From the NCBI GenBank assembly GCA_030649135.1, contig JAUSGI010000008.1, positions 32,001 through 96,000 on the forward strand: 64,000 nucleotides of DNA, given 5' to 3'. The position numbers and the translations under genes are program-made. Origin of the DNA: a bacterium (GTDB lineage: Bacteria; Patescibacteriota; Minisyncoccia; Phycocordibacterales; Zambryskibacteraceae). Below are positions 1 to 64,000 of this stretch, piece after piece. How positions within the stretch are numbered: the stretch's first letter is position 1; each line of letters begins with the position of its first letter. The notes under the pieces were generated by a model. The model ran no database searches. It saw nothing but the letters and a program-made list of their open reading frames with translations, and had not been told where the DNA came from.

Positions 1-52
1 ACTGTACTTGTCCTGTTAGCTTATATTACACAATAAAAAAAATTTAAAAAAA

Positions 53-3000
53 ATGACAAAACTCATGGGGGTAATTCTTAGCTTAGTGCTAATGGCCGGG
101 TCGGTCCAAGCGGCCACCTTAGATGACATAGTATTTACAGAAATAATGGCGACTCCCAATGCTGTGGCTGATGCCGACGGCGAGTGGATTGAAGTTCAGA
201 ACAATTCTTTAAGCCCAGTAGATATTGGAGGTTGGATATTAAACGATGGTTCAGATCACACTATTTCCGGACCTTATTCTATACCAGCGGGTGAGAAAGC
301 GGTAATCTGTCGCGACAATGATTCCTCTGTAAATGGAGGAGTTAAATGCCATTATCAATCAGTTATGGTCCTAACTGACATTGGTAAAACTCTGCAACTT
401 CTTGAGGGGGTGACCACTATAAACGAGGCTACATACGGAGACACTGCTGGAAATTCGGGAAAATCAGTTTATATTCCTAGTGGAAGTTTCGAGTCTGTTA
501 GTCAATTTGGAAATGGCGATTATGGAACTCCGGCTGGGAATGGTGCATCAATTGGAACTCATTCCTACGCTTCGATTCAGATTGCAATTGATGCGGCAAT
601 TTCCGGTAACACGATAGATGTTGGAGCGGGGACTTACGCGGAGAATGTTTCGCTTGACGGAAAGACAAATCTTACAATTCAAGGCGCTGGAGAGGCAACC
701 ATTATTGAACCAGCAAGCGGAATTGGTTTTGCAATTAAAAATTCAAGCGGCATAACAATAAAGAATCTTAAAATACATACCACAGGAACCAATGCCCATG
801 GTGTCTGGGTTGCGGGAACTCCGAATGGCGGAGCAACGGCGGTAACTGGTCTTACCGTACAAGATGACACCATAGTTGTTGACGGTTATTCCAGCGGCAT
901 TTACGCCGAACAAGTTGATACAACACCTCATTCTGGCTGGCTAATAACAGGGAACACTATAACTGTAAATCCTGGCGCTGGTGTTACTGGTGATGGAATG
1001 GACTTGCACGATGTGTCGGGTTCGGAGGTAAGCTACAACACAATAATTCTGAATACTCCGACTGATAGCACAAATGTTCTCTGGACAAGCGAATTGTCAA
1101 ATCTTTCTAGTCTCATATTCTCCAATAACACCATCAGTGGCTCAAGCGGTAGTGAGATAGCAATCCTAACTGATTTTCTGGATGCTCTAGCAGATACATC
1201 AATTACCACCGTAACAGTAAGTGGAAACACGTTCAGTAATTGGGGTTCTAGGGCCCTAAGAGTCGGGACGGCTAACGGAACCGGAGCGGTGACGGAAATC
1301 GCAGTAAATTCAAACATATTCCAAATGGCCGCCGACACAACAGAAGTTATCGGCGGCACGGCTGCGTCAAGTGCGACTGGTAGCGGCAATATCTTCAATG
1401 TTAGTGGGACAGCAAAAATTCAAAAAGCGGTAGACGGGGCATTTTCTGGCGACACGATAAATGTCGCAGCGGGGACTTATGACGAACAGGTCGTAATAGA
1501 TGGAGAAGACCTGATATTACAAGGTGTTGGTGATACAACTATCATCCGACCATCTGCACCCGCAACGCTTACCCAGACTTATACCTTCCCAGCCGGAACT
1601 TTTTGGTCTGGCACAACTGCATCAAGTATTATCCTAGTGGAAAATGCCAGCGCTGTTACTATAAAAGATCTTAAAGTAGACGGTATTAATGTTACCAGTT
1701 TGCCCTTAACAGGTTCGCCTGACAGACTCGTCGGAGTTCTTTTGGGAGTATCTTCAGGTACCATTGATAATGCTACGGTCACTTCCATTAAAACAGCTGG
1801 CTATGCAAACCGTACATATGGCATTGAAGTAAGTGGCGCTGATAGTGGCACTTACAGCGTTGAAGTTAAAAGTTCTCATATAACAGACTGGGCTCGTAAT
1901 GGGATTGTTGCAGATGGAACTAATCTTACGGCCAACATCAATCACAACACGCTTGTAGGTCCTGGTACTATCTCTGGGCAGGTCGCTAACGGCATTCTTT
2001 TCATTGGTGGAGCTGCTGGTAACACTACAAGTAATACTATCAGCGGAATGCACTACAACGCAGATCCAGTATCTCGCAGTGCCGGTATCTTGATTTATGG
2101 CGCAACCACGGCCGGAATCTTGATAGACCAAAATGACATTTCCGATACGGATGATGGAATAAATTTGTCGGCCAGTTCTCATAACGCGACTGTCAGCAAC
2201 AACAATCTGCATAATAATCTAGAAGTAGGTATACAACTAGAAAACGGGACAGCAAACAACGCCATAACTGGGAACACAATTGTTAATAATACAATGGCTG
2301 GTATACGTTTTGGCGGTGCAGGTGATCCGGTTCCCGCGGAAGCGGATACTCCACCTGGGGCAGGTAATGTTGCTAATGATAAAAATACGATTACTGGTAA
2401 CGCGAACGGTATAGTAAATTACGATACGGGTCTTGGACAGATATTTGATGCCGCCAACAACTGGTGGGGCAACGTGAGCGGACCGTTCAACACTACAAGC
2501 AATCCTTTGGGAACCGGTGATTCTATTTCCGACAATGTAAACTTTGTTCCGTGGTATTCCACTAGCGGAATGACGACGCTTGTTTCCGCAAACATGATTG
2601 CTTACAATACCGCCTTGGATGCCGTTAGTCAGACGGACTACACGACTGCAAGCTGGTCTGCCTACCAAGCAATTGTGACTGCCAATACGAGGACCGACCA
2701 AAACACTCAAACTGAAGTTGATGACGCGACGGCCGCAATCACTACCGCGCAACTTGATCTGATTGCTATTGCCGACCTCACTGATTACAACACCGCTTTA
2801 GACGCAGTTGTTGAAAGCGATTATACGACCGAAAGCTGGGCAACGTATCAAGCTATTGTGGACGCCAATGTGGTAACCGACCAACATACCCAAGCTGAAG
2901 TTGATACAGCAATCGATAATATTACCATCGCGCAAGATGATTTAGTGGCAACACTGGACGTAGCAAAAACAACGGCACATGAAGCTCTTACAACTGCTCG

Positions 3001-3985
3001 CGCGTTATATACAGATACAAACTACACCGCTGAAAATCTAGTGGTCTTAAACGGATTCAAGTCGGATGGCGATATCGCGATTGACTCCGCTTCAGACTTA
3101 GCCGGAGTGTCCACAGCGCAGAACACAGCTACTGCTGGAATGGCCGGTGTGTTAAAAAATACACAAACAGCTCCTGACGATGACGGAAATGCGACAATGG
3201 ACTCTGACACAACGGAAGTGGTTATCACAGACCCGGATCAACCTGTTGACATTACAATTGAAAGTGGCACAGAAAATCCGACAATTGATGTTAGTGCATT
3301 TATTACCGATGGAATAGGAATATTGCCGGAGATTACAATCAATTCCGACGTAGCGGATGTTATAATTCCGGATAGTACGACAGTGACTGGCCCGACTGAT
3401 TGGGATGGGGTCATTAGCGTACCAACGGCTACCACTACTACTGGCACTGCCCCAGCTGGGTTTAGCGTTGGCGGTACTGTTATCTCGGTCGGTTCGTCTC
3501 AAGGAACATTAACCTTCAGTAATCCCGTTACGATATTACTTGCAGGTGTTACTGGAACAGTTGGCTACAAACCAGCTGGTTCAGATACTTGGCAGACGAT
3601 AACCAATGTTTGTGCCGACCCGTATGCAACTCCAGGCAACCCTCCAGCCGGTAGCGAATGCGCAATATCAAATGGTACTGATACTAAAATTGTCACCTTC
3701 CACTTCACGGAATTTGGAGAATTAGATTCTATTCCAGCTACGCCTATCCCTCCTCGTTCAAGCAGGGCAGGAGACTTTTCTCCGGCCGCGCGCAGAGCAA
3801 TCTTGGCAGCGACACCCAATGCATCAGCAGTATCGGTTGTAGGTCAAGTCCTTGGAGCCTTCACTGAAGATGAAAGACAGGCTCAAATTGTGTCCGTCCG
3901 CGGGCAACTTATAGAGAAGATAAATCAACTAATCGGTCTCTTGCGGGTGCAACTTGCAGCGGCCATAACAGCAGGCGATCAATAA
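53..3985 (+). CDS. Large secreted surface protein: signal peptide, lamin-tail domain (LTD), right-handed parallel beta-helix (NosD-like) repeats, WWG..PWY cap module, two FIVAR-like ~55-aa tandem repeats, conserved C-terminal tail
   Basis: N-terminus MTKLMGVILSLVLMAGSVQA is signal-like. The segment IVFTEIMATPNAVADADGEWIEVQNN...GGWILND is typical of LTD. There are many GxxxxxN/T beta-helix rungs. The motif WWGNVSGPFNTTSNPLGTGDSISDNVNFVPWY is shared with the 7764-9692 protein. Repeats of form YNTALDAV..DYTT.SW..YQAIV.AN..TDQ.TQ.EVD.A are FIVAR-like. Confidence 0.85.
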   Translation: MTKLMGVILSLVLMAGSVQAATLDDIVFTEIMATPNAVADADGEWIEVQNNSLSPVDIGGWILNDGSDHTISGPYSIPAGEKAVICRDNDSSVNGGVKCHYQSVMVLTDIGKTLQLLEGVTTINEATYGDTAGNSGKSVYIPSGSFESVSQFGNGDYGTPAGNGASIGTHSYASIQIAIDAAISGNTIDVGAGTYAENVSLDGKTNLTIQGAGEATIIEPASGIGFAIKNSSGITIKNLKIHTTGTNAHGVWVAGTPNGGATAVTGLTVQDDTIVVDGYSSGIYAEQVDTTPHSGWLITGNTITVNPGAGVTGDGMDLHDVSGSEVSYNTIILNTPTDSTNVLWTSELSNLSSLIFSNNTISGSSGSEIAILTDFLDALADTSITTVTVSGNTFSNWGSRALRVGTANGTGAVTEIAVNSNIFQMAADTTEVIGGTAASSATGSGNIFNVSGTAKIQKAVDGAFSGDTINVAAGTYDEQVVIDGEDLILQGVGDTTIIRPSAPATLTQTYTFPAGTFWSGTTASSIILVENASAVTIKDLKVDGINVTSLPLTGSPDRLVGVLLGVSSGTIDNATVTSIKTAGYANRTYGIEVSGADSGTYSVEVKSSHITDWARNGIVADGTNLTANINHNTLVGPGTISGQVANGILFIGGAAGNTTSNTISGMHYNADPVSRSAGILIYGATTAGILIDQNDISDTDDGINLSASSHNATVSNNNLHNNLEVGIQLENGTANNAITGNTIVNNTMAGIRFGGAGDPVPAEADTPPGAGNVANDKNTITGNANGIVNYDTGLGQIFDAANNWWGNVSGPFNTTSNPLGTGDSISDNVNFVPWYSTSGMTTLVSANMIAYNTALDAVSQTDYTTASWSAYQAIVTANTRTDQNTQTEVDDATAAITTAQLDLIAIADLTDYNTALDAVVESDYTTESWATYQAIVDANVVTDQHTQAEVDTAIDNITIAQDDLVATLDVAKTTAHEALTTARALYTDTNYTAENLVVLNGFKSDGDIAIDSASDLAGVSTAQNTATAGMAGVLKNTQTAPDDDGNATMDSDTTEVVITDPDQPVDITIESGTENPTIDVSAFITDGIGILPEITINSDVADVIIPDSTTVTGPTDWDGVISVPTATTTTGTAPAGFSVGGTVISVGSSQGTLTFSNPVTILLAGVTGTVGYKPAGSDTWQTITNVCADPYATPGNPPAGSECAISNGTDTKIVTFHFTEFGELDSIPATPIPPRSSRAGDFSPAARRAILAATPNASAVSVVGQVLGAFTEDERQAQIVSVRGQLIEKINQLIGLLRVQLAAAITAGDQ

Positions 3986-3998
3986 CTCCCAAACGCTC

Positions 3999-4514
3999 CT
4001 ACGCGTGGTTGTATAACAGTTTAAGTTTCTCAAGCCCTCGGTGTGCTTGCACGGCCATAGCATTCTTTGATTGTCCGGTGATAAGAGCCATTTCTTTGAG
4101 TGACAGATTTTGCACGTACCGCATGCGTATCACTTTCTGGTATTTTGTCGGAAGATGTTGAATTAATAGGAGTGCCGCTTTCCCGTCTAGGGTGTTGAAA
4201 AGAAGTTCGGAATGTTCAACGCTCGGCTCGTAGCCTTTTTCAAGTAGGACATCAAGGGAAGTGGTTTTGTGCTTCCGATATTCATCAATGATAAGATTAT
4301 TGAGGACGTGGTAGAGAAAAGCTTTCATGACATCAATCTTCCCTCCTTTCACGAGGTAGGCCCATGTTTTCATGAAGGTGTCTTGTACTAAGTCTTCGCC
4401 CCTAGCATGGTCGTGTATCTTGAAAAAGGCATGTGCATTGAGTCCCTTTTCGTAGTCATTGTGTGCTAGGGTTAATACTGTCTGTTGGCGCACCTTCTGT
4501 TTGGGGGTCATCAT
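3999..4514 (-). CDS. RNA polymerase sigma factor, ECF (sigma-70 family) subfamily
   Basis: Region 2 DLVQDTFMKTW and region 4 LSLKEMALITGQSKNAMAVQAHRGLEKLK are present. Size 171 aa. Confidence 0.85.
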   Translation of the reverse strand: MMTPKQKVRQQTVLTLAHNDYEKGLNAHAFFKIHDHARGEDLVQDTFMKTWAYLVKGGKIDVMKAFLYHVLNNLIIDEYRKHKTTSLDVLLEKGYEPSVEHSELLFNTLDGKAALLLIQHLPTKYQKVIRMRYVQNLSLKEMALITGQSKNAMAVQAHRGLEKLKLLYNHA

Positions 4515-4768
4515 ATATTAAGCATTAAGCCGAATCTCGGCGTGTCTTATTACAAAATTATTACAATCTGACTGCGACAAAGAGAGAAATAACCATATCT
4601 ATAGGCCTTAAATACCGTTAGGTCTGACCCTTTTTCTCTACACAGATATTACAGTAAGTATAACATACTTGGGATATCAGTGCGTTATGTAATAAATAGA
4701 GCTTTCTAGCGGCCTTATTGGTATAGAAACGACTTAATCCCACCGTTGACATTTCTGGATTAAATATC

Positions 4769-5152
4769 ATGCAAACACCCAAAACAATACTAATCATAGA
4801 AGATGAGAAAAGTCTTCGCGATGCCATCGTGGACATTCTACGTCTCAAAAACTTCTTGTCTCTTGAGGCAAAAAATGGTAGAGAGGGGGTGGAGCTCGCG
4901 CTCTCCAAACACCCTGACCTCATTTTGCTTGACCTTATTATGCCGGAGATGGACGGTATAATTGCGCTCAAAAATATTCGAGAAGATGCTTGGGGGAAAA
5001 AAGTTCCCATTATTATTCTAACGAATTTGAGTGCGACCAATGAACAGTTTGGGGATGATAAGGCGACGCTTAAGGCAACGCATTATTTAATTAAATCGGA
5101 TTGGAAGCTGCATGATATCGCAAAGAAGATCGAAGAAATATTGGAAACTTAA
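4769..5152 (+). CDS. Stand-alone response regulator receiver (CheY-like)
   Basis: ILIIEDEKSLRD, the phospho-acceptor context DLILLDLIMPEMDG, and a Lys-containing C-terminus. 127 aa with no output domain. Confidence 0.85.
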   Translation: MQTPKTILIIEDEKSLRDAIVDILRLKNFLSLEAKNGREGVELALSKHPDLILLDLIMPEMDGIIALKNIREDAWGKKVPIIILTNLSATNEQFGDDKATLKATHYLIKSDWKLHDIAKKIEEILET

Positions 5153-5160
5153 AATACTCC

Positions 5161-7182
5161 ATGAATAAAAAAACTATCATCTCTGCGTCCGATGATATAA
5201 TCCTAAATCTCAAAGTTTCGGCTAAGGAAAAAGAAATTGTCAGGCGCAAACTTGCTGTAACAGCAGAGAGGCTTGCTGCGACGGCAGTGAAACTTGCCAT
5301 AACAGCTAAGGAAAGAGAAAGTGTGAGGATTAAGCTAGCGGTGACTGCCGAAGAAAAGGAACATGTCAGGCTTAAGTTAGTGGTGACCGCAGAGAAGCTT
5401 GCTGTAATCGCAGAGAAGCTTGCTGTGACTGCCGAGGAAAAGGAAAGTGTCAGGCGCAAACTTGCCGTGACGGCAGCCAAACTTGCAGTAACGGCAGCTA
5501 AACTCTCCGCAACTACTGAGGAAAAAGAAAGTGTGAGACGCAAGAAGCTAGTCGCGACAGCAGCTAAGCTTGCTGTAACAGCAGAGAAGCTTGCTGCGAC
5601 CGCCAAAGAAAAGGAGAGTGTCAGGCGCAAACTTGCTGTGACCGCAGCCAAACTTGCTGTGACAGCAGAGAAGCTTGCCGCGACGGCCAAGGAAAAAGAA
5701 ATTGTTAGGCGTAAACTCGTCGTGACGGCAGAAAAGCTAGTCGTGACGGCAGCCAAACTCGCCGTGACAGCAGAGAAGCTTGCCGCGACGGCAGCCAAAC
5801 TCGCAGTAACTGCTAAGGAAAAAGAAATTGTTAGGCGTAAACTTGCAGCGACTGCTAAGGAAAAAGAAAGTGTCAGGCGCAAGCTGGTAGTGACTGCTAA
5901 GGAAAAAGAAAGTGTCAGGCGTAAGCTGGTGGTGACAGCCAAGGAAAAGGAGAGCGTCAGGCGTAAGCTGGTGGTGACAGCAGCTAAACTTGCTGTAACT
6001 GCAGCGAAACTCAAAAAGTCGTACGAAACACTCGAGAAGAAAGTGCTTGAACGAACCAAGAGTCTAGAAATGTCCAGAGCAAAGGAAGAGGCGGTTTTGC
6101 TCTCGATTGGTGACGGACTTCTTGTGACTAATGAAAAAGGAAATGTTATTATTATAAATAAGACAGCTGAAAAACTACTCGGTATTAAGAGTAAAGAAGC
6201 TATGGGAAAGGTCTTTTCCGAAGCCGTTCTTTTGGTAGATGAAAAAGGGGTGCCTATTCCGTCAGAGAAACATCCCGTAAGGATGGCTCTAGTAAGCGGC
6301 ATTACTACTGCCACTACTATTGTAGGTTCCACTTACTATAATGTGCGGAAAGATAAAACGAAATTTCCTGTGGCAATTATGGTCACGCCCGTTATTCTTG
6401 ACGGGAAGGTGATTGGAACAATTGAAGTTTTTCGAGATATTACCGCCGAGCGGGAAATTGATAAAGCCAAAACCGAATTTGTTTCCCTTGCTTCACACCA
6501 GCTCCGCACCCCGCTTTCTACGGTCAATTGGTACGCGGAAATGCTTCTGGCCGGAGATGTGGGGGAGTTGAATGAAAAACAAAAGAAATATTTAGATGAG
6601 GTATATCGCAGTAATCAGCGAATGGTTGAATTGGTAAACGCCCTTTTGGATGTCGCTTCTCTTGAAATTGGTACCTTTGTGGTTGAGCCGGAACCAACCG
6701 ATATAATCGAACTAGCGCAAAGTGTCATAGACGAACAAAAACCGCAGATTGAGGCCAAAAAAATAGTATTTTCTTTTTCATTCGGGAAAAATATTTCACT
6801 TATGCAGGCCGACCCCAAACTCCTGCGAATGATAGTGCAAAATATCTTGTCAAATGCGGTAAAATATACTCATGAAGGCGGGAAAATCGATATGTCGATT
6901 TCCTTAGCGGACAAAAATAATATTCTTCTGAAAGTCGATGATACGGGCTACGGCATACCCCAAAATCAGCAAGATAAAATATTTACCAAGCTGTTTCGGG
7001 CCGATAATGTCAGAGATAAAGACACGGACGGCACGGGCCTCGGGCTCTATATTGTAAAGTCAGTCGTTGAAAATTCTGGCGGGAAAATCTGGTTTAAGTC
7101 CGTGGGCGGGGAAGAAAATAAAGGCACCACCTTTTATGTATCGCTGCCTTTGGATGGGGCGAAAAAGCCGGCTAATATATAA
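5161..7182 (+). CDS. Sensor histidine kinase with N-terminal heptad-repeat coiled coil, PAS domain, HisKA and HATPase_c, no transmembrane segment
   Basis: H-box FVSLASHQLRTPLSTVNWYAEML. ATP-lid motifs N box (NAVKYT), DDTGYGIP and GTGLGLYIVK. A PAS-like block after the repeats. The N-terminal ~270 aa are repeats of AEKLAVTAKEKESVRRKLAVT. Confidence 0.85.
   Translation: MNKKTIISASDDIILNLKVSAKEKEIVRRKLAVTAERLAATAVKLAITAKERESVRIKLAVTAEEKEHVRLKLVVTAEKLAVIAEKLAVTAEEKESVRRKLAVTAAKLAVTAAKLSATTEEKESVRRKKLVATAAKLAVTAEKLAATAKEKESVRRKLAVTAAKLAVTAEKLAATAKEKEIVRRKLVVTAEKLVVTAAKLAVTAEKLAATAAKLAVTAKEKEIVRRKLAATAKEKESVRRKLVVTAKEKESVRRKLVVTAKEKESVRRKLVVTAAKLAVTAAKLKKSYETLEKKVLERTKSLEMSRAKEEAVLLSIGDGLLVTNEKGNVIIINKTAEKLLGIKSKEAMGKVFSEAVLLVDEKGVPIPSEKHPVRMALVSGITTATTIVGSTYYNVRKDKTKFPVAIMVTPVILDGKVIGTIEVFRDITAEREIDKAKTEFVSLASHQLRTPLSTVNWYAEMLLAGDVGELNEKQKKYLDEVYRSNQRMVELVNALLDVASLEIGTFVVEPEPTDIIELAQSVIDEQKPQIEAKKIVFSFSFGKNISLMQADPKLLRMIVQNILSNAVKYTHEGGKIDMSISLADKNNILLKVDDTGYGIPQNQQDKIFTKLFRADNVRDKDTDGTGLGLYIVKSVVENSGGKIWFKSVGGEENKGTTFYVSLPLDGAKKPANI
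5209..6015 (+). repeat. Tandem array of ~63-nt (21-codon, 3x heptad) near-identical repeats inside the histidine kinase gene
   Basis: Direct reading shows the same unit recurring. One instance is gcagagaagcttgctgcgaccgccaaagaaaaggagagtgtcaggcgcaaacttgctgtgacc. There are three consecutive copies of AKEKESVRRKLVVT near the 3' end. The long ORF on the opposite strand (5091..6332) is a repeat shadow. Confidence 0.8.
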
Positions 7183-7190
7183 TTAATCAT

Positions 7191-7661
7191 ATGTCCAACA
7201 AATCTGTGAAAAAGCAAACCATTCTGGTAATAGAGGATGAGAAACCTCTGCTTGAGGCCATTAATGACAAACTTGAAAAAAGCGGTTTCGGTGTGATTGC
7301 GGCCCGTAGTGTGGAGCAAGCGTTCAACGCGAATATCGCGAAAAACGGCCTAGGTGTCATAAATGTTCGAAGCATCGAGCAAGCGCTTAATTATCTTGAA
7401 AGTTTGGAACGAGTAGACGCAATTTGGCTGGACCATCACCTTTTGGGCAAAGAAGATGGTCTTGATTTTGTAAAAAAATTTAAAGCAAATGGCGGGCGCT
7501 GGAGTAAAATTCCTGTCTTCGTAGTTTCGAATGCCGCCAGTCCCAAAACTGTCAAGTCTTATGTAGATTCCGGTGTGAGCAAGTACTATGTCAAATCCGA
7601 CCATCGACTCGATGAAATTATCAAAGACATTCAATCTTTTTTAGACCATTCGGCGAAATAA
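7191..7661 (+). CDS. Response regulator receiver with internal 17-aa tandem duplication
   Basis: ILVIEDEKPLLE and the acceptor Asp in AIWLDHHLLGKEDG. The beta2-alpha2 segment is present twice: GFGVIAARSVEQAFN and GLGVINVRSIEQALN. Confidence 0.8.
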   Translation: MSNKSVKKQTILVIEDEKPLLEAINDKLEKSGFGVIAARSVEQAFNANIAKNGLGVINVRSIEQALNYLESLERVDAIWLDHHLLGKEDGLDFVKKFKANGGRWSKIPVFVVSNAASPKTVKSYVDSGVSKYYVKSDHRLDEIIKDIQSFLDHSAK

Positions 7662-7763
7662 ACCGGTTGTAATATTTCCGTCTCTGGAACGGCATTTATG
7701 GCAAGGGTAGGTAGTAAACTCAACTATTCGCTCAAGTCATTAATTAAATAACTAGTAAAACAT

Positions 7764-9692
7764 ATGGAAAAATCTAATAAGGGTTCAATTATACTAACCG
7801 TGCTGACCGTCTCCCTTGTAATCGGTTTTCTGGGGTCAATGGTCGCGTATGCATTCGTAAGTCCAGCGACAGTCAATCTTGGAACAGCGGCTGATTTTGC
7901 GATTCTCTCGAAAGCGGGAATCACTAACGTTCCCACCTCTGTCATTACTGGGAATATCGGAACAAGTTTAGATGAAGCCAGTACTGATACTGCTTTCGCA
8001 GGTATCACGTGTGGCCAAGTGACGGGGTCAATATACTCGTTCAACTCGACAGGTCCTCTCCCTTGTGTGTTAGCTGACTCTGTATTGGCTACAACTGTAG
8101 TAAGTACGGCCGTAGGCGATATGGAAACTGCAATAACCGATGCCAACAGCCGAACACCTGATGATATCGACCTTGCATTCAATGCGGGCGTAGGATGTGC
8201 TCTTGGCACTTGTGACCTCGCGGGGCTTACTCTCGCTCCCGGCGTCTATACATTCACAGCTCCTGGCAATGTCATCATCACAAACGATGTTACCCTCTCG
8301 GGTAGCCCAAGTGATATTTGGATATTCATCATCCCGGGGACTCTTGATATCAGCTCTGCCAAGAAGGTTCTTCTAACCGGCGGCGCAGTATCTGACAATG
8401 TCTTCTGGTCAGTTGCTGGCGCGACTCAACTTCAAACATCTTCTACGTTCGAGGGAAATATCCTTGAAGCAGGAACGCCTCTTGCGATGCTCTCCGGTGC
8501 TACACTACACGGAAGAGCACTGTCGAAATTCGCAGTTACGCTCGATGCCAATACCGTTACGACTCCTTCCGCCACACCACCTCCGACAACCGGTCCGGTT
8601 TTCGTGGAAGAGGGGGTTGCGAACGGTACTCTTGATTTAGGAGAACTATTCTTCAACACCGTTCAATCAGCAATCGATGACGCAGGTACTCTTTCCGGCG
8701 ACACCATTCACGTTACCGCAGGAACTTACAACGAAAGTATCGTAGTTAACAAATCATTAACGCTCAATTCCGTGGGAGCAGTCATAAACGGCTCGGCGGG
8801 ACAAAATGGTGTTTCTATCGGGGCAAGTGATGTTACGGTTAACGGCTTCGAAGTTACTTCTAGCGGTCTTAGTGGAGTCTACGGTATCGCTGAAACAACG
8901 CCTGTCAGTAACACAGTTATTACCCACAACGTCGTTCACGGCTTTCCCGCATTGGGTATTGCGTTGGCGGCTGGTTCTGTCAATGCAGAAGTTACAACTA
9001 ACGAAGTCTACGATGTGTACGGAGGCATCTATCTTTCTACCGGCGCAATCGGTGCACTTGTAGACGGTAACGATGTTCACGACTTAGTAAGCGGTGCTGG
9101 TCCTGACCAGGGAGCCGCGGTCGCGTTTGAAGGAAACAACACAGATGTTTCGGTAACCAACAACACTCTCACAAATAACGCTTTCGGTCTCTATGTGTGG
9201 TCTGCGTTCGGTTCTGACTTTACCGGCACTGTAGTTGAGCATAACAAATTTGTAGGCAACACAGACGGTGTGGAAAATACCAATACTGGTATTATCAACG
9301 CTTCTCCGAACTGGTGGGGAGCTGTCACAGGTCCGACTCATGCCACCAACCCTAGCGGTCTAGGCGATGCGGTGAGCGACAATGTTACTTTTGACCCATG
9401 GTATGTGGACGAGGCTATGACCACGCTGTCAAATGCCCCGGCTCCAGCTCCCGCTCCAGCACCAGAACCAGAACCAGAATCAAGGGGTTCAAGGTCCGGT
9501 GACTCACGAAGAGTTTCTGCTCAAACTGCCAATGTAGTGGTGGGCGAAATCCTCGGCATCTTTACCGAAGCTGAAAGACTGGCACAGATTGCGACTGTTA
9601 AGGTTCAACTGTCCTCTCTTATCCGCCAACTGATCGGTTTATTACAGGCCCAATTGATTACGGCGCTTCAGACAGAGATTCGGAACTATTAA
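7764..9692 (+). CDS. Secreted/anchored protein: N-terminal TM or signal anchor, DUF3494 (ice-binding-protein-like) domain, right-handed beta-helix, WWG..PWY cap, PAPAPAPEPEPE linker, conserved C-terminal tail
   Basis: LGTAADFAILSKAGITNVPTSVITGNIGTS and DNVFWSVAGATQLQTSSTFEGNILEAGTPLAMLSGATLHGRAL are the canonical DUF3494 start and end. WWGAVTGPTHATNPSGLGDAVSDNVTFDPWY and the tail ILGIFTEAERLAQIATVKVQLSSLIRQLIGLLQAQL match the 53-3985 protein. Confidence 0.85.
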   Translation: MEKSNKGSIILTVLTVSLVIGFLGSMVAYAFVSPATVNLGTAADFAILSKAGITNVPTSVITGNIGTSLDEASTDTAFAGITCGQVTGSIYSFNSTGPLPCVLADSVLATTVVSTAVGDMETAITDANSRTPDDIDLAFNAGVGCALGTCDLAGLTLAPGVYTFTAPGNVIITNDVTLSGSPSDIWIFIIPGTLDISSAKKVLLTGGAVSDNVFWSVAGATQLQTSSTFEGNILEAGTPLAMLSGATLHGRALSKFAVTLDANTVTTPSATPPPTTGPVFVEEGVANGTLDLGELFFNTVQSAIDDAGTLSGDTIHVTAGTYNESIVVNKSLTLNSVGAVINGSAGQNGVSIGASDVTVNGFEVTSSGLSGVYGIAETTPVSNTVITHNVVHGFPALGIALAAGSVNAEVTTNEVYDVYGGIYLSTGAIGALVDGNDVHDLVSGAGPDQGAAVAFEGNNTDVSVTNNTLTNNAFGLYVWSAFGSDFTGTVVEHNKFVGNTDGVENTNTGIINASPNWWGAVTGPTHATNPSGLGDAVSDNVTFDPWYVDEAMTTLSNAPAPAPAPAPEPEPESRGSRSGDSRRVSAQTANVVVGEILGIFTEAERLAQIATVKVQLSSLIRQLIGLLQAQLITALQTEIRNY

Positions 9693-9732
9693 CACCGATA
9701 CTCTCACTCTGGACTGATTAAAAGAACCACCC

Positions 9733-9765
9733 CGGCATCACGCCGGGGCGGTTCTTTATCCTCAC
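9733..9765 (+). terminator. Rho-independent terminator after the beta-helix gene
   Basis: ccccggcatcacgccgggg hairpin followed by cggttcttt. Confidence 0.5.
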
Positions 9766-9783
9766 TAAATAAGGTAAAATGAC

Positions 9784-10716
9784 ATGATGCGCCGAAAACT
9801 AAAGAATACCTTTATACCGCATCGCGGTAATCACCACCACCCCCATATACTGCGGCATAAGTCTCTCTCTGCCGTCTTGACTGTCGTAGTGCTCCTCGAG
9901 TTTACGATGCTTCTAAGTCCATTCGTGTGGCCGCGTCTTGGTATAGAGCTTGCGACGGTATTGCCCTCTGTGGTTACCCTTCTTACCAATAATGCCCGCG
10001 CGGAGGGCCACATCGCGAATGTAAAAGTGAACGATATTTTGACTCTCGCCGCGCAGGCCAAAGCCGATGACATGGCCTCCAAGGGATATTTTTCCCATAT
10101 AGGTCCAGATGGTACCAAACCGTGGTACTGGTTTAAGCAGGCAGGGTATCAGTATCAGTATGCCGGTGAAAATTTGGCGGTGAACTTCGCTAATTCGGAG
10201 GGGGTAGTAAAGGCTTGGCAGAATTCTCCCATGCATAATCTTAATCTTCTTGGCCCGCGCTATACCGAGACCGGAGTAGGTATTGCCACCGGTATGTACA
10301 AGGGTAGAGAGGCTGTGTTTGTGGTGCAGTTTCTCGCTTCATCACAGAAGACAGAGGCGGGTGTAGTAAATGCTACCTCCACCTTGCCTAAAGTATCTGG
10401 TATTCCCAGCCCTCTGAATATGGTGAATCCATTGGTGCTCGGCGTATCCACGGAGGATACCGGCAACCAATCCATATGGTTGCGCATTATCTCATCGCCA
10501 CGAACCTATGGCACGTATGCACTTTTCGTACTCACCTTCCTGTTCTTACTGGTACTTCTTACCGGTTGGGGCAGGCATCGTCCTAGGGCGTTAGTGTATG
10601 GAGTAATGATGGTGGGGCTACTGGCTGGAGTAATATTTATGAACAAGTATCTGACATTTCCGCAACCGGAACTCTCGGAAGATACTCAGAATGGGGCATC
10701 ATTTAACTCGCGGTAA
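9784..10716 (+). CDS. CAP/SCP/PR-1-like domain protein with His-rich N-terminus and TM segments
   Basis: GYFSHIGPDG...AGENLA...VKAWQNSPMHNLNLLGPRYTETGVGIA fits CAP family motifs. Hydrophobic helices at the N- and C-terminus. Confidence 0.65.
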   Translation: MMRRKLKNTFIPHRGNHHHPHILRHKSLSAVLTVVVLLEFTMLLSPFVWPRLGIELATVLPSVVTLLTNNARAEGHIANVKVNDILTLAAQAKADDMASKGYFSHIGPDGTKPWYWFKQAGYQYQYAGENLAVNFANSEGVVKAWQNSPMHNLNLLGPRYTETGVGIATGMYKGREAVFVVQFLASSQKTEAGVVNATSTLPKVSGIPSPLNMVNPLVLGVSTEDTGNQSIWLRIISSPRTYGTYALFVLTFLFLLVLLTGWGRHRPRALVYGVMMVGLLAGVIFMNKYLTFPQPELSEDTQNGASFNSR

Positions 10717-10718
10717 TT

Positions 10719-11819
10719 ATGGCAAGCGGCAGGAAAGTGGATAAACAGTTTTTGCTCATCTCCGTCGTTTTGATAGTGGTCGGTTTTTTTATCTTCAGCT
10801 CGGCCTCCCTTGCTCTACTGGCCAAAGAAAGTTCGAATTATTCAAGCGTAGCTTTCTCTCAAACGGTTTTCGGGCTTTTTCTCGGTACGGTGGCCATGAT
10901 AGTGGTCTCGCGTTTGGACTCTAAAAACTGGAAGAAAATGGCTTTCTGGCTTTTATTGGGCGCTATCATTCTCAATGTTTTGGTATTGGTGCCGGGGATC
11001 GGGTTCGAGCACGCCGGCGCCAGGCGTTGGATTATACTCGGTGGTATTTCTTTCCAGACATCAGAAATATTAAAATTGGCTTTCATTATCTACTTCGCGG
11101 CCTGGGCCGCCGGAGTCAAGGAGAAGATGAAAACTTTTGCCTGGGGTTTCTTGCCCCTCCTCGTTCTTTTTGCCGTCTCGGCCATTCTGCTCTTGAAACA
11201 GCCGGATACCGATAATCTTATTCTGATTATCTTCGCGGGCATGGCTATGTTTATCGCCGCGGGAGGGAAGTGGCGATACGTTTTTATGATTATACTGGCC
11301 GGCGTGGTGGGGCTTACCCTTCTGGCTTTTATGCGGCCGTACGTGATGCAGCGCATTACCACTTTCTTTGACCCGCAGACGGATGCCCAAGGTGCCAGCT
11401 ACCAAGTCCAGCAGTCTCTCATTGCTGTCGGTTCCGGTGGCCTTTTCGGTCGCGGATTCGGTCAAAGTGTTCAGAAATTCACCTATCTTCCCGAGCCGGT
11501 CGGGGACTCGGTTTTTGCCGTGGCGGCCGAGGAGTTCGGTTTCGTGGGTTCCGTTTTCTTGTTGTTAATCTTTGTCCTTTTCGCTACCAGAGGCCTCAAG
11601 ATTGCATCCGGGACGACAAGCGTCTTTGCTAGACTCACGGTGGTTGGAATTGTTATAATGATTGTCTCCCAAGCATTCGTCAATATCGGCGCCATGCTCG
11701 GAGTGATTCCACTCTCCGGTATTACTTTGCCTTTTGTTAGCCATGGGGGCACCTCCCTTTTTGTCACTCTTGTGGAAGTGGGTATCGTGCTCTCTATCTC
11801 TAGAACTCGAGGGTCTTAA
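10719..11819 (+). CDS. ftsW: SEDS-family cell division protein FtsW/RodA
   Basis: Polytopic membrane protein with DSVFAVAAEEFGFVGSVFLL and PFVSHGGTSL motifs. Adjacent to murG. Confidence 0.85.
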   Translation: MASGRKVDKQFLLISVVLIVVGFFIFSSASLALLAKESSNYSSVAFSQTVFGLFLGTVAMIVVSRLDSKNWKKMAFWLLLGAIILNVLVLVPGIGFEHAGARRWIILGGISFQTSEILKLAFIIYFAAWAAGVKEKMKTFAWGFLPLLVLFAVSAILLLKQPDTDNLILIIFAGMAMFIAAGGKWRYVFMIILAGVVGLTLLAFMRPYVMQRITTFFDPQTDAQGASYQVQQSLIAVGSGGLFGRGFGQSVQKFTYLPEPVGDSVFAVAAEEFGFVGSVFLLLIFVLFATRGLKIASGTTSVFARLTVVGIVIMIVSQAFVNIGAMLGVIPLSGITLPFVSHGGTSLFVTLVEVGIVLSISRTRGS

Positions 11820-11829
11820 ATCCTAAATC

Positions 11830-12975
11830 ATGCGTATTCTATTTACAGGTGGTGGCTCTGGAGGACATTTCTATCCGATAGTCTCTATTGCCGAAGAACT
11901 AAACTCTCTTGCGAAGGAGAAGAAACTTCTTGGGCTTGAACTTTTTTTTATGTCTCCTACTCCTTATAACCCGGGAGTACTTTTCGAGAACGGTATTATT
12001 TATAAGAAAAATAGCGCCGGCAAATTACGTCGCTCCGCCAATTGGTGGACCTTTCTGCCTAACTTCTTGGATTTATTTAAAACAGGGTGGGGGATTATCT
12101 CTTCGCTTTATATGGTCTACATGCTCTACCCCGATGTCATCTTCGGCAAAGGTGGCTATGCGAGTTTCCCGGTACTGGTGGCGGCTCGTCTCCTGCGTAT
12201 TCCCGTGGTTATCCATGAATCGGATACTGTTCCGGGCAGAGTAAATTTGTGGGCTGGTAAATTTGCCGCCATCGTCGCCGTTTCTTATAAGGAGGCGGCG
12301 AAATATTTCCCGGCTACTATAGTGGCTCATACCGGCCAACCGGTACGCAAAGATGTGGCTTTGCCCATTACTTCCGGCGCCCGTGAATTTCTAAAAATTG
12401 AAAACGATGTGCCGGTTATCCTGGTCTTGGGCGGCTCACAAGGAGCGCAAAAGATAAATGATATCGTCCTGGAGGGTCTCAAGGAATTGGTGGAGAAGTA
12501 TGCGATTATCCACCAGACCGGTAAAAATAATATCGCAGAAGTCAGAGCCACCGGGGAGGCCGTACTACTTAGCTCTATTCATAAAGACAGATACAAAGCG
12601 TTCGATTATCTTAATGTTTTGGCGCTTCGGATGGCAGCCGGAGTCGCCTCCGTGGTTATCTCGCGCGCGGGCTCCACAATCTTTGAGATTGCGGCGTGGG
12701 GGCTGCCTTCCATCATTATTCCTATCAGCGAAAAAGTTAGTCGAGACCAGCATTCCAACGCTTTTGCCTATGACCGCGCCGGCGCTTGCGAGGTGATAGA
12801 AGAAAATAATCTCACTACCAATATTCTTGCTTCGGAGATTGCGCGTCTGGTTTCCAATGAGTCCGAGCGGGCGAAGATGAAAGCGGCGGCCAAGGCATTC
12901 TACAAACCAGACGCCGCGCGTTTGGTGGCCGAAGAAATTCTTAAAATTGCTCTAGGGCATGAAATTGAAAAATAA
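11830..12975 (+). CDS. murG: UDP-N-acetylglucosamine--N-acetylmuramyl-(pentapeptide) pyrophosphoryl-undecaprenol N-acetylglucosamine transferase
   Basis: MRILFTGGGSGGHFYP; VIHESDTVPGRVN; GT-B architecture. Confidence 0.9.
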   Translation: MRILFTGGGSGGHFYPIVSIAEELNSLAKEKKLLGLELFFMSPTPYNPGVLFENGIIYKKNSAGKLRRSANWWTFLPNFLDLFKTGWGIISSLYMVYMLYPDVIFGKGGYASFPVLVAARLLRIPVVIHESDTVPGRVNLWAGKFAAIVAVSYKEAAKYFPATIVAHTGQPVRKDVALPITSGAREFLKIENDVPVILVLGGSQGAQKINDIVLEGLKELVEKYAIIHQTGKNNIAEVRATGEAVLLSSIHKDRYKAFDYLNVLALRMAAGVASVVISRAGSTIFEIAAWGLPSIIIPISEKVSRDQHSNAFAYDRAGACEVIEENNLTTNILASEIARLVSNESERAKMKAAAKAFYKPDAARLVAEEILKIALGHEIEK

Positions 12976-14161
12976 TAATGCAGCCACCGCTAGTAGCGGG
13001 GTCCCGCCAAAGGCGGTGATAGTACGAATAGCGCCTTCACCGACAGGGAATCTACATGTCGGTACCGCTCGTACCGCGCTATTTAATTTTCTCTTCGCCA
13101 AGCACAATGGCGGTAAGTTTCTCATTCGTATAGAAGATACTGATTTAGAAAGGTCAAAAAAAGAATATGAAAAAGATATTCTGGAAGGGCTCGAATGGCT
13201 AGGTATCACATCCGATGAGCCTGTGATGCGACAAAGTGATCGGCTGGAGATTTATGGGAAATATGCTAAGCAATTGATAGCCAAAAATCTTGCCTCCGAA
13301 GTGGATGGCGCCGTAATCTTGAAAAATGCTCAAACAGAAATCTCTTTTAACGACCTTATAAGAGGAGAAATCAAATTTGAAGATGTGCCTAGTGAACTGG
13401 TTATTCTAAAGTCAGACGGTACCCCAACTTATAACTTTGCCGTTGTTATTGATGATTACGAAATGGGCATTACTCATGTCATAAGAGGGGAGGACCATAT
13501 TTCTAATACACCAAGACAAATATTGGTGATAGAGGCGCTTGGGTTTAATCGTCCGCAGTATATACATATACCGATGATTCTTGCTCCTGACCGCTCTAAA
13601 TTATCAAAAAGACATGGGGCAACTTCACTTCTGGAATATCGAGAAAAAGGATATCTCCCTCAAGCGATGTTCAACTATCTGGCTCTTCTGGGCTGGAATC
13701 CCGGCACGGAACAGGAAATATTTAGCATGGCAGAACTGATTAAAGTTTTTGATATTGCCAAAATTCACAAAGGCGGGGCGATTTTCGATGAGAAGAAACT
13801 GGAATGGGTGAATAAGCAACATATAAACCTGCTTTCTCCGGAAGAGAAGATAAAAATTATTGCCCAAGAGTTTGATGTCAAAAAGATTCCGGAACTCGAT
13901 ACAGAAAAAATTTGCTGGAAAGATACTAGCTCGGAAGAAACGCTCGAACATCTCATTGAGTCGAAAAAAATTATTGAAAATGGTGATGACCTGATGCCTT
14001 ATGCCGAGAGGGAAGGGAAGGGTAATGTGTTGTGGCCAGTACGCTATGCTCTGTCGGGCGAGGAAAAGTCTCCGGACCCGTTTACCCTCATCGCTATTCT
14101 TGGCAAAGATGAGTCAGTCAAAAGGATAGAAAAAGCTATTGAATCTTTAAGTCAAAAATGA
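12959..14161 (+). CDS. gltX: Glutamyl-tRNA synthetase (short, ~400 aa)
   Basis: Class I HIGH-like PSPTGNLHVGTARTALFN and KMSKS-like KLSKRHG. Confidence 0.85.
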   Translation: MKLKNNNAATASSGVPPKAVIVRIAPSPTGNLHVGTARTALFNFLFAKHNGGKFLIRIEDTDLERSKKEYEKDILEGLEWLGITSDEPVMRQSDRLEIYGKYAKQLIAKNLASEVDGAVILKNAQTEISFNDLIRGEIKFEDVPSELVILKSDGTPTYNFAVVIDDYEMGITHVIRGEDHISNTPRQILVIEALGFNRPQYIHIPMILAPDRSKLSKRHGATSLLEYREKGYLPQAMFNYLALLGWNPGTEQEIFSMAELIKVFDIAKIHKGGAIFDEKKLEWVNKQHINLLSPEEKIKIIAQEFDVKKIPELDTEKICWKDTSSEETLEHLIESKKIIENGDDLMPYAEREGKGNVLWPVRYALSGEEKSPDPFTLIAILGKDESVKRIEKAIESLSQK

Positions 14162-15435
14162 AGAAAGTCATTTTAGCATTCGCATTATTTTTGGCTACTA
14201 TTCCGGTGATGAGTATGGCTGCCAACACAGGCGAGTTGGAACGGCAGATTGAACAAGTGAGGAAGGAGCGGGAAGTTCTCTTAGAAGAGCAGAAGAAACT
14301 TCAGACAGAGCTCGAAGCTGTCAATAAAGAAAGCCAGACTCTGGGAAGCGCCGTTAAGTCGCTTAACGCCACGAAGTTGAAGCTAGCCAAAGACATTAGT
14401 ATTACCCAGTCGAGAATCACTTCGACCAACCTAACCATACGGTCGCTCGAAAACACCATGAGCGAGAAAGAGCGACAAATAGTCGCTCATCGCAAAGCTA
14501 TCGCGCAGACTCTCTCCACGCTTTCGGAATATGATTCCCGCCCGCTAGTACTAAACCTGCTTGCTTCCACCGAACTCTCGGACCTTTGGAAGGATAGAAG
14601 CCAACTTGAAGGATTGAACAGTCATCTGGCGGAAGAGATTCTCGCCCTGCGCGAGACTCGCAAAATGCTTAGTCAAGAAAAAGAAAAAAAGGAAAGGGTG
14701 AAGGAAGAGCAGGAGAATCTCAAGGGGCAATTAAGTGGACAAAAATCAGTAGTCGAAGAGAATAAAAAAGCCAAAGAAATTATTCTCGCGGAGACCAAAA
14801 ATAAAGAATCTGAATATCAGAAAATGCTTGCCGAAAATCTGGCCAGGCAGAAAGAGTTTGAGGAGGATTTGTTCCGGCTTGAATCTGAACTTAATATCAC
14901 TCTTGACCCCTCGCTTATTCCCGTACCGCGAAAAGGCACTCTGTCCTGGCCGGTGGAAAATGTCTTTATCACCAGTCCGTTTGGCATGCGCTCGGCGGGA
15001 TTTCATGGCGGGACAGACTTCAGAGCTTCTGTGGGTACCCCAATTTTGGCTATAGCCGGTGGCACAGTCGAGGGGGCGGCCAATTCCGATGACCAAAAAG
15101 GATGTTACTCTTTCGGTCGGTGGATTCTTATCAGACATTTCAACGGACTTTCGAGCGTTTATGCGCATCTTTCCGCTTCATTGGTTAAGGCCGGACAGAA
15201 AGTGGGGAGTGGGCAGATTATCGGATATTCTGGAGGGTATCCTAGGGCGTACGGTTCCGGTAATTCCAGAGGACCGCATCTTCATCTCGGACTCTTTTCT
15301 TCCCAAGGTGTGGAAATTCGCTCTTTCACTTCGCAAAGATACAGAGATACCGGCTCGGGGTGTCATAATGTTCCTATTCCGGTTTCCGACATCAAGGCCT
15401 ATCTTGACCCGCTTGCTTACTTACCGGTTCTTTAA
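14158..15435 (+). CDS. M23-family metallopeptidase with signal peptide and long N-terminal coiled coil (EnvC-like)
   Basis: MKKVILAFALFLATIPVMSMA. Coiled-coil heptads. GTDFRASVGTPILAIAGGTV...HLHLG is the M23 active site. Confidence 0.85.
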   Translation: MKKVILAFALFLATIPVMSMAANTGELERQIEQVRKEREVLLEEQKKLQTELEAVNKESQTLGSAVKSLNATKLKLAKDISITQSRITSTNLTIRSLENTMSEKERQIVAHRKAIAQTLSTLSEYDSRPLVLNLLASTELSDLWKDRSQLEGLNSHLAEEILALRETRKMLSQEKEKKERVKEEQENLKGQLSGQKSVVEENKKAKEIILAETKNKESEYQKMLAENLARQKEFEEDLFRLESELNITLDPSLIPVPRKGTLSWPVENVFITSPFGMRSAGFHGGTDFRASVGTPILAIAGGTVEGAANSDDQKGCYSFGRWILIRHFNGLSSVYAHLSASLVKAGQKVGSGQIIGYSGGYPRAYGSGNSRGPHLHLGLFSSQGVEIRSFTSQRYRDTGSGCHNVPIPVSDIKAYLDPLAYLPVL

Positions 15436-15485
15436 TTCACCCCGCCTCAATTGATATTAAATCAGTGGCGGGGTAAAATATAATC

Positions 15486-15710
15486 ATGAAAAAAGATAAA
15501 GGCTTTATCAGTTGGTTAGTACTGATTATTATTGCCTTAGCGTTATTGAAATATTTCTTCGGTTGGTCTATTTTTGACGCGGCCAGTACGGAACAGGGGA
15601 GAGGTACCATTGCTTATATTAAAGATGTGTTGAGTTTCGTCTGGTATTATCTCAAGGTACCCGTGCTTTTCCTCTGGCGTATCATTTTTGACCTTTTGCC
15701 TTCTCGTTAA
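15486..15710 (+). CDS. Small membrane protein, hypothetical
   Basis: 74 aa with two hydrophobic helices. Followed by a second unlisted 40-aa hydrophobic ORF at 15717..15839 (MKVLMKMIRLLAFFLLAPIYVPAYLLMTFTFKWWSSLLDK). Confidence 0.35.
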   Translation: MKKDKGFISWLVLIIIALALLKYFFGWSIFDAASTEQGRGTIAYIKDVLSFVWYYLKVPVLFLWRIIFDLLPSR

Positions 15711-15928
15711 AACTATATGAAAGTTTTGATGAAAATGATTAGACTGCTTGCTTTCTTTCTTTTGGCGCCGATTTATGTGCCGGCATATCTCTTGATGACC
15801 TTCACCTTCAAATGGTGGTCATCCCTTTTGGATAAATAGAAATTGGTTGATTTGCTACCTTTTTTCGGCTAGTATAGCCGATGGAAACGGTATTATTTCG
15901 CGAGGCATATCAACCACAGGAGGGGAAC

Positions 15929-16681
15929 ATGGGTGGTACAAAGCTATTAAAGCCAGCGGAACGACTAGTTGTTGGGGTTGAATCTAAGCCCAACCCGAAG
16001 CGTGGTCAGAACCGCGATTGGGCGGTGGGTCAAGTCATCAATCTCGCCCACAAGCTCAAGGGCACCGAGGTCTACATCAAGGTCGAATCCACACTCGTAG
16101 CTTGCGGTTATGACCTTATCGCTGTGATTCACAGTTGTGGCCTTAAGGTCTTCGCAGACACCAAGCTCTCCGGTATGCCCGAGAAGCTCTCGGCCCACGG
16201 CGTACTCCTCAATGAGTACAAACCCGAGCTCGTTACGGTGATGTGTGCCACCGGGGTTACCGGGATGAAGGCGCTTAAGGCCGAACTGCCGAACACGGAA
16301 GTGCTCGGCGTACCGGTCCTTACAAGCTTCAAGGATACCGATGCGGATGAGGTATTCGACCGTTCGGTTGATGAGGCGGTCATACGATTTGCCCGGCTGG
16401 CAGATGACGCCGCCATCGATGGCCTCATCCTGGCACCAGGAGAAGTACAGATGATTCGGAAGAACTTCGGTGAAGTGATGACCTTAAACTGTCCTGGCGT
16501 TCGTTCGGACTGGATGGTCATCCGGGACGATGACCAGAATTATGGGCGTGTTATGACACCAGCGATGGCTATCAGGGCCGGCGCCGACCGTGTCATCGTG
16601 GAACGAGCGGTGACGCAGTCACTGCATCCGTATGAGGTGGTCATGCGCCTCATCGAGGAGATCGCCTCCATCAGACCGTGA
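15929..16681 (+). CDS. pyrF: Orotidine 5'-phosphate decarboxylase (GC-rich gene)
   Basis: Key OMP decarboxylase motifs: FADTKL, NCPGVR and DQ..V.TP..A...GAD..VV.R. SD AGGAGGGG sits 4 nt before the ATG at 15929. The track ORF begins earlier at 15881. Confidence 0.75.
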   Translation: MGGTKLLKPAERLVVGVESKPNPKRGQNRDWAVGQVINLAHKLKGTEVYIKVESTLVACGYDLIAVIHSCGLKVFADTKLSGMPEKLSAHGVLLNEYKPELVTVMCATGVTGMKALKAELPNTEVLGVPVLTSFKDTDADEVFDRSVDEAVIRFARLADDAAIDGLILAPGEVQMIRKNFGEVMTLNCPGVRSDWMVIRDDDQNYGRVMTPAMAIRAGADRVIVERAVTQSLHPYEVVMRLIEEIASIRP

Positions 16682-16756
16682 GTCTGCGGTCAAAATCGCT
16701 GCCTGGCCCAGGCTCCTAACTAGAGCTCGGGCCATTTTCTTTACATACAAATAAAA

Positions 16757-16786
16757 AGGGCCCACTGCCTTGCGACAGTGGGCCCG
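16757..16786. terminator. Bidirectional rho-independent terminator between convergent pyrF and pyrE
   Basis: gggcccactgccttgcgacagtgggccc perfect hairpin with A/T flanks. Confidence 0.6.
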
Positions 16787-16795
16787 AGGGCCATC

Positions 16796-17452
16796 TTACT
16801 TGGCAAACCGATAGGCTTGAATCTCTTCATAGATGTTGAGGGGAATGGTGTCCATGTCACGGTAGAGCCGGAGGAGCTCGGAAACACTTAGCGCAGCGTG
16901 AAGCAACAGGCCATGGGCGTTGAGGTTGTTCCGGCCCCCTTCTTCGCGGTCGATGAGCACGAAGACGTCTCGCACTTTAAGTCCGTAGAGTCCGTGAGCT
17001 CTGAGCACTTTGGCAGCAGTGAGTATGCTACCTGCCCTGTTGATGACTCCATCGAACAAGAGCACACTTGCTCCTGACGACCAAACACCGTCGATGTCAC
17101 CACCACCACCGTAGCTCTTCGGTGCTTTCGGAGTGATCATTGGGAATTCGGTACGATCCGAAAGCGAAGATACGACAGGTGTAATGGCAGTGGGGACATC
17201 GGCCAGAATCTCGCAGTCGAATGGTTCTATCATTTCCTCGAAGATGTCCACGGCCGTGGCTTTGGCTCCGGTCGGGTACGACCGCAGGACTGCTAGGTCG
17301 AGATAGTAAGGGGATAGCGGGGCGTCTGGTTCTGTTAGGTGCCTGTGAAGCTGGAATCCATTTCCACCGGGTGACTTACCCCTGTCCTTAAATGCCCCGC
17401 ACTGGTACAGCTCCTCCGCGAATTGTTTCTTGAGGTTGTCTAACCTGCTCAT
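16796..17452 (-). CDS. pyrE: Orotate phosphoribosyltransferase-like (type I PRTase), GC-rich
   Basis: PRPP-binding loop VLLFDGVINRAGSILTAAKVLRAHG. Size and the pyrF pairing fit. Confidence 0.65.
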   Translation of the reverse strand: MSRLDNLKKQFAEELYQCGAFKDRGKSPGGNGFQLHRHLTEPDAPLSPYYLDLAVLRSYPTGAKATAVDIFEEMIEPFDCEILADVPTAITPVVSSLSDRTEFPMITPKAPKSYGGGGDIDGVWSSGASVLLFDGVINRAGSILTAAKVLRAHGLYGLKVRDVFVLIDREEGGRNNLNAHGLLLHAALSVSELLRLYRDMDTIPLNIYEEIQAYRFAK

Positions 17453-17755
17453 GCTGCCTCCCCTTCAGGCTATTTAATTCCCGCTGTCTGGCGTTACCTT
17501 AATACAAATATCAATAAAATCAAGTTTGGAAACTTCCCTATTATGGTCAAAAAATAGGGGAGGGGTGGGGGCGTAATTTTCAATAACATCCAATTTTGTT
17601 AAATGTTTAGTAGATAGTAGGGAAGATTGAGTGATAATTAAATTATCCAGTTATCAGAATTCTTGGTCAGTAAGAGCCTAGCCTAAGGTCGCAAAGGTAT
17701 ATTGTGCGACACACATCTAAAGCCAGAAAGTCCTCTCCCCTCCTCATGTCGCTAA

Positions 17756-18367
17756 TTATTTTTGAGCGATGACTTGTATCCAATTTGTCCTGCCGGCAGG
17801 TGAAATATTTTCGTATACCATCCTACCAAAACCCGAATCCATCAAATATTTTTTAATTTCATCAATTGTGTAATAACTGAAAAATCGCTCGTAAGGATAC
17901 CCATAGTCATTTTCTGCCACTATTTCCTCCTCTGCCCTATCGGACCGTCTCTCCTTAACTGCGATGTAAAAATAGCCACCTGATTTAAGTTTGTCTCCGA
18001 TTTTTTCAATTACTTTCTGAGCCTCGTGTTTAGGCACATGAAGTAAAACTGCCTGCATGAAAACAGCGTCGAAAACACCATCCAGCTTATCTATATCTTT
18101 AAGGTCTAGAGTTTGGAACTTTCCTTCCGGAACTTCTCGCTTTGCAATCTCTATCATCTTTTCGGAGAAATCAATACCTGTGACGTCGAATCCTTTTTGT
18201 ATCAAATATTTTGACTCTATGCCGCTGCCACAACCGACATCGAGCACCGAATCACCCGGGTTCAAAAGCGATATGAATTTATCCGTTCCCTCAACCCACC
18301 AGTCATCTGGTTTGTGGTCTTGGTGCCAATCCTCGGCAATTCTGTTGTAAGTCTCCTTTAAATCCAT
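17756..18367 (-). CDS. Class I SAM-dependent methyltransferase
   Basis: Motif I VLDVGCGSGIES. Low GC like the host backbone. Confidence 0.8.
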   Translation of the reverse strand: MDLKETYNRIAEDWHQDHKPDDWWVEGTDKFISLLNPGDSVLDVGCGSGIESKYLIQKGFDVTGIDFSEKMIEIAKREVPEGKFQTLDLKDIDKLDGVFDAVFMQAVLLHVPKHEAQKVIEKIGDKLKSGGYFYIAVKERRSDRAEEEIVAENDYGYPYERFFSYYTIDEIKKYLMDSGFGRMVYENISPAGRTNWIQVIAQK

Positions 18368-18456
18368 ATAAACCCAATTCTACAACAGTTTGACTTCTCT
18401 TATTCCCTAGAGCAGACTTGACGCCAGACACAACCAACTTCCTTGCGGAGGGCTAT

Positions 18457-19281
18457 ATGCCTAAGAAGGGCTCACTCCTGGCTGAAGGTAAGACCAAGAA
18501 GATCTGGCGCGACGCACACACGACCTCTGGAGTTCTCATCGAGAGTAAGGATGAAGTAACTGCGGGCGATGGTGTCCGGCGGAAAGAATTCGAGGGCAAA
18601 GGCGCCTACTCGACCGCCACCACCGCAAAGTGCTTCGAGCTTTTGACGGCTCACGGCATCCCCAACCACTTTCTCAGGGGCTTCGACGCAACAACCTTCT
18701 GTGCACGGAAGCTCAGGATGATCAAGAAGGAGGTAGTTGTTCGACGTGTGGCAACCGGCTCCTACCTCAACCGCCGGCCTGATGTCGAGGAGGGCACGCT
18801 ATTCAAACCAGTGGTCGTCGAGTTCTTCGCCAAGATCGATGAAGAGCACGACCCGCTGGTGATCCACGACTTTGTCAGCGAGCGCATTCTCCTCTTCCAT
18901 GCGAGGAAACCTCTGGCAGAGGGCTATCTACGTGAGGTAGCCATGGCAGATGGACGGGCCACGGAATGGTTCGCTCTGCGCGAGATGGTCTCGCTCGCTG
19001 AACAGACCTTCGCTGCTCTCGAGGCGGCGTGGGCTACACAGGACGTCATGCTCGTCGATCTCAAGATCGAGTGTGGTAGGGACGATACTGCTAGTGGTAG
19101 AATCGTCGTCGGCGACGTTATCACCAACGACGAGTGGCGTATCTGGCCTGGTGGCGACAAGTCTCGCCAGCTGGACAAGCAGGTTTTCCGGGAGACGCCG
19201 GAGGCTACCCACGAAGCGATGAAGGCTCTCAAGGCCAACTACGCTAAGGTGGCGGAGATGGTGGAGAAGTTCCCGGTCTGA
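18457..19281 (+). CDS. purC: Phosphoribosylaminoimidazole-succinocarboxamide (SAICAR) synthase, GC-rich
   Basis: LLAEGKTKKIW near the N-terminus; LVDLKIECG and DEWRIWP. SD GGAGGG lies before the ATG at 18457. Confidence 0.75.
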   Translation: MPKKGSLLAEGKTKKIWRDAHTTSGVLIESKDEVTAGDGVRRKEFEGKGAYSTATTAKCFELLTAHGIPNHFLRGFDATTFCARKLRMIKKEVVVRRVATGSYLNRRPDVEEGTLFKPVVVEFFAKIDEEHDPLVIHDFVSERILLFHARKPLAEGYLREVAMADGRATEWFALREMVSLAEQTFAALEAAWATQDVMLVDLKIECGRDDTASGRIVVGDVITNDEWRIWPGGDKSRQLDKQVFRETPEATHEAMKALKANYAKVAEMVEKFPV

Positions 19282-19287
19282 CAGCAA

Positions 19288-19325
19288 CGCGCGGGCTCCC
19301 CTTCTGGGAGCCCGCGCTTTTCGTT
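19288..19325 (+). terminator. Rho-independent terminator after purC
   Basis: gcgcgggctccccttctgggagcccgcgc then ttttcgtttg. A second hairpin, aaacccgcccctaaccggcgcgggttt, follows at ~19340-19372. Confidence 0.55.
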
Positions 19326-19379
19326 TGTTAAATATTAAACAACAAACCCGCCCCTAACCGGCGCGGGTTTGTCTAAGAG

Positions 19380-19787
19380 TTACCTCTTAGCGATTTCAGA
19401 TTTGCTGAATTTTGCCCAACAAGCCGAAGAGGACATCCACGGCTTAGCGCCCTGCTTCTCGTAGAGGTAACGCGCGTAAGCAACGTTGTCATCGAGGTCA
19501 TGGACGTCTAAACCGAGCTTGTCCGCGGTTTGGGCGTGATAGAAGAGGTTAATCTGCATCACTCCTGTGTCACGGCGGTCCCTTCTCCCTTTTAACACGT
19601 TCCCTTCTGAATTGAATTGGCGGTAACGTGATTCACACTTGGCAATTTCGGCGAGAATAGGAATGTCGGCAAAGTAGTCGTTGATGAATTTCTCAACATT
19701 CTTCGAGTCTGTAATCGGTTGATAGTCTTCGGCTCGCACTTCTTTAGGCATTGGTTCTACCGTTGCCCTCATTTCCCCGGTTGGCAT
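19380..19787 (-). CDS. Lysozyme-like/SLT-type lytic transglycosylase domain protein (small)
   Basis: CESRYRQF...DTGVMQINLFYH resembles the SLT catalytic-Glu block E-S...G-[LV]-M-Q-I. No signal peptide at the annotated ATG. Confidence 0.45.
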   Translation of the reverse strand: MPTGEMRATVEPMPKEVRAEDYQPITDSKNVEKFINDYFADIPILAEIAKCESRYRQFNSEGNVLKGRRDRRDTGVMQINLFYHAQTADKLGLDVHDLDDNVAYARYLYEKQGAKPWMSSSACWAKFSKSEIAKR

Positions 19788-20008
19788 TATAAGCGATGGT
19801 ATCGCAGGTAATACGGCAACGGCGGAAGTTGAGAAGCTAAGGAGAAGACTAATGGTTGTGAGCTGTAAGATAACAGTAGGATAAACTTCTAATTTTAGGT
19901 GTCCGTATCCGTAAGGGCTCCCCTAAATGAAAAAGCCAGCTCTTGCTGACTTACCTACATACTATCACATTCAGCTATTGCTGTCAAGCAATTTAAATGG
20001 TGAAATAT

Positions 20009-20623
20009 TTATGAAGTGGCTCTGTTGAGCCATGGAATTGGATACTGCTTAAAGTCATCCAGACCCGGTTTGTTATAGATTAAACGATAGAGGGCCTCAT
20101 ACTCCCAAATAGCGCCGTTTAGGGCAATATGCGGCTTCGGTTCCGGTGGAATTCCCACGTATATCATAATGGCATCTGAATCTAATGCACTCCTTCTGTC
20201 TTTTACCGGCGGAATGATTCCCCTCTTGAGCATGTGGAATACAGCGATAGAGTGCTGGTCAAAGATACGTCTTTGTAGTTTCTCCTTACTTCTCGCTCGT
20301 CTAGCAGCCGCTTCTACGAATTGGACATCTACATAACAATTTTGGCCGGCTACTGTAATGTCAATCTTGTTACGTAACCAATCAAAAAATTTTAAGGTAA
20401 CTTCTGCCTCGGACTTCTTGCCCGGGTCTCTTATATCCTCTTCCGTATAGCCGTTTCTTAGGAGGGCTTCCGGTTTGACTTCAGCGCCATCCCAAATACG
20501 GCACTCTTCATAGAATCTGTCTTGGGGATTGGAGAAATCAAGGGCTCCTATGGAGACTAAAGAATTTTTCTCCGGATTAAGCCCAGTTGTTTCTACATCA
20601 AGTACAATCATTTTGGCGAGCAA
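20009..20623 (-). CDS. DEDD-family 3'-5' exonuclease (DnaQ/epsilon-like)
   Basis: Exo I motif VLDVETTGLNP. Conserved acidic residues later in the protein. Confidence 0.8.
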   Translation of the reverse strand: MLAKMIVLDVETTGLNPEKNSLVSIGALDFSNPQDRFYEECRIWDGAEVKPEALLRNGYTEEDIRDPGKKSEAEVTLKFFDWLRNKIDITVAGQNCYVDVQFVEAAARRARSKEKLQRRIFDQHSIAVFHMLKRGIIPPVKDRRSALDSDAIMIYVGIPPEPKPHIALNGAIWEYEALYRLIYNKPGLDDFKQYPIPWLNRATS

Positions 20624-21006
20624 TTAGCTGCCAGGGTGTAGCCTGCGGCTAGGGCGTCAGCGGCTGTCGGGAAAACAATTTTATTGCCCTCTTTTATCTG
20701 TTTGGCACCCGAACAATAAAGGTAGTGGTAGCGAGTACCGTTCTTGGATACTACCACCCCGCCGTCGCTACTACTTGGCGGGGCAAGCTTCCCTACTGCG
20801 TTCATAACAGATGCGGTTTCTTCTACAAGACTCTGGTCATATTCAATTCGTATCGGTTCCCTATTCCCTACCACGCTAAGTCTACCGATACCGAAAGAAA
20901 GCAAAGCAACCAAGATAATAGTGAGGGAAAGAAATAATTTCTGGAACAGAGGAAAGCGCTCAATTTTACCCTCCTTGTCATAAGAGACCACTTCTGTTAT
21001 ATTCAT
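20608..21006 (-). CDS. Membrane-anchored protein with C-terminal Ada-like metal-binding motif (degenerate)
   Basis: TM helix LFLSLTIILVALLSFGIG. C-terminus YHYLYCSGAKQIKEGNKIVFPTAADALAAGYTLAANC resembles the Ada_Zn_binding pattern (C..NvvF.s..A.aaG[FY]..C). The start is probably MNITEVV, which avoids overlap with rpmA. Confidence 0.35.
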   Translation of the reverse strand: MNITEVVSYDKEGKIERFPLFQKLFLSLTIILVALLSFGIGRLSVVGNREPIRIEYDQSLVEETASVMNAVGKLAPPSSSDGGVVVSKNGTRYHYLYCSGAKQIKEGNKIVFPTAADALAAGYTLAANCSPK

Positions 21007-21047
21007 AACCGTAATTATACGGTTCGACAAGCTCACCGTAAACAGCC

Positions 21048-21326
21048 ATGGCAACGAAAAAAGCAGGAGGTGCATCCAAAAACGGTCGGGATTCCAACCC
21101 GAAACATCTTGGTATTAAGGTCTCTCCGGGCGGTTCTGCCCGGGTAGGCTCTGTCCTCGTACGCCAGCGCGGCTCCGATGTGTTGGCTGGTAAAAATGTC
21201 TCAATGGGTAAAGACCATACTCTCTTTGCCATCAAAGATGGCGTAGTCTCTATTAGTTACAAACGCCTAGTTCACTTTGATAACTCTGTTATAAAAAAGA
21301 AAGTTATGAGTGTTGTGCCTTCCTAA
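21048..21326 (+). CDS. rpmA: 50S ribosomal protein L27
   Basis: [25 protein letters not shown]...[15 protein letters not shown] matches the L27 consensus. Confidence 0.9.
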
Positions 21327-21570
21327 ATTTTTCAAGCGCTTCGTGCTTTTCTTGACGTTTGGCTAACTTTTCATTCACCTCTTTCTCTTCTATTGCTCTA
21401 CTTTTCTCACTCTGTTCTTTCATTTGTCTTATCATATTTAAAGAAGTCGGATTTACAGGCATTGCTAGATTTTTGGGAATTAAGAAATTATTTGCGTAGC
21501 CGTCAGAGATATTTTTTTCTTCAAACTTCTTCCCCACCCCTTTGATATCTGTGAGTAAAATAACTTTCAT
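21304..21570 (-). CDS. rplI: 50S ribosomal protein L9, N-terminal domain only (truncated form)
   Basis: [38 protein letters not shown] is the L9 N-domain. Only 88 aa; the C-terminal domain is absent. Confidence 0.8.
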
Positions 21571-21573
21571 ATC

Positions 21574-22794
21574 CTATTGTGTTAGAATTTCAACAGCTTT
21601 TTGTAGTTGTGGGTCACGGCCCGCTTCCCTATCGGCTGTACTATATTTAACGAGAAATTGTGGCTCGATACCGTCTTGGGAAATAGAAAGGCCATTGGGG
21701 GTTAGCCAGCGGGCTATGGTAATCTTCAGAGAAGTTTCCGAAGTGATGTCCACTAATTCTTGGACGGACCCCTTACCGAAAGTCTTGTCCCCTACCAGAA
21801 TTGCTCTGCCGTGTTCCGCAAGAGCTCCAGCCAATATCTCGGATGCCGAAGCGGAGCCTCTGTCTACCAAAATCACAAATTTCAGCGCCTCGTTGAAGAT
21901 GTCGTAGCCCTTACTTCGATAAACTTTCTCTTCTCTTGATGGGCCGAAATCTTCTCTGACTACGACCTTGCTCGGAGGCAGAAACCAACTGGCCATGTCT
22001 ATCGCGGCCTCAAGGTACCCACCGGGATTGCCCCGTAGGTCAAGGAGAAGCTTATCGCTGTCAGAGAGGATAAATTCTCGCAGGGCAGCCCGGAAGAAGT
22101 TCGGAGATTGAGCCGAGAAGCTATAAAGTTCTATGACGAAAACACCCCCGGGCAATTCTCGGGTACTGAGGGTAGGAATATTTATTACTTCCCGAACCAC
22201 CTTAATATCAAGCGGCTCTTTGGCGCCGTTTCTGATAATAGTGAGCGCCACACTAGTGCCCTTTGGTCCGCGGATAATCTGGACGGCCTTCTCGGTAGAG
22301 AGGTTGGCTGTATCTTTGTTGTTGATTTTGACGATTCTGTCACCGGCCATGATACCGGCTCTCGAAGCTGGTGAGTCCTTGAGTGGTGCAATCACGATGA
22401 TGGCGCCATCTTTGGCGACTACTTCCATACCCACCCCTTCAAAGTTCCCTCGGATGTCGGATTCAAAAAGTGCAGATTCTACGGGGGGAAAAAATACTGT
22501 ATAAGGGTCGCCGAGTGATACCGTCAATCCTTGGATGGCTCCCCAAACTCTTTCCTGGTTGTCCACCTTCTGGGCGGTAGTACTGGCAGATACATACTTT
22601 TCATCGATGAGATTCCAAGCTTTCCAAAAGGGTGCGAAGTCCACATCAACTGGCTTGCCTTCGGTTTGGTTTTCTATTCCGGCCACTGTCGTGGACGGAC
22701 TGTTTTCTCCAGAGTTGAAGCCAAGGTTAAAAGAGCCGACAGCGATAATCACTCCGAGGACCAAGAGTGCGGCATGTCTCTTTAAAAATTCCAT
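21574..22794 (-). CDS. ctpA: C-terminal processing (tail-specific) peptidase, S41 family, with PDZ domain
   Basis: LDLRGNPGGYLEAAIDMASWFL and GSASASEILAGALAEHGRAILVG. TM anchor MEFLKRHAALLVLGVIIAVG. The start is probably M at 22794. Confidence 0.85.
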   Translation of the reverse strand: MEFLKRHAALLVLGVIIAVGSFNLGFNSGENSPSTTVAGIENQTEGKPVDVDFAPFWKAWNLIDEKYVSASTTAQKVDNQERVWGAIQGLTVSLGDPYTVFFPPVESALFESDIRGNFEGVGMEVVAKDGAIIVIAPLKDSPASRAGIMAGDRIVKINNKDTANLSTEKAVQIIRGPKGTSVALTIIRNGAKEPLDIKVVREVINIPTLSTRELPGGVFVIELYSFSAQSPNFFRAALREFILSDSDKLLLDLRGNPGGYLEAAIDMASWFLPPSKVVVREDFGPSREEKVYRSKGYDIFNEALKFVILVDRGSASASEILAGALAEHGRAILVGDKTFGKGSVQELVDITSETSLKITIARWLTPNGLSISQDGIEPQFLVKYSTADREAGRDPQLQKAVEILTQ

Positions 22795-22822
22795 TTTAGG
22801 TATTCTATCATATAATACAGAC

Positions 22823-24004
22823 GTGGCTATAAAACTACACAATACTCTGACAGGTTCGCTTGAGGCATTTGAGCCTCTCAAATCCGGTAAGGTCGGGATG
22901 TTTGTCTGTGGACCGACTGTCTACGATTTCTCACACTTAGGCCATGCGAAGACATACATTCAGTTTGACTTCCTCGCCCGTTATCTGGGTTACATGGGCT
23001 ATGAAGTGACGTATGTGCAAAATATTACTGATATAGACGACAAGATAATAGAGCGTGCTCGTGAAAAAAATGTCGAACCAAACATGTTGGCAGAGGAGTA
23101 TGAGAGATATTATCTCGAAGATATGGCGGCGCTCAATAATATTAGTGTCGATAAATACGCAAGGGCCCATGATTATATTCCGCAAATTGTCGACCAAGTG
23201 AAACGCCTATTGGCGAAGGATATGGCGTATCGCATTTCCGATGGATATTATTTTGATATCAAACAGTTCGAAGATTACGGAAGGTTATCGGGACGTTTAT
23301 CGTTGGAGCCCGGCGATGCGGTATCTAGAATTGATGAAAACCAGGAGAAAAGAAACCCCGGCGATTTTTGTCTCTGGAAGTTTCGAAAGGAAGATGACCC
23401 ATATTGGTCAACAGAACTTGGTGAAGGTCGCCCGGGCTGGCATATAGAAGATACGGCTATTACCGAAAGCGAACTTGGTCCCCAATACGATATCCACGGC
23501 GGCTCAATGGATTTAATTTTTCCGCACCATGAAGCGGAGATCGCTCAAATGGAATCGGCGTCGGGTCTGAAACCCATGGTTAAGTACTGGTTACATACAG
23601 GATTTCTGAATGTTAAAACCGAAAAAATGTCCAAAAGTTTGGGTAACTTCATTACCATTAGAGCGGTAACAGAGAAAGGTGTTTCCCCGTTGGCACTAAG
23701 ATATCTCTTTCTGCTATCTCACTACCGCACTCCGACCAACTTCAGCTTCGAAGCACTTGAAGCGGCGGAAAATGCCTATAACAGATTAAAGAAATTTGTA
23801 GCCGGCTTGTTGGGCACAGGAGTTGTAGACGAAAGTTACAAACAAAAATTTACGGAAAAGTTGGAAAACGATCTCAATACACCGCAGGCCTTGGCTGTAG
23901 TTTGGGGTCTAATTAAAGATAAAGACATCTCACCGGAGGATAAACTGGCCACTATTTTGGATTTCGATAAAGTACTTGGGCTGGGACTTGAATATAAAAA
24001 ATGA
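22823..24004 (+). CDS. cysS: Cysteinyl-tRNA synthetase
   Basis: MFVCGPTVYDFSHLGHAKTY (HIGH) and KMSKSLGN. The conserved N-terminus KLHNTLTGS.EAFEP places the start near an in-frame GTG at 22823. The track ORF extends further 5' and would overlap divergent ctpA. Confidence 0.8.
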   Translation: MAIKLHNTLTGSLEAFEPLKSGKVGMFVCGPTVYDFSHLGHAKTYIQFDFLARYLGYMGYEVTYVQNITDIDDKIIERAREKNVEPNMLAEEYERYYLEDMAALNNISVDKYARAHDYIPQIVDQVKRLLAKDMAYRISDGYYFDIKQFEDYGRLSGRLSLEPGDAVSRIDENQEKRNPGDFCLWKFRKEDDPYWSTELGEGRPGWHIEDTAITESELGPQYDIHGGSMDLIFPHHEAEIAQMESASGLKPMVKYWLHTGFLNVKTEKMSKSLGNFITIRAVTEKGVSPLALRYLFLLSHYRTPTNFSFEALEAAENAYNRLKKFVAGLLGTGVVDESYKQKFTEKLENDLNTPQALAVVWGLIKDKDISPEDKLATILDFDKVLGLGLEYKK

Positions 24005-24038
24005 CCCTCGGTTCGCATGAGCGCAACCGAGGGTCCAA
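24005..24038 (+). terminator. Rho-independent terminator after cysS
   Basis: accctcggttcgcatgagcgcaaccgagggt hairpin followed by a T-rich tract. Confidence 0.6.
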
Positions 24039-24065
24039 ATTCTTCTTCATTGTTGAGAATGGTTG

Positions 24066-24242
24066 CTACTTCTCGGGTGTGCTGAAGATAACCGCTCGAG
24101 CGATGCCGTTGCTATACGACGTGTCGGTGACCGAGTGAATTTCCACATTGGTGCCAAGATCTTCCTCAACCATCCTGTCGAGAATGGTGAGTGCTCGCGA
24201 CTCCCCATCGAATCGCCCCGCCCAGTATGTTTTTACTCGCAT
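24066..24242 (-). CDS. Small hypothetical protein (58 aa), GC-rich
   Basis: MRVKTYWAGRFDGESRALTILDRMVEEDLGTNVEIHSVTDTSYSNGIARAVIFSTPEK. No family recognised. Divergent from dnaB. Confidence 0.3.
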   Translation of the reverse strand: MRVKTYWAGRFDGESRALTILDRMVEEDLGTNVEIHSVTDTSYSNGIARAVIFSTPEK

Positions 24243-24396
24243 GGTCTGTCCCCCTAGGAGAAGTGCGTTGCATCTGGTAGAGTCATACGCCCAAAGCAGG
24301 TTTGTGTCAAGAATGCGGGTTCTCCACAACTTACACACCAACTTTTACACCTTTGTCAGCTTGCCCCGCCATGGCGGGGGTTGCTACCATTGTGGT

Positions 24397-25815
24397 ATGC
24401 AGGTACTAACTCTCGACGACAAAACTGGTTTGCGGATTCCGCCACACAGCATGGAGGCGGAGATGGCGTTACTTGGTTCTATCATGCTTCGTCCTGACGC
24501 TATTTATGACGTGCTCGATATTGTTACGCCAGCTTCGTTTTATTTCGAGAAACACAAAACCATTTTTGAGACTATGCTTGAATTGTTCGGCAAGCACAAT
24601 CCGATAGACATTCTTTCTCTTTCTTCGAGACTCAAAGAAAAGGATTTGCTCGAACGCCTTGGTGGGACTACATACTTAACCGAACTTTCTTCTGCGGTGC
24701 CATCTTCGGCAAACGCTAAACATTACGCCGAAATCGTGATGAAAAAGTTTATGATGCGCCAGCTCATAGAGGCTTCCGAGCATCTTTCCCATCTCGGCTT
24801 CGATGAATCCGGCGACTTGGAGGAAATCCTCGACCAAGCGGAGAAAAAAGTTTTTGACATTACCGAACGCTTCGCCGGTTCTGCCCGTTTCAGAGATCTC
24901 GTGCCACTCTTGGCCGAAGCATTTGAACGCTTCGAAAAACTCTCTTCGGCGGAGCACGAACTACGTGGCGTGCCGACGGGTTTCAAGTCGCTTGATGACA
25001 TCTTGGGTGGTTTCCAGAACTCCGACCTTATCATTATCGCCGCCCGTCCCTCTGTCGGTAAGACGGCCTTGGCTCTTGATATTGCCAGGCGTACGGCCAG
25101 TCTCCACCAAACCCCTGTAGGCATTTTTTCTCTTGAGATGAGCTCTGACCAGCTTGTTGACCGTATTGTGGCGGCTCAATCACGCACAGACTCTTCTGTC
25201 ATTAGGAAAGGTATACGTACTCAAACCGGCACTTGGCGTGATGATGTTTTCAAAAATATTCGTGACGCGCTCGATGAACTCTCGCGCACGCCTATCTACA
25301 TTGATGACCAACCGGGTAACACCATTATGAAAATGCGTTCGGCGGCTCGTAAGCTGAAAATTGAAAAAGGGCTCAAACTTCTGGTCGTTGATTATCTCCA
25401 ACTCATGGCACCTTCCACAGCGCGCATGAATGACTCAATGGTCCAGCAAGTCACGGAGATTTCCCGCTCGCTGAAACATCTTGCTCGTGAACTCAATATC
25501 CCGGTAGTAGCACTTTCTCAGCTTTCCCGCGCAGTGGAAACTCGCGGCGGCAAGCCCAAGCTCTCCGACCTGCGGGATTCCGGGTCCATTGAACAGGATG
25601 CTGACTTGGTGATGTTCATTCATTCCAATGAGGATGATATTCGCGACGAGAATGGCAAGATGAAAGAGGTTCAAAGGAAGGAACTCATCATCGCCAAGCA
25701 TAGAAATGGCCCTCTAGGTGTTGCCACACTCGACTATCACACCCGCTTCAATACTTTCGTTGAAATAGATTACTCAAATTACGGTAAAGCCGAAGAAGAA
25801 TTTAATAATTTATAA
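24397..25815 (+). CDS. dnaB: Replicative DNA helicase
   Basis: N-domain LRIPPHSMEAEMALLGSIML. Walker A ARPSVGKTALALDIA. RecA-like core. ATG at 24397 (MQVLTLDD); the track ORF starts upstream at 24148. Confidence 0.9.
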   Translation: MQVLTLDDKTGLRIPPHSMEAEMALLGSIMLRPDAIYDVLDIVTPASFYFEKHKTIFETMLELFGKHNPIDILSLSSRLKEKDLLERLGGTTYLTELSSAVPSSANAKHYAEIVMKKFMMRQLIEASEHLSHLGFDESGDLEEILDQAEKKVFDITERFAGSARFRDLVPLLAEAFERFEKLSSAEHELRGVPTGFKSLDDILGGFQNSDLIIIAARPSVGKTALALDIARRTASLHQTPVGIFSLEMSSDQLVDRIVAAQSRTDSSVIRKGIRTQTGTWRDDVFKNIRDALDELSRTPIYIDDQPGNTIMKMRSAARKLKIEKGLKLLVVDYLQLMAPSTARMNDSMVQQVTEISRSLKHLARELNIPVVALSQLSRAVETRGGKPKLSDLRDSGSIEQDADLVMFIHSNEDDIRDENGKMKEVQRKELIIAKHRNGPLGVATLDYHTRFNTFVEIDYSNYGKAEEEFNNL

Positions 25816-25820
25816 ACCGG

Positions 25821-26423
25821 ATGAATTCGATAGATAAACTGTCAGAAATATTCGCCCGTTTTCCCGGTATCGGACCGAGACAGGCTAAACGCTTTGTTTA
25901 CTTTCTGCTTTCCAGAAATGGTGACTACAGTAGTGAATTGGTGAAAGCGGTCCAAAGTCTCAAGAAGGAAATTATCCAGTGCGAGGGATGCATGAGGTTC
26001 TTTGCAGGGAATGGTCAAGTCTCGAAGCTCTGCTCAATCTGCGCGGATGATGCCAGGGACAGTTCAATGCTTATGATTGTGCCGCGAGATATTGATTTTG
26101 AAGCGATCGAGCGGAGCGGCAGTTATAAGGGCTACTATTTTATTTTAGGCGGTGTTGTTCCCATACTTGAAAAAGAACCGGAGAAAAGAATCAGGATTAA
26201 GGAACTTGAAAAAAGAATCAAAAGCAGTGAAAACCTTAAGGAAATTATTTTAGCGATGAATGCTAATCTGGATGGCGAGAATACCGCCGAATTTATCAAA
26301 CAAAAATACCAAGGCATTGTCTTGGTATTTTCCACTTTGGGGAAGGGCCTTTCGACCGGTGCCGAGCTCGAGTATGCCGACCCCGAGACTCTCAAAAACG
26401 CCTTTTTGCATAGGACCAAGTAG
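25821..26423 (+). CDS. recR: Recombination protein RecR
   Basis: HhH FPGIGPRQAKRFVYFLL. C4 zinc finger CEGC...CSIC. Toprim with DGENTAEFI. Confidence 0.9.
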   Translation: MNSIDKLSEIFARFPGIGPRQAKRFVYFLLSRNGDYSSELVKAVQSLKKEIIQCEGCMRFFAGNGQVSKLCSICADDARDSSMLMIVPRDIDFEAIERSGSYKGYYFILGGVVPILEKEPEKRIRIKELEKRIKSSENLKEIILAMNANLDGENTAEFIKQKYQGIVLVFSTLGKGLSTGAELEYADPETLKNAFLHRTK

Positions 26424-26500
26424 ACTGTTGACTTTTCTTCAAAAAGAGAGTATTATTCAGATAGACGAAATGCATCTCCCCACTGACTGAGGAGACTCCG

Positions 26501-26944
26501 ATGACAGAGAGATTCTCTCCCCACTTTCACCCCTGTGGTGGTCACCACGTCCACCTTGTCACGGGGCCAGGTTTTGGTGCCTCGGCGCCCTTCGCTTCTA
26601 TCCCGGCAGGAGAGTGCGTCATCGAAGGGGCCACCGACCGGAACGACCCTCAAGATGTTGAAGATGCAGCTCGACTCAAGAAGGAGCTTGGTGGTCTTAA
26701 GCTCCGCGCCGAAAGAGGACGAGCCAGAGGACTCTACTCTCATGCCAAGTGGCCCGACCAACTCGTTCCATACTGGACGGACTTCATCAACAACAAGCTG
26801 GCACCTAGGGAGTCCGCCGTTTTTGGTACATTTGCCTGCGATTTCGTGGGCAGGTGCGTGCGGGAAACGGATGGTGGTGACCCGCAGGGAGTTCTGCGGG
26901 TCAAAAAGGTCAGTGAGGTGCTAAGGCCAAAGGTTTCGGTCTAG
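26501..26944 (+). CDS. Hypothetical protein in GC-rich islet
   Basis: SD GAGGAG before the ATG. A + strand terminator follows. No recognisable domain. Confidence 0.4.
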   Translation: MTERFSPHFHPCGGHHVHLVTGPGFGASAPFASIPAGECVIEGATDRNDPQDVEDAARLKKELGGLKLRAERGRARGLYSHAKWPDQLVPYWTDFINNKLAPRESAVFGTFACDFVGRCVRETDGGDPQGVLRVKKVSEVLRPKVSV

Positions 26945-26949
26945 CATCT

Positions 26950-26995
26950 CGCAGGCGAGCGAGCCCCGACAGAGCCCCGTGCAATCTGCACGACC
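26950..26995 (+). terminator. Rho-independent terminator
   Basis: gagccccgtgcaatctgcacgacctttgcgcggggctc then ttttattt. Confidence 0.5.
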
Positions 26996-27011
26996 TTTGC
27001 GCGGGGCTCTT

Positions 27012-27404
27012 TTATTTAATCGAATCTATTTTAATTTCGAAGTAGGGTTGGCGGTGGCCGTATTTTTTGTAGTAGCGCGACTTCTGTTTGTATTTGATAA
27101 CGTCAATAGTTTTATATCTGGCTATTTTAGCTAAAGTAGCTTTTACTTCCGCACCCTTAATAAATGGTGTACCAATAGTGGCCTCGCTTGCGCCATCATC
27201 CACCAACAGCACTTTATCAAAGACGAGTTTGTCCCCTTCTTTATACTCATCACCAAGTTTCTCAATTTTGACCTTATCCCCCACTACCACGCGATATTGT
27301 TTGCCACCGGTAGTAAAGACGGCATAAAGAGCCTTGGTAGGCTTTTGGGGAGCCTTAGGGGTGGTTTTCTTAACTGCTTTTATAGGCGTTTTACTCTCTT
27401 CCAT
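27012..27404 (-). CDS. rplU: 50S ribosomal protein L21 with N-terminal Lys/Pro-rich extension
   Basis: YAVFTTGGKQYRVVVGDKVKIEKL...KYKQKSRYYKKYGHRQPYFEIKI matches L21. Confidence 0.9.
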   Translation of the reverse strand: MEESKTPIKAVKKTTPKAPQKPTKALYAVFTTGGKQYRVVVGDKVKIEKLGDEYKEGDKLVFDKVLLVDDGASEATIGTPFIKGAEVKATLAKIARYKTIDVIKYKQKSRYYKKYGHRQPYFEIKIDSIK

Positions 27405-27411
27405 AAGAAGC

Positions 27412-28461
27412 TTATTCTACTGAAGGTTTGTCCAATGTCAATGTTTCTAATCCTATTCCCTCACCAGAAATTCTTACTATATCCTTATCTATATTTCTGA
27501 ACTCTTTGTGAGAGGTATTGTAATGATTTACTACGACTCCTAAAGCATTTCCTAGCTTTCCATGCGCTTCTTGATAGGCGGCAAGGTGTCTCTGTAAATT
27601 CCCCACATTCTTTATGACGTCCTTTACGGTTTCCTCTATATGCAGAGCCTTTAAGCCTTGTAGTACAGTCTGGAGGTAAGCCAAGAAAGAGGTTGGTGAG
27701 ACGATGAGAACGTGGTGTTTGGAAGCGGCGCGCTGGATGAGCGACTCAGTATCTTCTTTGAGCATTCCAATTTTATTGACGATAAGGTCGTAATAAATTG
27801 CCTCGTGCGGAATGAACATAAAGGCAAAATCCATAGTCCCCTGCCCAGGCTGGATATATTTCGAAGTCTCGGTGATCCGGTTTTTGAGATCATTGACGAA
27901 TGATTTTTCCCGTTTTTCTTTTTCTATCGGGTCTTTCTCTTCTACGAGGCGGTTGTAGTTCTCGAGTGAGAATTTGGAATCGATTGGGATGATTTTATCT
28001 TTCACAAAAACCGCAGCATCGACGATTGTGCCGTCTGGAAAGGCGTATTGCATCTGGTAGCTGCCAGCAGGTAAAACGTTCTTAAGGAGCGTTTCGAGAT
28101 AATACTCACCAAGAACACCTCGCTGCTTAGGGTTCTTTAAGATTTCCTGGAGGCTTTGGAGCTGGTCGGCAAATGATACTACCTGCTTGTTTGTCTCATC
28201 GAGCTTGGTCAGTCCCTGAGTTACTTCTTTAATGAGCTTAGCGGATTCACCGAACTGGGCCCTAACAGAGTCATTCATTAGGCGGGTACTTTCGGACATC
28301 TTGTTATCTACCGTCCGGGAGAGTTCATTGAGCTGAGTCAGTAAAAGATTAAGTCCTTCACTTCCCTCCTTCTTTTTCTTGAGCTCTCGATAGAAGAAGA
28401 AAAGGGCTGTCGCATTCACCAAAACTAGAATAATGCCTGTGATTAGAGTGGAAGTGGTCAT
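27412..28461 (-). CDS. rmuC: DNA recombination protein RmuC
   Basis: N-terminal TM; coiled coil; GEYYLETLL, FIPHEAIYY and TSFLAYLQTV are the RmuC conserved blocks. Confidence 0.85.
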   Translation of the reverse strand: MTTSTLITGIILVLVNATALFFFYRELKKKKEGSEGLNLLLTQLNELSRTVDNKMSESTRLMNDSVRAQFGESAKLIKEVTQGLTKLDETNKQVVSFADQLQSLQEILKNPKQRGVLGEYYLETLLKNVLPAGSYQMQYAFPDGTIVDAAVFVKDKIIPIDSKFSLENYNRLVEEKDPIEKEKREKSFVNDLKNRITETSKYIQPGQGTMDFAFMFIPHEAIYYDLIVNKIGMLKEDTESLIQRAASKHHVLIVSPTSFLAYLQTVLQGLKALHIEETVKDVIKNVGNLQRHLAAYQEAHGKLGNALGVVVNHYNTSHKEFRNIDKDIVRISGEGIGLETLTLDKPSVE

Positions 28462-28735
28462 TTATAGTTTTTTAATTCTTTAATAAGTACGATACAGACT
28501 GCCAGGGCTATGATTAGCCCAATAACATAAGCCATATTTAACTTTGGTTAATTTCTCGTTATTAATCCCTCTCTCAAGGAAAATCGGCCTAAAACTTCGA
28601 TTGAGAGTATCACCCTTTCGCTTCTCGTACCCGGGTGCTCTCGTTCTTGGAGTTAATTTCAGCAGATTGTTGAGATTATGTTTACGGTATCATCAGACAG
28701 TTTCTTTTGCAAGTGGAAAAGGATAGAATGGAATC

Positions 28736-29194
28736 ATGTCACTGCACCAAGATATCAGAGAGCAAATGAAAGAGGCCATGAAAGCTCGCGACGCCTTACG
28801 TCTGAATGTTATTCGCGGTCTCTTGGCCTCCTTTACCAACGAGGCTGTTTCCAAGAAAAGGAAGCCCGACGAAGAACTTTCGGATGAGGAGGTTTTAACT
28901 GTCATAGGAAGGGCGGTCAAGCAGAGAAAAGATTCAATAGAACAATTTGAAAAAGGTGGCCGAACGGATTTGGCCGAAGTGGAGAAATCAGAACTCTCTA
29001 TTCTCGAGACTTATCTACCACAGCAAATGTCCAAGGATGAAATTGTGGCGTATGTGAAATCAAAACAGGCAGAACTTGGTATGACCGACCCTGCCAAAAA
29101 GAATCAATTCATGGGTACCATCATGAAAGAGTTGAAAGGCAAAGCTGACGGCACTTTGGTTAAAGAAGTGATTGACACTGTGATTGTTTCGTGA
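28736..29194 (+). CDS. yqeY: GatB/YqeY domain protein
   Basis: Size 152 aa. YqeY-like pattern ...MKAMKARDALRLNVIRGLLASF...ELKGKADG. Confidence 0.75.
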   Translation: MSLHQDIREQMKEAMKARDALRLNVIRGLLASFTNEAVSKKRKPDEELSDEEVLTVIGRAVKQRKDSIEQFEKGGRTDLAEVEKSELSILETYLPQQMSKDEIVAYVKSKQAELGMTDPAKKNQFMGTIMKELKGKADGTLVKEVIDTVIVS

Positions 29195-29221
29195 TACTGT
29201 CGAATAAGAAGGAGGTGCTCC

Positions 29222-29377
29222 CATGAGTCGTCTCCCGAAGAAAGCGAAGAAGGATGCTTCTACTACTCCCCCCGAGCAGGTCGATGACTACCTAACGAGG
29301 GGGGAAGATTACGCGGACGAGCTCGAGGAGTTCTTCCGCGAGCAAAGGAAGCGTAAGGAGGCGCTTCCCAAGAACTA
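29222..29377 (+). CDS. Small highly charged hypothetical protein (51 aa)
   Basis: Strong SD AAGGAGG 8 nt upstream. Followed by hairpin gagggcgggcgccccaagcgctcgccctc. MSRLPKKAKKDASTTPPEQVDDYLTRGEDYADELEEFFREQRKRKEALPKN. Confidence 0.4.
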
Positions 29378-29424
29378 GTTCACGTTATCGAGGGCGGGCG
29401 CCCCAAGCGCTCGCCCTCATCTGT

Positions 29425-29685
29425 CTATTTTAAATATCCTTCCTTTCTCAATCTCTCAATTTTAAAGACTGTCCCGTCTCTGTATCCGCCAATTTTCCCA
29501 TCCGAGCGTATCACCCTGTGGCACGGCACTTTGGGGTCCACATTTTTATTCAAAATATTCCCCACCGCCCGGTATGCCCTTGGCCTCCCTGCCCTCTTGG
29601 CCACGTCCTTATAAGTGAGCACTTTTCCTTTGGGAATAGTTTTGACTACAGTATAAACTTTCTCTTTTAAATTCATCATTAACAT
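29425..29685 (-). CDS. MGMT-family (Ogt-like) methylated-DNA--protein-cysteine methyltransferase DNA-binding domain protein
   Basis: VVKTIPKGKVLTYKDVAKRAG...PCHRVIRSDGKIGGY carries the PCHRV active-site motif. The true start is at the MLMMNLKEK methionines, so the ORF does not overlap the guaA 3' end. Confidence 0.75.
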   Translation of the reverse strand: MLMMNLKEKVYTVVKTIPKGKVLTYKDVAKRAGRPRAYRAVGNILNKNVDPKVPCHRVIRSDGKIGGYRDGTVFKIERLRKEGYLK

Positions 29686-29755
29686 ATTACGTGTTGGTAT
29701 TGTAAAAGAAAAGGTCGGTCGCCCACGAAGGACGACCGACCACGACCGAATCCGA

Positions 29756-31417
29756 CTAGCCCCACTCGATAGTCGAGAATGGCTTGTCGGAAGTACGATA
29801 AACCATGGCGCCGATTCCTGGTACTTCGTTTCCGGCGCGACGAACGAAACGCTTGTGGAACTCAAACGGAAGCTCCATTGCCTGCGCAGTGAACCCGTTC
29901 ACGCTAGAGACTGCCCAGTAGGCGATTACTGGGCCACTGCCAGCATCATCGCCCTTGGTGGTAGTGTGCACTGACTGGGTGACAACGGCACCAGCCTGCC
30001 ACACCAATGGATAGAGTCCGGTGCTCCGGAGCTCTTCGATATAAATGCCGTCCAACTGGCTCTCCATGGCAAGTTTCTCACGAGTCACTTCCCCTTCGAT
30101 ACGTACAGCAAGCCCTGGACCAGGAAATGGATGACGGGTAAGAAGTTCTTCCGGGACACCAATTTGTCGCCCGATATCCCTTCCTCCGTCCTTGACGCAG
30201 TCGGCGAGTGGTGTCAGTTCCTGAAAACGGAAGTTAAGGTTTGTGTTGTGATGGATCTTTATCGTAGCTTTCCGCGCCCCGCTTGCGTATCCTCCTCCGC
30301 TCTCGGAGATGTCAGTGTTGAGTGTTCCTTGTGCGATGAGTACCTGGTACTTACCATTCTCGCTCAAGCGCTCGGCTTCTTCCTCGAGCACGGGTTTGTA
30401 AACACCACGCATTACTAAGCGCTTGGCGCGCATAGCAGTCGGTGCCTTGTTGATACCCAGCAAACGTTGCCACCATGACCGCCTGGGTGAGAGTGCCCCA
30501 AGAAACCTATCAGTGGCATCGACGATTATGAGGGTGATCCACGGTTGGTTCTCAAAGTAACGACGTACGAAAGCCTTATCGTCAGGCCGATCGAGACCAC
30601 CAAGGTAGACACCATAGAATTGCTCGCGCCCGCTTGTAGCCTCCTTGATCAGGTATGCAGAAGTGGCAGAGTCTGACCCACCGGAGAGGGCCAGTACAAC
30701 CCTCTTGTCACCGATTTGTTCACGTAGCTCTGCGATCTTGCGCTTCGCGATGTCTCCCGCCGGAAAGCGATCTCTCGCTTTGCAGATCAGGAAACAGAAG
30801 TTCTCCAATATTCGTGGACCATCTGTGGTTTCAGAAACTTCCGGGTGAAACTGCACTCCATGGAGATGTCTCCACGAAGCAGCTGCCAAAGCATTTTCGG
30901 TAAAGCCGTAGACCGTGTCGAAGCTTACTGGTCCGTTCCCTTGGATCTGGTCTCCATGACTTTGGAGCACTAGCATTTCCTTCGAACATCCGCGAAATAG
31001 TTTCTCGAAGGTACGGAGCTTTAACTCATGGGTGCTGAACTCTTTACGAGTGGCAGCAGAAACCTGGATACCGATGTGCTTGGCCCACATCTGGAAACCC
31101 AAACAGATACCGAGCACCGATATGCCGAGATCGAAAATTCTCGAGTCGAAGGGTGGTGGTTCCATATGAACGGAAGCTGGTCCACCCGACAAGACGATGC
31201 CGGTCGGTGAAAGTATGGTGACATCTTCAGCCGTGACTGATGCCGGGTCAGCGACCAGACAGTAGACGCCGAGTTTGGCGAGCGCCTGGAAGATGAGGTG
31301 ATCGAACTGACTGCCCATGGCAAAGAGTAGAAAGACTTCTCTAGTGTGGCGAATCAGCATCTCTTCGTGGACAGCATCCAGTGATTCTGAAGTTGCCCTC
31401 CGGAAAGTGTCGAGCAT
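29756..31417 (-). CDS. guaA: GMP synthase (glutamine-hydrolysing), GC-rich
   Basis: GATase LGICLGFQ. ATP-PPase SGGSDSATSAYL. C-terminal ...TIEWG. Confidence 0.9.
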   Translation of the reverse strand: MLDTFRRATSESLDAVHEEMLIRHTREVFLLFAMGSQFDHLIFQALAKLGVYCLVADPASVTAEDVTILSPTGIVLSGGPASVHMEPPPFDSRIFDLGISVLGICLGFQMWAKHIGIQVSAATRKEFSTHELKLRTFEKLFRGCSKEMLVLQSHGDQIQGNGPVSFDTVYGFTENALAAASWRHLHGVQFHPEVSETTDGPRILENFCFLICKARDRFPAGDIAKRKIAELREQIGDKRVVLALSGGSDSATSAYLIKEATSGREQFYGVYLGGLDRPDDKAFVRRYFENQPWITLIIVDATDRFLGALSPRRSWWQRLLGINKAPTAMRAKRLVMRGVYKPVLEEEAERLSENGKYQVLIAQGTLNTDISESGGGYASGARKATIKIHHNTNLNFRFQELTPLADCVKDGGRDIGRQIGVPEELLTRHPFPGPGLAVRIEGEVTREKLAMESQLDGIYIEELRSTGLYPLVWQAGAVVTQSVHTTTKGDDAGSGPVIAYWAVSSVNGFTAQAMELPFEFHKRFVRRAGNEVPGIGAMVYRTSDKPFSTIEWG

Positions 31418-31625
31418 TTGCTACCTCCTTGGTTGGTTGTTAGCCCTAGAACATACGGCTTGAGCTGCTCTCTAAATAGACTACACATTATTAAAAACTA
31501 AAGCCATACCCTTGCAAAATGGTCTTTTTTGTTTCGAGACTCGCTCTCCACAACTTTTTTCTTACCCAAAGAGGTTTGTCTGTACTATAATGTATCGACT
31601 ATTAAAAACATAACAGACCCACGCC

Positions 31626-33941
31626 ATGAAAAAACCCGTCTCTCGCGCTAAACGCACACAAATTCTTTCCATCATCAAACGAGACGGTTCAGTAGTACCT
31701 TTTGATACTGGCAAAATTGCCCGCGCGGTAGAAAAAGCCATGCGCGCCGCCGGAGAGTTGGTAAATGGCGCGCCGGAGAGAATTGCGGAGGCCGTTTTCC
31801 AGAAAGTGCGCATGCCGAAAGAGGATAAGTCACTACCAACCCCAACTGTTGAGGGTGTGCAGGACTTGGTAGAAGCAGAACTCATGCTTCAGAAGTTTCT
31901 GGCCACCGCCAAGGCCTACATTCTCTACCGTGAAGAACGAACCAAGCTTCGTTACAAAGGTGTGGAAGTGCCGCAAAAAGTTAAAAAGCTTGCCACCGAC
32001 AGTAAAAAGTATTTTAAAAACCAACTCGGTGAATTTATTTATTATCGCACTTATTCCAAATGGATTGAGGATGAGAATCGCAGAGAAACTTGGATAGAGA
32101 CTGTCGATAGGTACATGGATTTTATGAAAGAGAATCTTGGACAGAAATTAAAAGATGCCGAATACGCAGAGGTGAGAGAATCTATTTTAAAACAAGAAGC
32201 TATGCCGTCTATGCGACTCTTGCAATTTGCGGGCAAGGCCGCTCGGGTAAATAATGTATGCGCGTACAACTGCTCTTATATCGCGCCGGAAGTTTTTCGT
32301 GATTTTTCCGAGATTATGTATATCTCGATGTCCGGTACTGGCGCAGGTTGGTCGGTAGAAAGCGAAAATATTCAGAAGTTGCCGCAAATTAAACGTCAGA
32401 CCGGTAAGAAACTGCCGACCTTCGTGGTGCCTGATAGTAAAGAAGGGTGGTGCGATGCACTCACGCTAGGTATGGAAACATGGGCAAACGGTTTGGATAT
32501 TGATTTTGATTTTTCCCAACTTCGTCCCGCCGGCGCCCGGCTGAAAACTATGGGAGGCAAGTCCTCGGGACCAGAGCCGTTGCGCGAACTCCTGACCTTT
32601 ACCAGGAGAAAGATGCTTGCCCGACAAGGCAAGCGGCTGGAAAACATTGATGCCCACGATATTATCTGTGAAATAGGCAATATCGTGGTGGCCGGAGGCG
32701 TGCGCCGTAGCGCCATGATTTCCCTCTCCGACCTCGAAGATAGCGCCATTCGTGATGCCAAGAAAGGACAATTTTGGAATACAGACCCGCAGAGAATGCT
32801 CGCCAATAACTCTGCCGTGTACGAGACCAAACCGACCAACACCGAATTTGTTGACGAGTGGCTGGCGCTGATGAAGTCCAATTCCGGGGAACGTGGCATT
32901 TATAATCGCGGCGGGTTACAGTTTACTTTGCCCAAACGTCGTCTGTCCCAGTTTACTTCCGAGACCATGCCGCGTTGGGGAGGCAATCCGTGCGGAGAAA
33001 TTATTCTGCAGTCAAAACAATTTTGTAATTTATCAGAAATTGTGGCGCGAGCGGAAGATACGGAAGCCACTTTACTGCGCAAACTAAAAGTTGCCACTAT
33101 TCTCGGGACGTATCAGGCATCGCTCACCAATTTTCCGTATCTCTCGAAAGAGTGGCAGGAAAATTGTGAGAAGGAAGCTCTGCTCGGTGTTTCTATCACC
33201 GGTCAGTGGGATTGTCCGGCCGTGCGCAAACCGGCAGTCATGCGAAAATTGCGCGATGAAGCTGTCAAAATAAATAAAGTGTATGCCAAGCGTTTCAGTA
33301 TCAATCAATCTACCTGCGTGACCTGCGTTAAGCCGTCCGGCAATCTTTCTCAAACAGTTGATTCCTCTTCCGGCATTCACCCGCGACATTCCGCATTCTA
33401 CATTCGACGTGTTCGCATTTCCAATACCGATTCACTTTTCAAAATGTTGCGTGACCAAGGTGTACCCTTCCATCCGGAAGTGGGACAAACTATGGAGAAT
33501 GCCACCACCTTCGTTTTGGATTTTCCGGTGAAAGCACCCGACCGCTCGGTCTTTAAAAATGACCAAAGTGCGATTGACCAGCTGGAATACTGGAAAATGG
33601 TGAAAGAAAATTTTACGGAGCATAATCCTTCCACCACTATTTCTATCGGTGATGACGAATGGATAGAAGTGGCAAACTGGATTTATAAAAATTGGGATAT
33701 TGTCGGGGGGCTGGCCTTCCTACCGCGCGAGAGCCATGTCTATAAACTCGCGCCCTATGAGGCCATTGATGAAAAGACATATACCGAGATGAATAAGCGC
33801 TTCGGGAACATTGATTTCTCCAAAATTGTGACCTACGAAGTGACTAACGAGCTTGACCAGAAGGCGGAACTTGCCTGTGTCAGCGGTGTTTGTGATGTTG
33901 ATGCCGTGGGGACATCGGCTGAACCCGGTTCCGTCAAATAG
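31626..33941 (+). CDS. nrdJ: Class II (adenosylcobalamin-dependent) ribonucleotide reductase with N-terminal ATP-cone
   Basis: ATP-cone VVPFDTGKIARAVEKA. Active-site block GGNPCGEIILQSKQFCNLSEI. 771 aa monomeric. Confidence 0.8.
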   Translation: MKKPVSRAKRTQILSIIKRDGSVVPFDTGKIARAVEKAMRAAGELVNGAPERIAEAVFQKVRMPKEDKSLPTPTVEGVQDLVEAELMLQKFLATAKAYILYREERTKLRYKGVEVPQKVKKLATDSKKYFKNQLGEFIYYRTYSKWIEDENRRETWIETVDRYMDFMKENLGQKLKDAEYAEVRESILKQEAMPSMRLLQFAGKAARVNNVCAYNCSYIAPEVFRDFSEIMYISMSGTGAGWSVESENIQKLPQIKRQTGKKLPTFVVPDSKEGWCDALTLGMETWANGLDIDFDFSQLRPAGARLKTMGGKSSGPEPLRELLTFTRRKMLARQGKRLENIDAHDIICEIGNIVVAGGVRRSAMISLSDLEDSAIRDAKKGQFWNTDPQRMLANNSAVYETKPTNTEFVDEWLALMKSNSGERGIYNRGGLQFTLPKRRLSQFTSETMPRWGGNPCGEIILQSKQFCNLSEIVARAEDTEATLLRKLKVATILGTYQASLTNFPYLSKEWQENCEKEALLGVSITGQWDCPAVRKPAVMRKLRDEAVKINKVYAKRFSINQSTCVTCVKPSGNLSQTVDSSSGIHPRHSAFYIRRVRISNTDSLFKMLRDQGVPFHPEVGQTMENATTFVLDFPVKAPDRSVFKNDQSAIDQLEYWKMVKENFTEHNPSTTISIGDDEWIEVANWIYKNWDIVGGLAFLPRESHVYKLAPYEAIDEKTYTEMNKRFGNIDFSKIVTYEVTNELDQKAELACVSGVCDVDAVGTSAEPGSVK

Positions 33942-33944
33942 GTA

Positions 33945-34487
33945 ATGCTCTATACTCGCAAGGGGGATAGTGGGACATCGGGGCTTTTCGGCACTAAGGA
34001 GCGTTTCTCGAAGGATAGCCCAATCTATGAAGCGCTCGGTACTCTAGACGAACTTAATTCCCTACTGGGTGTATGTCATGCGTATACCTTGCGTGAGAAA
34101 GAAGGGGGGGTTATGGCCGACGTGATCAGAAATGTTCAGGAACGTCTTTTTGTCGTTCAGGCAGAATTGGCGGGGGCGGATAAATGCATTACACAGACTC
34201 AAGTGGACGAGTTGGAGAAGACGGTAGACCGATATGAGGCGCAGATAGAAAATCCTCATGCCTTTATTATTCCCGGCGCAACAGGGTTGTCGGCTCTGCT
34301 CGACTATGCTCGAGCTGTGTCTCGCAGAGCGGAACGAGTAGTTATTGGAGCACATGCTCCCCACGAAGCGTCGGCTCCCACTAGAGCGTATCTTAATCGT
34401 CTTTCGAGTTTGCTGTATGCCCTGGCTCGGCATGTGGCGGGAAAAGCCGGTGCGCAAGAACCCGCCCCAACGTATAAGGAAGTCTGA
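33945..34487 (+). CDS. ATP:cob(I)alamin adenosyltransferase, PduO type
   Basis: MLYTRKGDSGTSGLFGTKERFSKDSPIYEALGTLDELNS matches the PduO-type N-terminus. 180 aa. Confidence 0.85.
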   Translation: MLYTRKGDSGTSGLFGTKERFSKDSPIYEALGTLDELNSLLGVCHAYTLREKEGGVMADVIRNVQERLFVVQAELAGADKCITQTQVDELEKTVDRYEAQIENPHAFIIPGATGLSALLDYARAVSRRAERVVIGAHAPHEASAPTRAYLNRLSSLLYALARHVAGKAGAQEPAPTYKEV

Positions 34488-34535
34488 TATTTTCTTGATT
34501 CCTCGTCCCTTTTTCGTTATTGTTTCTTTGTTAAA

Positions 34536-34607
34536 GGCCTCATCGTCTAGCGGCTAGGACACAGCCTTCTCAAGGCTGGAACCGGGGTTCGATTCCCCGT
34601 GAGGTCA
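34536..34607 (+). tRNA. tRNA-Glu (anticodon CTC)
   Basis: GGCCTCATCGTCTAGCGGCTAGGACACAGCCTTCTCAAGGCTGGAACCGGGGTTCGATTCCCCGTGAGGTCA. Cloverleaf with 7-nt anticodon loop TTCTCAA, U33 and A37. CCA is not encoded. Confidence 0.85.
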
Positions 34608-34744
34608 TACGAGCGGAAAGCACATGAACTGCTTCATGTGCGGGCGAAGTATGAAGACGGAAGCATATTTTTCTATCAAGAAAAATAGCTGAGTCCGGGG
34701 CTGGAAAATCTGCGAGTGGCGACGAGCAGATTATTGTGGCTCAC

Positions 34745-34767
34745 ATAGATTTGCATGCGAAGCATAC
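34745..34767 (+). repeat. 23-bp direct repeat, copy 1 (atagatttgcatgcgaagcatac)
   Basis: Second copy at 35493-35515 with 1 mismatch. Both are followed by atacaattt-like sequence. It contains a TTGCAT/TTGAAT -35-like hexamer. Confidence 0.6.
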
Positions 34768-34791
34768 GTTATTGGTATACAATTTGTACAT

Positions 34792-35199
34792 ATGACCTAC
34801 CTAAGCTACTTAATGGGAGCAGACAATATTGAGGATAAAGAGCTTACTGATTTGGGTATTAGTATTGAGGAGAAAAAGGCTGATGGAGACAGAACACTAA
34901 AGGTTCCAGATGAAAAGTTGAACGGGTACATTGAGTTAATGAAAACCAAGCTGAATAATGGCTTTTGGAATGAGATGGTTGGAGAAAGGGAGATCATCTT
35001 TGTTTTCAAGCTAAAAGATGGCTCAATCAAAGAATATAGGCTTTCACCTGAAAATGAGCAAGAAATTGATAACTTGTGTGCTGAACTGAATAACGAGCTA
35101 CCAGAGAAAACAGTAAATGTTTACAAGTACATTTCAGACAATAAGTTCTACCGTGATTTCATGATGGAACACTATGCTGATTTAATTAATAGAAAATGA
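34792..35199 (+). CDS. Hypothetical protein (135 aa), low GC
   Basis: Open frame with ATGA stop/start overlap to the next ORF. No recognised domain. Confidence 0.5.
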   Translation: MTYLSYLMGADNIEDKELTDLGISIEEKKADGDRTLKVPDEKLNGYIELMKTKLNNGFWNEMVGEREIIFVFKLKDGSIKEYRLSPENEQEIDNLCAELNNELPEKTVNVYKYISDNKFYRDFMMEHYADLINRK

Positions 35200-35405
35200 A
35201 ATTCCCACCAGAACCAAAAACTCCTTATATTTTGGATAAAGAACAGGATAAACGCATTTTTGAAAAACTCTCCAAATTCAAGAATAAAAAGCTAACTAAA
35301 GGACAGGAGGAGCTGATTGCTTTTCTTTACACACAACTTGAGGACGACTGGAGAACACCCCTTGAGGAGTTCATAGACAAGCTACTCGGAAGCACTCAAG
35401 CCTAA
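35196..35405 (+). CDS. Hypothetical protein (69 aa), translationally coupled to upstream ORF
   Basis: ATGA overlap. Charged helical protein. A hairpin gcaggcaaactgctttgcctgc lies downstream at ~35464-35485. Confidence 0.45.
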   Translation: MKFPPEPKTPYILDKEQDKRIFEKLSKFKNKKLTKGQEELIAFLYTQLEDDWRTPLEEFIDKLLGSTQA

Positions 35406-35492
35406 CAAAGAACTCTACAAAGGGTTTTGAATCTGATATCGTTAGGGTCACAAAATGTGTAAAGCAGGCAAACTGCTTTGCCTGCGGACATT

Positions 35493-35515
35493 ATAGATTT
35501 GAATGCGAAGCATAC
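35493..35515 (+). repeat. 23-bp direct repeat, copy 2 (atagatttgaatgcgaagcatac)
   Basis: See copy 1. Followed ~40 nt later by a strong terminator hairpin. Confidence 0.6.
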
Positions 35516-35552
35516 AATTTTTACCTAAAATAATTCCTTATTTATCAATACA

Positions 35553-35590
35553 CAAAAAGCCCGATTGCTCGGGCTTTTTGTGTATTCGAG
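35553..35590. terminator. Bidirectional rho-independent terminator
   Basis: aaaaagcccgattgctcgggcttttt is a hairpin flanked by A-tract and T-tract. Confidence 0.6.
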
Positions 35591-35603
35591 TGGCTCACAA
35601 TTA

Positions 35604-35693
35604 CTTCTTCCCCTCCTCACATCCACAGGCACAAGTACCATTTTCGGTGGTGTGAACATGGTCGCACTTGGAACATTTAGTTTCTTCTGGCAT
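35604..35693 (-). CDS. Tiny Cys/His-rich peptide (30 aa)
   Basis: Hand translation of the minus strand gives MPEETKCSKCDHVHTTENGTCACGCEEGKK. The terminator lies immediately downstream. It is below the ORF-track size cutoff. Confidence 0.3.
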
Positions 35694-35974
35694 AGTATAG
35701 TTGTTTAGTATTCTAATATATTCGCCGACCTTTTAAGTATAATATTTTATAGAGAGCAAAGCAATCCGTTTTTTAGTTGTGTATACCTGTATTTTTAAAA
35801 AATTCTTCCGGCGAAAAAGAGAAAACATGGAAAGGCGGAACGGGGCGAGGGCGGGGCGCCTAGTCCACGCGTGCGAAGTGGGTTCGCGCATGGGTTAGAA
35901 TATCCTCACAACTTGATTTTTATATAAAATCGTGTTATTTTGTGTTTAGATAAGTCAAGAGGGGGAAATCTTCC

Positions 35975-36529
35975 ATGAAATCAACTTCCGCTCCAATTCG
36001 TATCACCCAGGCAACCCCAGAAGACGTACTAGGTATGCAGGAAGTCTTCTACAAGACTTGGCTCGCAACTTACCCAAATGTCGAGTACGGTATCACCGTC
36101 GAGGACATCAGGGAGCGTTGGAAAAATCGGCTCGATGATGAGTACCTTGCCAAACGGCGTGAGCAGATGGCCAATCCCCCAATCGGTGAGTTGACTTTAG
36201 CCGCTCGGGATGGAAATCTGGTGGTTGGTGTTTGCCGGGTCATCAATCTTCCCAACAAGAACCAGCTGCAGGCACTTTACGTTCTTCCCGAATATCAAGG
36301 AAGAGGTGTCGGTACCACTTTGTGGGAAGAGGGTCGTAAATTCCTTGACGCTACACGAGACATCGAGGTTTGGGTCGCAACCTACAACACCAAGGCTATC
36401 GCATTTTACCAGCATCTTGGCTTTAGAGAAACGGGAGAGACCGACCTCGACGAACACTTCAAAATGCCTATAAGTGGTAACGTTATCCCGGAGATTGGGA
36501 TGGTGTTGAAGGCAGAACCGGCATCTTAA
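35975..36529 (+). CDS. GNAT-family N-acetyltransferase
   Basis: Motif A QGRGVGTTL. AIAFYQHLGF. SD AGAGGGGG. Confidence 0.85.
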   Translation: MKSTSAPIRITQATPEDVLGMQEVFYKTWLATYPNVEYGITVEDIRERWKNRLDDEYLAKRREQMANPPIGELTLAARDGNLVVGVCRVINLPNKNQLQALYVLPEYQGRGVGTTLWEEGRKFLDATRDIEVWVATYNTKAIAFYQHLGFRETGETDLDEHFKMPISGNVIPEIGMVLKAEPAS

Positions 36530-36570
36530 TGGGTGCCGTTTTTCTTTTATTGTATAATATAGAAAATAAT

Positions 36571-36771
36571 ATGAGCCACTTGTTTCGTAGCGATAAATGT
36601 AAAAAATGCGGTGGGGATGCACCCAACTGGAAGTGTCCAAAGTGCGCTAGCACGTCGAGTGTTTTTGACCCATTACATTGGCAGAAATGTCGTTTCGGAG
36701 CAAAATATCAAGCGCAGTGCCAGAAGTGCGGTGAAGCCGAAGATAATTGCACTTGCACAATAGTTTCCTAG
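36571..36771 (+). CDS. Small Cys-rich zinc-ribbon-like protein (66 aa, 10 Cys)
   Basis: MSHLFRSDKCKKCGGDAPNWKCPKCAS...CRFGAKYQAQCQKCGEAEDNCTC. TATAAT at ~36551. Confidence 0.45.
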   Translation: MSHLFRSDKCKKCGGDAPNWKCPKCASTSSVFDPLHWQKCRFGAKYQAQCQKCGEAEDNCTCTIVS

Positions 36772-36782
36772 TTTTTAAATTT

Positions 36783-38534
36783 TTACGGTCGTGCCGGCGG
36801 AGGGGCTTCCCTATCCGGCTGGATATCATAGTAGTTGATGAGAAACTTGGCGGTATTAACAAAGGTGTCTGTTAAGGTTTCCGAGGCGTATTGAACATTC
36901 TTGGGATAATAAGTATAGAGAAACACTAGGAATTCCGGGTCATAGGATGGGAAATAGCCGAAGAATGAGTGAAGGTAACGGTCATCATAATATCCTCCTA
37001 CCTCTGGTCTTGCGATTTGGGCGGTGCCTGTTTTGGCGGCAATATTGTAGTTCTCAAGTCGAACTTGACCATAGTGGAGAGAACGGTCCACCACTTCCGT
37101 GAGCATGCGCGATATTTCCGCCGAAGTATCGGGAGAAAGGACGCGTGCTCTCTCTTCCTCCGGGGGATAGAGAATATTTTTGGTGGGCCCAAGTTCATAT
37201 CTAATTCCCTTGACCAAGTGGGGGGTGATGAGCGTGCCACCATTGGCCAGAGCCGAGAGCGCGCGTACGGTAATGATGGGGGTGAGCGCAATACCTTGGC
37301 CGAAAGAGGCCTGCGCCAGTTCAAGGTCGCGGCCGGTTTTGAGATTGGAGACCAGGGATTTACCCTCGTTTGGCAGGTCAATGCCGGTAGTAGTTTCGAG
37401 GCCGAAGCGAAGCATGTAGTCGCTGAATTTTGCGTTACCCATACGAGAGACTACGAAGGCGGCACCGGTATTGAGAGAGTTATTAAGTACTGCCTGCATG
37501 GAAAGACCGGAGCCATGAGATTTGCCGTCATAGTTGCAGAAAGTTCTGGTATTGAGTGTCATACAGCCCGGGTCGTTATAAGTGCTTCTAGCTGTGATGG
37601 CGCCAGAGTCGATGCCAGCCGACATAGTCAGCGCTTTCAGGATTGAACCCATTTCGTACCTATCTTCTATCAATCTGTTACTAAAAATAGCCGCATAACG
37701 CTCGCTTTGTGGGGAATTTGGGTCGAAGGAGGGAGTTAATGCCATGGCGTATATTTCTCCCGTTTTGGGATTAATCACTATGCCGCCGGTAAAGTCGGAG
37801 GAATATTTCTCGGTTACTTTTTTTATCTCGCTCTCGAGATATGCTTCGACCGATGGTTCGATGGTGGTGACTATATCTCCTTCGAAACTCTCATCTTCGC
37901 TGACAGCTTTCTTTATACTGGAAAAAATCTCGGCGAAAAAATTGACGAAAACATCGTCACCGCTTCTCTTTAGTACAGACTCATAGAAACGTTCCAATCC
38001 GTAGCGCCCGGCAAGTTCGTCTCCGCTATAACCAATGAGTCCTACGGTATGGGCCGCTATGGTTTGGCCTGGATAGGTACGCCATCTTTCCTTAGCGACG
38101 GAGAGGCCGGAAATTTTAAGCGCTTGGATTTTATCCGCTTGTTCTGTCGGTAGGCGTTTCGCCAGCTCCTCGTATGGGTCATTTTTTTTACCGACTTTGG
38201 CAAAGAAGTCTTCTTTGACAACTGGCGTAATGGTGTTGACGGTTTCGTAAATATTTTCTAAGTCGGTACGCTGACTCAGCATACTCGGGTTGATATAAAG
38301 AATAAACCCGGTCTTAATACCGGCCGCCGGTACGAGCGTACCATCTTTAGCGGTGAAAAAGATTAGTCCCCGGTCAAAGTAATTTATTCCGGCAACGTAC
38401 TGATGCTCCGCTTTGGCTTCGAAATCTTCCCCCGATATTATCTGGATAAAATAAAGTTTGCTAACAAGCAGAAGAGCGCTTAACAGTACGAAAAGCGACA
38501 GGAGTCGTAATCTGTTCTGAAGCCCATGCATCAA
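36783..38534 (-). CDS. ftsI: Penicillin-binding protein 2/FtsI-type transpeptidase
   Basis: N-terminal TM. SxxK (GSILKAL), SxN (NNSLNTG) and KTG (AAKTGTAQI). Position after ftsL in the mraZ-rsmH-ftsL cluster. Confidence 0.9.
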   Translation of the reverse strand: MMHGLQNRLRLLSLFVLLSALLLVSKLYFIQIISGEDFEAKAEHQYVAGINYFDRGLIFFTAKDGTLVPAAGIKTGFILYINPSMLSQRTDLENIYETVNTITPVVKEDFFAKVGKKNDPYEELAKRLPTEQADKIQALKISGLSVAKERWRTYPGQTIAAHTVGLIGYSGDELAGRYGLERFYESVLKRSGDDVFVNFFAEIFSSIKKAVSEDESFEGDIVTTIEPSVEAYLESEIKKVTEKYSSDFTGGIVINPKTGEIYAMALTPSFDPNSPQSERYAAIFSNRLIEDRYEMGSILKALTMSAGIDSGAITARSTYNDPGCMTLNTRTFCNYDGKSHGSGLSMQAVLNNSLNTGAAFVVSRMGNAKFSDYMLRFGLETTTGIDLPNEGKSLVSNLKTGRDLELAQASFGQGIALTPIITVRALSALANGGTLITPHLVKGIRYELGPTKNILYPPEEERARVLSPDTSAEISRMLTEVVDRSLHYGQVRLENYNIAAKTGTAQIARPEVGGYYDDRYLHSFFGYFPSYDPEFLVFLYTYYPKNVQYASETLTDTFVNTAKFLINYYDIQPDREAPPPARP

Positions 38535-38536
38535 TT

Positions 38537-38860
38537 TTAGCGACTAAGTGTGTTGAACGAAAGGGATGTCACGCTCGTACGGGAAACATAAAGTGGCTTC
38601 TTAGCTTCTCGAAAGCCGTGCTGATACGCGAGCTCAAGGGAGACGTTATTCTTAAGTTCGATGTAGTCAAACTCGAGCGAACCAAGATTAGCCGAGATTT
38701 TAGCCATCTGCCTCTCCAGGTTTTGTCTGGTGGCAATATTTCTTGCGGTGGCATGTATGGCGTAGATATAGGCAAAGAGAGATAGTATCGATATAGCTAC
38801 TAAAATCCAGAAAACACGGGCTCGGTGGTCGTAGGAAATTGTTTTTGTCTTGTGTATCAT
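38537..38860 (-). CDS. ftsL: Cell division protein FtsL-like (bitopic, coiled coil)
   Basis: Single TM VFWILVAISILSLFAYIYAI then a helical region. Location between rsmH and ftsI. Confidence 0.65.
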   Translation of the reverse strand: MIHKTKTISYDHRARVFWILVAISILSLFAYIYAIHATARNIATRQNLERQMAKISANLGSLEFDYIELKNNVSLELAYQHGFREAKKPLYVSRTSVTSLSFNTLSR

Positions 38861-39717
38861 ATTTTCTCTATAACTCGTAACTTGGCACTGCGCGAACGTG
38901 GGTTGTTCATCGTCTCTTCTTCGCTTGCTGTTATCGGTTTTTTGGTTATTTGCCTGGCGGATTTTTCCTTTATTTTTTCCCGGAAGAAATTCTTGACTAT
39001 TCGGTCTTCTAAGCTATGGAAGGAGATAACCACCAATCTGCCTTGATGTCCGAGAGCTTCAAACCCTTTCTCCAGTCCGACCTCTAGACTGGAAAGCTCT
39101 TCGTTCGTCGCGATTCGGAGAGCTTGGAAAGTCTTGGTGGCGGGGTGAATTTTGTCCCGAAAGCTTCTGTGTTTTACCGTCTCCACCACCCTAACAAGGT
39201 CGAATGTGGTTTGAAACGGTTTGACCTTTCTTTGTTCCACAATGGCTCTTGCAATTTTTCCGGATAACCTCTCTTCTCCGAAGCCGCGCAGGATGAGTTC
39301 AATGGCGTGCTCATCCCAGGAGTTTAAAATGTCGGCGGCTCGGATGCCTGTGTTAGACATTCTCATGTCCAGAGGTTCGTCTCTAAGAAAAGAGAATCCT
39401 CTGCCGGAGCGCTCGAGCTGGTCGGTGGAAATACCGAGGTCAAAGAGGATGGCGTCAACCTTTTGGGTTACGACTTTGTCCAAGTCTCTGAAGTTTGCTC
39501 GGGTTACATCTACCTTCGGGTCTTGGTCGATGGCGATTACCTTTACTGTCGGGAATCGCCTTCTCACTTCCTTGCTATGTCCCCCGCCGCCATAAGTGGC
39601 GTCGAGGAATATTTCCCCAGACTTGAGGTCGAGAGCATTAATGCTTTCGTGTAAAAGAACAGGTTTATGCATATTCTGACTCGAGTCGTTTTCTATAGGC
39701 CGACCAGCTTGAGGCAT
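38857..39717 (-). CDS. rsmH: 16S rRNA (cytosine1402-N4)-methyltransferase
   Basis: HKPVLLHESINAL...FLDATYGGGGHS. SAM-MTase fold. Confidence 0.9.
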   Translation of the reverse strand: MPQAGRPIENDSSQNMHKPVLLHESINALDLKSGEIFLDATYGGGGHSKEVRRRFPTVKVIAIDQDPKVDVTRANFRDLDKVVTQKVDAILFDLGISTDQLERSGRGFSFLRDEPLDMRMSNTGIRAADILNSWDEHAIELILRGFGEERLSGKIARAIVEQRKVKPFQTTFDLVRVVETVKHRSFRDKIHPATKTFQALRIATNEELSSLEVGLEKGFEALGHQGRLVVISFHSLEDRIVKNFFREKIKEKSARQITKKPITASEEETMNNPRSRSAKLRVIEKI

Positions 39718-40060
39718 TCCAGATTTCCACCCTGTCGTGAACGCCGGTAATAACGACTGGGTTTTTCAGGTCCGCAAACTCCCGCAAAAATTCGGGGACC
39801 AGAATTCTGCCTATAGAATCGATCTCAACTTCAGATGCACCGGAGAAAGTGAATCGTGCATAGCGATGGTCACTTTCTACATGCCCAAGTTTCCCCACCT
39901 CTTCGGAGATTTGAACCCAGGTTTTGTGGGGGTAGAGAAAAAGACAATGATCTTTGCCTCGAGTAACAACGACTTTGCTACCGAGAGCTTTTCGGAATTT
40001 GGCAGGCAAAGAGAAGCGATTCTTCTCGTCAACTGTATGTGTGTACTCGCCGATAAACAT
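39665..40060 (-). CDS. mraZ: Transcriptional regulator MraZ
   Basis: MFIGEYTHTVDEKNRFSLPAKFR; two MraZ repeats. Confidence 0.9.
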   Translation of the reverse strand: MFIGEYTHTVDEKNRFSLPAKFRKALGSKVVVTRGKDHCLFLYPHKTWVQISEEVGKLGHVESDHRYARFTFSGASEVEIDSIGRILVPEFLREFADLKNPVVITGVHDRVEIWNASSWSAYRKRLESEYA

Positions 40061-40069
40061 TGTTTTTTC

Positions 40070-40125
40070 ATATTACCACTATTTCCCACTAACAAACATT
40101 CTATACCACCACATTCCACAACACT
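40070..40125 (-). promoter_or_regulatory. Candidate MraZ operator: direct GTGG(G) repeats at ~10-bp spacing upstream of mraZ
   Basis: Minus strand reads ...GTGGAATGTGGTGGTATAGAATGTTTGTTAGTGGGAAATAGTGGTAATATG...ATG. GTGGG-type repeats are the known MraZ box. Confidence 0.4.
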
Positions 40126-40174
40126 ACTAAAGTTATCCCCTTTTTATCCCCTCCTTATCCCCAATACTAAAAAT

Positions 40175-40195
40175 GTCAAACACCAGGTGTTTGAC
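40175..40195. promoter_or_regulatory. Perfect 21-bp palindrome GTCAAACACCAGGTGTTTGAC upstream of mraZ
   Basis: 10-bp arms are exact reverse complements. Could be an operator or a hairpin terminator of the upstream (minus-strand) gene. Confidence 0.45.
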
Positions 40196-40282
40196 ACAAT
40201 ATAATTCTGAAATAGAGAAAGCCTCACACAGAGAAGCCATGCTTGGCTTTTTCTATGCGAGGCCTACCGCTCGTGGTGGTCG

Positions 40283-40513
40283 TTAGAGCGACCAGTCCAT
40301 GCCTGGCATCCTCTGGTCCCGATCGTCCTCCGTGACCGCCTGAGCATTGGCAGGGACGAGATCCCATTCCCTCGGGACATCGTCGCCGATGCCGAGACCA
40401 GGGCAGTCGGGTTTCGTCACGAAGATGTAGGTTTCTCCTACCTTCCTGGCAAGTCCTCCCCCCTGCGTTCCGTAAATACCGAAGTTGTAGGTACAACCTT
40501 TCTTGGTATTCAT
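40283..40513 (-). CDS. Small hypothetical protein (76 aa), GC-rich insert
   Basis: SD GGGAGA 4-5 nt upstream of the ATG. GC far above the flanks. No recognised domain. Confidence 0.4.
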   Translation of the reverse strand: MNTKKGCTYNFGIYGTQGGGLARKVGETYIFVTKPDCPGLGIGDDVPREWDLVPANAQAVTEDDRDQRMPGMDWSL

Positions 40514-40574
40514 TGGTCTCCCTTCTTCCGAAGTTATCTACCGCTATCTTATCATACTACTACTTATATGTCAA

Positions 40575-40620
40575 GGATAGCTTTTTTAGCGTTGGATTGG
40601 ATAAAGGATTTACGGTAGTA
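40575..40620 (-). pseudogene. Duplicated fragment of gyrB 3' end (encodes ...RKSFIQSNAKKAILDI*)
   Basis: The minus-strand translation matches the last 16 aa of gyrB (RKSFIQSNAKKAVLDV*) at 41604-41651. About 85% nt identity over ~45 nt; not part of any longer ORF. Confidence 0.5.
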
Positions 40621-40727
40621 ATAATTCTTGGTTTACTTTATTCATTAGTAGGTCTTGAGTGACTCGTTACTTTTGTGTTGGCAGTCATATTAGCTAAACA
40701 GATAGAGATACTTAACAAGTTGGACAG

Positions 40728-40916
40728 ATGATTAGTCATGTTCTACAAAATATCATTCTATTTTTTAGTTTAGTTGGTATATGGCACCTTATACTTTTAA
40801 TTCTTAGCAACACACAAAACAAAGAAACATTTAAAGTTGACGTTAAACCAGAATTAGCAGGAATTTTATTATTGTTGTTTGTGATTGTGCTTCTATCTTT
40901 ATCTGGAGAGTTATAG
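40728..40916 (+). CDS. Small two-TM membrane protein, hypothetical
   Basis: 62 aa with two hydrophobic helices; low GC. Confidence 0.3.
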   Translation: MISHVLQNIILFFSLVGIWHLILLILSNTQNKETFKVDVKPELAGILLLLFVIVLLSLSGEL

Positions 40917-41047
40917 TGATTAGGTTATCCACACCTATCCCCTAAAAATTGGCTATTTGCTCTCCATATTACTTTCATAGTATAGTATGGGTGTGTCTGC
41001 GGGACGTCAGTCCTATCTAGCCAAATATTGCGCTGGAGACAGGCACA

Positions 41048-41422
41048 CTAAAGGATGTCGCTTATGGCGGCATTTTTTAGTGTCTCATCGTCATCGGAAG
41101 ATCGTAGCCCTTTTCCAGTAGATGTTTGTATCATTTTTATATCCCTATATTGTTTAGTGAACCATGCTGGTACAACACTTAGGAATTCAATAGCACCGTT
41201 ACCTTCTTGTGTTACTACGACTTTTACACGGAATTTCTGCACTATGGCTACAAAACCCCAACAACGGATAACGACATTCATTGGCACCCAAAGTCCTCTC
41301 CGATTTACTTTCTTGTAAACGATTTCCTCATCGTATTCTTGAAATGTAGTAGACGTCTCAAGTATGAATTTCGCCTTCTCAAGCATGTCAAAACGAAGTA
41401 TTTGCGCTCTTTTATCTCTCAT
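41048..41422 (-). CDS. Hypothetical protein (124 aa) within insert between gyrB copies
   Basis: Open frame; no recognised domain. Confidence 0.35.
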   Translation of the reverse strand: MRDKRAQILRFDMLEKAKFILETSTTFQEYDEEIVYKKVNRRGLWVPMNVVIRCWGFVAIVQKFRVKVVVTQEGNGAIEFLSVVPAWFTKQYRDIKMIQTSTGKGLRSSDDDETLKNAAISDIL

Positions 41423-41603
41423 TTTCTTTGGCGCTCCATAAACAAGGTGGTTAAACCCCTCTGATGTAAAACGAATTTCCTGACCAAGTGCAGGACAGTT
41501 TACAGAAATAAATGTTTTTTAAAGTGCTGCGGCTTCCCGTTTTATCTGTTCATAGTCTGCAACACGCTCTTCTATTGATTTTTTGTCTGTCATTTTATAA
41601 AAA

Positions 41604-43559
41604 TCACACGTCTAAAACGGCTTTTTTAGCGTTTGATTGGATGAAAGATTTGCGGGAAGGGACGTCGGTGCCCATGAGAATGTCGAAAATACGGTCCGCT
41701 TCTCTCGCATCCACAACAGTTACTTGTTTAAGAATTCTCGCTTTTGGATCCATGGTTGTTTCCCAAAGTTCTTCCGAGTTCATTTCCCCGAGACCTTTAT
41801 AACGTTGGATGTCGGCGCCTTCGATAGTCTTCTCGTTTTTTTCTTCGTCGGAATAGACATAAATAATTTCTTTCCCTTTTTTGATTTTATAGAGCGGCGG
41901 TTGAGCGATGTAGACATAGCCGGCATCGATGAGCGGTCTGAAAAATCTATAAAGTAATGTCAAGAGTAGAGTACGGATATGCGCGCCATCAACATCGGCA
42001 TCGGTGGCAATAATAATTTTGTGATAACGGAGTTTAGTGATATCAAAAGTATCCCCTATTGCCGTGCCGAAGGCGATGACTAGGTTTTTAATCTGTTCGC
42101 TCGCGAGCATCTTATCTAGACGCGCGCGCTCAATATTGAGAATCTTACCGCGCAAAGGGAGTATGGCTTGGATGCGTCTGTCTCTTCCCATCTTGGCGGT
42201 ACCGCCAGCCGAATCTCCCTCAACGATAAAGAGCTCTGCTTCTTCTGGGGTAGTGCCAGACTGGCAATCAGAGAGTTTGCCAGGCAGAGTCATGCCCTCA
42301 AGCGCTCCTTTGCGCAGGACTGAGTCCTTGGCCGCCTTGGCGGCTTTGCGCGCCTTGAGCGCGAGTACCACCTTCTGAATCATACTTCTGGCATCATCGG
42401 GATTTTCCTCAAGATAGGCAGAGAATGCGTCACCGAAGACGGTATTAACCATGCTCTGGGCCTCCACGCTACCGAGTTTTGATTTGGTCTGTCCCTCAAA
42501 TTGAATCTCACGCAATTTAATCGAAATGACAGCAGTCAGACCCTCGAGCGCGTCATCTCCGGTGAAGTTATCCTCCTTTTCACTCACCATATTATTCTTG
42601 CGGGCGTATGAATTTAGACTTCTGGTCAGGGCAGTCTTGAAACCGGTAACGTGAGTACCGCCTTCAGTAGTGTAAATATTATTGGCGAAAGGCAGGATGC
42701 GGGAAGAGATATCATCGACATATTGCAGGGCCACCTCCACTGTCTCGTAGTCGTTACCGTTCGCCTTCTTCTCAACATAGAAAATATTTTTATGTATCGG
42801 TTTGTTTCGCTCATTTTCGAATCGTACGAGAGATACCAGTCCCCCTTCGAAATAAAAAGACATGGAAGGTGTTTCCAGTCCCAACTCTCGTAGATAAAAG
42901 ACTTCGCTATCGGCAACTTTTGCTATCCCTCGGGCATCCAGGACCGATATGCGGAGACCCTTGACGAGATATGCCTGCTGGCGCAAATGATCGGCAATCC
43001 GTTCGAAGTTGAAGTTGGTATCCGGGAAAATAGCGGGGTCCGGTTGAAAGGTAATGACGGTACCATGGAGTTTTGAGGCGCCAATTTTCTTGACTGCACT
43101 TTTTCTTTTGCCCTGGCTGTACTCTTGAGCATAAACTCCCCCATCTCGGTGCACTTCGGCCCGGCAATAAATAGAGAGAGCATTGACTACCGAGCCACCG
43201 ACGCCGTGTAGTCCTCCGGAGATTTTGTATCCCTCTCCGCCGAACTTGCCGCCGGCATGCAGGGTAGTCATGATGGTCTCGAGTGCCGAGACTTTGGTTT
43301 GTTTGTGCGTATCAACCGGAATACCCCGGCCGTTATCAACCACGCGGACACGATTGTTGGGCAAGAGCACAACCTCTATATCGTCGGCAAATCCCCCCAT
43401 GGCCTCATCCCGAGAGTTGTCGAAAATCTCCGTCACAAGGTGGTGGAGGCCGTCGGGACCGGTGGTACCGATATACATGCCTGGACGTTTGCGCACCGGC
43501 TCGAGACCCTCTAAGACCGTAATTGATTCAGCGCTGTAATTGCTCTCTTTTTTCGGCAT
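41604..43559 (-). CDS. gyrB: DNA gyrase subunit B
   Basis: GHKL ATPase LHAGGKFGGEGYKISGGLHGVG. Toprim EGDSAGG. C-terminal tail. Confidence 0.9.
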   Translation of the reverse strand: MPKKESNYSAESITVLEGLEPVRKRPGMYIGTTGPDGLHHLVTEIFDNSRDEAMGGFADDIEVVLLPNNRVRVVDNGRGIPVDTHKQTKVSALETIMTTLHAGGKFGGEGYKISGGLHGVGGSVVNALSIYCRAEVHRDGGVYAQEYSQGKRKSAVKKIGASKLHGTVITFQPDPAIFPDTNFNFERIADHLRQQAYLVKGLRISVLDARGIAKVADSEVFYLRELGLETPSMSFYFEGGLVSLVRFENERNKPIHKNIFYVEKKANGNDYETVEVALQYVDDISSRILPFANNIYTTEGGTHVTGFKTALTRSLNSYARKNNMVSEKEDNFTGDDALEGLTAVISIKLREIQFEGQTKSKLGSVEAQSMVNTVFGDAFSAYLEENPDDARSMIQKVVLALKARKAAKAAKDSVLRKGALEGMTLPGKLSDCQSGTTPEEAELFIVEGDSAGGTAKMGRDRRIQAILPLRGKILNIERARLDKMLASEQIKNLVIAFGTAIGDTFDITKLRYHKIIIATDADVDGAHIRTLLLTLLYRFFRPLIDAGYVYIAQPPLYKIKKGKEIIYVYSDEEKNEKTIEGADIQRYKGLGEMNSEELWETTMDPKARILKQVTVVDAREADRIFDILMGTDVPSRKSFIQSNAKKAVLDV

Positions 43560-43642
43560 TTAAGTTTCCCCTATTCTAGCATAAATAGAGCTAGAAAGAA
43601 AGAGAAAATGTGTCAAAAACCCATATATAGGTTATAATTTAA

Positions 43643-44125
43643 GTGATGGTTATTTCAGAAGACAAGATTAGACGAGCAATAGAAGAAAAAGAGATAAGTA
43701 TACAGCCATTCAATGGGTCTTTACTTAAAGATGTTAGTTACACTTTCACTCTAAGTAACAAGTTTTGTCTGCCAAAAGTTACTACCGAATTCATTGACGC
43801 AAGAGATTCTATAGAGTTTGAAGAAAAAGTGATGCCTGATGAAGGATACTTACTTAGGCCTGGAGAATTTATTGTCTGTTATACCAAAGAAAAAGTCACT
43901 TTAAATAACAAATTCGTTTGTTTAATAAGTACAAGAGCATCGTTAGCTCAAATGGGATTAAATGTTACTCAAGGTTCCTTCCTGACAGGATCTGATACGG
44001 ATAACATCTTTGCGCTAGAGACAAGTAATAATGGAAACCTGCCCATTAAATTATTCCCTGGAATGAAGATAGCGAAAGGGGTTTTCCTAAGAGTAGACTC
44101 GGATTCTAGTTCTAACATTGGGTGA
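43643..44125 (+). CDS. dcd: dCTP deaminase-like (dUTPase superfamily)
   Basis: VSYTFTLSNKF; LRPGEFIV; ISTRASLAQMGLNV; LFPGMKIAKGVFL. These align to the dCTP deaminase blocks. Confidence 0.65.
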   Translation: MMVISEDKIRRAIEEKEISIQPFNGSLLKDVSYTFTLSNKFCLPKVTTEFIDARDSIEFEEKVMPDEGYLLRPGEFIVCYTKEKVTLNNKFVCLISTRASLAQMGLNVTQGSFLTGSDTDNIFALETSNNGNLPIKLFPGMKIAKGVFLRVDSDSSSNIG

Positions 44126-44257
44126 TGTTTTGTATATACAATAAAATTATATTATGCTATAATCACAAGTGGATTATACGCCTGTTTTAAGGCCAGCCAT
44201 GCACTCTCCAGGCATTTCGGGACTTGAGCCCGTTCAGCCTAGAAAGGAGGGATGTGC

Positions 44258-44434
44258 ATGCTAAATGTGATTTCGCTGGATCAACCCGTCCGGTTCGTGG
44301 ATAGGTCGGGCCAGCCCTGCGAGGGGAAACCTCTATTTCTCTCGCGGGACACGTATGGTAACTGGGGTCTCTCTGTTCAATACAGTGAAACAGGGATTTC
44401 CTGGGTTGCTTTCGACCAAATCAAGCAGTAGTAC
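44258..44434 (+). CDS. Small hypothetical protein (58 aa) in GC-rich islet
   Basis: SD AAAGGAGGG immediately before ATGTGCATG. MLNVISLDQPVRFVDRSGQPCEGKPLFLSRDTYGNWGLSVQYSETGISWVAFDQIKQ. Below the track cutoff. Confidence 0.35.
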
Positions 44435-44910
44435 TGCTGGTCAAAAGCAATTGCCCGTCTAGAACAGACGTGAGCGGAAATCCACATGAAGTCCCTAAAT
44501 GGCAAGGGTATAAGTGTGGGCGAGACCGCAGACTCGGCATCCCTCTTGCCGTCTTCCAATGAGGCACGCATCTACTGTGGGCTGAGGAAGAGAAAAGAGA
44601 CAAGGCGATTGGTTCCCAATCGTCTTCCGTCCAAAGTTTGTTTATGAAAATAGATTTTGGACGGAGGAGGTATCCCAATATATCCATGACCTAACTAGGC
44701 CATTATTTTAGAGCGTATTTAATACCATCAATCATGATTGACTTATCTATTTACATATGCTATCATTAACAGCAGATTAGATCGCAAGGCTTCCGTTCCC
44801 CGCCAGTTAAAGGGGATTACAAACCGGCATCGACTCACAAGATGAGTCATGCCAATGAAGTTCCTTCAAGAGTCTCAGTCACACAAGTGACTAGACGCGG
44901 GAGAAGTAAA

Positions 44911-45258
44911 ATGTGGTATCAGTACGGATGGGGAGAAGAGAAGGACATGCAGCGCTCAGCAGAGCGTTGGATGTGCAAGGGGTTTCAAGTTCGGGCCAAC
45001 CTCCAGCAGGGGACGGCTTGGGCCCTCGTGTCGGATTTCACCTTCCCTGGTGCGATCCCACATGAGACTTGCCCGGATTGTAGGGGAACCGGCTGGTGCT
45101 CGCACCATATCCCGGACTGCCCTGGCGAGCAGGTCTGCGACGGGAAGTGCTACACGTGCGTCGAGAGCGGGACGATCTGCCTCCAGCCCACCTGGGCGGA
45201 GGGTCGGGTCGTAACGCTCGAGGAAGCGGTGGCCTACCTGAAGCAGGGCCATCACTAA
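44911..45258 (+). CDS. Cys-rich protein with DnaJ-type CxxCxGxG zinc-finger-like motifs, GC-rich
   Basis: CPDCRGTGWCSHHIPDCPGEQVCDGKCYTCVESGTIC. Strong terminator downstream. The start is probably MWYQYGWG, after a GGAGAAG SD. Confidence 0.45.
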   Translation: MWYQYGWGEEKDMQRSAERWMCKGFQVRANLQQGTAWALVSDFTFPGAIPHETCPDCRGTGWCSHHIPDCPGEQVCDGKCYTCVESGTICLQPTWAEGRVVTLEEAVAYLKQGHH

Positions 45259-45275
45259 GATCACAACGTGTCACC

Positions 45276-45318
45276 AAGGCCCTGCGCGACTAGCAATCGC
45301 GCAGGGCCACTTCTTTTT
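45276..45318 (+). terminator. Rho-independent terminator
   Basis: ggccctgcgcgactagcaatcgcgcagggcc then acttcttttt. Confidence 0.6.
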
Positions 45319-45436
45319 ACACTCCTTCTTCTATTCTCGTTCTTACATTTATAATACGCTGTAGCGTAAATTAAGTGTATACGTTATAAAGTGTCTATAG
45401 GTAGAAGATAACGTGTGTATATATCTTCTTAAAAAC

Positions 45437-46579
45437 TCAAACCCTGCGAATTTCGGCTTTGAAGTCTGTTTCAGTTTTATTCTCGAGTTCGGCGTGGAGT
45501 TTATTGACCTCCTCGTTAGTTAATGTTCTTTCTAGGCTACGGTAAGTAATGCGGAAAGTGTAACTTAACTTCCCAACGCCAAATTTCTCCGTGTTCTCGT
45601 ATTTGTCCAAAAGTTCTACTTGCTCAATCAAATTTCCTCCTATATCTCGGATGACATCGAAATAATCATTGGGCACGAAGTCCTTGTCTACCACGAAGGA
45701 AATGTCCCGTATCACCGGTGGAAATTTAGAGACTTCTTTAAATTTAGTGCCAAGTGTTAATTGTGATTTCACTCTCTCGTCTGTAGACCAAAGCAGGCGA
45801 ATATCAGGCAAGTCCATGGCCATCATGGCGAGACGTTCAAGGCCGAAACCGAATGCCCAGCCGTGATACTCGGTTAAGCCGAAATTGGAAAGCACACTCT
45901 TTTTAGGCATACCGGAGCCGAGCATCTCAACCCACTTTCCCTTCACTTCCGCTTCCATCTCAAAACTTGGGTCAGTATAAGGAAAGTTATGGTCATAAAA
46001 GCGGAAGTTTGTACCTTTGTCAAAAATGTTTTCAGCAACTTCCGTAAGAACGTTTTTGAGGTCTTCCGGTTTAACGGTCATCTTGGCATCGGGCACGAGA
46101 TATAGTCCGCCTATCTGGTGAAATACATTCATATGAGTACGGTCTATCTCATCCTTGCGGTATACCTTGCCGAAACAAATTACTCTCAAAGTTTCTCCCC
46201 TTTTTATTTTTTCCTTGATAGACGGATGGTTCAAGTAGTAATACCAGAATACCGTGTCGTGAGTACGTAACACATGATTTTCGTCCACATAATATGTGTC
46301 TGATTTACTTCTGGCCGGGTGTCCGGGAGGCATGTTAAACAAGTCAAACAAAATCTCGGTAGAAATAATTTCCGGTATTTGAATTATGTCAAAACCTTCA
46401 AGACTCCGGACTTTGAGAGTTCGGTCCACCACCTCCTTTAATGGGCTGCCGGTAGCGCGAGAAAGGTCCGGTAGGGAAAGAAAGCGTTTCAGGCGCTCCG
46501 ATTCCGGGTCGTTTTTCGTCTCTAGGTCCTTGCGTAATTTCTGCTCTTCCTCTGATTGAATTACTATATTTTCTGCCAT
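45437..46579 (-). CDS. pheS: Phenylalanyl-tRNA synthetase alpha subunit
   Basis: HPARSKSDTYY; GKVYRKDEIDRTHMNVFHQIGG; FGFGLERLAMM. Confidence 0.9.
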   Translation of the reverse strand: MAENIVIQSEEEQKLRKDLETKNDPESERLKRFLSLPDLSRATGSPLKEVVDRTLKVRSLEGFDIIQIPEIISTEILFDLFNMPPGHPARSKSDTYYVDENHVLRTHDTVFWYYYLNHPSIKEKIKRGETLRVICFGKVYRKDEIDRTHMNVFHQIGGLYLVPDAKMTVKPEDLKNVLTEVAENIFDKGTNFRFYDHNFPYTDPSFEMEAEVKGKWVEMLGSGMPKKSVLSNFGLTEYHGWAFGFGLERLAMMAMDLPDIRLLWSTDERVKSQLTLGTKFKEVSKFPPVIRDISFVVDKDFVPNDYFDVIRDIGGNLIEQVELLDKYENTEKFGVGKLSYTFRITYRSLERTLTNEEVNKLHAELENKTETDFKAEIRRV

Positions 46580-46616
46580 TATCTTATATGGTATGGTATA
46601 GTGGTTTTTATCGCAA

Positions 46617-47864
46617 ATGGTTGAGATTCAAACCCTTTTCTTGTATGGTTCCATTTTCGTCTCGCTTTATTTCGAGGTATTTCTGCTTATCACCTATCTG
46701 GAAGTACAAGCAGAATTAATTCTCGAAGGGGAACATCTTGCCAAGCCCATCACCCGGTTTCCAACTGTGACCATCGTCGTCCCCTGTTTTAACGAGGCAT
46801 ATACGGTCAATAAAACCGTCCGCTCACTTTTAAATTTGGATTATCCCAAAGATAAACTTTCTGTCATTCTCGTGAATGACGGCTCGACCGACGGGACAGG
46901 CCGTGAACTTGCCAAGTTTAAGAAGCATCCTCAAATTAGTATTCTCTCCAAGGAGAACGGTGGCAAATATACGGCGCTTAATCTCGCTTTGGCGAAAGTC
47001 CAAAGTGACTTGGTGGGCGGCCTTGATGCCGATTCCTTTGTCGACCCACTTGCTTTGAGGAAAATTGTGCCATTTTTTGACGATGCCAATATTCAAGCGG
47101 TAATCCCTTCGATTAAAGTCTTTGAACCCAAAAGTGTCTTACAGCATGTTCAGAAGATTGAGTACAGCTGGGGTATCTTCCTGCGCCGAATGCTTTCCTC
47201 TATAGGCGCGCTTTACGTCACGCCCGGACCATTTTCCATCTTTCGCACGCGGGTGTTTACGGAACTGGGCGGCTATGTCCGCGGGCACCATACCGAGGAC
47301 TTGGAAATGGCGCTACGCATGCAGAAGCATCATTATAAAATCGTCAATTCCTATGGAGCGCATGTTTATACCGTCACGCCGGCAAATTTACCGGCACTTT
47401 ACAAACAGAGGGTGCGCTGGACTTACGGTTTTCTTAATAATGTTCTGGACTACCGTGGGATGTTCTTCAATAAAAAATACGGTCACATTGGAATGTTTGT
47501 CTTGCCTGTCGCCACTTCCTCAATTTTTTCCACTCTCTTTATTGTCGGTAGCACTCTCTGGAATAATTTATCCGGAGTGCTTGACCTTTTGGCCAGATTC
47601 CGGACGGTAGGTTTCAGCTGGAAGTTGTTGCTTCCCTCTTTCGACTGGTTTTTTATCAGTACTGGTGTGACACCCTTTCTTACCATAGGCGCACTAACTC
47701 TTACCCTCGTTATTCTGTATCTGTCTATTAAAATGGCTGACGGCAAGGTGAATCTTACGAGGGGTATTTTCTACTACCTCGTACTCTACATTTTCATCGT
47801 GCCCTTGTGGTTAACCAAGGCGTTATTCAATACTGTCTTTAGGAGACAAATTAGTTGGAGATGA
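46617..47864 (+). CDS. Processive family-2 glycosyltransferase (PgaC/cellulose-synthase-like) with flanking TM helices
   Basis: VTIVVPCFNEAYTV...VILVNDGSTDGT; DAD motif; QRVRW (QxxRW) motif. N-terminal TM and C-terminal multi-TM. Confidence 0.85.
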   Translation: MVEIQTLFLYGSIFVSLYFEVFLLITYLEVQAELILEGEHLAKPITRFPTVTIVVPCFNEAYTVNKTVRSLLNLDYPKDKLSVILVNDGSTDGTGRELAKFKKHPQISILSKENGGKYTALNLALAKVQSDLVGGLDADSFVDPLALRKIVPFFDDANIQAVIPSIKVFEPKSVLQHVQKIEYSWGIFLRRMLSSIGALYVTPGPFSIFRTRVFTELGGYVRGHHTEDLEMALRMQKHHYKIVNSYGAHVYTVTPANLPALYKQRVRWTYGFLNNVLDYRGMFFNKKYGHIGMFVLPVATSSIFSTLFIVGSTLWNNLSGVLDLLARFRTVGFSWKLLLPSFDWFFISTGVTPFLTIGALTLTLVILYLSIKMADGKVNLTRGIFYYLVLYIFIVPLWLTKALFNTVFRRQISWR

Positions 47865-48556
47865 TAGACTTTAAAAAATATATTGTTGCGTTTATCATTA
47901 CTGCTTTTATCTTTGGCACGGCAATTTTCGTATCCAATCTGATAGGACAAAAGAAGCTCGAGGATGTTCGCGCCATCGAGAATCGGGTGGCGCTCGATAT
48001 TCTCTCATCGGAAACCCAATTTGCCTTACTTGAAGAAACTTCCTGCAAAGACATTGGCCCGGGTTTTCTTTCTAAAGAACTCGGCTCTCTCGGAGAGAAG
48101 CTCGCTTATGCGGAAAACCAGACCGAATTTAACGCCGGTGACCTTGAGTATCTGAAACGTTCGTATTTCTTGCTTGAAATCAAGGACTATCTCTTGATGA
48201 AACGGCTGACGGAGAAATGTGGTATCCGGCCAACCTTCATTCTATATTTCTACTCTACCCAGGAGAAGTGTGAAGACTGCGAAAGGATGGGCTATGTTCT
48301 GACAGCGTTACGGGATAAGTATCAAGACTTGCGAGTATACTCATTTGATTATCACTTCGATGTCGGGGCAGTTGGCACCCTCATTTCTATTTATAAAGTT
48401 AAATCGGACCTACCGGCTATGATTATCAACGGTCTTACCTATTACGGCTTTCGCTCCGTCGAAGACTTGGAGAAGACCGTGCCCGCTCTCAAAGAGCTTG
48501 CGGCCAAGGTCAAAGCCGCCGAAAAAGCCACCACTTCAACTCCGAAAATCAATTAG
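47855..48556 (+). CDS. Membrane-anchored thioredoxin-like (CxxC) protein, overlapping GT2 stop
   Basis: N-terminal TM IVAFIITAFIFGTAIFV. ILYFYSTQEKCEDCERMGYVL resembles a thioredoxin-fold CxxC. Confidence 0.45.
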   Translation: MEMIDFKKYIVAFIITAFIFGTAIFVSNLIGQKKLEDVRAIENRVALDILSSETQFALLEETSCKDIGPGFLSKELGSLGEKLAYAENQTEFNAGDLEYLKRSYFLLEIKDYLLMKRLTEKCGIRPTFILYFYSTQEKCEDCERMGYVLTALRDKYQDLRVYSFDYHFDVGAVGTLISIYKVKSDLPAMIINGLTYYGFRSVEDLEKTVPALKELAAKVKAAEKATTSTPKIN

Positions 48557-48589
48557 GTATCTGTATCGAGACGGGAAGAGAATTTAGAG

Positions 48590-48946
48590 TTAGGTCTTGA
48601 GTGACCACGGCGGCTGGAGTTTCCCGATGTAGGTCTTTGGCCCGCCGTACTGATCTGCTGTGATGTCGACGATCGTCCCGTCGTCCATCTGAAAGAACGT
48701 GTGGTTTTCCTCGCCGTACCTCCCTTGGATGATTGCGCCTAAACCGAGTCGGTGGCGCAGGTAGATAGTTGCCGCACCACAGGCAAGGTGCGGGAACGAG
48801 CCGAGTATTTGCTTCACGAAGAGTGCGGTATCACCGACATCGGCATACGCGCCATAGAGTTCGGCAAGTAACGCCTCGTCGACACTCTTCGTCTCGAACG
48901 CTCTCCGGACATCTCCCACGATGCTTTGTAGTTCGGCTTCGTACAT
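48590..48946 (-). CDS. Hypothetical protein (118 aa), GC-rich islet
   Basis: SD AGGGGG before the ATG. No recognised domain. Confidence 0.45.
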   Translation of the reverse strand: MYEAELQSIVGDVRRAFETKSVDEALLAELYGAYADVGDTALFVKQILGSFPHLACGAATIYLRHRLGLGAIIQGRYGEENHTFFQMDDGTIVDITADQYGGPKTYIGKLQPPWSLKT

Positions 48947-48989
48947 ACTGCACCACCCCCTTACACTTCTAGTATACCACTTCGGCGCG

Positions 48990-49181
48990 TTAGGTACGTT
49001 TTACAAGTAGAAACCGATCAAGCACGAGCGCATCGAGGTTCATCCGCAGGAACGTTCGCACTGCATCCTGTGGCGTCTCGACGATCGGCTCATCCTTGGA
49101 GTTGAAGGAAGTATTCACCACGACTGGGATACTGGTGATCGAGGCAAACTCGCTGATAGCTACCTCAACTCCGAAAACCAA
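48990..49181 (-). pseudogene. Remnant of NodU/CmcH-family carbamoyltransferase (C-terminal ~60 aa only)
   Basis: PVVVNTSFNSKDEPIVETPQDAVRTFLRMNLDALVLDRFLL matches the conserved carbamoyltransferase C-terminal block. Nothing upstream encodes the remaining ~500 aa. Confidence 0.55.
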
Positions 49182-49505
49182 ATGAATGTGTTATAGAGGC
49201 GGTCACTTATTAGAAGAGACATTGGTTGATTAAGGGATAAAAATTGGTTAGACTAACGTTAGACTAATAATCGTCAGTAGACGAGGAGAGAGAGGGCATA
49301 CCATGAGCTGGGAAGATGTTCCAGTAAGAATTATTATTTCACCAATGCGGGAGGTGCCAGCCAAGGAAGCAACGTCTCTGTTCAAGATCATCATGCGGAC
49401 CCAACAGACTAAGCCTATTCCTCTAGTGGATAAGGCCCCAGGTCACGCGAGCACCGACTAAAGAAAATAGTCGTGTGTCTTCGCTGGCCTTTTTAATTTT
49501 CAAAC

Positions 49506-49581
49506 TGGAGCCGGGAAGAGGACTCGAACCTCCGACCTGAGCTTTACAAAAGCCCTGCTCTACCAACTGAGCTATCCCGGC
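49506..49581 (-). tRNA. tRNA-Thr (anticodon TGT), CCA encoded
   Basis: The reverse complement is GCCGGGATAGCTCAGTTGGTAGAGCAGGGCTTTTGTAAAGCTCAGGTCGGAGGTTCGAGTCCTCTTCCCGGCTCCA. Anticodon loop TTTGTAA. Confidence 0.85.
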
Positions 49582-49588
49582 ATTTACA

Positions 49589-50029
49589 CTACCTTACCTC
49601 TTTTTTGTCGTCTTGAGAACCGTCTTCGCAGACATCATGTATTTCCCCGTTTCCTTTCTCAATGTCGGATATGTTTTTAAAGAATTCCGAGATGCCGTCT
49701 GATTTTTTTAATAACCTTGAGTCGCGCATATTGTTGGCGTACTGTTCCCTTTTTTCTCCAAGGTAAACAAGTAATTTGTTGAAAGAATTTCTGGAATGAA
49801 TGGGGATTTGTTTGTGGAAAAGAAAAGAAGTTTTCTCCTTACCTTCTGAATACAAGTGAACTACCTTGTGATAAATAGCGCGTACGCGAATATCACCCCT
49901 CGAGATGATGCTTAATAAGAAGAACGGTTTTTTTTGTTTTTCCCCAAACTTTTTGGCCGCTATAAGCAGCACAACCGCCAGACCGGAGACGGCAAAAGAG
50001 ATTATAAATATCAAATCTAGAGCTGGCAT
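49589..50029 (-). CDS. Hypothetical membrane protein (N-terminal TM)
   Basis: ALDLIFIISFAVSGLAVVLLIAA, then a charged soluble region. Confidence 0.45.
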   Translation of the reverse strand: MPALDLIFIISFAVSGLAVVLLIAAKKFGEKQKKPFFLLSIISRGDIRVRAIYHKVVHLYSEGKEKTSFLFHKQIPIHSRNSFNKLLVYLGEKREQYANNMRDSRLLKKSDGISEFFKNISDIEKGNGEIHDVCEDGSQDDKKEVR

Positions 50030-50032
50030 GCG

Positions 50033-50485
50033 CTAATTAACGGAAAACCGCACAAAATGTCCTATTTCAGCACGCTCGCCGAATTTCTGTACGGTATTGT
50101 TTATAAGGTCGCTGATTTTTTGTCCGGGGTCTTTGATAAATGGTTGCTCGAGCAGTTCGGCAGTATCGGTTGGATTCATGGCAGCTATGTGCATGCAAAT
50201 ATCGCGGGCGATAGATTTGAATTCGGGATTTTTGGCGACAAAGTCCGTCTCGCAAAGGAACTCAATCATCACCCCGACCGTCTCACCGGTATGAATGTAA
50301 GAGACTACTGTGCCGGCTCCGAGAGTGCGGCCGCCTTTCTTAGCGGCGATTTCGGCCCCTTTTTCCTTGAGAAGGATTATGGCCTTGTCTTTATCCCCCT
50401 CCGCCGCTTCCAAAGCCTTCTGACATTCCATGATGGAGAGGCCGGTTTCTTCGCGCAGAGCTTTGATTTCAGCTGTGGTAATCAT
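50033..50485 (-). CDS. tsf: Elongation factor Ts (short form)
   Basis: MITTAEIKALREETGLSIMECQKALEAAEGDKDKAI is the UBA-like N-terminus. IAAKKGGRTLGAGTV. Confidence 0.85.
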   Translation of the reverse strand: MITTAEIKALREETGLSIMECQKALEAAEGDKDKAIILLKEKGAEIAAKKGGRTLGAGTVVSYIHTGETVGVMIEFLCETDFVAKNPEFKSIARDICMHIAAMNPTDTAELLEQPFIKDPGQKISDLINNTVQKFGERAEIGHFVRFSVN

Positions 50486-50487
50486 CT

Positions 50488-51216
50488 TTAAACCTTTGGT
50501 TCTGCTGGTTCCGCTGGTACTGTTTCCCTGCCTTTCTTATATGCAGTCACCAACGTTTCTAGGATAAAGGCAATGCTTTGTCTCGAGGAGTCGTTACCGG
50601 GGACGGCATAGTCAATTTCGTAGAGGTTAGAATCAGAGCCAGCCAGGGCTACCACCGGAATGTGCATTTTGCGTGCCTCAGCGACGGCTATGGATTCTTT
50701 TTTAGGGTCAATGACTACCAAAAACTTCGGTAAAGATTTAAGTTGAGCCAGTCCTCCGAAATAAATAGTAAGTCTCTCAATCTCACGGTCGAAAAGCAGG
50801 CGTTCTTTTTTGGTGTATTTGCCTAGCTCACCTTTTTCTCTTTGTTCGACAAGCTCTGCCAGCCTGGCAATACGTTTCTTGATTTCAGAAAAATTGGAGA
50901 GAGTGCCCCCAATCCACCGACCGGCGACATAAGGCATATCAAGTTCCCTACCGGCTTTCTTGATAGCTTCTCTTGCTTCACTTTTGCCTCCGACCCAAAG
51001 GGCCACGGCCTTTTCCTTGCCTTTCTCTTCCACAAAAGCTTGTGCCTTCTCCAGTTCCTTACTGGTTTTCTCCAGGTTGAATATTTCGAGATTATTTTTG
51101 GAGCCGAAAATAAAGGGTTTGGCAGACGGGTGTCTGCGAGATTTTACGAAACCGAAGTGAGCTCCAACAGCAAAAAGAGCATTCACCGCCGAAGCTTTGT
51201 TGATTTTCTCCATGGT
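50488..51216 (-). CDS. rpsB: 30S ribosomal protein S2
   Basis: FAVGAHFG...; VVIDPKKESIAVAEARKMHIPVVAL. The start is probably MEKINK. Confidence 0.9.
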   Translation of the reverse strand, partial: TMEKINKASAVNALFAVGAHFGFVKSRRHPSAKPFIFGSKNNLEIFNLEKTSKELEKAQAFVEEKGKEKAVALWVGGKSEAREAIKKAGRELDMPYVAGRWIGGTLSNFSEIKKRIARLAELVEQREKGELGKYTKKERLLFDREIERLTIYFGGLAQLKSLPKFLVVIDPKKESIAVAEARKMHIPVVALAGSDSNLYEIDYAVPGNDSSRQSIAFILETLVTAYKKGRETVPAEPAEPKV

Positions 51217-51322
51217 CGATAAGTTTAGCAGAAAAGCCCGTCTCTTACAAGGATAGAAAAACACCCTCGACTGTTGCCAGCCGAGGGTGTGGTGACTGTT
51301 GGGTCTGCGGGAGCGCGGACGC

Positions 51323-51580
51323 TTAGCTGGGCGTTTCCTGTTTTCTTACCTTCCTTTTCTTGCGAAAAGGAGAGTCACGGTGTAAGACGGTACACCACGC
51401 CTTACCGTCGCTTCCAGCCTCGGCGCTACCAGATATATAGCCCCGGTAGTCTACGAGGATGTCCTCAGAGCCGGACATGCCAGGCGTGTGGTTTTCGCAC
51501 CACTTGATCTCCAGCATTTCCTTCGTGGAGTCGGCATCTCCTTCACACCCTGGGCAGTAGGGGCGCGCCGTCTCGCTCAT
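51323..51580 (-). CDS. Small Cys-containing hypothetical protein, GC-rich
   Basis: MSETARPYCPGCEGDADSTKEMLEIKWCENH... The ATG overlaps the upstream stop (ATGA). Confidence 0.35.
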   Translation of the reverse strand: MSETARPYCPGCEGDADSTKEMLEIKWCENHTPGMSGSEDILVDYRGYISGSAEAGSDGKAWCTVLHRDSPFRKKRKVRKQETPS

Positions 51581-51834
51581 AGCGCCCTCCCTGCAGTCCA
51601 CAGACCAAGGTCGTAGAGACGGCGTTTGTCGAGGTTCGCGTCGTACCTACAACGACTGCACTGTACCCTGATAGACTCGCCTTTCACGAGCCCCATGATG
51701 ACCATCTCGGCCTTGCAGACGAAGTGTATGGCCTGGTTGTTCTCGATGGTGATGGTTCTCGGGTTCTTCGTCTGGTCAATCCGTAGGATAGGGGGTAGGT
51801 CATCCTTATCACTCAAAAATGCTAGGAGATTCAA
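51577..51834 (-). CDS. Small hypothetical protein with CSRC motif, GC-rich, TTG or internal start
   Basis: ...VQCSRCRYDANLDKRRLYDLGLW. No ATG at the ORF start (TTG); the start is uncertain. Confidence 0.3.
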   Translation of the reverse strand: MNLLAFLSDKDDLPPILRIDQTKNPRTITIENNQAIHFVCKAEMVIMGLVKGESIRVQCSRCRYDANLDKRRLYDLGLWTAGRAL

Positions 51835-51894
51835 ATAGTTCGGAGCGGCCTAACCCCACCTTACCTAGAAATATAGAAAAATCAACCGGGGTGT

Positions 51895-52680
51895 ATGATT
51901 AGTTTTATGTTGAATAAAGAGACCCCAAAAGGCAGGGATTATAGCCAAGATATCCGTTGGCTACTCGAAGAAAAGTATCATGGTCAAATGAGTGAGGCGG
52001 CCCAGACGGACATAGAAAGAATTAAACAGGGTGAGCCCGTAGCCTATGTTATTGGCTTTGTGGATTTTCTGGGGTGTAAAATTGACCTCTCGCAAAAGAC
52101 TTTGATTCCTCGAGCAGAGACGGAATTTTGGGTGGAACAAGCAATCAGAAGCATCAAGAAGGATGTTCCTACAGGGGTAAGGTGTCTTGATATGTTTGCC
52201 GGGTCTGGATGTATTGGGGTTGCCGTGCTTAAGAACATCCCTTTTTCGACAGTAGATTTTGTGGATTGTGACGCTACAGCGATTACACAAATTGCCATCA
52301 ACTGTAAACTAAATGGTATCGAAGCGTCTCGTTGGAAGGTCATAAAATCGGATGGGTTTCAACGTGTAGACGACTCGTATGATTATATTTTTGCCAATCC
52401 GCCATATATTGCCAAAAACAGAAGGAGTGATGTGGCAGAATCTGTCTTAACCCATGAACCGCGCGGAGCACTTTGGGGTGGTACCGACGGCCTCCTCTAC
52501 ATTAAAACTTTTCTCGACCAAGTAAAAGAATATTTGAATGAAGGGGGCACGGTCTATATGGAATTCGATACTCACCAGAAAGACGAGATAGAAAAGATTT
52601 TAATGACTAAAAGTTTTAATAAAATTGATTTTTGCCAAGATCAATTTGGTAAATGGCGATATCTCGTTTTAATTGCCTAA
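51895..52680 (+). CDS. prmC: Release factor glutamine N5-methyltransferase
   Basis: [12 protein letters not shown]; NPPY motif (IFANPPYIA). Confidence 0.85.
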
Positions 52681-53562
52681 ATTGGCCGCTGTGGCTTCGA
52701 GAATCGGTCCCATCTCCCCTTTCATGATTCTTTCTATGTTATGCCACGACTCCTTGAGACGGTGGTCGGTAATGCGGTCCTGGAGAATATTATAGGTACG
52801 AATCTTCTCCGAGCGGTCCGCGGTACCAATTTGAGATTTCCTGTCTGCGGAATACTTGGCCTCTTCCTCCTCCTCTTTCTTAGCTTCAAGCTTGGCAATG
52901 AGAATGCTCATAGCTTTCTCACGATTCTTTAATTGGCTTCTCTCGGCAGTAGAGCGCACATCAATGCCGGTTGGTTTATGGATAATCCTGACCGCAGTTT
53001 CGATCTTATTAACATTTTGACCCCCGGCACCTCCCGACCTGGAAGTTTCTATCTCTAAGTCGGAAGGTTTGATTTCAATGGTAGTTTTTTTGCGTAACGG
53101 CAGAATAGCCACAGAAGCAGTCGAGGTGTGGACCCTGCCCATCTTTTCCGTCGCGGGTACTCGTTGGATGCGATGTACCCCAGTCTCGAAGCGTAGTTTC
53201 TTATAAACATCCCGTCCGCGTATTTCAAACGCCGCTTCCTTATAGCCCCCCAGCGATGTATCAGAACTGTAGAGCGGGGAGACCCCCCAGCCTTGGAGAG
53301 CGGCGTAGAGGGTATACATTTCGGAGAGTTCTCTGGCAAAGAGAGCCGCCTCCTCCCCTCCGGCACCGGCACGCACTTCCAGGATAATTTCATTTGGGAA
53401 CTCATCGTCTTCTCCTGTAATTTTTTCTGCCGAAAGAATTCTGTCCATCTCCTCAAGCATCATTTGTTTCGACTCCTCGTCTTCGGGAGGCAGGCGTAAA
53501 AGAGCCTTGGCTAAATAGGCAGTCTTGGGATTATTTTTATATTTTTCTATATCAAAACTCAC
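52669..53562 (-). CDS. prfA: Peptide chain release factor 1 (short)
   Basis: GGQ motif ([18 protein letters not shown]). [14 protein letters not shown] is the RF1-type PxT tripeptide. Confidence 0.8.
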
Positions 53563-53864
53563 TTCTTCTTGCTACGACTTGTCCCGAGCTTCGTCGAGGG
53601 AACCTTTCTAGGAGTAGCTTGCGCCTGTCTTTGTTTGAAGCGTTCGACTCGACCTGCGATATCGAGCGTGCGCACCTCTCCGGTATAGAAAGGGTGGGTA
53701 GCGGAAGATATTTCTACCCGAAAAACAGGATACTCTTTCTTGTCTACTTTGGCTTTGGCGGTTTCCTTGGTCACAACCGTGGAAGGAATGATAAATTCTG
53801 TGCCATCAGAGTTATCGATAAAAAGTACCGGTCGATAATTGGCGGGGTGAATTTCTTTTCTCAT
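53559..53864 (-). CDS. rpmE: 50S ribosomal protein L31 (type B, no Cys)
   Basis: [13 protein letters not shown]...[21 protein letters not shown]. Confidence 0.85.
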
Positions 53865-53887
53865 TGGAACTCTATTATATCAGCAAA

Positions 53888-55324
53888 TTAGAGGTTCTGC
53901 AACGGGTTAATCATGGTCAGCTGGATGTTCGAGGCCCTGTTCATCACCTGATTTCCATAGCTTAGACCGACATTTGCTCTACCTCTGGTGTAGCAAGTTT
54001 TACCGGAGTAATATCGACAAGCGGCACTACGCTCATCGGTAAAGTCTTGGGAGCCGGCACCAAGATTTCCAAGTAGAATAGCCGAAGCCATAATGGCATC
54101 GGCCGGGTTCCAGGGGTCAGGATTCGTCTTGCCAACCGCCGAGGCAATCTGACTTTCGATAAGGTTCCAGGTCGAAGGAATAAACTGGGCCGGCCCCATA
54201 GCGCCACCGTATCCCGGGACACCCGCAATAGGACACGAAACTCTAGTCCCCAAAGCGTCTCGTCCCAGATTTTTTAAAATAGTTTGCAAGAGCGGCAGGT
54301 CACGTGTCGGGTGAATACCGTTTAAAAACATTCTGCCTGTGTTGACCCCCTTGGTCTCACCGGTGGCAAGGTTCGTGATTACACAAGAACCGACATTTGC
54401 CCCGAGGTTTGACTCTTGTTGGAGGATTGCCAAAATAAATGCCGGTCGCACTCCCGTTTTGACGCTTGCCGTTTCGGCATATTGGAGGGCCGTACCGAAG
54501 GGAATCGCTCCGGCATCTCTTAGTGGAAAGAGTACGGCTTTAATCTGTGCTGCCTTAGCTTGTCTGTCTGCCAAGACTTGTTCGTAAGTTTTTTCTTTGG
54601 TCTGGTTAATAGCCAGGAGGGTCTTTTTCTCGGTCTGGTCTATTTCCACTTCTTTCTTGGATGCTTCCATGGCGGCGCGGGCAGCCGCCTCGGCTTCCCT
54701 TTTTTTATTCAGAATTGCTTTCTCCGTTTCGGTCAGGGTTCTGGTGGTTCTTAATTCGGTAAATAGGTCAGCCAGCGCCTGCTCGGTGGAAGCATAGGTA
54801 TCTATGTCTATAAAAAATTCAGAAAGATTCTTGTCGCTTAACATGGCCTCGACTAATGAATAAGAATTGATATCGTTTGTCTTACGCAAAATATCAGCAA
54901 TGGCGTTTTTACCCTTCGTGATGCGGGTATCAAGTACTACAATTTCTTTTTGCTTGACCGCGATATCTTTTGTCAGGTTAGCTATAGCAATATTTTTCCC
55001 CTTGATATTAGCTTGGGCGGCCTTTATTTTGGCAGTAAGAGCTGCAATGTCTCTAGTAAATGAGGCGCTGTCCTGTTTAGTTTTATTGAGCGTTACCGTC
55101 CATTCAGCAATCTCTTTATTACAGGCTTCAAGCTCTTGTTCAAGTTGGGCCCGACTCTTATTGGCGATTTGGTCGGTACAGGCATCTTGAGCGAGAGCGG
55201 AGTGATAATTGGGAACAATCAAAAAGCCGATAACGAGTATCGAGACGGAAATTATTTGGAGTGGATTAAACTGGAGGTGTTTCTTTTTTGACTTCACTTT
55301 CATTGGTTTCAATAGTTTCCTCAC
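53888..55324 (-). CDS. Membrane-anchored coiled-coil protein with C-terminal MltB-like lytic transglycosylase domain
   Basis: TM ISVSILVIGFLIV. Long coiled coil. ILQQESNLGANVGS...GAMGPAQFIPSTW matches the MltB family. Confidence 0.7.
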   Translation of the reverse strand: MRKLLKPMKVKSKKKHLQFNPLQIISVSILVIGFLIVPNYHSALAQDACTDQIANKSRAQLEQELEACNKEIAEWTVTLNKTKQDSASFTRDIAALTAKIKAAQANIKGKNIAIANLTKDIAVKQKEIVVLDTRITKGKNAIADILRKTNDINSYSLVEAMLSDKNLSEFFIDIDTYASTEQALADLFTELRTTRTLTETEKAILNKKREAEAAARAAMEASKKEVEIDQTEKKTLLAINQTKEKTYEQVLADRQAKAAQIKAVLFPLRDAGAIPFGTALQYAETASVKTGVRPAFILAILQQESNLGANVGSCVITNLATGETKGVNTGRMFLNGIHPTRDLPLLQTILKNLGRDALGTRVSCPIAGVPGYGGAMGPAQFIPSTWNLIESQIASAVGKTNPDPWNPADAIMASAILLGNLGAGSQDFTDERSAACRYYSGKTCYTRGRANVGLSYGNQVMNRASNIQLTMINPLQNL

Positions 55325-55937
55325 CTTCTTTGCCCTTCTTTTCCACTTCTATTTCCGAAAGGTCAACCGGTAGAACCTCTTCCTCCTTCTCTTCTCGTGG
55401 AGCCGATACCAAAGCCACCACTTCCTCCGGATTTTCTTTAAGCTCAACACCCGATGAAAGTATAATGTCTTTAGCTAGAATCTGGTCACCGAAATTGGCT
55501 AGAGGGCTTATGTCTATATTGATGCTATGGGGTAAATCTTTTGGCATCGCTTCTATTTTGAGTTTGTAGAGCACTTTTACGAGCATTCCGCCCAAATCTT
55601 TGACTGCCGGTGAAACCCCGATAAATTCGAGAGGTAATTCCACTTCTACTTTGTGGCCTTTTTCAAAGACATAGAAATCCGCATGACGAGGCACGCCGGT
55701 AATGGGGTCGAGGTCCACATCTTGGATTAGGCTTTCCTTAATACCTTCTGGTGTCTCTAGGGTCACTACGCTTGATTCCCCTGCTTCCTTCCAAACCTTT
55801 ATAAAGTCAATCTTGGGAACAGAAATCGAGGTAGATGCTTCCTTTTTACCATAAAAGACTGCGGGAACCTTTCCCGCTTTTCTGATTTGATCCAATTTAT
55901 CGGCCTTATTCCGTGCCTCTGCCTTCAAGGTAAGCAT
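55266..55937 (-). CDS. rplY: 50S ribosomal protein L25/general stress protein Ctc
   Basis: MLTLKAEARNKADKLDQIRKAGKVPAVFYGK; acidic C-terminal extension. Confidence 0.85.
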   Translation of the reverse strand: MLTLKAEARNKADKLDQIRKAGKVPAVFYGKKEASTSISVPKIDFIKVWKEAGESSVVTLETPEGIKESLIQDVDLDPITGVPRHADFYVFEKGHKVEVELPLEFIGVSPAVKDLGGMLVKVLYKLKIEAMPKDLPHSINIDISPLANFGDQILAKDIILSSGVELKENPEEVVALVSAPREEKEEEVLPVDLSEIEVEKKGKEGEETIETNESEVKKETPPV

Positions 55938-55946
55938 ATCTCCATC

Positions 55947-57590
55947 TTACTCGATTGCGATGTGAGATTCAAGATACTCCAAAGTGCCGTTCACCTTCTT
56001 GCCGGGGTTGAAGATATTTTGTGGGTCGAAAATTTCTTTGGTTTGTTTGAAGAGTCCCAGTACCTTCGGCGAATACATTTTATTTAAATACGGAGTGCGG
56101 ACGATGCCGTCATTATGTTCAGCAGTAGTCGTTCCCTTATACTCCGCTACTAAGTCATAAAACTTATCAGCAACAATTGGAATCTTTTTTCGCTCACTTT
56201 CTTTTCTCAAATCCATAAGCGGAATGATGTGGAAATTGCCGTTACCCGCGTGTCCGGCGATATTAGCCTCTATACCCGCCTCTTCAAGAATTTTGAGCGC
56301 CCGCGGCAGAAATTCCGGAACTTTCTCAGCCGAGATACAGAAATCATCCACGAAGGGGGCCGTTCTTTTACCCTTGACATGTTTTCTCAATAGATTAAAC
56401 GACTCTCTGCGCATGACCCAGAATTTTTCTTCTTCAGAATCCTTTTCTATCACTCTTGACCAGACATTAAACGACTTGAGAGCTTCCATAACTTTTTTAA
56501 CCTTTTCTTTTACTTCTCCTTCTGCTTGTTCAGCTATCTCTACCAAAATGATGAGTTTGGGTAAACCAAGCATTCTTAATCCAATAAGAATTTCTGGAAT
56601 AAATTGCGCGGCAAATGATACGAGTCCGGTTCCGGCTTTTCTGGCAATTTCTGGCATGAAGCGGATACCTAGCTTGAGCGTATCTTCATCAAAGGTCTCG
56701 AGACTCTCTGGGTCATGGGGCAAGATAGCATTGACCACTTGCGGAAGCTCATCCCATGATTTTAAGAAAAGTGCGACCATGTCGTGATACTTTTTTTCAG
56801 GCACTAACTTTAGTTTCATTTCCGTGACGATGCCAAGTGTCCCCTGCGAACCCACCAAAAGCTTATTTATGTCAAACACCTGGTGTTCGACATCCCAGAC
56901 ATTCCAAAGGTAATATCCGGCAGAGTTTTTTGATACTTTAGGTTTTGCTTGTGCCAGAGCTTCTTTATTATCTTCCACCAGACTGAATATCTTTTGGTAA
57001 ATACTGCCCTCGAAATCTCCTTGTGCCATCTTGACATCAAGTTCGGTTCTGGAGAGAGGCTTGACTACATACTCATTGCCATCAGCGAAAATCACTTTTG
57101 ATTCCAGAATAAAGTTTTCCATTTTGCCGTAGCGTAAACTTCTCTCCCCCGCACAATTATTGCCAAACATACCACCGAGAGCGCACAAATTTTTTGAAGC
57201 CGTAAAGCAAGGCAAGATGAGTCCTTTTTCTTGCGTCCTTTGCTCAAAATCACGATAGAACATTCCCGGCTCTACCAACACAGAGGTTAAACCTTTGTGC
57301 TCGGAGATCTCAGCCATTTTATTAAGATATCTTGTCACGTCGGCGACTACCGACTCGCCGAGTGGTCCACCGGTCATATCCGAACCGGCTGCTCTGACGG
57401 TGACAGAATTACCAGGATTCTCCCCTACCCATTTGACAAGATTCTTCAAGTCTTCGGTATCTTTCGGGAATACCACAAGCTTAGGCTTCACTTCAAACAA
57501 TGAGGCATCGTGCGAATATGTCTTGAGGGTCGCTTCGTCATCCGAAATATCGCCTTTAAAAAATTTCCTGACTTCTTCCGCTAAGGTCAT
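55947..57590 (-). CDS. FAD-linked oxidase (GlcD/D-lactate dehydrogenase-like)
   Basis: FAD_binding_4-type N-domain ...VTVRAAGSDMTGG... and a C-terminal FAD-oxidase domain. 547 aa. Confidence 0.8.
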   Translation of the reverse strand: MTLAEEVRKFFKGDISDDEATLKTYSHDASLFEVKPKLVVFPKDTEDLKNLVKWVGENPGNSVTVRAAGSDMTGGPLGESVVADVTRYLNKMAEISEHKGLTSVLVEPGMFYRDFEQRTQEKGLILPCFTASKNLCALGGMFGNNCAGERSLRYGKMENFILESKVIFADGNEYVVKPLSRTELDVKMAQGDFEGSIYQKIFSLVEDNKEALAQAKPKVSKNSAGYYLWNVWDVEHQVFDINKLLVGSQGTLGIVTEMKLKLVPEKKYHDMVALFLKSWDELPQVVNAILPHDPESLETFDEDTLKLGIRFMPEIARKAGTGLVSFAAQFIPEILIGLRMLGLPKLIILVEIAEQAEGEVKEKVKKVMEALKSFNVWSRVIEKDSEEEKFWVMRRESFNLLRKHVKGKRTAPFVDDFCISAEKVPEFLPRALKILEEAGIEANIAGHAGNGNFHIIPLMDLRKESERKKIPIVADKFYDLVAEYKGTTTAEHNDGIVRTPYLNKMYSPKVLGLFKQTKEIFDPQNIFNPGKKVNGTLEYLESHIAIE

Positions 57591-58435
57591 AGCATATTAA
57601 ATATTTTCAGCCGGCCGAGAACCACTTTTTTCATTTCCTCCACTCCTTCGGCCAAGAATTTATAAGGTGCTATTTCACCCGACTTAAGACCTTCCTCGAT
57701 TCCCTCTTTGTAAGCAACCCTTAATTCGGTATTGATATGAATAATTCTGATACCGGCCTTGATTGCCTCCCGAAATTCCTCTTCTTGATTTCCGGAGCCG
57801 CCGTGCAGCACCAACGGTATGCCGACAGTTTCCGCAATAGCCTGAATGCGTTCGATATTAAGCTTGGGCTCACCTGTTTTCACTATGCCGTGAACGTTAC
57901 CGACGGATGGCGCAAGCATGGCCACACCGGTAGCTCTCACAAACTCAAGTGCCTCTTCAGGCTTGGTTTGTGTTTCAAGCGAAACACCTTCAGGCAGGGC
58001 ATCAAGCAGTTTGGATGATTTGCCTATAAAACCAAGTTCCCCCTCTACTATTATTTCCGTATTTTTAGAACGAGCATATTCCACGACCTCTCTGGTCATT
58101 TTAACGTTTTCCTCAAGTGTTTTATCTGCAGCATCGATGATAACGCTATCGACTCCTGCATCAATGGCCAACTTTGCCTTTTCCACGGAATAAGTATGGT
58201 CGGCGTTAATAAAAACCGGTAGACCGTTTGCCCTTGCGGTTTTTACCAAAGAAATCACCTCCTCAAGTCCGATGAAGTCCCGCTCCCCTTCGGAAACCCC
58301 GATGATGACCGGGACACCCAGCTCCTTAGCTGTCTCAACTACCGCCTTGAACCCTTCCGAGTCTGAAATATTGAAATGGCCTATAGCCACTTGTTTCTCT
58401 TTCGCCCAAGCTAGGTATTCCCTTAAAGTTTTCAT
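57587..58435 (-). CDS. fba: Class II fructose-bisphosphate/tagatose-bisphosphate aldolase
   Basis: GHFNISDSEG; INADHTYS; HGGSG. Start at MKTLREYL; the track ORF extends 5' to 58699. Confidence 0.85.
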   Translation of the reverse strand: MKTLREYLAWAKEKQVAIGHFNISDSEGFKAVVETAKELGVPVIIGVSEGERDFIGLEEVISLVKTARANGLPVFINADHTYSVEKAKLAIDAGVDSVIIDAADKTLEENVKMTREVVEYARSKNTEIIVEGELGFIGKSSKLLDALPEGVSLETQTKPEEALEFVRATGVAMLAPSVGNVHGIVKTGEPKLNIERIQAIAETVGIPLVLHGGSGNQEEEFREAIKAGIRIIHINTELRVAYKEGIEEGLKSGEIAPYKFLAEGVEEMKKVVLGRLKIFNML

Positions 58436-58466
58436 TCTTACAATTCTATCATGATATACTTTCTGT

Positions 58467-59453
58467 ATGCATGACTTCGTAGCCATAGGCGAGACTACTA
58501 TTGACGCGTTTATAAAGCTTGAGAATGCGAGTGTCAATTGCGATGTAGATAAGGAGAATTGCAAAATCTGTCTGCCTTTTGCGGCCAAAGTGCCGTATGA
58601 GTTCGTGGTCGAGGTACCGGCGGTCGGTAATGCGGGCAATGCCTCCGTGTCTGCTAGTCGCTTGGGCTTGAAGTCCGCCCTCGTTGCCAATATCGGCAAA
58701 GATAGCGATGGAGAAAAGTGTTTGCGCGCACTGGAGGCAGACGGAGTCTCGACCGAATATATCGGTATCCAGGAGGGTGAGAAAACTAATTACCACTACG
58801 TGCTCTGGTACGAAAGTGATAGAACTATTCTCCAGAAACATAGTAAATTTATATACAAACTACCGGATATTGGAGAGCCAAGCTGGGTATATCTGACTTC
58901 TCTTGGGAAAGATTCGGATAAATATCATACCGAGATTGTCGAGTATCTTAAAGGCCATCCCAACATCAAACTTGCCTTCCAACCTGGCATATTTCAAATT
59001 GGTCTCGGTAAAGATAAGCTCAAAGATATCTATGGGAGAACAGATATATTTTTTTGTAACGTTGGAGAAGCAGAAAAAATTCTGGGCATCGATACTTTGG
59101 GCATAAACGAGCTTTTAAAACGTATGCAGGCTCTCGGACCCAAAATTGTGGTTATCACAGATGGACCGAATGGAGCATATGTCTTTGACGGTAAGGATAT
59201 CTTGTTCCAGCCACCCTACCCCGATCCCAAGCCCCCTTACGAACGCACCGGAGCGGGCGATGCCTTTGCTTCGACGACGGTGGCCGCTCTGGCGCTTGGT
59301 AATGACCTCCCTACCGCTCTCTCATGGGGTGCAGTCAATTCAATGTCCGTGGTTCAACAAGTCGGCGCCCAAAAAGGTTTGCTCACCCGCCCTCAAATCG
59401 AAGAATATTTGAAAACTGCCCCTCCCGATTTCAAAGCCAAGCAAGTAAAATAA
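58467..59453 (+). CDS. PfkB-family carbohydrate kinase
   Basis: GNAGNASVSASRLGL; GAGDAFASTTVAALALG. Confidence 0.85.
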   Translation: MHDFVAIGETTIDAFIKLENASVNCDVDKENCKICLPFAAKVPYEFVVEVPAVGNAGNASVSASRLGLKSALVANIGKDSDGEKCLRALEADGVSTEYIGIQEGEKTNYHYVLWYESDRTILQKHSKFIYKLPDIGEPSWVYLTSLGKDSDKYHTEIVEYLKGHPNIKLAFQPGIFQIGLGKDKLKDIYGRTDIFFCNVGEAEKILGIDTLGINELLKRMQALGPKIVVITDGPNGAYVFDGKDILFQPPYPDPKPPYERTGAGDAFASTTVAALALGNDLPTALSWGAVNSMSVVQQVGAQKGLLTRPQIEEYLKTAPPDFKAKQVK

Positions 59454-59455
59454 TA

Positions 59456-60442
59456 TTACCGCTTTATAATTTTGTTGACTGCTCCGATAATACTTTTGGT
59501 GCCCATACCGTAGTGTTCTATGAGTTCATCTGGAGTTCCGGATTGGCCAAATTGGTCGTCTACGCCCAGAAACTCCATGGGCACCGGGAAATTTTTAGCT
59601 AAACATTCCGCCACGGCAGAACCCATACCACCACGAATTTGATGTTCTTCCAGAGTTATTATCCTGCCAACTTTCTTGGCAAATTTTACAATACTTTCTT
59701 CGTCTAAAGGTTTAATGGTCGCAAGGTTCACTACTTCTACTTCAATCCCCTGCTCCTCAAGCTCTTTAGCTGCTAGGAGTGCTCTGTGAAGAAGCGCCCC
59801 GGTAGCAATGATACCCGCTTGGGGCTTTTCGCTAGTCCAGTAAGTTTCTGCTTTACCAATCTTGAAGGGTGTTTGTTCTGTTGTTATAATAGGCGTCTTT
59901 TCACGGGCGAGGCGTATATAAACCGGCGTGCCTGTATCCACGCTTGCCAAAGTGGCTTTCTTGGCTTCTATGGCGTCGCAAGGAGAAAGTACCATCATGC
60001 GAGGAATAACGCGAGTGATAGCGATGTCTTCTATGGCCTGATGCGTCCCGCCATCAGGACCGACAGAGATGCCGGCATGGGAGCCGATAATCTTAACTGG
60101 CCTATCGTTATAACAAATATTGGTGCGAATCTGCTCCCAATTCCTACCGGGAGAAAACATGGCGTAAGAGCTGATGAAAGGAATCTTGCCCATCGCCGCT
60201 AAACCGCTGGCTACTCCGGCAAGGTTTTGTTCGGCCACTCCAACTTGAATAAATCGGTTCGGAAATTTCTCGGCAAACAGATTCATCTTGGTAGACTCTG
60301 TCAAATCAGCGCAGAGCCCCACTACCTGCATGTTTTTCTCCCCTGCCGCCAAAAGTCCTTCGCCGAATCCTTGCCGAATCGGTATTTGTTCTACATCCTT
60401 ATCAAATATCTTCGTATTCAGTTTTAAGTCAGGGTTTAGCAT
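59456..60442 (-). CDS. Transketolase, C-terminal subunit (pyrimidine-binding + C-terminal domains)
   Basis: VGVAEQNLAGVASGLA...GPDGGTHQAIEDIA. Confidence 0.9.
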   Translation of the reverse strand: MLNPDLKLNTKIFDKDVEQIPIRQGFGEGLLAAGEKNMQVVGLCADLTESTKMNLFAEKFPNRFIQVGVAEQNLAGVASGLAAMGKIPFISSYAMFSPGRNWEQIRTNICYNDRPVKIIGSHAGISVGPDGGTHQAIEDIAITRVIPRMMVLSPCDAIEAKKATLASVDTGTPVYIRLAREKTPIITTEQTPFKIGKAETYWTSEKPQAGIIATGALLHRALLAAKELEEQGIEVEVVNLATIKPLDEESIVKFAKKVGRIITLEEHQIRGGMGSAVAECLAKNFPVPMEFLGVDDQFGQSGTPDELIEHYGMGTKSIIGAVNKIIKR

Positions 60443-60465
60443 TATTTATAGTGAGTTTATCGAAC

Positions 60466-61077
60466 CTACCTATTTTTATTAGTCCATAAATTATCCCACC
60501 AACTTGACGGGTCCTCGCTTAAAGCTATTTTAGCCAGGGCCTTGCCACTTTTTGTCTTGAATCTTTCCAAGTATTTGTCCTTCTCGCCCCCTTCACCCGG
60601 TTTTCCTTCTAACCAAATCAAAGCTTCTTTATTGCCTTGCCAAACGTACTCTCGTAAGAGAAAAAGTTGGTCAATCAGGTCAGCCTCTTTGGCTATTATA
60701 GCCTCCACGCTTTCCCGCTTGTCATACTCGTCGGCGATTTCCTTCAAATCTCCGAAGGGCAAAGTGCCGAGTTGTTCAGCTTTAATCTCCTCGTCGAAGA
60801 TTTTGACATATTTTTTGTGAATCCAGTTGTGGTCCCCCGTTCTGACTTCGCCCATATCATGAGTAAGGCACATCATCACAACCTTATAAGGATCCGCTTT
60901 CTCCATTTTGGCCAAAAACCAGCCTATTAATGTTGCCCGATAGGAGTGAGTGGCAATATTGTCTGACATGTCATCCGTCAGAAGAGTTTGGCGGTGCATG
61001 CGCGGTAATTTGCGCATGGTACCCATTTCAAAAAGGAACCTGACTATCTTTTGTTCGTTTGAATCACTCATGTTCAC
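60466..61077 (-). CDS. HD-domain phosphohydrolase (YfbR-like)
   Basis: HSYRATLIGWFLA...CLTHDMGEVRTGD. Confidence 0.8.
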   Translation of the reverse strand: MNMSDSNEQKIVRFLFEMGTMRKLPRMHRQTLLTDDMSDNIATHSYRATLIGWFLAKMEKADPYKVVMMCLTHDMGEVRTGDHNWIHKKYVKIFDEEIKAEQLGTLPFGDLKEIADEYDKRESVEAIIAKEADLIDQLFLLREYVWQGNKEALIWLEGKPGEGGEKDKYLERFKTKSGKALAKIALSEDPSSWWDNLWTNKNR

Positions 61078-61957
61078 TTCTTATTTTACCGCCCAGAGTC
61101 CGTAATTCGGACAAAGCCACATCACCCTGTTTATCAGCCGGCACTTTATCGGTCGGACCTTTGCCGGGAGGACTGCCGTGCCAGCGGTAATCACGTTCAA
61201 ATTCCGGAACTCCCTTACCTGCGATAGTATGAGCAATAATTACGGTTGGTTTGCCGAATATCCCCTTAGCCGCCTCGAAGGCATCAGCAATTTCTTCGAT
61301 ATTGTGCCCATCTATTTCAATCACGTGCCAATTCCAAGCGCACCATTTATCGGAAAGTGATTCAAGTGGCATAATATTTTCGGTATACCCCTCTATCTGG
61401 ATATTATTTCTGTCTATTACGGCAGTCAGGTTGTGTAGCTTCTCTTTGCCCGCAAGCATGGCTGCCTCCCAAGTCTGCCCGCAATCCTGCTCCCCGTCGG
61501 AGAGGAGCGCGTAGATGCGTCGCTCACTTGTCAGACCGTAGTCAATCTTATCGGCAAGCGCCATACCAACTGCTTGGGAAAGCCCGGAGCCAAGTGGTCC
61601 GGAACTGGACTCTAACATTGGCAAAAAATCTCGGTGCGGATGTCCCTGCAGGCGTGAGCCGAACTTTCGGAGAGTCTTGAGCTCTTCGACCGGAAAATAA
61701 CCGGCATGAGCCATGGTCGAGTAGAGCACCGGACAAATATGGCCATTCGAGAGTACCAACCTGTCCCGTTCCGGCCAGTCTGGTTTCTGGGGATTATGCT
61801 TCAGGGTATGAAAGTATAGTACGGTAAAGATATCGGCCATATCTAAAGGTCCCGCGGTATGCCCGGAGCCGGCGGTAATAAGCGCTTCAATAAGCGAGAT
61901 GCGAATGTTATTCGCCTTCTCTTTAAGTTCGGTTAATTTTTCGTCAGTGATTTCCAT
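61064..61957 (-). CDS. Transketolase, N-terminal subunit (TPP-binding)
   Basis: GSGHTAGPLDMADIFTVLYF; GHPH; DGEQDCGQTWEAAMLAG. Confidence 0.9.
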   Translation of the reverse strand: MEITDEKLTELKEKANNIRISLIEALITAGSGHTAGPLDMADIFTVLYFHTLKHNPQKPDWPERDRLVLSNGHICPVLYSTMAHAGYFPVEELKTLRKFGSRLQGHPHRDFLPMLESSSGPLGSGLSQAVGMALADKIDYGLTSERRIYALLSDGEQDCGQTWEAAMLAGKEKLHNLTAVIDRNNIQIEGYTENIMPLESLSDKWCAWNWHVIEIDGHNIEEIADAFEAAKGIFGKPTVIIAHTIAGKGVPEFERDYRWHGSPPGKGPTDKVPADKQGDVALSELRTLGGKIRSEHE

Positions 61958-62493
61958 AATTCTTGAAAGCCCGACCCGACCACCAACCTATCTGCGCCGG
62001 CATTTTGGAGCGCCTGATAGTTGGTAATATTGATTCCCCCATCAATGCTCATCGGCACTTGGGGAAACTTTTCTTTAACCTTTTTTATTCTATCAAAAAT
62101 CTGTTCATCTAGCGGATGTCCTTGCGCGCCAATCTGGGCGATAGACATGAGATGGATAAAATCTATTTGAGGTACAAGCGGGGAAACTTCTTCTAACGGT
62201 GTTTCGAGTTCTACTGCCAAGCCAATCTCCACTTTGCCTTTAAACTTACTAATCTTTTCTTCGAGAGTATGAACGATAATTCTCTTGGCTCCCCTCTTCA
62301 CCCAGCGCTCTACAATTTCTCCTGGTTGCTTTACCATCAAGTGCACTTCAAAGTTGATGCCCAGAGGCTCTATCCAGATATCTGCCTCGAGCGTATCAAG
62401 GTGCACCAATCTTACCTCCTTTGGTATCTGGGAGAGCTTAAAATCTAAATCGGCAATGTTGGTAGGTAAAATAGCCGGGATAATTTCACTCAT
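61933..62493 (-). CDS. rpe: Ribulose-phosphate 3-epimerase (short)
   Basis: IIPAILPTNIADL; VHLMV; MSIDGGIN; AGADRLVVGSG. Confidence 0.75.
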   Translation of the reverse strand: MSEIIPAILPTNIADLDFKLSQIPKEVRLVHLDTLEADIWIEPLGINFEVHLMVKQPGEIVERWVKRGAKRIIVHTLEEKISKFKGKVEIGLAVELETPLEEVSPLVPQIDFIHLMSIAQIGAQGHPLDEQIFDRIKKVKEKFPQVPMSIDGGINITNYQALQNAGADRLVVGSGFQELWKSLTKN

Positions 62494-62962
62494 GAATACG
62501 ATTCATTTTAGTAATACGCCTCGCATATTTTTCCGTATTCTTAAATGGAGTATCGAGCCATTCTTTGACCACCTCTTTCATCTCTTCTTCGGTGATAAAT
62601 CTCGCTCCTAAAGAAAGTACGTTGGCATCGTTGTCAGCTCGGGAGATCTTGATGATTGACTCGTGCTCTTCTTGCACTACGCATTGTCCCTGTCCATAAT
62701 AAACCGTAGCCCGGACGTTATTAAATTTGTTGGCCGCCATGCCTTCTCCCTGGCCGGAACCGCCCAGGACAATCCCTCTCACTTCATTGGGGTGCATTGA
62801 GACTTCGCGGGCTACTGGAATGATGAAATCGGGATAGTCGTCTTCCTCGTTGTATTCAAAGGCACCCTTATCCCCCACTTCGTAACCAAGCCCCTGGAGA
62901 AAAGGAACTAGTTTTTCCTTAAGTCCGAATCCGGCATGGTCAGAACCTACGAAAATTTTCAT
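62486..62962 (-). CDS. rpiB: Ribose-5-phosphate isomerase B
   Basis: MKIFVGSDHAGFGLKEKL...GIVLGGSGQGEGMAANK. Confidence 0.9.
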   Translation of the reverse strand: MKIFVGSDHAGFGLKEKLVPFLQGLGYEVGDKGAFEYNEEDDYPDFIIPVAREVSMHPNEVRGIVLGGSGQGEGMAANKFNNVRATVYYGQGQCVVQEEHESIIKISRADNDANVLSLGARFITEEEMKEVVKEWLDTPFKNTEKYARRITKMNRIHE

Positions 62963-62963
62963 A

Positions 62964-63953
62964 TCATTTGATGTGCGAGCCTAACTTAATAACATGCTCT
63001 AAGAGCGTGTAGCAGTACCCCATTTCGTTGTCATACCAAGCGAGCACTTTCACCAAGTTACCGCCGACCACGCGAGTGAAGTTAAGGTCGGCAATCGAGC
63101 CGTAGGGACTACTTAAAATATCCGAGGAGACCAGTTCTTCTTCAGTAACAGTGAAGATTCTTTTCCACCTCTCCTCGCCCGATGCTTTCTTCAAAATGTT
63201 GTTTACCTCCTCGACGGTAGTTGCCCTTTTGGATACAAAGGTGATGTCTACAATAGAACCAGCCACAACCGGTACCCGCATAGCGATGCCATCGAACAAT
63301 CCGTTAAGCTTGGTAAATGCTTTAGTCACAGCAATAGCGGCACCTGTGGAGGATGGCACTATATTTTGCGCTGCAGCGCGTCCCTCCCGGAAGCCTCTCT
63401 GGGAAGGACCATCCACTAAAGACTGTGAAGCTGTATAGCCGTGGGTAGTGTTCAAAACCGCTTTCTCTATACCGATGGCTTCATCGAGAATAGCAATTAA
63501 AGGACTGCCGGCATTGGTGGTACAGGAAGCATTGGAAGTAATAAGGCAAGTAGAAAGTTTTTCTTCATTTACCCCCATGAGTACTGTGGCTCCCTCAATA
63601 CCCCCAATCGGTTCATCTTTCATCGGAGCAGTTACCACTACCCTCTTAGCTCCGGCATCAAGATGCGCCTTCGAGCCGGCGTAGCTTGCAAAAAATCCCG
63701 TGGATTCAATAACTACATCTATATTGAGTTCTTTCCATGGCAGGTTACTTGGGTCTTTCTCCTGGAAAAATTTAACATCAAATTTGCCGTTCCAGTTGCC
63801 GTAAACGGTGTCATGCTTTAATAGATACTCAATGTTCTCCCGGTCACCCAAGTCGTTAACAGCCACCACCTCGACCTCCGGTCGCTCGACAGCCAATTTA
63901 TAAAAAGCCCTGCCGATTCTACCCGCCCCATTGATTGCCACTCGTATTGCCAT
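62964..63953 (-). CDS. gap: Glyceraldehyde-3-phosphate dehydrogenase
   Basis: MAIRVAINGAGRIGR; SNASCTTN active site. Confidence 0.9.
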   Translation of the reverse strand: MAIRVAINGAGRIGRAFYKLAVERPEVEVVAVNDLGDRENIEYLLKHDTVYGNWNGKFDVKFFQEKDPSNLPWKELNIDVVIESTGFFASYAGSKAHLDAGAKRVVVTAPMKDEPIGGIEGATVLMGVNEEKLSTCLITSNASCTTNAGSPLIAILDEAIGIEKAVLNTTHGYTASQSLVDGPSQRGFREGRAAAQNIVPSSTGAAIAVTKAFTKLNGLFDGIAMRVPVVAGSIVDITFVSKRATTVEEVNNILKKASGEERWKRIFTVTEEELVSSDILSSPYGSIADLNFTRVVGGNLVKVLAWYDNEMGYCYTLLEHVIKLGSHIK

Positions 63954-64000
63954 CCTAGAATTGTACCATAGCGCCTATATCAATAAAGTGTCGAGCGCTA

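What the first reader, a model, noticed from the sequence alone, without database searches (positions are those of the whole stretch)
53..10716. Accessory surface-protein/regulatory island: two modular giant beta-helix proteins bracketing an ECF sigma factor plus receiver/kinase/receiver unit and a CAP-domain protein
Both giant proteins share the same beta-helix body, the WWG..GP..NP.G.GD.VSDNV.F.PWY cap and the same C-terminal tail. Their N-terminal heads differ. One has a lamin-tail domain and the other a DUF3494 ice-binding-like domain. Between them lie an ECF sigma factor, a stand-alone receiver, a cytoplasmic PAS kinase with a hypervariable-looking repeat coiled coil, and a receiver carrying an internal duplication. 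This is a non-standard wiring with no DNA-binding output domain. It looks like a polymorphic adhesin or host-attachment locus under dedicated regulation, plausible for an episymbiotic CPR cell. It is not a housekeeping region.
Basis: partly seen in the sequence, partly recalled or inferred. Interest (0 to 1): 0.6.

Follow-up and report, generated by a model that had tools for sequence, protein, structure and literature searches.

The report
Sigma-factor-controlled surface-protein locus in a CPR bacterium
In an uncultured Patescibacteria (CPR) genome, a small alternative sigma factor appears to switch on itself, a neighbouring sensor-kinase operon and one large cell-surface protein through a shared promoter, and the surface proteins carry an unannotated C-terminal helix that is usually encoded next to a CAP-domain membrane protein.

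Summary
All named domains were recovered except FIVAR, which scores 18 bits against a 29.2-bit cut-off. The shared beta-helix cap and C-terminal tail, the heptad-repeat kinase and the receiver duplication are all real.

The seven genes are not one unit.
- **Regulatory core.** The ECF sigma factor and REC1-HK-REC2 form a cassette conserved across relatives. One promoter motif, TGTAAT-N16-CGGC, occurs exactly three times in 64 kb: before sigma, before REC1 and before the ice-binding-like protein G2. Across about 95 related loci the motif precedes sigma (67 sites), ice-binding-like or peptidoglycan-binding surface proteins (35), a small PAS protein (22) and REC1 (14).
- **G1 and CAP.** Neither has the motif. 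They sit in a variable surface-protein slot between an epimerase gene and a conserved CAP-FtsW-MurG cluster. A close relative has a protease-headed giant there, carrying G1's C-terminal domain and G2's tail.
- **The tail.** It is a single 40-residue helix, always at the extreme C-terminus, found in 106 protein clusters. In 6 of 9 contexts a CAP gene follows directly.
- **The kinase stalk.** It varies from 36 to 268 residues, almost always in steps of seven.

An adhesin role and kinase control of sigma remain inferred.

The parts
53..3985 (+). G1: secreted 1310-aa modular protein. It has a signal peptide, a lamin-tail domain (aa 20-96), two right-handed beta-helix blocks, the WWG..PWY cap (aa ~800-835), FIVAR-like repeats below threshold (aa ~846-1000), a C-terminal domain (aa 1041-1230) and the tail. 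No sigma-type promoter was found upstream.
   Evidence: The C-terminal 270 aa are 67% identical to the end of the L162 giant protein. No motif in the 284 nt upstream.
3824..3955 (+). G1 copy of the C-terminal tail module (aa 1258-1301). Consensus: GQVLGAxT..(E)AQIA.IK.QL..LI.QLI..LQAQL.
   Evidence: P0121 is G1 read from its fifth codon; the profile matches 1258-1301 of 1306.
3999..4514 (-). ECF-type sigma factor, 171 aa, with regions 2 and 4 only. There is no extension and no co-transcribed anti-sigma gene.
   Evidence: Orthologues at 63-82% identity in 8 genome loci and 80 metagenome loci.
4529..4565 (-). Predicted autoregulated sigma promoter, TGTAAT-N16-CGGC (4529-4554), ending 14 nt before the ATG. 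A second TGTAAT lies 11 bp further upstream (4560-4565).
   Evidence: PWM 23.4 bits. The motif lies within 110 nt upstream of sigma in 61 of 80 metagenome loci.
4688..4713 (+). Same promoter motif, 55 nt upstream of REC1. It would drive the REC1-HK-REC2 operon.
   Evidence: 24.0 bits. The motif precedes REC1 in 14 loci, including L001, L009 and L012 where sigma is not adjacent.
4769..5152 (+). REC1: stand-alone receiver, 127 aa. The acidic pocket, D55, T85 and K108 are all present.
5161..7182 (+). Cytoplasmic histidine kinase, 673 aa: N-terminal coiled-coil array, PAS, HisKA and HATPase_c. No membrane segment.
   Evidence: The kinase core is 41-79% identical across hundreds of CPR loci.
5224..6027 (+). 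Heptad array of 268 residues (about 38 heptads of KLAVTAx and EKExVRR, with one extra residue). It is the longest among 79 orthologues measured.
   Evidence: Length ranges from 36 to 268 aa with 29 distinct values; 74 of 79 are congruent modulo 7.
7191..7661 (+). REC2: stand-alone receiver, 156 aa. The phospho-acceptor is D81, with S113 and K135 present. It is the conserved downstream partner of this kinase across CPR.
7284..7409 (+). 21-aa internal duplication in REC2 (aa 32-52 and 53-73, GFGVIAARSVEQAFN / GLGVINVRSIEQALN). It is clade-specific and conserved.
7668..7693 (+). Same promoter motif, 70 nt upstream of G2. It is the best-scoring site in the 64-kb window.
   Evidence: 29.1 bits; next best in the window 10.3. 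The motif stands before 20 of 34 ice-binding-like ORFs in the sigma-anchored metagenome loci (L082-L161); most ORFs without it are the second gene of a tandem pair. It also stands before those of L002 and L010.
7764..9692 (+). G2: secreted 642-aa protein. It has a signal/anchor peptide, a DUF3494 ice-binding-like domain (aa 47-266), a NosD/AlgE-like beta-helix (aa 300-510), the cap (aa 516-553), a disordered Pro/Ala/Ser/Arg linker and the tail.
   Evidence: pLDDT 80.6; FfIBP 4nu2: TM 0.93, 41% identity.
9567..9686 (+). G2 tail, predicted as a single 40-residue alpha-helix (aa 602-641) with a 3-4 hydrophobic spacing.
   Evidence: DNA homology with L162 begins inside this segment (9569) and runs on through CAP.
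9730..9748 (+). G+C-rich hairpin (7 GC pairs) followed by a T-rich tract, between G2 and CAP. It is terminator-like.
9784..10716 (+). Membrane-anchored CAP/SCP-domain protein, 310 aa. It has an N-terminal TM segment, an external CAP domain, a VLGVST motif and two C-terminal TM segments. It ends 3 bp before FtsW.
   Evidence: (more than 1,200 CPR homologues). A CAP gene follows a tail-bearing gene in 6 of 9 contexts.
10719..15435 (+). Conserved flank of FtsW, MurG, GltX and an M23 peptidase. It is syntenic with CAP in L162 and L165.

Best explanation
The core is an ECF sigma-factor regulon for the cell envelope and surface of a Patescibacteria (Paceibacterota-like) lineage.

**Proposed mechanism**
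- The sigma factor recognises TGTAAT-N16-(A)CGGC promoters.
- It transcribes its own gene, nearly leaderless, giving positive feedback.
- It also transcribes the REC1-HK-REC2 operon and the gene for G2, an ice-binding-like/beta-helix surface protein.
- In relatives the same promoter drives ice-binding-like proteins anchored by sortase signals or peptidoglycan-binding domains, small PG_binding-fn3 proteins, a small PAS protein and small membrane stress-type proteins.
- There is no anti-sigma gene, and neither receiver has a DNA-binding domain. I therefore infer that the cytoplasmic PAS kinase phosphorylates REC1 and/or REC2, and that a receiver acts on sigma by protein contact. This would resemble PorX stabilising SigP in Porphyromonas.

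**G1 and CAP**
- G1 and CAP are not sigma targets by this criterion.
- They, together with G2, occupy a variable surface-protein slot between an epimerase gene and the conserved CAP-FtsW-MurG block.
- In that slot, modules (heads, a C-terminal domain, the tail) are exchanged between genes and genomes.
- The tail is a disordered linker plus one amphipathic helix. It sits in G2 where related ice-binding-like proteins carry wall anchors. I infer that it retains or oligomerises the protein at the cell surface, possibly through the CAP membrane protein encoded next to it.

**Shown versus inferred**
- Shown: the domains, the motif and its distribution, synteny, the mosaic relative, and tail-CAP adjacency.
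- Inferred: that sigma binds the motif, that the kinase controls sigma, surface location, and tail function.
For: **The motif in the window**
- The exact motif occurs 3 times in 64 kb, where about 0.1-0.2 are expected. All three are intergenic and correctly oriented before sigma, REC1 and G2.
- A PWM trained only on other loci scores these sites 29.1, 24.0 and 23.4 bits. The next best site in the window scores 10.3, and shuffled windows peak at 9-19.

**The motif in relatives**
- There are 16 strict sites in 183 kb of close loci against 0.6 expected, and 5 in 989 kb of distant loci.
- Of 182 sites in about 95 loci, the first downstream gene is sigma 67 times. It is an ice-binding-like or PG_binding-fn3 protein 35 times, a PAS protein 22 times and REC1 14 times. 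Transgly_assoc, YGGT and DUF948-like proteins follow a few each.
- The shape of the motif, a TGTAA(T/C) -35 and a CGxC -10 spaced 16 nt apart, fits ECF promoters such as B. subtilis sigma-X (my own knowledge). An autoregulated promoter is typical of ECFs (PMC7826278).

**Linkage**
- Sigma is adjacent to the cassette in 8 of 12 close genome loci, in varying orientation, and in 8 of 41 metagenome loci. In 12 more metagenome loci an ice-binding-like gene lies directly divergent from sigma.
- An ice-binding-like gene sits right after REC2 in the window, L002, L005, L103, L105, L117 and L161.
- No anti-sigma gene can be co-transcribed with sigma, because G1 ends 13 nt from the sigma stop codon.
- PorX/SigP is a precedent for control of an ECF sigma by a response regulator without a DNA-binding domain.

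**Variable slot and tail**
- L162 is the mosaic relative.
- The tail profile finds 106 clusters, always matching at the extreme C-terminus. They carry diverse surface domains.
- Orthologous ice-binding-like proteins end in an xPNTG+TM sortase signal or in PG_binding_1.
- In the model the tail is a lone helix after a disordered linker.
- A CAP gene follows the tail-bearing gene in 6 of 9 contexts. The background is about one CAP gene per 300 kb.
Against: - There are no expression data or binding data.
- The assignment of the motif to this sigma rests on position and resemblance.
- The kinase-REC2 pair is conserved across CPR far beyond the lineage that has this sigma nearby. In 3 close loci sigma is not within 9 kb. 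The kinase may therefore be only a target of sigma and not its controller.
- Many sigma loci have a small PAS protein in place of the kinase cassette next to sigma.
- G1 carries the tail but has neither the motif nor a CAP neighbour.
- Three of 9 tail contexts lack CAP, and CAP homologues (more than 1,200) far outnumber tail proteins (106 clusters).
- A terminator-like hairpin separates G2 from CAP.
- Nothing tested here shows adhesion.
Confidence: 0.6

Rival explanations
1. The kinase cassette is only an output of the sigma regulon and does not control sigma. Sigma activity would be set by transcription alone, or by another factor encoded elsewhere. Candidates are the small PAS protein seen beside sigma in relatives, or whatever binds the extra upstream TGTAAT.
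For: - The HK-REC2 pair is conserved across CPR lineages that lack this sigma nearby.
- REC1 still carries the motif in L001, L009 and L012, where sigma is not adjacent.
- 22 loci have a motif-driven PAS protein next to sigma instead of the kinase cassette.
- Sigma promoters uniquely carry a second TGTAAT 11 bp upstream.
Against: - Sigma and the cassette are adjacent in 8 of 12 close genome loci despite changes of orientation and inserted genes. That pattern suggests selection for linkage.
- Neither receiver has any other evident output.
- PorX/SigP is a precedent for direct control.
Confidence: 0.3
2. G2 is a true ice-binding, freeze-protection protein displayed on the cell as part of a general stress regulon. 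It would not be an adhesin.
For: - The head domain scores 161 bits to Pfam Ice_binding and 194 bits to NCBIfam IBP_CFB.
- It superposes on FfIBP at TM 0.93 with 41% identity.
- Co-regulated genes in relatives are stress-type membrane proteins: Transgly_assoc/GlsB, YGGT and DUF948/YtxH-like.
Against: - The NCBIfam score is below its 400-bit cut-off.
- DUF3494 domains are common in organisms from non-freezing habitats and fused to adhesin-type domains.
- The ice-binding face was not analysed.
- No habitat temperature is known for this genome.
Confidence: 0.25
3. The TGTAAT-N16-CGGC element is the operator of a DNA-binding regulator, for example an OmpR-type response regulator that binds direct repeats. 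It would not be the sigma factor's promoter.
For: - Sigma promoters carry TGTAAT-N5-TGTAAT direct repeats one helical turn apart. This resembles Pho-box-like sites.
- L165 has an OmpR-type regulator beside its sigma gene.
Against: - Only sigma promoters have the tandem hexamer. The other 115 or so sites have one hexamer plus the CGGC element at a fixed 16-nt spacing and a fixed short distance to the start codon. That is promoter geometry.
- The motif tracks the presence of this sigma clade: 8.7 sites per 100 kb against 0.5 in distant loci.
Confidence: 0.1
4. Tail-CAP adjacency reflects a recombination hot spot in front of a conserved gene, with the tail and the 5' flank of CAP acting as the homology arm. 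There would be no functional partnership.
For: - DNA homology between the window and L162 starts inside the tail and continues through CAP.
- CAP heads the conserved FtsW-MurG block in the window, L162 and L165.
- In L167, surface proteins without the tail also precede CAP genes.
Against: In L163, L168, L170 and L172 the tail-CAP pair is kept although the genes downstream of CAP differ and FtsW is absent.
Confidence: 0.35

Closest known systems
PorXY-SigP of Porphyromonas gingivalis (ECF228; Kadowaki 2016, cited in PMC7826278)
   Same: An ECF sigma without an anti-sigma factor. The associated two-component system has a response regulator that lacks a DNA-binding domain and acts on sigma by direct contact. 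The regulon encodes surface and secretion proteins.
   Different: PorX carries a PglZ-type effector domain, and PorX and PorY are orphan genes. Here there are two bare receivers in an operon with a soluble PAS kinase, next to sigma. No interaction has been shown.
Envelope-stress ECF sigma factors with autoregulated AAC/CGT-type promoters (B. subtilis sigma-X, -W, -M; Streptomyces sigma-E with CseBC)
   Same: Sigma with regions 2 and 4 only. An autoregulated promoter with a TGTAA(C/T)-like -35 and a CGxC -10. A regulon of wall- and membrane-associated proteins. For sigma-E, an adjacent two-component system.
   Different: Sigma-X, -W and -M have membrane anti-sigma factors. CseB is a DNA-binding regulator that activates sigE transcription. 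Here there is no anti-sigma gene and no DNA-binding regulator in the locus, and the sigma mRNA appears nearly leaderless.
DUF3494 ice-binding proteins (FfIBP 4nu2; multi-domain SfIBP_1 6bg8)
   Same: The G2 head has the same fold (TM 0.93, 41% identity). Like SfIBP_1 it is part of a multi-domain secreted protein.
   Different: It is fused to a NosD/AlgE-like beta-helix and a coiled-coil tail. It occurs in a CPR genome under ECF control. Ice binding was not tested.
Cell-wall anchoring modules of monoderm bacteria (sortase LPXTG signals, PG_binding_1)
   Same: In G2 the tail occupies the C-terminal position that these modules occupy in related ice-binding-like proteins. It is preceded by the same VLGxxT motif and a low-complexity linker.
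   Different: The tail has no sorting motif, no membrane segment and no known wall-binding fold. It is a single amphipathic helix with a heptad pattern, and it is genetically linked to a CAP-domain membrane protein.
Signalling-helix and coiled-coil linkers of sensor histidine kinases
   Same: A helical coiled coil runs into the PAS/DHp domains, and the heptad register is conserved.
   Different: The coil is N-terminal rather than between a sensor and DHp. It is built of two alternating heptad modules, and its length varies about 7-fold between species (5 to 38 heptads).

Membership tests
ECF (group 4) sigma-70 factors | Only regions sigma-2 and sigma-4, about 170-200 aa | tested here: met
   Pfam Sigma70_r2 plus Sigma70_r4_2. 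TIGR02937 scores 54.8 bits against a 42.9 cut-off. Length 171 aa.
ECF (group 4) sigma-70 factors | Autoregulated promoter with an AAC-like -35 and a CGT-like -10 | tested here: met
   TGTAAT-N16-CGGC lies 14 nt before the ATG. The motif lies within 110 nt upstream of sigma in 61 of 80 metagenome loci and upstream of 7 of the 8 genome-locus orthologues. Binding by sigma itself is inferred.
ECF (group 4) sigma-70 factors | Cognate anti-sigma factor encoded next to sigma (typical but not universal) | tested here: not met
   Sigma is monocistronic: G1 ends 13 nt from its stop codon. Neighbours in relatives are DUF948/YtxH-like proteins, not proteins with an anti-sigma domain.
Named ECF equivalogs (PG0214/GFO_1088, SigM, SigW, SigZ and others) | Score above the NCBIfam curated cut-off | tested here: not met
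   The best is NF058625 at 68 bits against a 130 cut-off. All equivalogs score below their cut-offs.
PorXY-SigP-type control | Response regulator without a DNA-binding domain that binds and stabilises the sigma factor | not testable with these tools
   REC1 and REC2 lack output domains. Interaction with sigma cannot be tested here. PorX's PglZ domain is absent.
PhyR-NepR-EcfG partner switch | Receiver fused to a sigma-like domain, plus a small NepR anti-sigma factor | tested here: not met
   REC1 and REC2 match Response_reg only, and there is no NepR-like ORF.
PhoR / WalK / PnpS histidine kinases | Score above the NCBIfam cut-off; membrane-anchored sensor | tested here: not met
   WalK 238 bits against 725, PnpS 227 against 400, PhoR 182 against 334. 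There is no hydrophobic segment.
DUF3494 / ice-binding-like domain (PF11999) | Pfam gathering score and the beta-solenoid fold | tested here: met
   161 bits against 28.7. Foldseek to 4nu2: TM 0.93, rmsd 1.8, 41% identity.
DUF3494 / ice-binding-like domain (PF11999) | Ice-binding activity | not testable with these tools
   NCBIfam IBP_CFB scores 194 bits, below its 400 cut-off. There is no assay.
Lamin tail domain (PF00932) | Pfam gathering score | tested here: met
   41.6 bits against 34.3, G1 aa 20-96.
FIVAR (PF07554) | Pfam gathering score | tested here: not met
   18 bits against 29.2 on the excised repeat region. It is not reported for the whole protein.
Right-handed beta-helix (PF13229 / NosD-like) | Pfam gathering score and fold | tested here: met
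   G1 62.2 bits and G2 39.5 bits against 25.9. The model matches AlgE4/AlgE6 and NosD.
Sortase-anchored surface proteins | C-terminal LPXTG-like motif, hydrophobic segment and basic tail | tested here: not met
   G1 and G2 end in the helical tail. Related ice-binding-like proteins in L002, L101, L104, L105, L117, L122, L149 and L157 do carry xPNTG+TM+basic.
CAP / SCP / PR-1 superfamily (PF00188) | Pfam gathering score | tested here: met
   59.9 bits against 21.1. DalA (47.8 against 200) and YkwD (92.5 against 171) are below their cut-offs.

The most novel reading that the evidence does not exclude
The C-terminal tail (a VLGxxT motif plus a 40-residue amphipathic helix) and the CAP-domain membrane protein encoded directly downstream form an undescribed system for retaining or sorting surface proteins in CPR bacteria. 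It would be non-covalent and an alternative to sortase and peptidoglycan-binding anchors. Heads of many kinds (ice-binding-like, beta-helix, subtilase, Ig-like) would be swapped onto it by recombination within the tail. The same VLGxxT motif precedes sortase signals and the membrane anchor of CAP itself, so it would be a shared recognition or wall-crossing element.
Probability: 0.25. Interest if true: 0.8.

Novelty: new variant of a known kind. Interest (0 to 1): 0.6.

Why it matters
Almost nothing is known about how CPR/Patescibacteria regulate genes or build the surface they use to contact hosts.

- **A testable circuit.** This locus gives an ECF sigma factor with a defined promoter, TGTAAT-N16-CGGC. 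It gives a small regulon recoverable across about 95 loci, centred on ice-binding-like surface proteins. It also gives a candidate input: a soluble PAS kinase with two bare receivers and no anti-sigma factor.
- **A possible new anchor.** An unannotated C-terminal module shared by about 100 clusters of modular surface proteins is linked to a CAP membrane protein. This may be a new way of holding proteins on a CPR cell.
- **Module exchange.** One close relative shows heads and tails exchanged at a fixed chromosomal slot.
- **A natural length series.** The kinase's coiled-coil stalk varies 7-fold in length while keeping its heptad phase. It could be used to study signal transmission along coiled coils.

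Tried and rejected
- **Exact look-up of the sigma protein** found nothing. The public gene call is 170 aa, one residue shorter than the 171-aa ORF read here. The locus was recovered through G1 instead.
- **Tail in existing libraries.** The tail matches no Pfam or NCBIfam family.
- **Tail in related loci.** The tail profile found no copies in the 160 kinase- or sigma-anchored loci. Ice-binding-like orthologues there use other anchors.
- **Distal TGTAAT-N5-TGTAGA pair at 4637-4653 (-).** It has no CGxC element at the right spacing, and the two-hexamer pattern is not enriched in the window: 6 found against 5.2 expected at 2 mismatches. I left it unexplained.
- **Motif at one mismatch** is not enriched (4 found, 3.5 expected). 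Only exact matches and PWM scores separate signal from noise.
- **Small PAS protein of relatives.** It has no detectable similarity to the kinase's PAS domain and no homologue in the window.
- **Rfam** finds nothing in 1-11000.
- **Generic promoter scan.** Sigma-70-type promoter hits are at chance level.
- **Literature.** A search for an ECF sigma in Patescibacteria with a two-component system returned no paper. A search on DUF3494 in CPR returned nothing that treats CPR.
- **Long antisense ORF 5091-6332 (413 aa).** It is a by-product of the repeat array and not a gene.
- **HK structure prediction.** I did not run it, because the modulo-7 result already shows helical register. No multimer prediction is available to test tail-CAP or receiver-sigma contacts.

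Full report
**What is in the region.** ORF listing and translation give seven genes:
- G1, 53-3985 (+), 1310 aa.
- An ECF sigma factor, 3999-4514 (-).
- REC1, 4769-5152 (+).
- A histidine kinase (HK), 5161-7182 (+).
- REC2, 7191-7661 (+).
- G2, 7764-9692 (+), 642 aa.
- A CAP-domain protein, 9784-10716 (+).

Pfam and NCBIfam recover the named domains above their cut-offs:
- LTD and Beta_helix in G1.
- Ice_binding (161 bits) and Beta_helix in G2.
- Sigma70_r2 and r4_2 in sigma.
- Response_reg alone in both receivers.
- PAS, HisKA and HATPase_c in the kinase.
- CAP in the last gene.

FIVAR reaches only 18 bits against a cut-off of 29.2, even on the excised repeat region. G1 and G2 align at 33% over the last 160 residues of the beta-helix, including WWG..GP..NP.G.GD..SDNV.F.PWY. 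They align at 49% over the terminal 71 residues. No other copy of the cap or the tail exists in the window. Homologues are named Patescibacteria, Paceibacterota or Parcubacteria. An independent Logan contig is identical over 11.7 kb.

**The regulatory cassette is conserved; its flanks are not.** I used the kinase core as a probe against one genome per species.
- REC1-HK-REC2 is syntenic in 14 close loci, with 62-79% core identity.
- Sigma lies beside the cassette in 8 of the 12 loci with enough flank. Its orientation and spacing vary. It is absent within 9 kb in three loci.
- More distant CPR keep the kinase with a stand-alone REC2 orthologue and often REC1-like receivers, but no sigma. Bare receivers are therefore the norm for this kinase family.
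- The REC2 duplication (aa 32-52 and 53-73) is a fixed trait of the close clade.
- Flanking genes in relatives range from housekeeping genes (RuvA, Mur ligase, SecY, Adk) to ice-binding-like proteins, a sortase and small PG_binding-fn3 proteins.

**A shared promoter.** Aligning the regions upstream of sigma orthologues showed TGTAAT, 16 nt, then CGGC, about 10-14 nt before the start codon.
- The exact pattern occurs three times in the 64-kb window: at 4529-4554 (-) before sigma, 4688-4713 (+) before REC1 and 7668-7693 (+) before G2. About 0.1-0.2 occurrences are expected from ten specified bases.
- A weight matrix trained only on sites from other loci scores these three at 23.4, 24.0 and 29.1 bits. 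The next best site scores 10.3, and shuffled windows reach 9-19.
- No site scoring 2 bits or more exists in the 284 nt upstream of G1, read from the Logan contig. None exists before CAP.
- Close loci hold 16 strict sites in 183 kb against 0.6 by shuffling. Distant loci hold 5 in 989 kb.

**The regulon in relatives.** With 80 sigma-anchored metagenome loci added, I classified 182 motif sites by their first downstream gene.

| First downstream gene | Sites |
|---|---|
| Sigma | 67 |
| Ice-binding-like or PG_binding-fn3 proteins | 35 |
| PAS-like protein of 99-201 aa | 22 |
| REC1 | 14 |
| DUF948-like | 4 |
| YGGT-type | 4 |
| Transgly_assoc | 3 |

The remaining sites precede smaller gene groups or single genes, and 14 have no ORF downstream.

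- For sigma and the PAS protein the motif ends about 10 nt from the ATG, which implies nearly leaderless transcripts.
- Ice-binding-like genes lie directly after REC2 in the window, L002, L005, L103, L105, L117 and L161. In 12 of 41 informative loci they lie divergently next to sigma instead. 20 of 34 ice-binding-like ORFs carry the motif, and most of the rest are the second gene of a tandem pair.
- The geometry matches ECF promoters such as B. subtilis sigma-X (tGtAAC-N17-CGaC; my own knowledge). Autoregulation is typical of ECFs (PMC7826278).
- I conclude, by inference, that this sigma recognises the motif, and that G2 and the kinase operon are its direct targets here.

**How sigma is controlled.** No anti-sigma gene can be co-transcribed, because G1 ends 13 nt from the sigma stop codon. 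Neither receiver has an output domain. Known two-component links to ECFs are transcriptional (CseBC and sigma-E), partner switching (PhyR), or direct stabilisation of SigP by PorX, a regulator without a DNA-binding domain. The last is the nearest functional analogue, but PorX's PglZ domain is absent and nothing here tests binding. The alternative, that the kinase is only a target of sigma, is favoured by the much wider distribution of the kinase-REC2 pair. It is also favoured by loci where a PAS protein replaces the cassette next to sigma.

**The kinase stalk.** The N-terminal 290 residues are built of KLAVTAx and EKExVRR heptads. Among 79 orthologues with both flanking anchors, the array spans 36-268 residues with 29 distinct lengths. 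The window's array is the longest. 74 of the 79 lengths are congruent modulo 7, and five, including the window's, carry one extra residue. This register conservation argues for a continuous coiled coil feeding the PAS and DHp domains. At about 0.15 nm per residue it would be roughly 5-40 nm long. Its purpose is unknown. One relative's assembly has a run of N inside the array, so such arrays can be hard to assemble.

**The surface proteins and the tail.**
- The G2 model has mean pLDDT 80.6. It shows a DUF3494 domain, a second right-handed beta-helix, a disordered linker (aa 555-600) and one 40-residue helix (aa 602-641).
- The head matches FfIBP at TM 0.93 and 41% identity. The second domain resembles AlgE4/AlgE6 and NosD.
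- A profile of the tail finds 106 representative clusters among 1.84 billion proteins. In nearly every one the match ends within a few residues of the C-terminus.
- In 92 of them the other domains are PG_binding_1 (35), Bact_surface_Ig-like (22), Beta_helix (22), Ice_binding (12), and MBG, HYR, InlK_D3, LTD and pectate-lyase-like adhesive domains.
- Motif-driven ice-binding-like genes in related loci end in xPNTG plus a membrane segment and basic residues, or in PG_binding_1.
- In G2 the tail therefore sits where wall anchors sit in related proteins. Its 3-4 hydrophobic spacing suggests a short coiled coil.

**A variable slot and module exchange.**
- L162 is a close relative: FtsW 94%, MurG 93% and CAP 81% identical. 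Its gene order is epimerase, HTH_5, a 79-aa ORF, a 1612-aa subtilase/HYR/Ig protein, then CAP, NYN, FtsW, MurG, GltX and M23.
- The last 250 residues of that giant protein are 67% identical to G1 aa 1041-1307. Its last 51 residues are 86% identical to G2's tail.
- DNA homology to the window begins at 9569, inside G2's tail, and continues through CAP.
- The fragment upstream of G1 is also the C-terminus of an epimerase.
- The stretch between the epimerase gene and CAP therefore differs between these two genomes. Sigma, the kinase cassette and G2 are present here and absent there.
- L165 shows a third state: sigma (68% identical) with a different PAS kinase, a receiver and an OmpR-type regulator, directly before CAP-FtsW-MurG-GltX-M23.

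**CAP.**
- The CAP protein has more than 1,200 CPR homologues.
- In the window it ends 3 bp before FtsW, and a GC-rich terminator-like hairpin separates it from G2.
- In 6 of 9 contexts of tail-bearing genes, a CAP gene follows on the same strand within 35-105 bp. These are window G2, L162, L163/L164, L168, L170 and L172. The exceptions are G1, L169 and L171.
- Four of the six lack FtsW downstream, so the pairing is not simply carried along with the FtsW block.
- The background is six CAP ORFs in about 1.8 Mb of other CPR sequence.
- About half of the CAP homologues carry a VLGxxT motif just before their C-terminal membrane segments. The same motif opens the tail and precedes the sortase signal in related proteins.
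- A functional tail-CAP partnership is the most novel reading. A recombination hot spot in front of a conserved gene is the sober alternative.

**Verdict.** The locus combines a conserved ECF-sigma/two-component core that, by promoter evidence, drives G2 with a recombining surface-protein slot that also holds G1 and abuts CAP. Adhesion, host attachment and kinase-to-sigma signalling remain hypotheses. I rate it a new variant of known kinds (an ECF envelope regulon; modular anchored surface proteins), with one possibly new element, the tail-CAP module.

Noticed in passing
window 4549-4565 (-); sigma promoters in L002-L011 and L082-L161: Only the sigma promoters carry a second TGTAAT exactly 11 bp upstream of the -35 hexamer. 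It is conserved at 80% or more across 59 unique sites and absent from REC1, ice-binding-like and PAS promoters. It could be a regulator site or a second sigma-4 contact.
   Followed up: partly
window 5224-6027; P0342-P0461: The kinase coiled-coil array length varies from 36 to 268 aa between orthologues. 74 of 79 lengths are congruent modulo 7. The window's array is the longest measured and has one extra residue (RRKKL), a possible stutter.
   Followed up: yes
window 10435-10452 (CAP aa 218-223, VLGVST); P0222-P0341; C-termini: A VLGxxT motif recurs in three settings. It opens the tail, it sits 3-6 residues before xPNTG sortase signals in related ice-binding-like proteins, and it occurs in about half of CAP homologues just before SSPRTY and the C-terminal membrane helices.
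   Followed up: partly
L090, L092, L093, L095, L102, L109, L121, L123 and others (sigma-anchored loci): A protein of 99-201 aa (PAS hits at or below threshold, plus a C-terminal coiled coil) is encoded divergently from sigma under the same motif, in loci without the kinase cassette. It is a candidate alternative regulator of sigma. It has no homologue in the window.
   Followed up: partly
window 5091-6332 (-): A 413-aa antisense ORF runs through the kinase repeat array. It is a by-product of the repeat and almost certainly not a gene. The same applies to 4618-5040 (-), opposite REC1.
   Followed up: no
L012 about 9640-9745: A run of N sits inside the orthologous kinase array. Such arrays break short-read assemblies, so some published lengths may be wrong.
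   Followed up: no
P0018, P0145, P0206 (C-termini): Three tail proteins continue after the helix with PGFP(N/I/D)TGF plus 3 residues and then stop, with no membrane segment. This looks like a sortase motif without its anchor, or a truncated gene call.
   Followed up: no
L045, L060, L061, L064 (Lloydbacteria-type loci): A CAP-domain gene lies 2-6 kb upstream of the orthologous kinase in four distant CPR loci. The genes in between were not examined.
   Followed up: no
L006 990-2348; L163 4078-5273: In two relatives the sigma motif precedes a small secreted protein followed directly by a sortase gene. The L006 protein ends in an xPNTG motif plus a membrane segment. This would place sortase anchoring inside the same regulon.
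   Followed up: partly
L165 3163-4082 (-): A relative has an OmpR-type regulator (REC plus Trans_reg_C) and a HisKA fragment between its sigma/kinase genes and CAP. A DNA-binding regulator may therefore belong to the circuit in some lineages.
   Followed up: no

What the first reader, a model, noticed from the sequence alone, without database searches (positions are those of the whole stretch)
3760..3985. Conserved ~45-aa C-terminal tail shared by the two giant secreted proteins (second copy 9500-9692): candidate novel sorting/anchoring module
The two tails are ...GDFSPAARRAILAATPNASAVSVVGQVLGAFTEDERQAQIVSVRGQLIEKINQLIGLLRVQLAAA and ...GDSRRVSAQTANVVVGEILGIFTEAERLAQIATVKVQLSSLIRQLIGLLQAQLITA. 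The shared pattern is R.S.R.GD....V.AQ....VG..LG.FTE.ER.AQI..V..QL..I.QLIGLL..QL. In the DUF3494 protein the tail is preceded by a Pro/Ala/Glu linker. It is not LPXTG, PEP-CTERM, T9SS or a beta-barrel signal. It is an amphipathic helix, possibly a coiled-coil docking, S-layer or pilus-association element.
Basis: seen in the sequence. Interest (0 to 1): 0.55.

Follow-up and report, generated by a model that had tools for sequence, protein, structure and literature searches.

The report
Conserved C-terminal tail, CPR surface proteins
Two secreted proteins in this window end in the same unnamed ~47-residue tail (a GxVLGA motif plus one long helix), which also ends about 50 other surface-protein families of tiny CPR (Parcubacteria-type) bacteria, sits where sister proteins carry a cell-wall-binding domain, and is encoded next to a CPR-specific membrane CAP protein, so it is probably a new way of holding proteins at the cell surface.

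Summary
ORF 53..3985 (1310 aa) and ORF 7764..9692 (642 aa) share a C-terminal tail: 49% identity over 71 aa, pairwise E 1e-13, and only two copies in the window.

It is not a private duplication. An exhaustive profile search found 50 true protein clusters. In 46 of them the GxVLG motif lies 41-58 residues from the C-terminus.

These proteins carry Sec signal peptides and varied extracellular domains (Ig-like, beta-helix, ice-binding-like, S8 protease, MBG/YDG). Named sources are Parcubacteria, Minisyncoccia and Zambryskibacteria.

The tail has no Pfam, NCBIfam or PDB match. Its anatomy is a flexible linker, an invariant G-x-V-L-G-A-[FS]-T, a short loop, then a roughly 35-residue heptad-patterned Gln/Leu helix. 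The helix is not a transmembrane segment.

In every locus where the downstream DNA was available, the tail gene directly precedes a CPR-specific membrane CAP-domain gene. Four of four distant CAP genes are preceded by surface proteins ending in linker-GxVLGA-PG_binding_1.

The best reading is a non-covalent surface-retention or docking module, possibly working with the CAP protein. This is inferred, not shown.

Protein 1 also has a ZU5/GAIN-like domain with an HF[TS]xF motif just before the tail, which suggests autoproteolysis.

The parts
53..3985 (+). Tail-bearing gene 1: a 1310-aa secreted protein (signal peptide nt 53-112; LTD; beta-helix/NosD repeats; ZU5/GAIN-like domain; tail). GenBank MDO8590148.1.
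3233..3730 (+). Pre-tail beta-sandwich domain (residues 1061-1226), ZU5/GAIN-like. The invariant H-F-[TS]-x-F motif lies at nt 3701-3715 (HFTEF), at the turn between the last two strands. It is a predicted autoproteolytic site.
3731..3841 (+). Flexible Pro/Ser/Arg-rich linker of protein 1 (residues 1227-1263), including the RSSRAGD segment shared with close relatives.
   Evidence: Low pLDDT (42-61) in the AF2 model; sequence
3842..3865 (+). GQVLGAFT: the G-x-V-L-G-A-[FS]-T boundary motif of tail 1.
   Evidence: G3 and G7 invariant, V5 and L6 >= 90% conserved in 47 tails; coordinates
3866..3970 (+). Tail 1 helix (residues 1272-1306, EDERQAQIVSVRGQLIEKINQLIGLLRVQLAAAIT). AGDQ and the stop codon follow (nt 3971-3985).
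   Evidence: AF2 gives a single helix at model residues 212-246 (the model is the last 250 residues of protein 1), pLDDT 77-91; heptad pattern
7764..9692 (+). Tail-bearing gene 2: a 642-aa secreted protein (signal peptide; Ice_binding/DUF3494; beta-helix; tail). GenBank MDO8590153.1.
9429..9542 (+). Pro/Ala/Glu then Arg/Ser/Gly linker of protein 2 (residues 556-593).
9543..9566 (+). GEILGIFT: the boundary motif of tail 2.
9567..9692 (+). Tail 2 helix (residues 602-636, EAERLAQIATVKVQLSSLIRQLIGLLQAQLITALQ), followed by TEIRNY and the stop codon.
   Evidence: Alignment with tail 1; coordinates
9784..10716 (+). Adjacent gene for a polytopic membrane CAP-domain protein (310 aa). It has TM1 at nt 9865-9930, the CAP domain, a linker carrying LVLGVST at nt 10432-10452, TM2 at 10516-10569 and TM3 at 10591-10641. 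It is the candidate partner. GenBank MDO8590154.1.
   Evidence: Pfam PF00188; AF2 pLDDT 86.6; conserved adjacency to tail genes; VLGxx[TS] in 60/120 homologues

Best explanation
The tail is a self-contained C-terminal module found, as far as sampled, only in CPR/Patescibacteria (mainly Parcubacteria/Minisyncoccia). It hangs on a disordered linker at the end of Sec-exported surface proteins.

It has two parts. The first is an invariant short linear motif, G-x-V-L-G-A-[FS]-T. The second, after a 2-14-residue loop, is a single helix of about 35 residues, rich in Gln, Leu, Ile and Ala, that ends 2-6 residues before the stop codon. The helix has a heptad pattern with hydrophobic a, b, d and e positions and Gln at g.

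The most likely function is non-covalent retention and organisation of the passenger protein at the cell surface. The helix would pack against other helices, either as homo-oligomers or by docking onto a partner. The favoured partner is the three-TM CAP-domain protein encoded directly downstream.

In this role the helix fills the position that a peptidoglycan-binding PG_binding_1 domain fills in sister proteins, behind the same GxVLGA motif. The GxVLGA motif, which also occurs in the CAP protein's own juxtamembrane linker, is probably the element recognised in trans.

In protein 1, and in 17 of 50 family members, a ZU5/GAIN-like domain with HF|T directly precedes the linker. After self-cleavage the passenger would stay bound only non-covalently to the stub made of the last strand, the linker and the tail.

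Shown: conservation, terminal position, secreted context, helical and non-TM character, and gene adjacency. Inferred: anchoring, the partner, and cleavage.
For: 1. Real family. There are 50 cluster representatives at E <= 1e-3 among 1.84e9 proteins. The GxVLG motif lies 41-58 aa from the C-terminus in 46 of 50. Further copies were found in a Parcubacteria MAG, a Saccharibacteria-labelled MAG and Hainich groundwater contigs.

2. Extracellular context. 32 of 50 have clear signal peptides; most of the others start inside a domain and look like 5' fragments or have a truncated signal peptide. Passenger domains are Bact_surface_Ig-like (17), Beta_helix (11), NosD, MBG_2, YDG, Ice_binding, PG_binding_1, S8 and LTD. 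Five members are only signal peptide + linker + tail (83-106 aa), so the tail is autonomous.

3. Structure. AF2 gives one 35-aa helix (pLDDT 77-91) after a low-confidence linker. Column statistics show conserved I18, I/V21, L25, L28, I29, L32, I33, L35, L36 and L40, Gln at 15, 17, 24, 31, 37 and 39, and K/R22 at 98%.

4. Positional equivalence to a wall-binding domain. Four of four distant CAP homologues (37-44% id) have, immediately upstream, a secreted Ig-like surface protein ending in Gly/Ser linker - G[QE]VLGA - PG_binding_1. Two of these add a terminal helix. The L017 protein has the same ...VWTKHFSTF pre-tail domain. P0024 and P0051 carry GxVLGA-PG_binding_1 followed by GxVLGA-helix, and P0023 carries helix then PG_binding_1.

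5. Gene link to CAP. A CAP gene directly follows the tail gene or genes in the window (gene 2), L001, L002, L005, L007, L008, L010, L011 and L012, and in L004 with one small ORF between. These make up about 7 different wider neighbourhoods, with spacers of 35-126 nt.

6. Motif shared with CAP. Strict [VI]LGxx[TS] occurs in the post-CAP-domain linker of 60 of 120 CAP homologues, and the family consensus reads VLGxET. In about 130,000 aa of six-frame ORFs from the loci, 18 of 19 strict GxVLGxx[TSA] matches are in the surface-protein gene or the CAP gene.
Against: - No direct evidence for anchoring, oligomerisation or CAP binding.
- AF2 does not dock the CAP protein's own VLG linker onto its CAP domain (pLDDT 51-60).
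- Window gene 1 is not itself followed by CAP. It lies 3.8 kb upstream of gene 2, with a sigma factor and two-component genes between.
- CAP adjacency also holds for PG_binding_1-only proteins that lack the helix (L017, L019). The link may therefore be to the GxVLGA motif, or to surface proteins in general, rather than to the helix.
- A GC-rich hairpin lies in the 91-nt spacer before the window's CAP gene, so co-transcription is not assured.
- The forward contexts were found through the tail, and several are close relatives. The reverse sample has only four loci.
- The family is small (50 clusters), so it could be a lineage-specific elaboration.
Confidence: 0.5

Rival explanations
1. The tail is only an oligomerisation (e.g. 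trimerisation or tetramerisation) coiled coil that multimerises the passenger domains. Retention at the surface, if any, comes from elsewhere.
For: The heptad pattern has a wide hydrophobic face. AF2 shows a straight 35-aa helix. The helix co-occurs with PG_binding_1 in P0023, P0024, P0051, L013 and L015, so the two are not simply interchangeable. The only PDB sequence resemblance is a designed coiled coil, and it is not significant (E 2.3).
Against: This does not explain the invariant GxVLGA motif, the strict terminal position, the tail-only mini-proteins (83-106 aa), or the conserved CAP neighbour. Many passengers (Ig-like arrays, DUF3494) are not known to need oligomerisation; this last point is from my own knowledge.
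Confidence: 0.2
2. The tail is a cleavable sorting signal. GxVLG|A is a processing or transpeptidation site used by a dedicated enzyme (the CAP protein, a sortase or a signal-peptidase-like enzyme). The helix or the PG_binding_1 domain only holds the substrate near the membrane and is then discarded.
For: The motif is invariant at the boundary of every C-terminal module, whatever follows it. V at -3 and G at -1 fit the signal peptidase I rule (my own knowledge). The neighbouring gene is constant, as in dedicated sorting-enzyme/substrate pairs. In L007 a sortase gene lies directly upstream, and that tail carries an extra PGFPNTGFAPR end.
Against: CAP domains have no established peptidase or transpeptidase activity in bacteria (Meheust et al. 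list the CPR family as of unknown function). No sortase is present in the 64-kb window. Strong position-specific conservation of the whole helix, and a folded PG-binding domain after the motif in sister proteins, are unexpected for a discarded propeptide.
Confidence: 0.15
3. The helix is a C-terminal membrane anchor, either a transmembrane helix or an in-plane helix.
For: The last ~23 residues are largely uncharged. The maximum Kyte-Doolittle 19-residue mean reaches 0.94-1.95, median 1.44.
Against: The biological-hydrophobicity sum of the best 19-residue window is +3.8 to +11.4 kcal/mol (median +6.9; 0 of 47 below 1.5), against a median of -3.5 for the CAP proteins' TM helices. There are 3-4 conserved Gln per window, no basic C-terminal cluster, and a hydrophobic moment of only about 0.2. 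The scale values were recalled from the literature.
Confidence: 0.07
4. The tail is conserved mainly as a DNA-level recombination handle that lets different passenger cassettes be swapped in front of the CAP gene.
For: The S8-protease gene in L005 is a chimera. Its pre-tail domain and motif region match window gene 1 (71-79% DNA identity). From the motif onward it matches window gene 2 plus CAP (80%). The breakpoint is therefore inside the tail. The tail in L001 resembles tail 1 but sits in the slot of gene 2.
Against: Tails diverge to 40-50% protein identity while keeping hydrophobic, Gln, Gly and Lys positions. The window's two tails share only 45 nt at 76% identity. This is protein-level selection. 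Recombination is more likely a consequence of the shared tail than its function.
Confidence: 0.05

Closest known systems
GxVLGA-PG_binding_1 C-terminal modules of sister CPR surface proteins (genes upstream of CAP genes; L013, L015, L017, L019)
   Same: They share the gene slot directly upstream of the membrane CAP gene, the Sec signal, the Ig-like and ZU5-like passengers, the Gly/Ser linker and the G[QE]VLGA[ST] boundary motif.
   Different: A three-helix PG_binding_1 domain (PF01471) follows the motif instead of a single helix. hhalign aligns only the 9-residue motif, and Pfam PG_binding_1 does not hit the tails.
Non-covalent C-terminal surface-attachment modules of Gram-positive bacteria (WxL domain with its Csc gene clusters, SLH, LysM, GW) - from my own knowledge
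   Same: These are C-terminal add-ons to diverse Sec-secreted proteins that lack a TM or LPXTG and retain them at the envelope. WxL genes also cluster with membrane-protein partner genes.
   Different: There is no sequence or fold relationship. Those modules are larger folded domains that bind peptidoglycan or secondary wall polymers, whereas this one is a short motif plus a single helix.
Sortase/LPXTG and exosortase/PEP-CTERM-type sorting signals
   Same: They take the same C-terminal position, carry a short invariant motif upstream of a hydrophobic-leaning helix, and often have a dedicated neighbouring membrane-protein gene.
   Different: The tail has no LPXTG or PEP motif, no true TM segment and no basic end. 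The neighbouring gene is a CAP-domain protein, not a sortase or exosortase. Only the variant in L007 has a sortase neighbour and an FPNTG-like end.
ZU5 / GAIN(GPS) / FIIND / Nup98 autoproteolytic beta-sandwich superfamily (for the pre-tail domain of protein 1); bacterial ZU5 domains in surface proteins were predicted by Zhang et al. 2012 (PMC3482391)
   Different: Pfam ZU5 and GPS models do not hit it. The CxH motif that Zhang et al. describe is absent (the sequence reads T-[KF]-H-F-T). Cleavage is untested.
CPR-specific membrane CAP-domain family (3.6k.fam08817 of Meheust et al., bioRxiv 10.1101/335083)
   Same: The gene downstream of tail gene 2 belongs to this family: PF00188 plus TM segments, with more than 1376 homologues labelled Parcubacteria or Patescibacteria.
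   Different: It is the neighbour, not the tail itself. Its function is unknown, and I found no mention of the pairing with GxVLGA-tagged surface proteins in the papers searched.

Membership tests
LPXTG sortase sorting signal | LPXTG-like pentapeptide near the C-terminus | tested here: not met
   Neither window tail contains an LPXTG-like motif. Only the variants P0021 and P0044 end in PGFP[ND]TGFAP[RK].
LPXTG sortase sorting signal | Hydrophobic transmembrane segment followed by a basic tail after the motif | tested here: not met
   The best 19-residue window is +7.5 and +7.7 kcal/mol for the two tails. The ends are AGDQ and TEIRNY. No sortase was found in the window.
PEP-CTERM / GlyGly-CTERM / PGF-CTERM (exosortase, rhombosortase, archaeosortase signals) | Short motif + TM helix + Arg-rich cluster at the extreme C-terminus; matched by NCBIfam models | tested here: not met
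   NCBIfam scan of the tails at E <= 10 gave no such model. There is no TM segment and no basic cluster.
T9SS C-terminal domain | Beta-sandwich CTD of about 80-100 aa | tested here: not met
   The tail is a single alpha-helix. Pfam and NCBIfam give no hit.
PG_binding_1 (PF01471) | Match to the three-helix peptidoglycan-binding domain profile | tested here: not met
   Pfam at E <= 10 gives no hit on the tails. A profile-profile comparison aligns only the GxVLGA motif (9 columns).
Coiled-coil helices (structural class) | Heptad periodicity of conserved hydrophobic residues on a long helix | tested here: met
   The a/d positions are I18, I/V21, L25, L28, L32 and L35, with additional hydrophobic e and b positions. 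AF2 shows a 35-aa helix.
Coiled-coil helices (structural class) | Actual self- or hetero-association | not testable with these tools
   Only single-chain prediction of window or database sequences is allowed, so no multimer model could be made.
ZU5/GAIN/Nup98 autoproteolytic superfamily (pre-tail domain, nt 3233-3730) | Beta-sandwich fold of the superfamily | tested here: met
   [not shown]
ZU5/GAIN/Nup98 autoproteolytic superfamily (pre-tail domain, nt 3233-3730) | H-[FL]-[ST] at the turn between the last two strands | tested here: met
   H157 and F158 are invariant and position 159 is T or S in 17 of 17 sequences. T159 is the only non-strand residue between strands 150-158 and 160-166.
ZU5/GAIN/Nup98 autoproteolytic superfamily (pre-tail domain, nt 3233-3730) | Sequence-profile match (Pfam ZU5/GPS) and demonstrated self-cleavage | tested here: not met
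   Pfam gave no hit on window:3200-3982 at E <= 10, and the PDB profile search found nothing. Cleavage itself cannot be tested with these tools.
CAP/SCP superfamily (neighbour gene 9784..10716) | Match to PF00188 above the gathering score | tested here: met
   59.9 bits against a cut-off of 21.1. The AF2 model has pLDDT 86.6.

The most novel reading that the evidence does not exclude
GxVLGA-tagged C-terminal modules (helix and/or PG_binding_1) are the ligands or substrates of the CPR-specific membrane CAP protein. Together they would form a previously unrecognised surface-protein display system unique to CPR bacteria, analogous in logic to sortase/LPXTG. In some members it would be combined with a GAIN-like autoproteolytic joint that makes the passenger releasable under force.
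Probability: 0.25. Interest if true: 0.85.

Novelty: new variant of a known kind. Interest (0 to 1): 0.62.

Why it matters
CPR/Patescibacteria are ultra-small, mostly episymbiotic bacteria. Their surface proteins are thought to mediate host attachment, yet how those proteins are held on the cell is largely unknown.

This tail defines an unannotated family that marks a set of diverse surface proteins: adhesin-like Ig arrays, beta-helix and ice-binding-like proteins, and a subtilase.

It also ties these proteins by gene order to the membrane CAP-domain protein, which is one of the few protein families nearly unique to and widespread in CPR and which has no known function. That gives a concrete, testable hypothesis for the CAP protein: that it binds or processes GxVLGA-tagged proteins.

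The tail HMM would let annotators flag the surface proteome in these genomes.

The ZU5/GAIN-like HF|T domain directly upstream suggests a eukaryote-like 'cleaved but tethered' architecture in bacteria.

Tried and rejected
- Word-indexed protein search. A search with the 2-tail profile found nothing. A search with the 47-tail profile found only one protein, P0037. The index misses this short module, so the exhaustive search was needed.
- Pfam, NCBIfam and PDB sequence searches of the tails found no family.
- P0011 (5191 aa, 16 stretches) was rejected as a false positive. It is a summation of weak 'AGKIIGIYTNEDGD' repeat matches.
- Transmembrane anchor was rejected on hydrophobicity.
- Homology of the helix to PG_binding_1 was rejected, because hhalign aligns only the motif.
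- Relation to the N-terminal 'ELQAQINALMAQLAALQ' helix that precedes PG_binding_1 in many CPR proteins (L002 ORF 949..2898) is only weak (E 0.066). I treat it as similar in style, with homology not shown.
- The idea that the CAP protein's own VLG linker docks on its CAP domain got no support from AF2. The linker is low confidence.
- A sortase or a PG_binding_1 protein in the window: none was found by tblastn.
- UGA-recoding as an explanation for the short 'PGFPNTGFAPR*' end of P0021 was rejected. The stop is TAG TAA, and the next gene starts 42 nt later.
- Literature searches for a described CPR sorting signal, or for a CAP-surface protein link, found none.
Full report
**1. Observation**

ORF 53..3985 (+, 1310 aa) carries LTD and beta-helix/NosD domains. 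ORF 7764..9692 (+, 642 aa) carries Ice_binding/DUF3494 and beta-helix domains.

BLASTP aligns the tails at 35/71 identities, E 1e-13. tblastn finds only these two copies in the 64-kb window. At the DNA level they share only 45 nt at 76%, so they are old paralogous modules and not a fresh duplication.

**2. A real family**

A two-sequence tail profile searched exhaustively against 1.84 billion cluster representatives returned 51 hits at E <= 1e-3, 9 of them at E <= 1e-10. One hit, P0011, is a repeat-summation artefact.

In 46 of the 50 true members a G-x-[VI]-[LF]-G motif lies 41-58 residues from the C-terminus.

DNA-pattern scans added four more loci:
- L001, a Parcubacteria MAG with the same tail -> CAP -> FtsW -> MurG -> GluRS -> M23 gene order as the window.
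- L002, a Saccharibacteria-labelled MAG.
- L003 and L004, two Hainich groundwater contigs.

Source names, where they exist, are Candidatus Parcubacteria, Candidatus Zambryskibacteria and Minisyncoccia. The annotations read 'hypothetical protein', 'ice-binding family protein' or similar. Pfam, NCBIfam and PDB sequence searches do not recognise the tail.

**3. Anatomy**

The alignment of 47 tails (A3) gives this consensus: xxG[QER]VLGA[FS]T - loop of 2-14 residues - E.QAQI..[IV]K.QL..LI.QLI.LLQAQLAAA[IV].AG.. followed by the stop.

G3, G7 and L36 are invariant. V5, L6, I29 and L32 are at least 90% conserved. Position 22 is K or R in 98% of tails.

In heptad terms:
- a = I18, L25, L32
- d = I/V21, L28, L35
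- e = K22, I29, L36
- b = x, x, I33, L40
- g = Q17, Q24, Q31

This is a wide hydrophobic face flanked by Gln. That pattern suits helix-helix packing more than a surface-seeking amphipathic helix; the hydrophobic moment is about 0.2.

The helix is not a TM segment. The best 19-residue window sums to a median of +6.9 kcal/mol on the biological hydrophobicity scale (0 of 47 below 1.5), against -3.5 for the TM helices of the neighbouring CAP proteins (scale values recalled from the literature).

AF2 of the last 250 residues of protein 1, with a 17-sequence alignment, gives three regions:
- a confident beta-sandwich (model residues 1-166);
- a low-confidence linker that includes GQVLGAFT;
- one uninterrupted helix (model residues 212-246, pLDDT 77-91), which is nt 3866-3970.

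**4. Who carries it**

32 of 50 members show clear signal peptides. Most of the others start inside a domain and look like 5' fragments or have a truncated signal peptide.

Passenger domains are all extracellular types: Bact_surface_Ig-like 17, Beta_helix 11, NosD 6, MBG_2 3, YDG 3, Ice_binding 3, PG_binding_1 3, HYR 2, Peptidase_S8 1 and LTD 1.

Five members are only signal peptide + short linker + tail (83-106 aa). The tail is therefore an autonomous, portable module. It is not specific to beta-helix proteins and never occurs with cytoplasmic domains.

**5. Gene context**

In the window (gene 2) and in L001, L002, L005, L007, L008, L010, L011 and L012, the tail gene is followed directly, on the same strand, by a gene for a membrane CAP-domain protein. 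L008 has two adjacent tail genes. In L004 one small ORF intervenes. The remaining neighbours differ, giving about seven distinct neighbourhoods.

Window gene 1 is the exception. It lies 3.8 kb upstream of gene 2, separated from it by an ECF sigma factor gene and two-component system genes.

The CAP protein has N-in topology with TM1, an extracellular CAP domain, a linker, then TM2 and TM3 (AF2 pLDDT 86.6). It belongs to a family of more than 1376 homologues labelled Parcubacteria or Patescibacteria. Meheust et al. singled this family out as widespread, almost unique to CPR and of unknown function.

**6. Reverse test**

I looked up four distant CAP homologues on long contigs (37-44% identity). 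All four have, immediately upstream, a secreted Ig-like surface protein that ends in Gly/Ser linker - G[QE]VLGA[ST] - PG_binding_1. Two of them (L013, L015) add a C-terminal charged helix. The L017 protein also has the '...DLLVWTKHFSTF' pre-tail domain seen in many tail proteins.

Mixed forms exist within the family:
- P0024 and P0051 have GxVLGA-PG_binding_1 followed by GxVLGA-helix.
- P0023 has GxVLGA-helix followed by PG_binding_1.

hhalign shows that the tail and the PG modules share only the motif. GxVLGA is therefore a constant leader element. What follows it is a peptidoglycan-binding domain, the Gln/Leu helix, or both, always in the gene slot before CAP.

The CAP proteins carry the motif too. 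Strict [VI]LGxx[TS] is found in the linker before TM2 in 60 of 120 homologues, and the family consensus reads VLGxET; the window copy is LVLGVST at nt 10432-10452. Across about 130,000 aa of six-frame ORFs in all loci, 18 of 19 strict motif matches fall in the surface-protein gene or the CAP gene.

**7. Interpretation**

The module sits exactly where sister proteins have a wall-binding domain. It occurs only on exported proteins, is tethered by a flexible linker, and is genetically coupled to a membrane protein. The best-supported reading is a non-covalent surface-retention or docking module. The helix would mediate protein-protein association, with itself or with a partner, and the CAP protein is the prime candidate partner. 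GxVLGA would be the element recognised in trans.

This is inference. AF2 does not dock the CAP protein's own motif onto its CAP domain. CAP adjacency also holds for helix-less PG_binding_1 proteins. A GC-rich hairpin lies between gene 2 and CAP in the window.

The rivals, weighed in the Rival explanations section, are:
- a pure oligomerisation domain;
- a cleavable sorting signal with VLG|A as the processing site, which gains some support from the sortase neighbour and the 'PGFPNTGFAPR' end in L007;
- a membrane anchor, disfavoured;
- a recombination handle.

**8. Side finding that bears on mechanism**

The domain just before the linker of protein 1 (nt 3233-3730) is also present in 17 of 50 members and in L017. 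It is a beta-sandwich whose best structural matches are:
- adhesion-GPCR GAIN domains (CD97 9.5; GPR126 7.6; BAI3 7.5; CELSR1 7.0);
- FIIND of CARD8 and NLRP1, and Nup98.

These form the autoproteolytic ZU5 superfamily as defined by Zhang et al. 2012.

The 17-sequence alignment has invariant W, two Cys, T155, H157, F158 and F161, and T or S at position 159. This gives the motif H-F-[TS]-x-F, placed at the one-residue turn between the last two strands. From my own knowledge, this is where HF|S and HL|T self-cleavage occurs in PIDD, Nup98 and GAIN.

If the domain is active, the passenger would remain attached only through the last beta-strand to a stub made of that strand, the linker, GxVLGA and the helix. 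That is a 'cleaved but tethered' design. Pfam ZU5 and GPS models do not hit the domain, and cleavage is untested.

**9. Evolution**

The L005 gene in the same slot is a 1612-aa subtilase. Its pre-tail domain and motif region match window gene 1 (71-79% DNA identity). From the motif onward it matches window gene 2 and CAP (80%). A recombination junction therefore lies inside the tail. The shared tails evidently allow passenger swapping in front of the CAP gene.

**10. Novelty and verdict**

The interpretation (a novel C-terminal anchoring or sorting module, helical) is largely borne out in kind, but it is broader in its passenger repertoire and more structured (motif + helix, CAP link) than proposed.

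I found no description of the module or of the CAP pairing in Pfam, NCBIfam, PDB or the papers searched.

I rate it a new variant of a known kind, namely C-terminal surface-retention modules. Interest is about 0.6, and higher if the CAP protein proves to be its receptor or processing enzyme.

Noticed in passing
[not shown]
   Followed up: partly
window 9784-10716; L001, L002, L004, L005, L007, L008, L010-L013, L015, L017, L019: The CPR-specific three-TM CAP-domain gene always lies directly downstream of a secreted surface-protein gene whose C-terminal module starts with GxVLGA. Half of the CAP homologues carry VLGxx[TS] in their own juxtamembrane linker (window copy LVLGVST at nt 10432-10452).
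   Followed up: partly
L005 14035-15825 versus window 3169-3898 and 9569-10694: The syntenic gene in a related genome is a 1612-aa S8 subtilase. Its 3' end is a chimera of window gene 1 (pre-tail domain and motif) and window gene 2 (helix and CAP), with the junction inside the tail. This points to passenger-cassette swapping by recombination at the tails.
   Followed up: partly
L007 4689-6653: One tail variant (P0021; also the 87-aa P0044) continues after the helix with PGFP[ND]TGFAP[RK] and then stops (TAG TAA, no TM segment). In L007 a sortase gene lies immediately upstream. This may be an atypical sortase signal without a membrane anchor.
   Followed up: partly
L008 406-4567; GenBank MFZ2049168/9 and MFZ2770151/2: Tail-bearing genes often occur as adjacent pairs, as in L008 where two tail genes precede CAP. 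The consecutive accession numbers in Minisyncoccia MAGs suggest adjacent pairs as well. The window has two tail genes within 8 kb.
   Followed up: no
window 5161-7182 (repeats about 5248-5981): The PAS/HisKA/HATPase histidine kinase between the two tail genes has an N-terminal region of about 290 aa made of tandem 21/42/84-nt repeats (KLAVTAEKLAATAKEKESVRR...). The repeats also create a long shadow ORF on the minus strand (5091..6332).
   Followed up: partly
window 3999-4514 (-), 4769-5152, 7191-7661: An ECF-type sigma-70 gene lies directly after tail gene 1, on the opposite strand. Two response-regulator genes flank the kinase. L007 also has an ECF sigma gene just upstream of its sortase/tail/CAP cluster, so surface-protein expression may be regulated locally.
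   Followed up: no
window 9730-9748: A hairpin of 7 GC pairs (CCCCGGC-ATCAC-GCCGGGG) with a weak T tail sits in the 91-nt spacer between tail gene 2 and the CAP gene. It could be a terminator or attenuator. In other loci the spacer is 1-126 nt.
   Followed up: no
L002 949-2898: A neighbouring CPR protein has the reverse arrangement: signal peptide, then an 'IAELQAQINALMAQLAALQ' helix, then PG_binding_1. The helix only weakly resembles the tail profile (E 0.066), so heptad Gln/Leu helices next to wall-binding domains may be a wider CPR theme.
   Followed up: partly

What the first reader, a model, noticed from the sequence alone, without database searches (positions are those of the whole stretch)
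5209..6015. Near-identical 63-nt tandem repeats encoding a heptad coiled coil at the N-terminus of a soluble PAS histidine kinase
About 13 units of AEKLAVTAKEKESVRRKLAVT with very high nucleotide identity sit in-frame before the PAS, HisKA and HATPase domains. They include three perfect consecutive copies near the 3' end. Such arrays expand and contract by slipped-strand or recombination events, so the kinase stalk length may vary between cells and strains. That would be a contingency-like tuning of a signalling protein. The 413-aa opposite-strand ORF is a repeat artefact.
Basis: seen in the sequence. Interest (0 to 1): 0.5.

Follow-up and report, generated by a model that had tools for sequence, protein, structure and literature searches.

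The report
Heptad-repeat helical stalk on a histidine kinase
A soluble sensor kinase of an ultra-small (CPR/Patescibacteria) bacterium has a roughly 40 nm, strongly basic helical rod built from 38 seven-residue repeats; relatives show the rod changes length in whole repeats even between near-identical strains, but the repeats here are too diverged in DNA to be a fast-switching locus.

Summary
The repeat is real and lies at window 5221-6018, aa 21-286 of the 673-aa kinase.

**Anatomy.** The unit is 21 nt (7 aa), not 63 nt. The array holds 38 heptads: eleven 14-aa modules (AKEKESVRRKLAVT) and sixteen 7-aa modules (A[AE]KLAVT), with 42- and 84-nt super-periods.

**DNA identity.** Units are 72-78% identical, and the longest exact repeat is 30 nt. 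The "three perfect copies" are perfect only as protein. Sixty-eight per cent of the differences between units fall at third codon positions.

**What it is.** The array has no Gly or Pro and a net charge of +37. AlphaFold predicts it to be helical. It runs in phase into an S-helix (invariant ERT at c, d, e) that precedes PAS-HisKA-HATPase.

**Family.** No Pfam or NCBIfam model covers the array. At least 392 Patescibacterial kinases carry it. In 44 orthologs it is 4-39 heptads long; the register is 0 mod 7 in 40 and +1 in 4, each from one RRKKL skip, including this protein.

**Length variation.** In relatives, near-identical strains differ by 21-84 aa, always a multiple of 7. One pair shows 0-4 mismatches in 4.4 kb plus a single 84-nt indel. 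This locus has no close relative, so it could not be tested.

**Verdict.** It is a register-locked coiled-coil stalk that changes length over evolutionary time. Contingency-type switching is not shown. The antisense ORF is an artefact.

The parts
3999..4514 (-). ECF-type sigma-70 factor, divergent from the kinase operon; part of the conserved cassette
   Evidence: Pfam Sigma70_r2 and r4_2. NCBIfam sigma70-ECF scores 54.8 bits against a cutoff of 42.9. A sigma gene sits beside the REC and kinase genes in relatives too, upstream and divergent in L001, L002 and L004, downstream of the two REC genes in L166.
4769..5152 (+). Single-domain response regulator (REC only), 8 nt upstream of the kinase start
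   Evidence: Pfam Response_reg, E = 6e-19. The intergenic gap is 8 nt. Conserved in orthologous loci.
5161..7182 (+). Soluble sensor histidine kinase, 673 aa (NCBI MDO8590151.1)
   Evidence: ORF, Pfam domains, no transmembrane segment, exact look-up in the protein collection.
5161..5220 (+). Conserved 20-aa leader MNKKTIISASDDIILNLKVS, probably the helix N-cap and first hydrophobic layers
   Evidence: The consensus MxKKxxxSASDxIILxLKV holds across the family. The AlphaFold helix starts at residue 9 in both models.
5221..6018 (+). Heptad array, aa 21-286: 38 heptads made of 11 L modules (14 aa, one with +1) and 16 S modules (7 aa). No Gly or Pro, net charge +37, pI 10.5
   Evidence: Helical in AlphaFold.
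5542..5547 (+). AAGAAG, coding K128-K129: the one-residue skip (RRKKL) that shifts the heptad register by +1
   Evidence: The same RRKKL-type insertion occurs in orthologs L085, L007 and L013. AlphaFold confidence drops below 50 over residues 115-129.
5854..5979 (+). Three consecutive L modules, identical as protein (AKEKESVRRKLVVT) and 83-93% identical as DNA; the youngest part of the array
   Evidence: They are more alike to each other (0.90-0.93) than to any module in the orthologs (0.86 or less).
5850..5921 (+). The longest exact direct repeat in the array: 30 nt at 5850-5879 and again at 5892-5921
6022..6084 (+). S-helix-type junction (aa 288-308, YETLEKKVLERTKSLEMSRAK), with ERT at 6049-6057, in phase with the array
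   Evidence: E297 is nearly invariant; R298, T299, E292 and K294 are invariant in 45 sequences. ERT at heptad positions c, d, e is the S-helix signature (PMC1592074).
6091..6456 (+). PAS domain (aa 311-432)
   Evidence: Pfam PAS_9, E = 8e-13, plus PAS_4 and PAS. AlphaFold gives a PAS fold.
6466..6666 (+). HisKA/DHp domain (aa 436-502), with phospho-acceptor His446 at 6496-6498
   Evidence: Pfam HisKA, E = 8e-17. H446 is invariant.
6811..7155 (+). HATPase_c catalytic domain (aa 551-665)
   Evidence: Pfam, E = 1.3e-27.
7191..7661 (+). Second single-domain response regulator, 8 nt downstream of the kinase stop
   Evidence: Pfam Response_reg and cREC_REC. Gap of 8 nt. Conserved in orthologs.
5091..6332 (-). 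413-aa antisense ORF: not a gene, a compositional by-product of the array
   Evidence: Its translation is low-complexity. This antisense frame has no stop across the array in 10 of 11 arrays examined, and selection acts on the sense frame.

Best explanation
The repeat encodes one long alpha-helix that pairs with the same helix of the second subunit. The result is a parallel coiled-coil rod about 40 nm long on the N-terminus of a dimeric, cytoplasmic kinase of the WalK/VicK type (PAS-DHp-CA).

**Register.** The rod is in heptad phase with the S-helix (ERT motif) that leads into the PAS domain. That fixes position 1 (Ala or Arg) as 'a' and position 4 (Leu or Lys) as 'd'.

**Two kinds of heptad.**
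- S heptads (AxKLAVT) form an Ala/Leu zipper.
- Each 14-aa L module (AKEKESV-RRKLAVT) puts Lys at 'd' and then Arg at 'a', with E-K-E at c, d, e. This is the same kind of polar-core layer as E-R-T in the S-helix.

**Inferred behaviour.** The rod reads as a chain of zipper segments interrupted by basic, S-helix-like layers. It should be marginally stable, and it takes the place that TM, HAMP or sensor domains hold in other kinases. In family members without PAS it runs straight into the DHp helix. It also occurs as the PAS-PAS and PAS-DHp connector.

**Most likely function.** It is a register-locked dimerisation and signal-conducting stalk, capped by a conserved 20-aa leader.

**Evolution.** Its length changes by recombination or slippage between units, always in whole heptads. 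In this genome the units are old and diverged, and selection maintains them at the protein level.

**Shown versus inferred.**
- Shown: the repeat anatomy, the predicted helicity, the phase conservation, the family distribution, and the length polymorphism in relatives.
- Inferred: the dimeric parallel pairing, the metastability, and any signalling or sensing role.
For: - Heptad anatomy and composition: 266 aa, ten amino-acid types, no Gly or Pro, 69 Lys+Arg against 32 Asp+Glu.
- Hydrophobic period of 7.05 aa, well above shuffles.
- AlphaFold models: the window protein has helices 9-117, 126-260 and 272-315. A 10-heptad ortholog has one unbroken helix 9-110 running into PAS.
- Register: the distance from leader to junction is 0 mod 7 in 40 of 44 non-redundant orthologs and +1 in 4, each time from one RRKKL skip (an earlier count gave 32 of 33). 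In the PAS-less type, leader to His is 2 mod 7 in 21 proteins.
- The junction has an invariant R-T preceded by a nearly invariant Glu (E297), at the positions that are c, d, e when array position 1 is 'a' (S-helix definition in PMC1592074).
- The same array connects PAS to PAS and PAS to DHp in P0121 and P0127.
- All 120 listed best matches are histidine kinases or fragments of them.
- The core resembles WalK, VicK and YF1 by sequence and by fold.
- Purifying selection acts on the peptide: 235 synonymous against 103 non-synonymous codon differences among L modules, and 68% of differences at codon position 3.
- Module order can be aligned among orthologs: they start LSSL(L)SSL and end LLS.
- Indels between near-identical relatives are 21, 28, 28, 56, 70 and 84 aa. 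They lie at exact direct repeats of 65-72 nt.
- Published work on YF1 shows that kinase output depends on coiled-coil linker length with a 7-residue period, and that 7n+1 linkers invert the response (PMC6798134).
Against: - No oligomer was modelled, and none can be with these tools. Parallel dimer pairing rests on the S-helix and histidine-kinase precedent.
- The hydrophobic pattern is not a textbook a/d pattern. There is no strong 3.5-residue harmonic, because a conserved Val/Ile at position 6 lies opposite Leu at position 4. A second interface or a higher-order assembly is therefore possible.
- Each L module places Lys and Arg in consecutive core layers, and each chain carries +37. Both argue against a stable homodimeric coil in the absence of counter-ions or a partner.
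- Conservation of 0 mod 7 follows partly from the unit being 7 aa, so it is weaker evidence for functional register-locking than it looks.
- The rod has a free N-terminal end with no recognisable sensor, so a signal-conducting role has no demonstrated input.
- AlphaFold confidence in the array is moderate (pLDDT 47-85), and the long model breaks the helix twice.
Confidence: 0.6

Rival explanations
1. The array is hypermutable by slipped-strand mispairing, so cells within one population carry kinases with different stalk lengths and so different signalling set-points.
For: - Relatives show unit-number differences between otherwise identical genomes. The 473-aa and 445-aa forms differ by one 84-nt indel with 0-4 mismatches in 4.3-4.4 kb; the short form is on 16 contigs from several assemblies.
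- A 210-nt indel in another pair is bounded by a 72-nt exact repeat.
- Five of ten multi-member 90% clusters show a length variant.
- All indels keep the reading frame and the heptad phase.
Against: - At this locus the units are 72-78% identical and the longest exact repeat is 30 nt, a poor substrate for slippage.
- The youngest copies already differ by 3-7 synonymous changes per 42 nt.
- The NCBI contig and the Logan assembly of SRR13727527 agree base for base through the array, and that contig runs unbroken across it.
- Five other clusters show no length variation.
- The differences seen are between assemblies. Nothing shows reversible, high-rate switching.
- The 210-nt case comes from low-coverage SPAdes-style contigs, so an assembler shortcut across the 72-nt repeat is not excluded (my own judgement).
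Confidence: 0.07
2. A neutral spacer or dimerisation handle. The rod only holds the two subunits together or adds bulk. Its length drifts neutrally because any whole-heptad indel is tolerated. It neither carries nor senses a signal.
For: - Orthologs in the same cassette function, presumably, with anything from 4 to 39 heptads.
- Near-identical strains differ by 3-12 heptads.
- There is no sensor domain at the free end.
- Keeping 0 mod 7 is automatic for a 7-aa unit.
Against: - The peptide sequence of the units is under purifying selection.
- The leader and the order of modules at both ends are conserved.
- No indels other than whole heptads have accumulated at 55-80% core identity, apart from one recurrent skip.
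- The same array is used as the PAS-PAS and PAS-DHp connector, where signals must pass.
- In PAS-less members it is the only region outside the catalytic core.
Confidence: 0.22
3. A polyanion-binding or localisation domain. The strongly basic helix (+37, pI 10.5) tethers the kinase to DNA, RNA, polyphosphate or anionic membrane, or builds a higher-order lattice through the exposed Val stripe.
For: - Net charge is about +1 per heptad across the family, while the rest of the protein is at -2.
- A conserved Val/Ile at position 6 lies on the face opposite the Leu seam.
- The weak PDB matches are to designed multi-helix antiparallel coiled coils.
Against: - No DNA-, RNA- or lipid-binding family is detected.
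- The PDB matches are not significant (E = 0.4-0.6).
- Nothing in the gene neighbourhood points to a partner.
- Charge alone is not specific.
Confidence: 0.1
4. An assembly artefact. The array, or its length, results from mis-assembly of repeats.
For: Repeat arrays are a known problem for short-read assemblers.
Against: - Two records are identical over 11,702 nt, including the array.
- The longest exact repeat is only 30 nt, shorter than usual final k-mers.
- The ORF is intact and in phase.
- Hundreds of relatives from independent assemblies have the same architecture.
Confidence: 0.01

Closest known systems
S-helix (signaling helix) of Anantharaman, Balaji and Aravind 2006 (PMC1592074)
   Same: - A parallel coiled-coil segment in signalling proteins, lying upstream of PAS or DHp.
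- The junction here carries the defining ERT at c, d, e (E297, R298, T299), plus Glu at 'e' (E292) and a basic residue at 'g' (K294).
- The array's L modules repeat a similar polar layer, E-K-E at c, d, e with the basic residue at 'd'.
   Different: - The S-helix is about 5 heptads long and sits between a sensor or receiver domain and an effector. Here about 38 further heptads extend it N-terminally to a free end, with no upstream sensor.
- The array heptads are a distinct repeat family that evolves by tandem duplication.
WalK/VicK-type PAS-DHp-CA histidine kinases (PDB 4i5s VicK; WalK model 9a5d) and the engineered LOV kinase YF1 (4gcz)
   Same: - The catalytic core and cytoplasmic PAS match by sequence (NCBIfam WalK 238 bits, PnpS 227 bits) and by fold (Foldseek E = 1e-22 to 1e-27).
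- The overall shape is a rod-like dimer built on a helical spine.
- YF1 shows that output depends on linker length with a 7-residue period.
   Different: - Scores are far below the equivalog cutoffs (725 and 400 bits).
- There is no transmembrane segment, extracellular domain or HAMP.
- The heptad array replaces them and has no counterpart in the solved structures.
Poly-HAMP arrays and other concatenated coiled-coil modulators in bacterial receptors (PMC13446029, listed)
   Same: Reiterated helical modules are inserted in series into the coiled-coil backbone of a signalling protein, and their number varies among homologs.
   Different: - HAMP is a four-helix parallel bundle of about 50 aa with a connector. 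Here the unit is a single 7- or 14-aa helical module without loops.
- No HAMP match was found. This is an analogy only.
Coding tandem-repeat (contingency-type) loci of bacterial surface proteins
   Same: In-frame tandem units whose number differs between closely related strains, as seen in relatives of this kinase.
   Different: - Those loci (from my own knowledge) have near-identical units and encode surface antigens under host or phage pressure.
- Here the units are 72-78% identical, the protein is cytoplasmic, and no high-rate switching is shown.

Membership tests
Class I (HisKA-type) two-component sensor histidine kinase | DHp/HisKA domain with the phospho-acceptor His in an H-box | tested here: met
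   Pfam HisKA, E = 8e-17, aa 436-502. SHQLRTPL is present and H446 is invariant in 45 sequences.
Class I (HisKA-type) two-component sensor histidine kinase | GHKL ATP-binding domain (HATPase_c) | tested here: met
   Pfam HATPase_c, E = 1.3e-27, aa 551-665. Fold matches HK853, VicK and WalK.
Class I (HisKA-type) two-component sensor histidine kinase | Cognate response regulator encoded nearby | tested here: met
   REC-only genes lie 8 nt upstream and 8 nt downstream. The arrangement is conserved in orthologs.
Class I (HisKA-type) two-component sensor histidine kinase | Autophosphorylation and phosphotransfer activity | not testable with these tools
   Needs biochemistry.
WalK / VicK / PhoR / PnpS equivalogs | Score above the NCBIfam equivalog cutoff | tested here: not met
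   WalK 238.5 bits against 725; PnpS 227.5 against 400; PhoR 182.3 against 334; VicK 140.6 against 680.
WalK / VicK / PhoR / PnpS equivalogs | Membrane anchor and HAMP N-terminal to the cytoplasmic PAS | tested here: not met
   No HAMP hit. No hydrophobic stretch: the highest 19-residue mean is 1.55.
S-helix (signaling helix) | ERT signature at heptad positions c, d, e of the central heptad | tested here: met
   VLERTKS has E297 nearly invariant and R298, T299 invariant. With V295 and L302 as 'a' and L291 as 'd', ERT falls on c, d, e as defined in PMC1592074.
S-helix (signaling helix) | Conserved Glu at 'e' and Arg at 'g' of the preceding heptad; Asn at the 'a' position two heptads before | tested here: inconclusive
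   E292 is invariant at 'e'. K294, not Arg, is invariant at 'g'. The 'a' position holds Tyr288, not Asn.
S-helix (signaling helix) | Lies between an upstream sensor or receiver domain and a downstream signalling domain | tested here: not met
   PAS lies downstream, but upstream there is only the heptad array and a 20-aa leader.
Heptad coiled coil | 7-residue periodicity over many turns, without helix breakers | tested here: met
   Period 7.05 aa with power 370 against a shuffle maximum of 110. No Gly or Pro in 266 aa. AlphaFold helices.
Heptad coiled coil | Hydrophobic residues at a and d throughout | tested here: inconclusive
   Across the family, position 1 is Ala 68% or Arg 29%, and position 4 is Leu 68% or Lys 29%. 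Every L module therefore has two consecutive basic core layers. There is no strong 3.5-residue harmonic.
Heptad coiled coil | Two or more helices actually wound together | not testable with these tools
   Only monomer prediction is available.
Contingency-type coding tandem repeat | Near-identical repeat units at the DNA level | tested here: not met
   72-78% mean identity; longest exact repeat 30 nt. Arrays of the orthologs likewise average 69-78%.
Contingency-type coding tandem repeat | Unit-number polymorphism between closely related strains | tested here: inconclusive
   This locus is a singleton cluster with no relative above 83%. Relatives show it in five of ten clusters, and two pairs were confirmed in DNA.
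Contingency-type coding tandem repeat | High-frequency, reversible change within a population | not testable with these tools
   Needs read-level or culture data.
Single alpha-helix (ER/K) domain | Composition dominated by Glu, Lys and Arg, with no hydrophobic seam | tested here: not met
   Glu+Lys+Arg make up 101 of 266 residues (38%). Ala, Leu, Val and Thr make up 150 of 266, with a conserved Leu/Ala seam. The expected SAH composition is from my own knowledge.

The most novel reading that the evidence does not exclude
The basic heptad array is itself the input module of a Patescibacteria-specific family of cytoplasmic kinases. It would be a metastable rod of reiterated S-helix-like heptads whose folding, register or partner binding responds to a physical or polyanionic cue such as ionic strength, temperature, nucleic acid or membrane charge. 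The number of heptads, reset by recombination between strains in whole-heptad steps, would set the kinase threshold. The recurrent single-residue RRKKL skip, present in this protein, would act as a built-in register inverter or hinge.
Probability: 0.15. Interest if true: 0.75.

Novelty: new variant of a known kind. Interest (0 to 1): 0.42.

Why it matters
**Few sensors.** CPR/Patescibacteria have very few sensor kinases, about 0.29 per 100 genes (PMC10805038). Each one probably controls something central to their host-dependent life.

**An undescribed family.** This kinase family is widespread in the group: 392 word-indexed hits. In 1.84 billion cluster representatives, 164 proteins match, though some of those matches are other repeat or coiled-coil proteins. 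It sits with two REC-only regulators and, in the loci where enough flanking DNA was seen, an ECF-type sigma factor. In place of a membrane sensor it carries a helical repeat array that no curated family describes.

**A natural linker library.** The array varies from 4 to 39 heptads, and to about 50 in P0126, while the heptad phase is held. A recurrent +1 variant also exists. This mirrors the engineered linker libraries that established the coiled-coil signalling rules in YF1, and gives ready-made variants for testing them.

**Annotation.**
- The array makes a long spurious antisense ORF.
- The kinase is labelled only "ATP-binding protein" in the source record.

Tried and rejected
- **63-nt unit.** Rejected on nucleotide autocorrelation and module parsing.
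- **Strain-level comparison at this locus.** The exact-protein look-up found only the same sequence in Logan. The 90% cluster is a singleton. The genome and metagenome scans reached only 78% identity, or 83% for a partial match. This led nowhere, so I moved to multi-member clusters of relatives.
- **PDB sequence search with the array.** It returned only non-significant matches to designed sc-apCC coiled coils (E = 0.4-0.6).
- **NCBIfam with the array.** It returned only SMC at E = 0.0028, far below cutoff.
- **Intramolecular helical hairpin or three-helix fold.** The long AlphaFold monomer suggested it. I rejected it as a family feature because the breaks fall where pLDDT is below 50, the array has no Gly, Pro or turn motif, and the 10-heptad ortholog gives a single unbroken helix.
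- **Beta-strand or solenoid reading of KLAVTA.** Rejected on composition and on the AlphaFold helices.
- **SAH (ER/K) domain.** Rejected on composition.
- **Register a = position 4, d = position 7.** This gives fewer charged core residues but is out of phase with the invariant ERT and the Y288/L291/V295/L302 seam of the junction. I preferred a = position 1, d = position 4.
- **Distant 7-aa repeat proteins.** The NACHT protein P0123 (ATKLDLT repeats) and P0132 (AKEFALS repeats) are different repeat families, not homologs of the array.
- **Second array gene in the window.** None found.
- **Literature.** Four searches found no description of this array.
Full report
**1. What is in the sequence**

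ORF 5161-7182 (+) encodes a 673-aa protein. Pfam finds PAS (aa 311-432), HisKA (436-502) and HATPase_c (551-665), and nothing in aa 1-310. Printed in sevens, aa 21-286 (nt 5221-6018) form 38 consecutive heptads.

They group into two module types:
- a 14-aa L module, AKEKESVRRKLAVT, present 11 times;
- a 7-aa S module, A[AE]KLAVT, present 16 times.

The order is LSSLLSSLSSlSSLSSLSSSSLLLLSS. Lower-case l marks the one L module with an extra Lys (RRKKLVAT; AAGAAG at 5542-5547).

Tandem Repeats Finder reports periods of 21, 42, 84 and 171 nt with 62-88% matches and scores up to 461. This is the only tandem repeat scoring 80 or more in the whole 64-kb window. Nucleotide self-identity is as follows:

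| Lag (nt) | Self-identity |
|---|---|
| 21 | 0.395 |
| 42 | 0.53 |
| 63 | 0.363 |
| 84 | 0.577 |
| control region (lags 21, 42, 84) | 0.25-0.27 |

The description as about 13 units of 63 nt is wrong.

**2. How similar the units are**

- L modules average 78% nucleotide identity (range 64-93%). S modules average 72%.
- The longest exact repeat is 30 nt, at 5850 and 5892.
- The three consecutive copies near the 3' end (aa 232-273, nt 5854-5979) are identical as protein but 83-93% identical as DNA.
- Among L modules, 235 codon differences are synonymous and 103 are not.
- By sense codon position, the differences number 43, 86 and 279.

The units are old enough to have diverged, and selection holds the peptide constant.

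**3. Physical nature of the array**

- The 266 residues use ten amino-acid types. None is Gly or Pro.
- There are 69 Lys+Arg against 32 Asp+Glu, a net charge of +37 and a pI of 10.5. The rest of the protein has a net charge of -2 and a pI of 6.1.
- Hydrophobicity has one dominant period of 7.05 residues (power 370; the maximum in 200 shuffles is 110).
- AlphaFold2 (monomer, 45-sequence alignment) makes aa 9-117, 126-260 and 272-315 helical. The two breaks fall where pLDDT is below 50, and one lies beside the extra Lys.
- For a 10-heptad ortholog (P0030) it predicts one unbroken helix from residue 9 to 110, running into the PAS domain.
- A continuous helix of this length would be about 40 nm long.
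- No transmembrane segment is present.

**4. Register and link to a known element**

The sequence between the array and PAS is YETLEKKVLERTKSLEMSRAK. In 45 aligned family members R298, T299, E292 and K294 are invariant and E297 is nearly invariant.

ERT at heptad positions c, d, e of a central heptad is the defining signature of the S-helix, the signaling helix (PMC1592074). Y288, V295 and L302 serve as 'a', and L291 as 'd'. On that assignment ERT falls on c, d, e, and this register is in phase with the array.

That fixes array position 1 (family-wide Ala 68% or Arg 29%) as 'a'. It fixes position 4 (Leu 68% or Lys 29%) as 'd'.
- S heptads are then an Ala/Leu zipper.
- Each L module puts Lys at 'd' and then Arg at 'a', with E-K-E at c, d, e. 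That is the same kind of polar-core layer as E-R-T.

Two features do not fit a simple two-stranded zipper. A conserved Val/Ile at position 6 lies on the opposite face, which removes the usual 3.5-residue harmonic. The chain is also strongly basic.

**5. The family**

Searching with aa 1-305 found 392 proteins at E ≤ 1e-3. All 120 listed are histidine kinases or fragments of them. The sources name them Paceibacterota, Peribacteria or Patescibacteria.

Two architectures occur: array-PAS-HisKA-HATPase and array-HisKA-HATPase. Both have a conserved leader, MNKKxIxSxSDxIIxxLKV.

An exhaustive HMMER search of 1.84 billion representatives gave 164 hits at E ≤ 1e-3 and 51 at E ≤ 1e-10. Of the 54 scanned with Pfam, 29 have HisKA and 29 have a PAS domain. 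Most of the rest are short sequences (probably fragments) or proteins that match unrelated coiled-coil families.

In P0121 and P0127 the same array also connects PAS to PAS and PAS to DHp. P0126 has about 50 heptads.

No Pfam or NCBIfam model covers the array. Four literature searches found no description of it.

The core is WalK/PnpS/PhoR/VicK-like but far below the equivalog cutoffs. The closest structures are a WalK model, VicK and YF1.

The cassette of a divergent sigma factor followed by REC, kinase and REC is conserved in orthologs. The PAS-less P0006 is followed by two REC genes. So is the PAS-containing Peribacteria kinase P0105, which also has a sigma gene downstream.

**6. Phase conservation and length variation**

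In 44 non-redundant orthologs with at least 55% core identity, the array is 4-39 heptads long. The window protein has the longest array of these 44.

The distance from leader to junction is 0 mod 7 in 40. It is +1 in 4: this protein, L085, L007 and L013. In each case the cause is a single RRKKL-type extra residue in one L module. PAS-less members keep leader to His at 2 mod 7 in 21 proteins.

Module strings can be aligned. They start LSSL(L)SSL and end LLS. No ortholog array is made of near-identical units; within-array means are 69-78%.

The three identical modules of this protein resemble each other (0.90-0.93) more than any module in an ortholog (0.86 or less). They are a lineage-specific and comparatively recent expansion.

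**7.

This locus cannot be tested. The protein (NCBI MDO8590151.1) is a singleton at 90% identity. The Logan contig from SRR13727527 is identical to the window over 11,702 nt, and I take it to be the same sample as the NCBI record, which is an inference. The nearest relatives in the genome and metagenome collections reach only 78% core identity, or 83% for a partial match.

| Pair | Length difference (aa) | Identity elsewhere |
|---|---|---|
| P0007 / P0269 | 28 and 21 | 99.3% |
| P0101 / P0277 | 56 | 96.9% |
| P0287 / P0021 | 70 | 100% |
| P0055 / P0291 | 84 | 92.9% |
| P0105 / P0299 | 28 | 100% |

Every indel is a multiple of 7 aa. Five other clusters show no variation.

At the DNA level there are two confirmed cases.
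- The 473-aa form (L166) and the 445-aa form (L167-170) differ by 0-4 mismatches in 4.3-4.4 kb plus one 84-nt indel. The short form is on 16 contigs, including a Peribacteria MAG in GenBank. That array has a 65-nt exact repeat at lag 84.
- L172 and L171 differ by 1 mismatch in 3,493 nt plus a 210-nt indel bounded by a 72-nt exact direct repeat. These are low-coverage contigs, so an assembler shortcut is not excluded for this second case.

Arrays of this family therefore do change length between near-identical strains, through recombination or slippage between long exact repeats. The window's array currently lacks such repeats.

**8. Interpretation**

The best-supported reading is a parallel coiled-coil rod continuous with the S-helix. 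The rod is register-locked and takes the place of the TM, HAMP or sensor part of other kinases.

Its use elsewhere as an inter-domain connector suggests it can carry conformational signals. So does published evidence that kinase output depends on coiled-coil length with a 7-residue period, and that 7n+1 linkers invert the response (PMC6798134). On that evidence the +1 skip in this protein is of interest.

Whether the free-ended N-terminal rod senses anything is not shown. A neutral dimerisation spacer and a polyanion-binding or lattice-forming domain remain live rivals. Contingency-type switching is unsupported at this locus.

**9. Antisense ORF**

The 413-aa ORF 5091-6332 (-) translates to low-complexity sequence. 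Its frame has no stop across the array in 10 of 11 arrays examined (the window and 10 orthologs). I attribute this to the array's restricted codon repertoire. Substitutions follow the sense frame.

Noticed in passing
window 3746-3982 and 9453-9689: Two large beta-helix proteins flank the kinase operon: 53-3985 (LTD plus Beta_helix) and 7764-9692 (Ice_binding plus Beta_helix). They share a 49%-identical C-terminal tail of about 70 aa ending in ...QLIGLL(R/Q)xQL... (BLASTP E = 4e-16). This may be a common anchoring or sorting element.
   Followed up: partly
window 7191-7661 (aa ~32-70); L002 9546-10019: The downstream REC protein carries an internal near-duplication of about 20 aa (GFGVIAARSVEQAFN / GLGVINVRSIEQALN) inserted in the receiver fold. 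An ortholog conserves it. Pfam also reports a cREC_REC match.
   Followed up: partly
window 5542-5547; L085, L007, L013: The same one-residue insertion (RRKKL or KQKKI) recurs in four long-array orthologs, at a similar module position. It is the only departure from whole-heptad length in 44 orthologs. Whether it reflects shared ancestry or recurrence was not resolved.
   Followed up: partly
P0121 (1060 aa), P0127 (652 aa), P0133 (608 aa): The same heptad array occurs between two PAS domains, between PAS and DHp, and at the C-terminal end of a PAS-containing signalling protein that may be truncated.
   Followed up: partly
P0123 aa ~1500-2300; P0132 aa ~420-700: Unrelated giant proteins carry very long 7-aa repeats built on a similar A-x-x-hydrophobic-x-hydrophobic-[ST] pattern. 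A NACHT protein has ATKLDLT more than 100 times and matches Pfam DUF3540 at E = 1e-51. Another protein has AKEFALS repeats.
   Followed up: no
L165 (contig k141_759765) 26-7522: A PAS-less array kinase is followed by two REC-only genes, a stand-alone PAS-like protein with a coiled-coil tail, a small membrane kinase plus REC, and a T2SSE/MshEN-type pilus ATPase.
   Followed up: no
window 5161-7182: The source record names this protein only 'ATP-binding protein' (MDO8590151.1, contig of 216,895 bp), and it is a singleton at 90% identity among about 15 billion proteins.
   Followed up: yes
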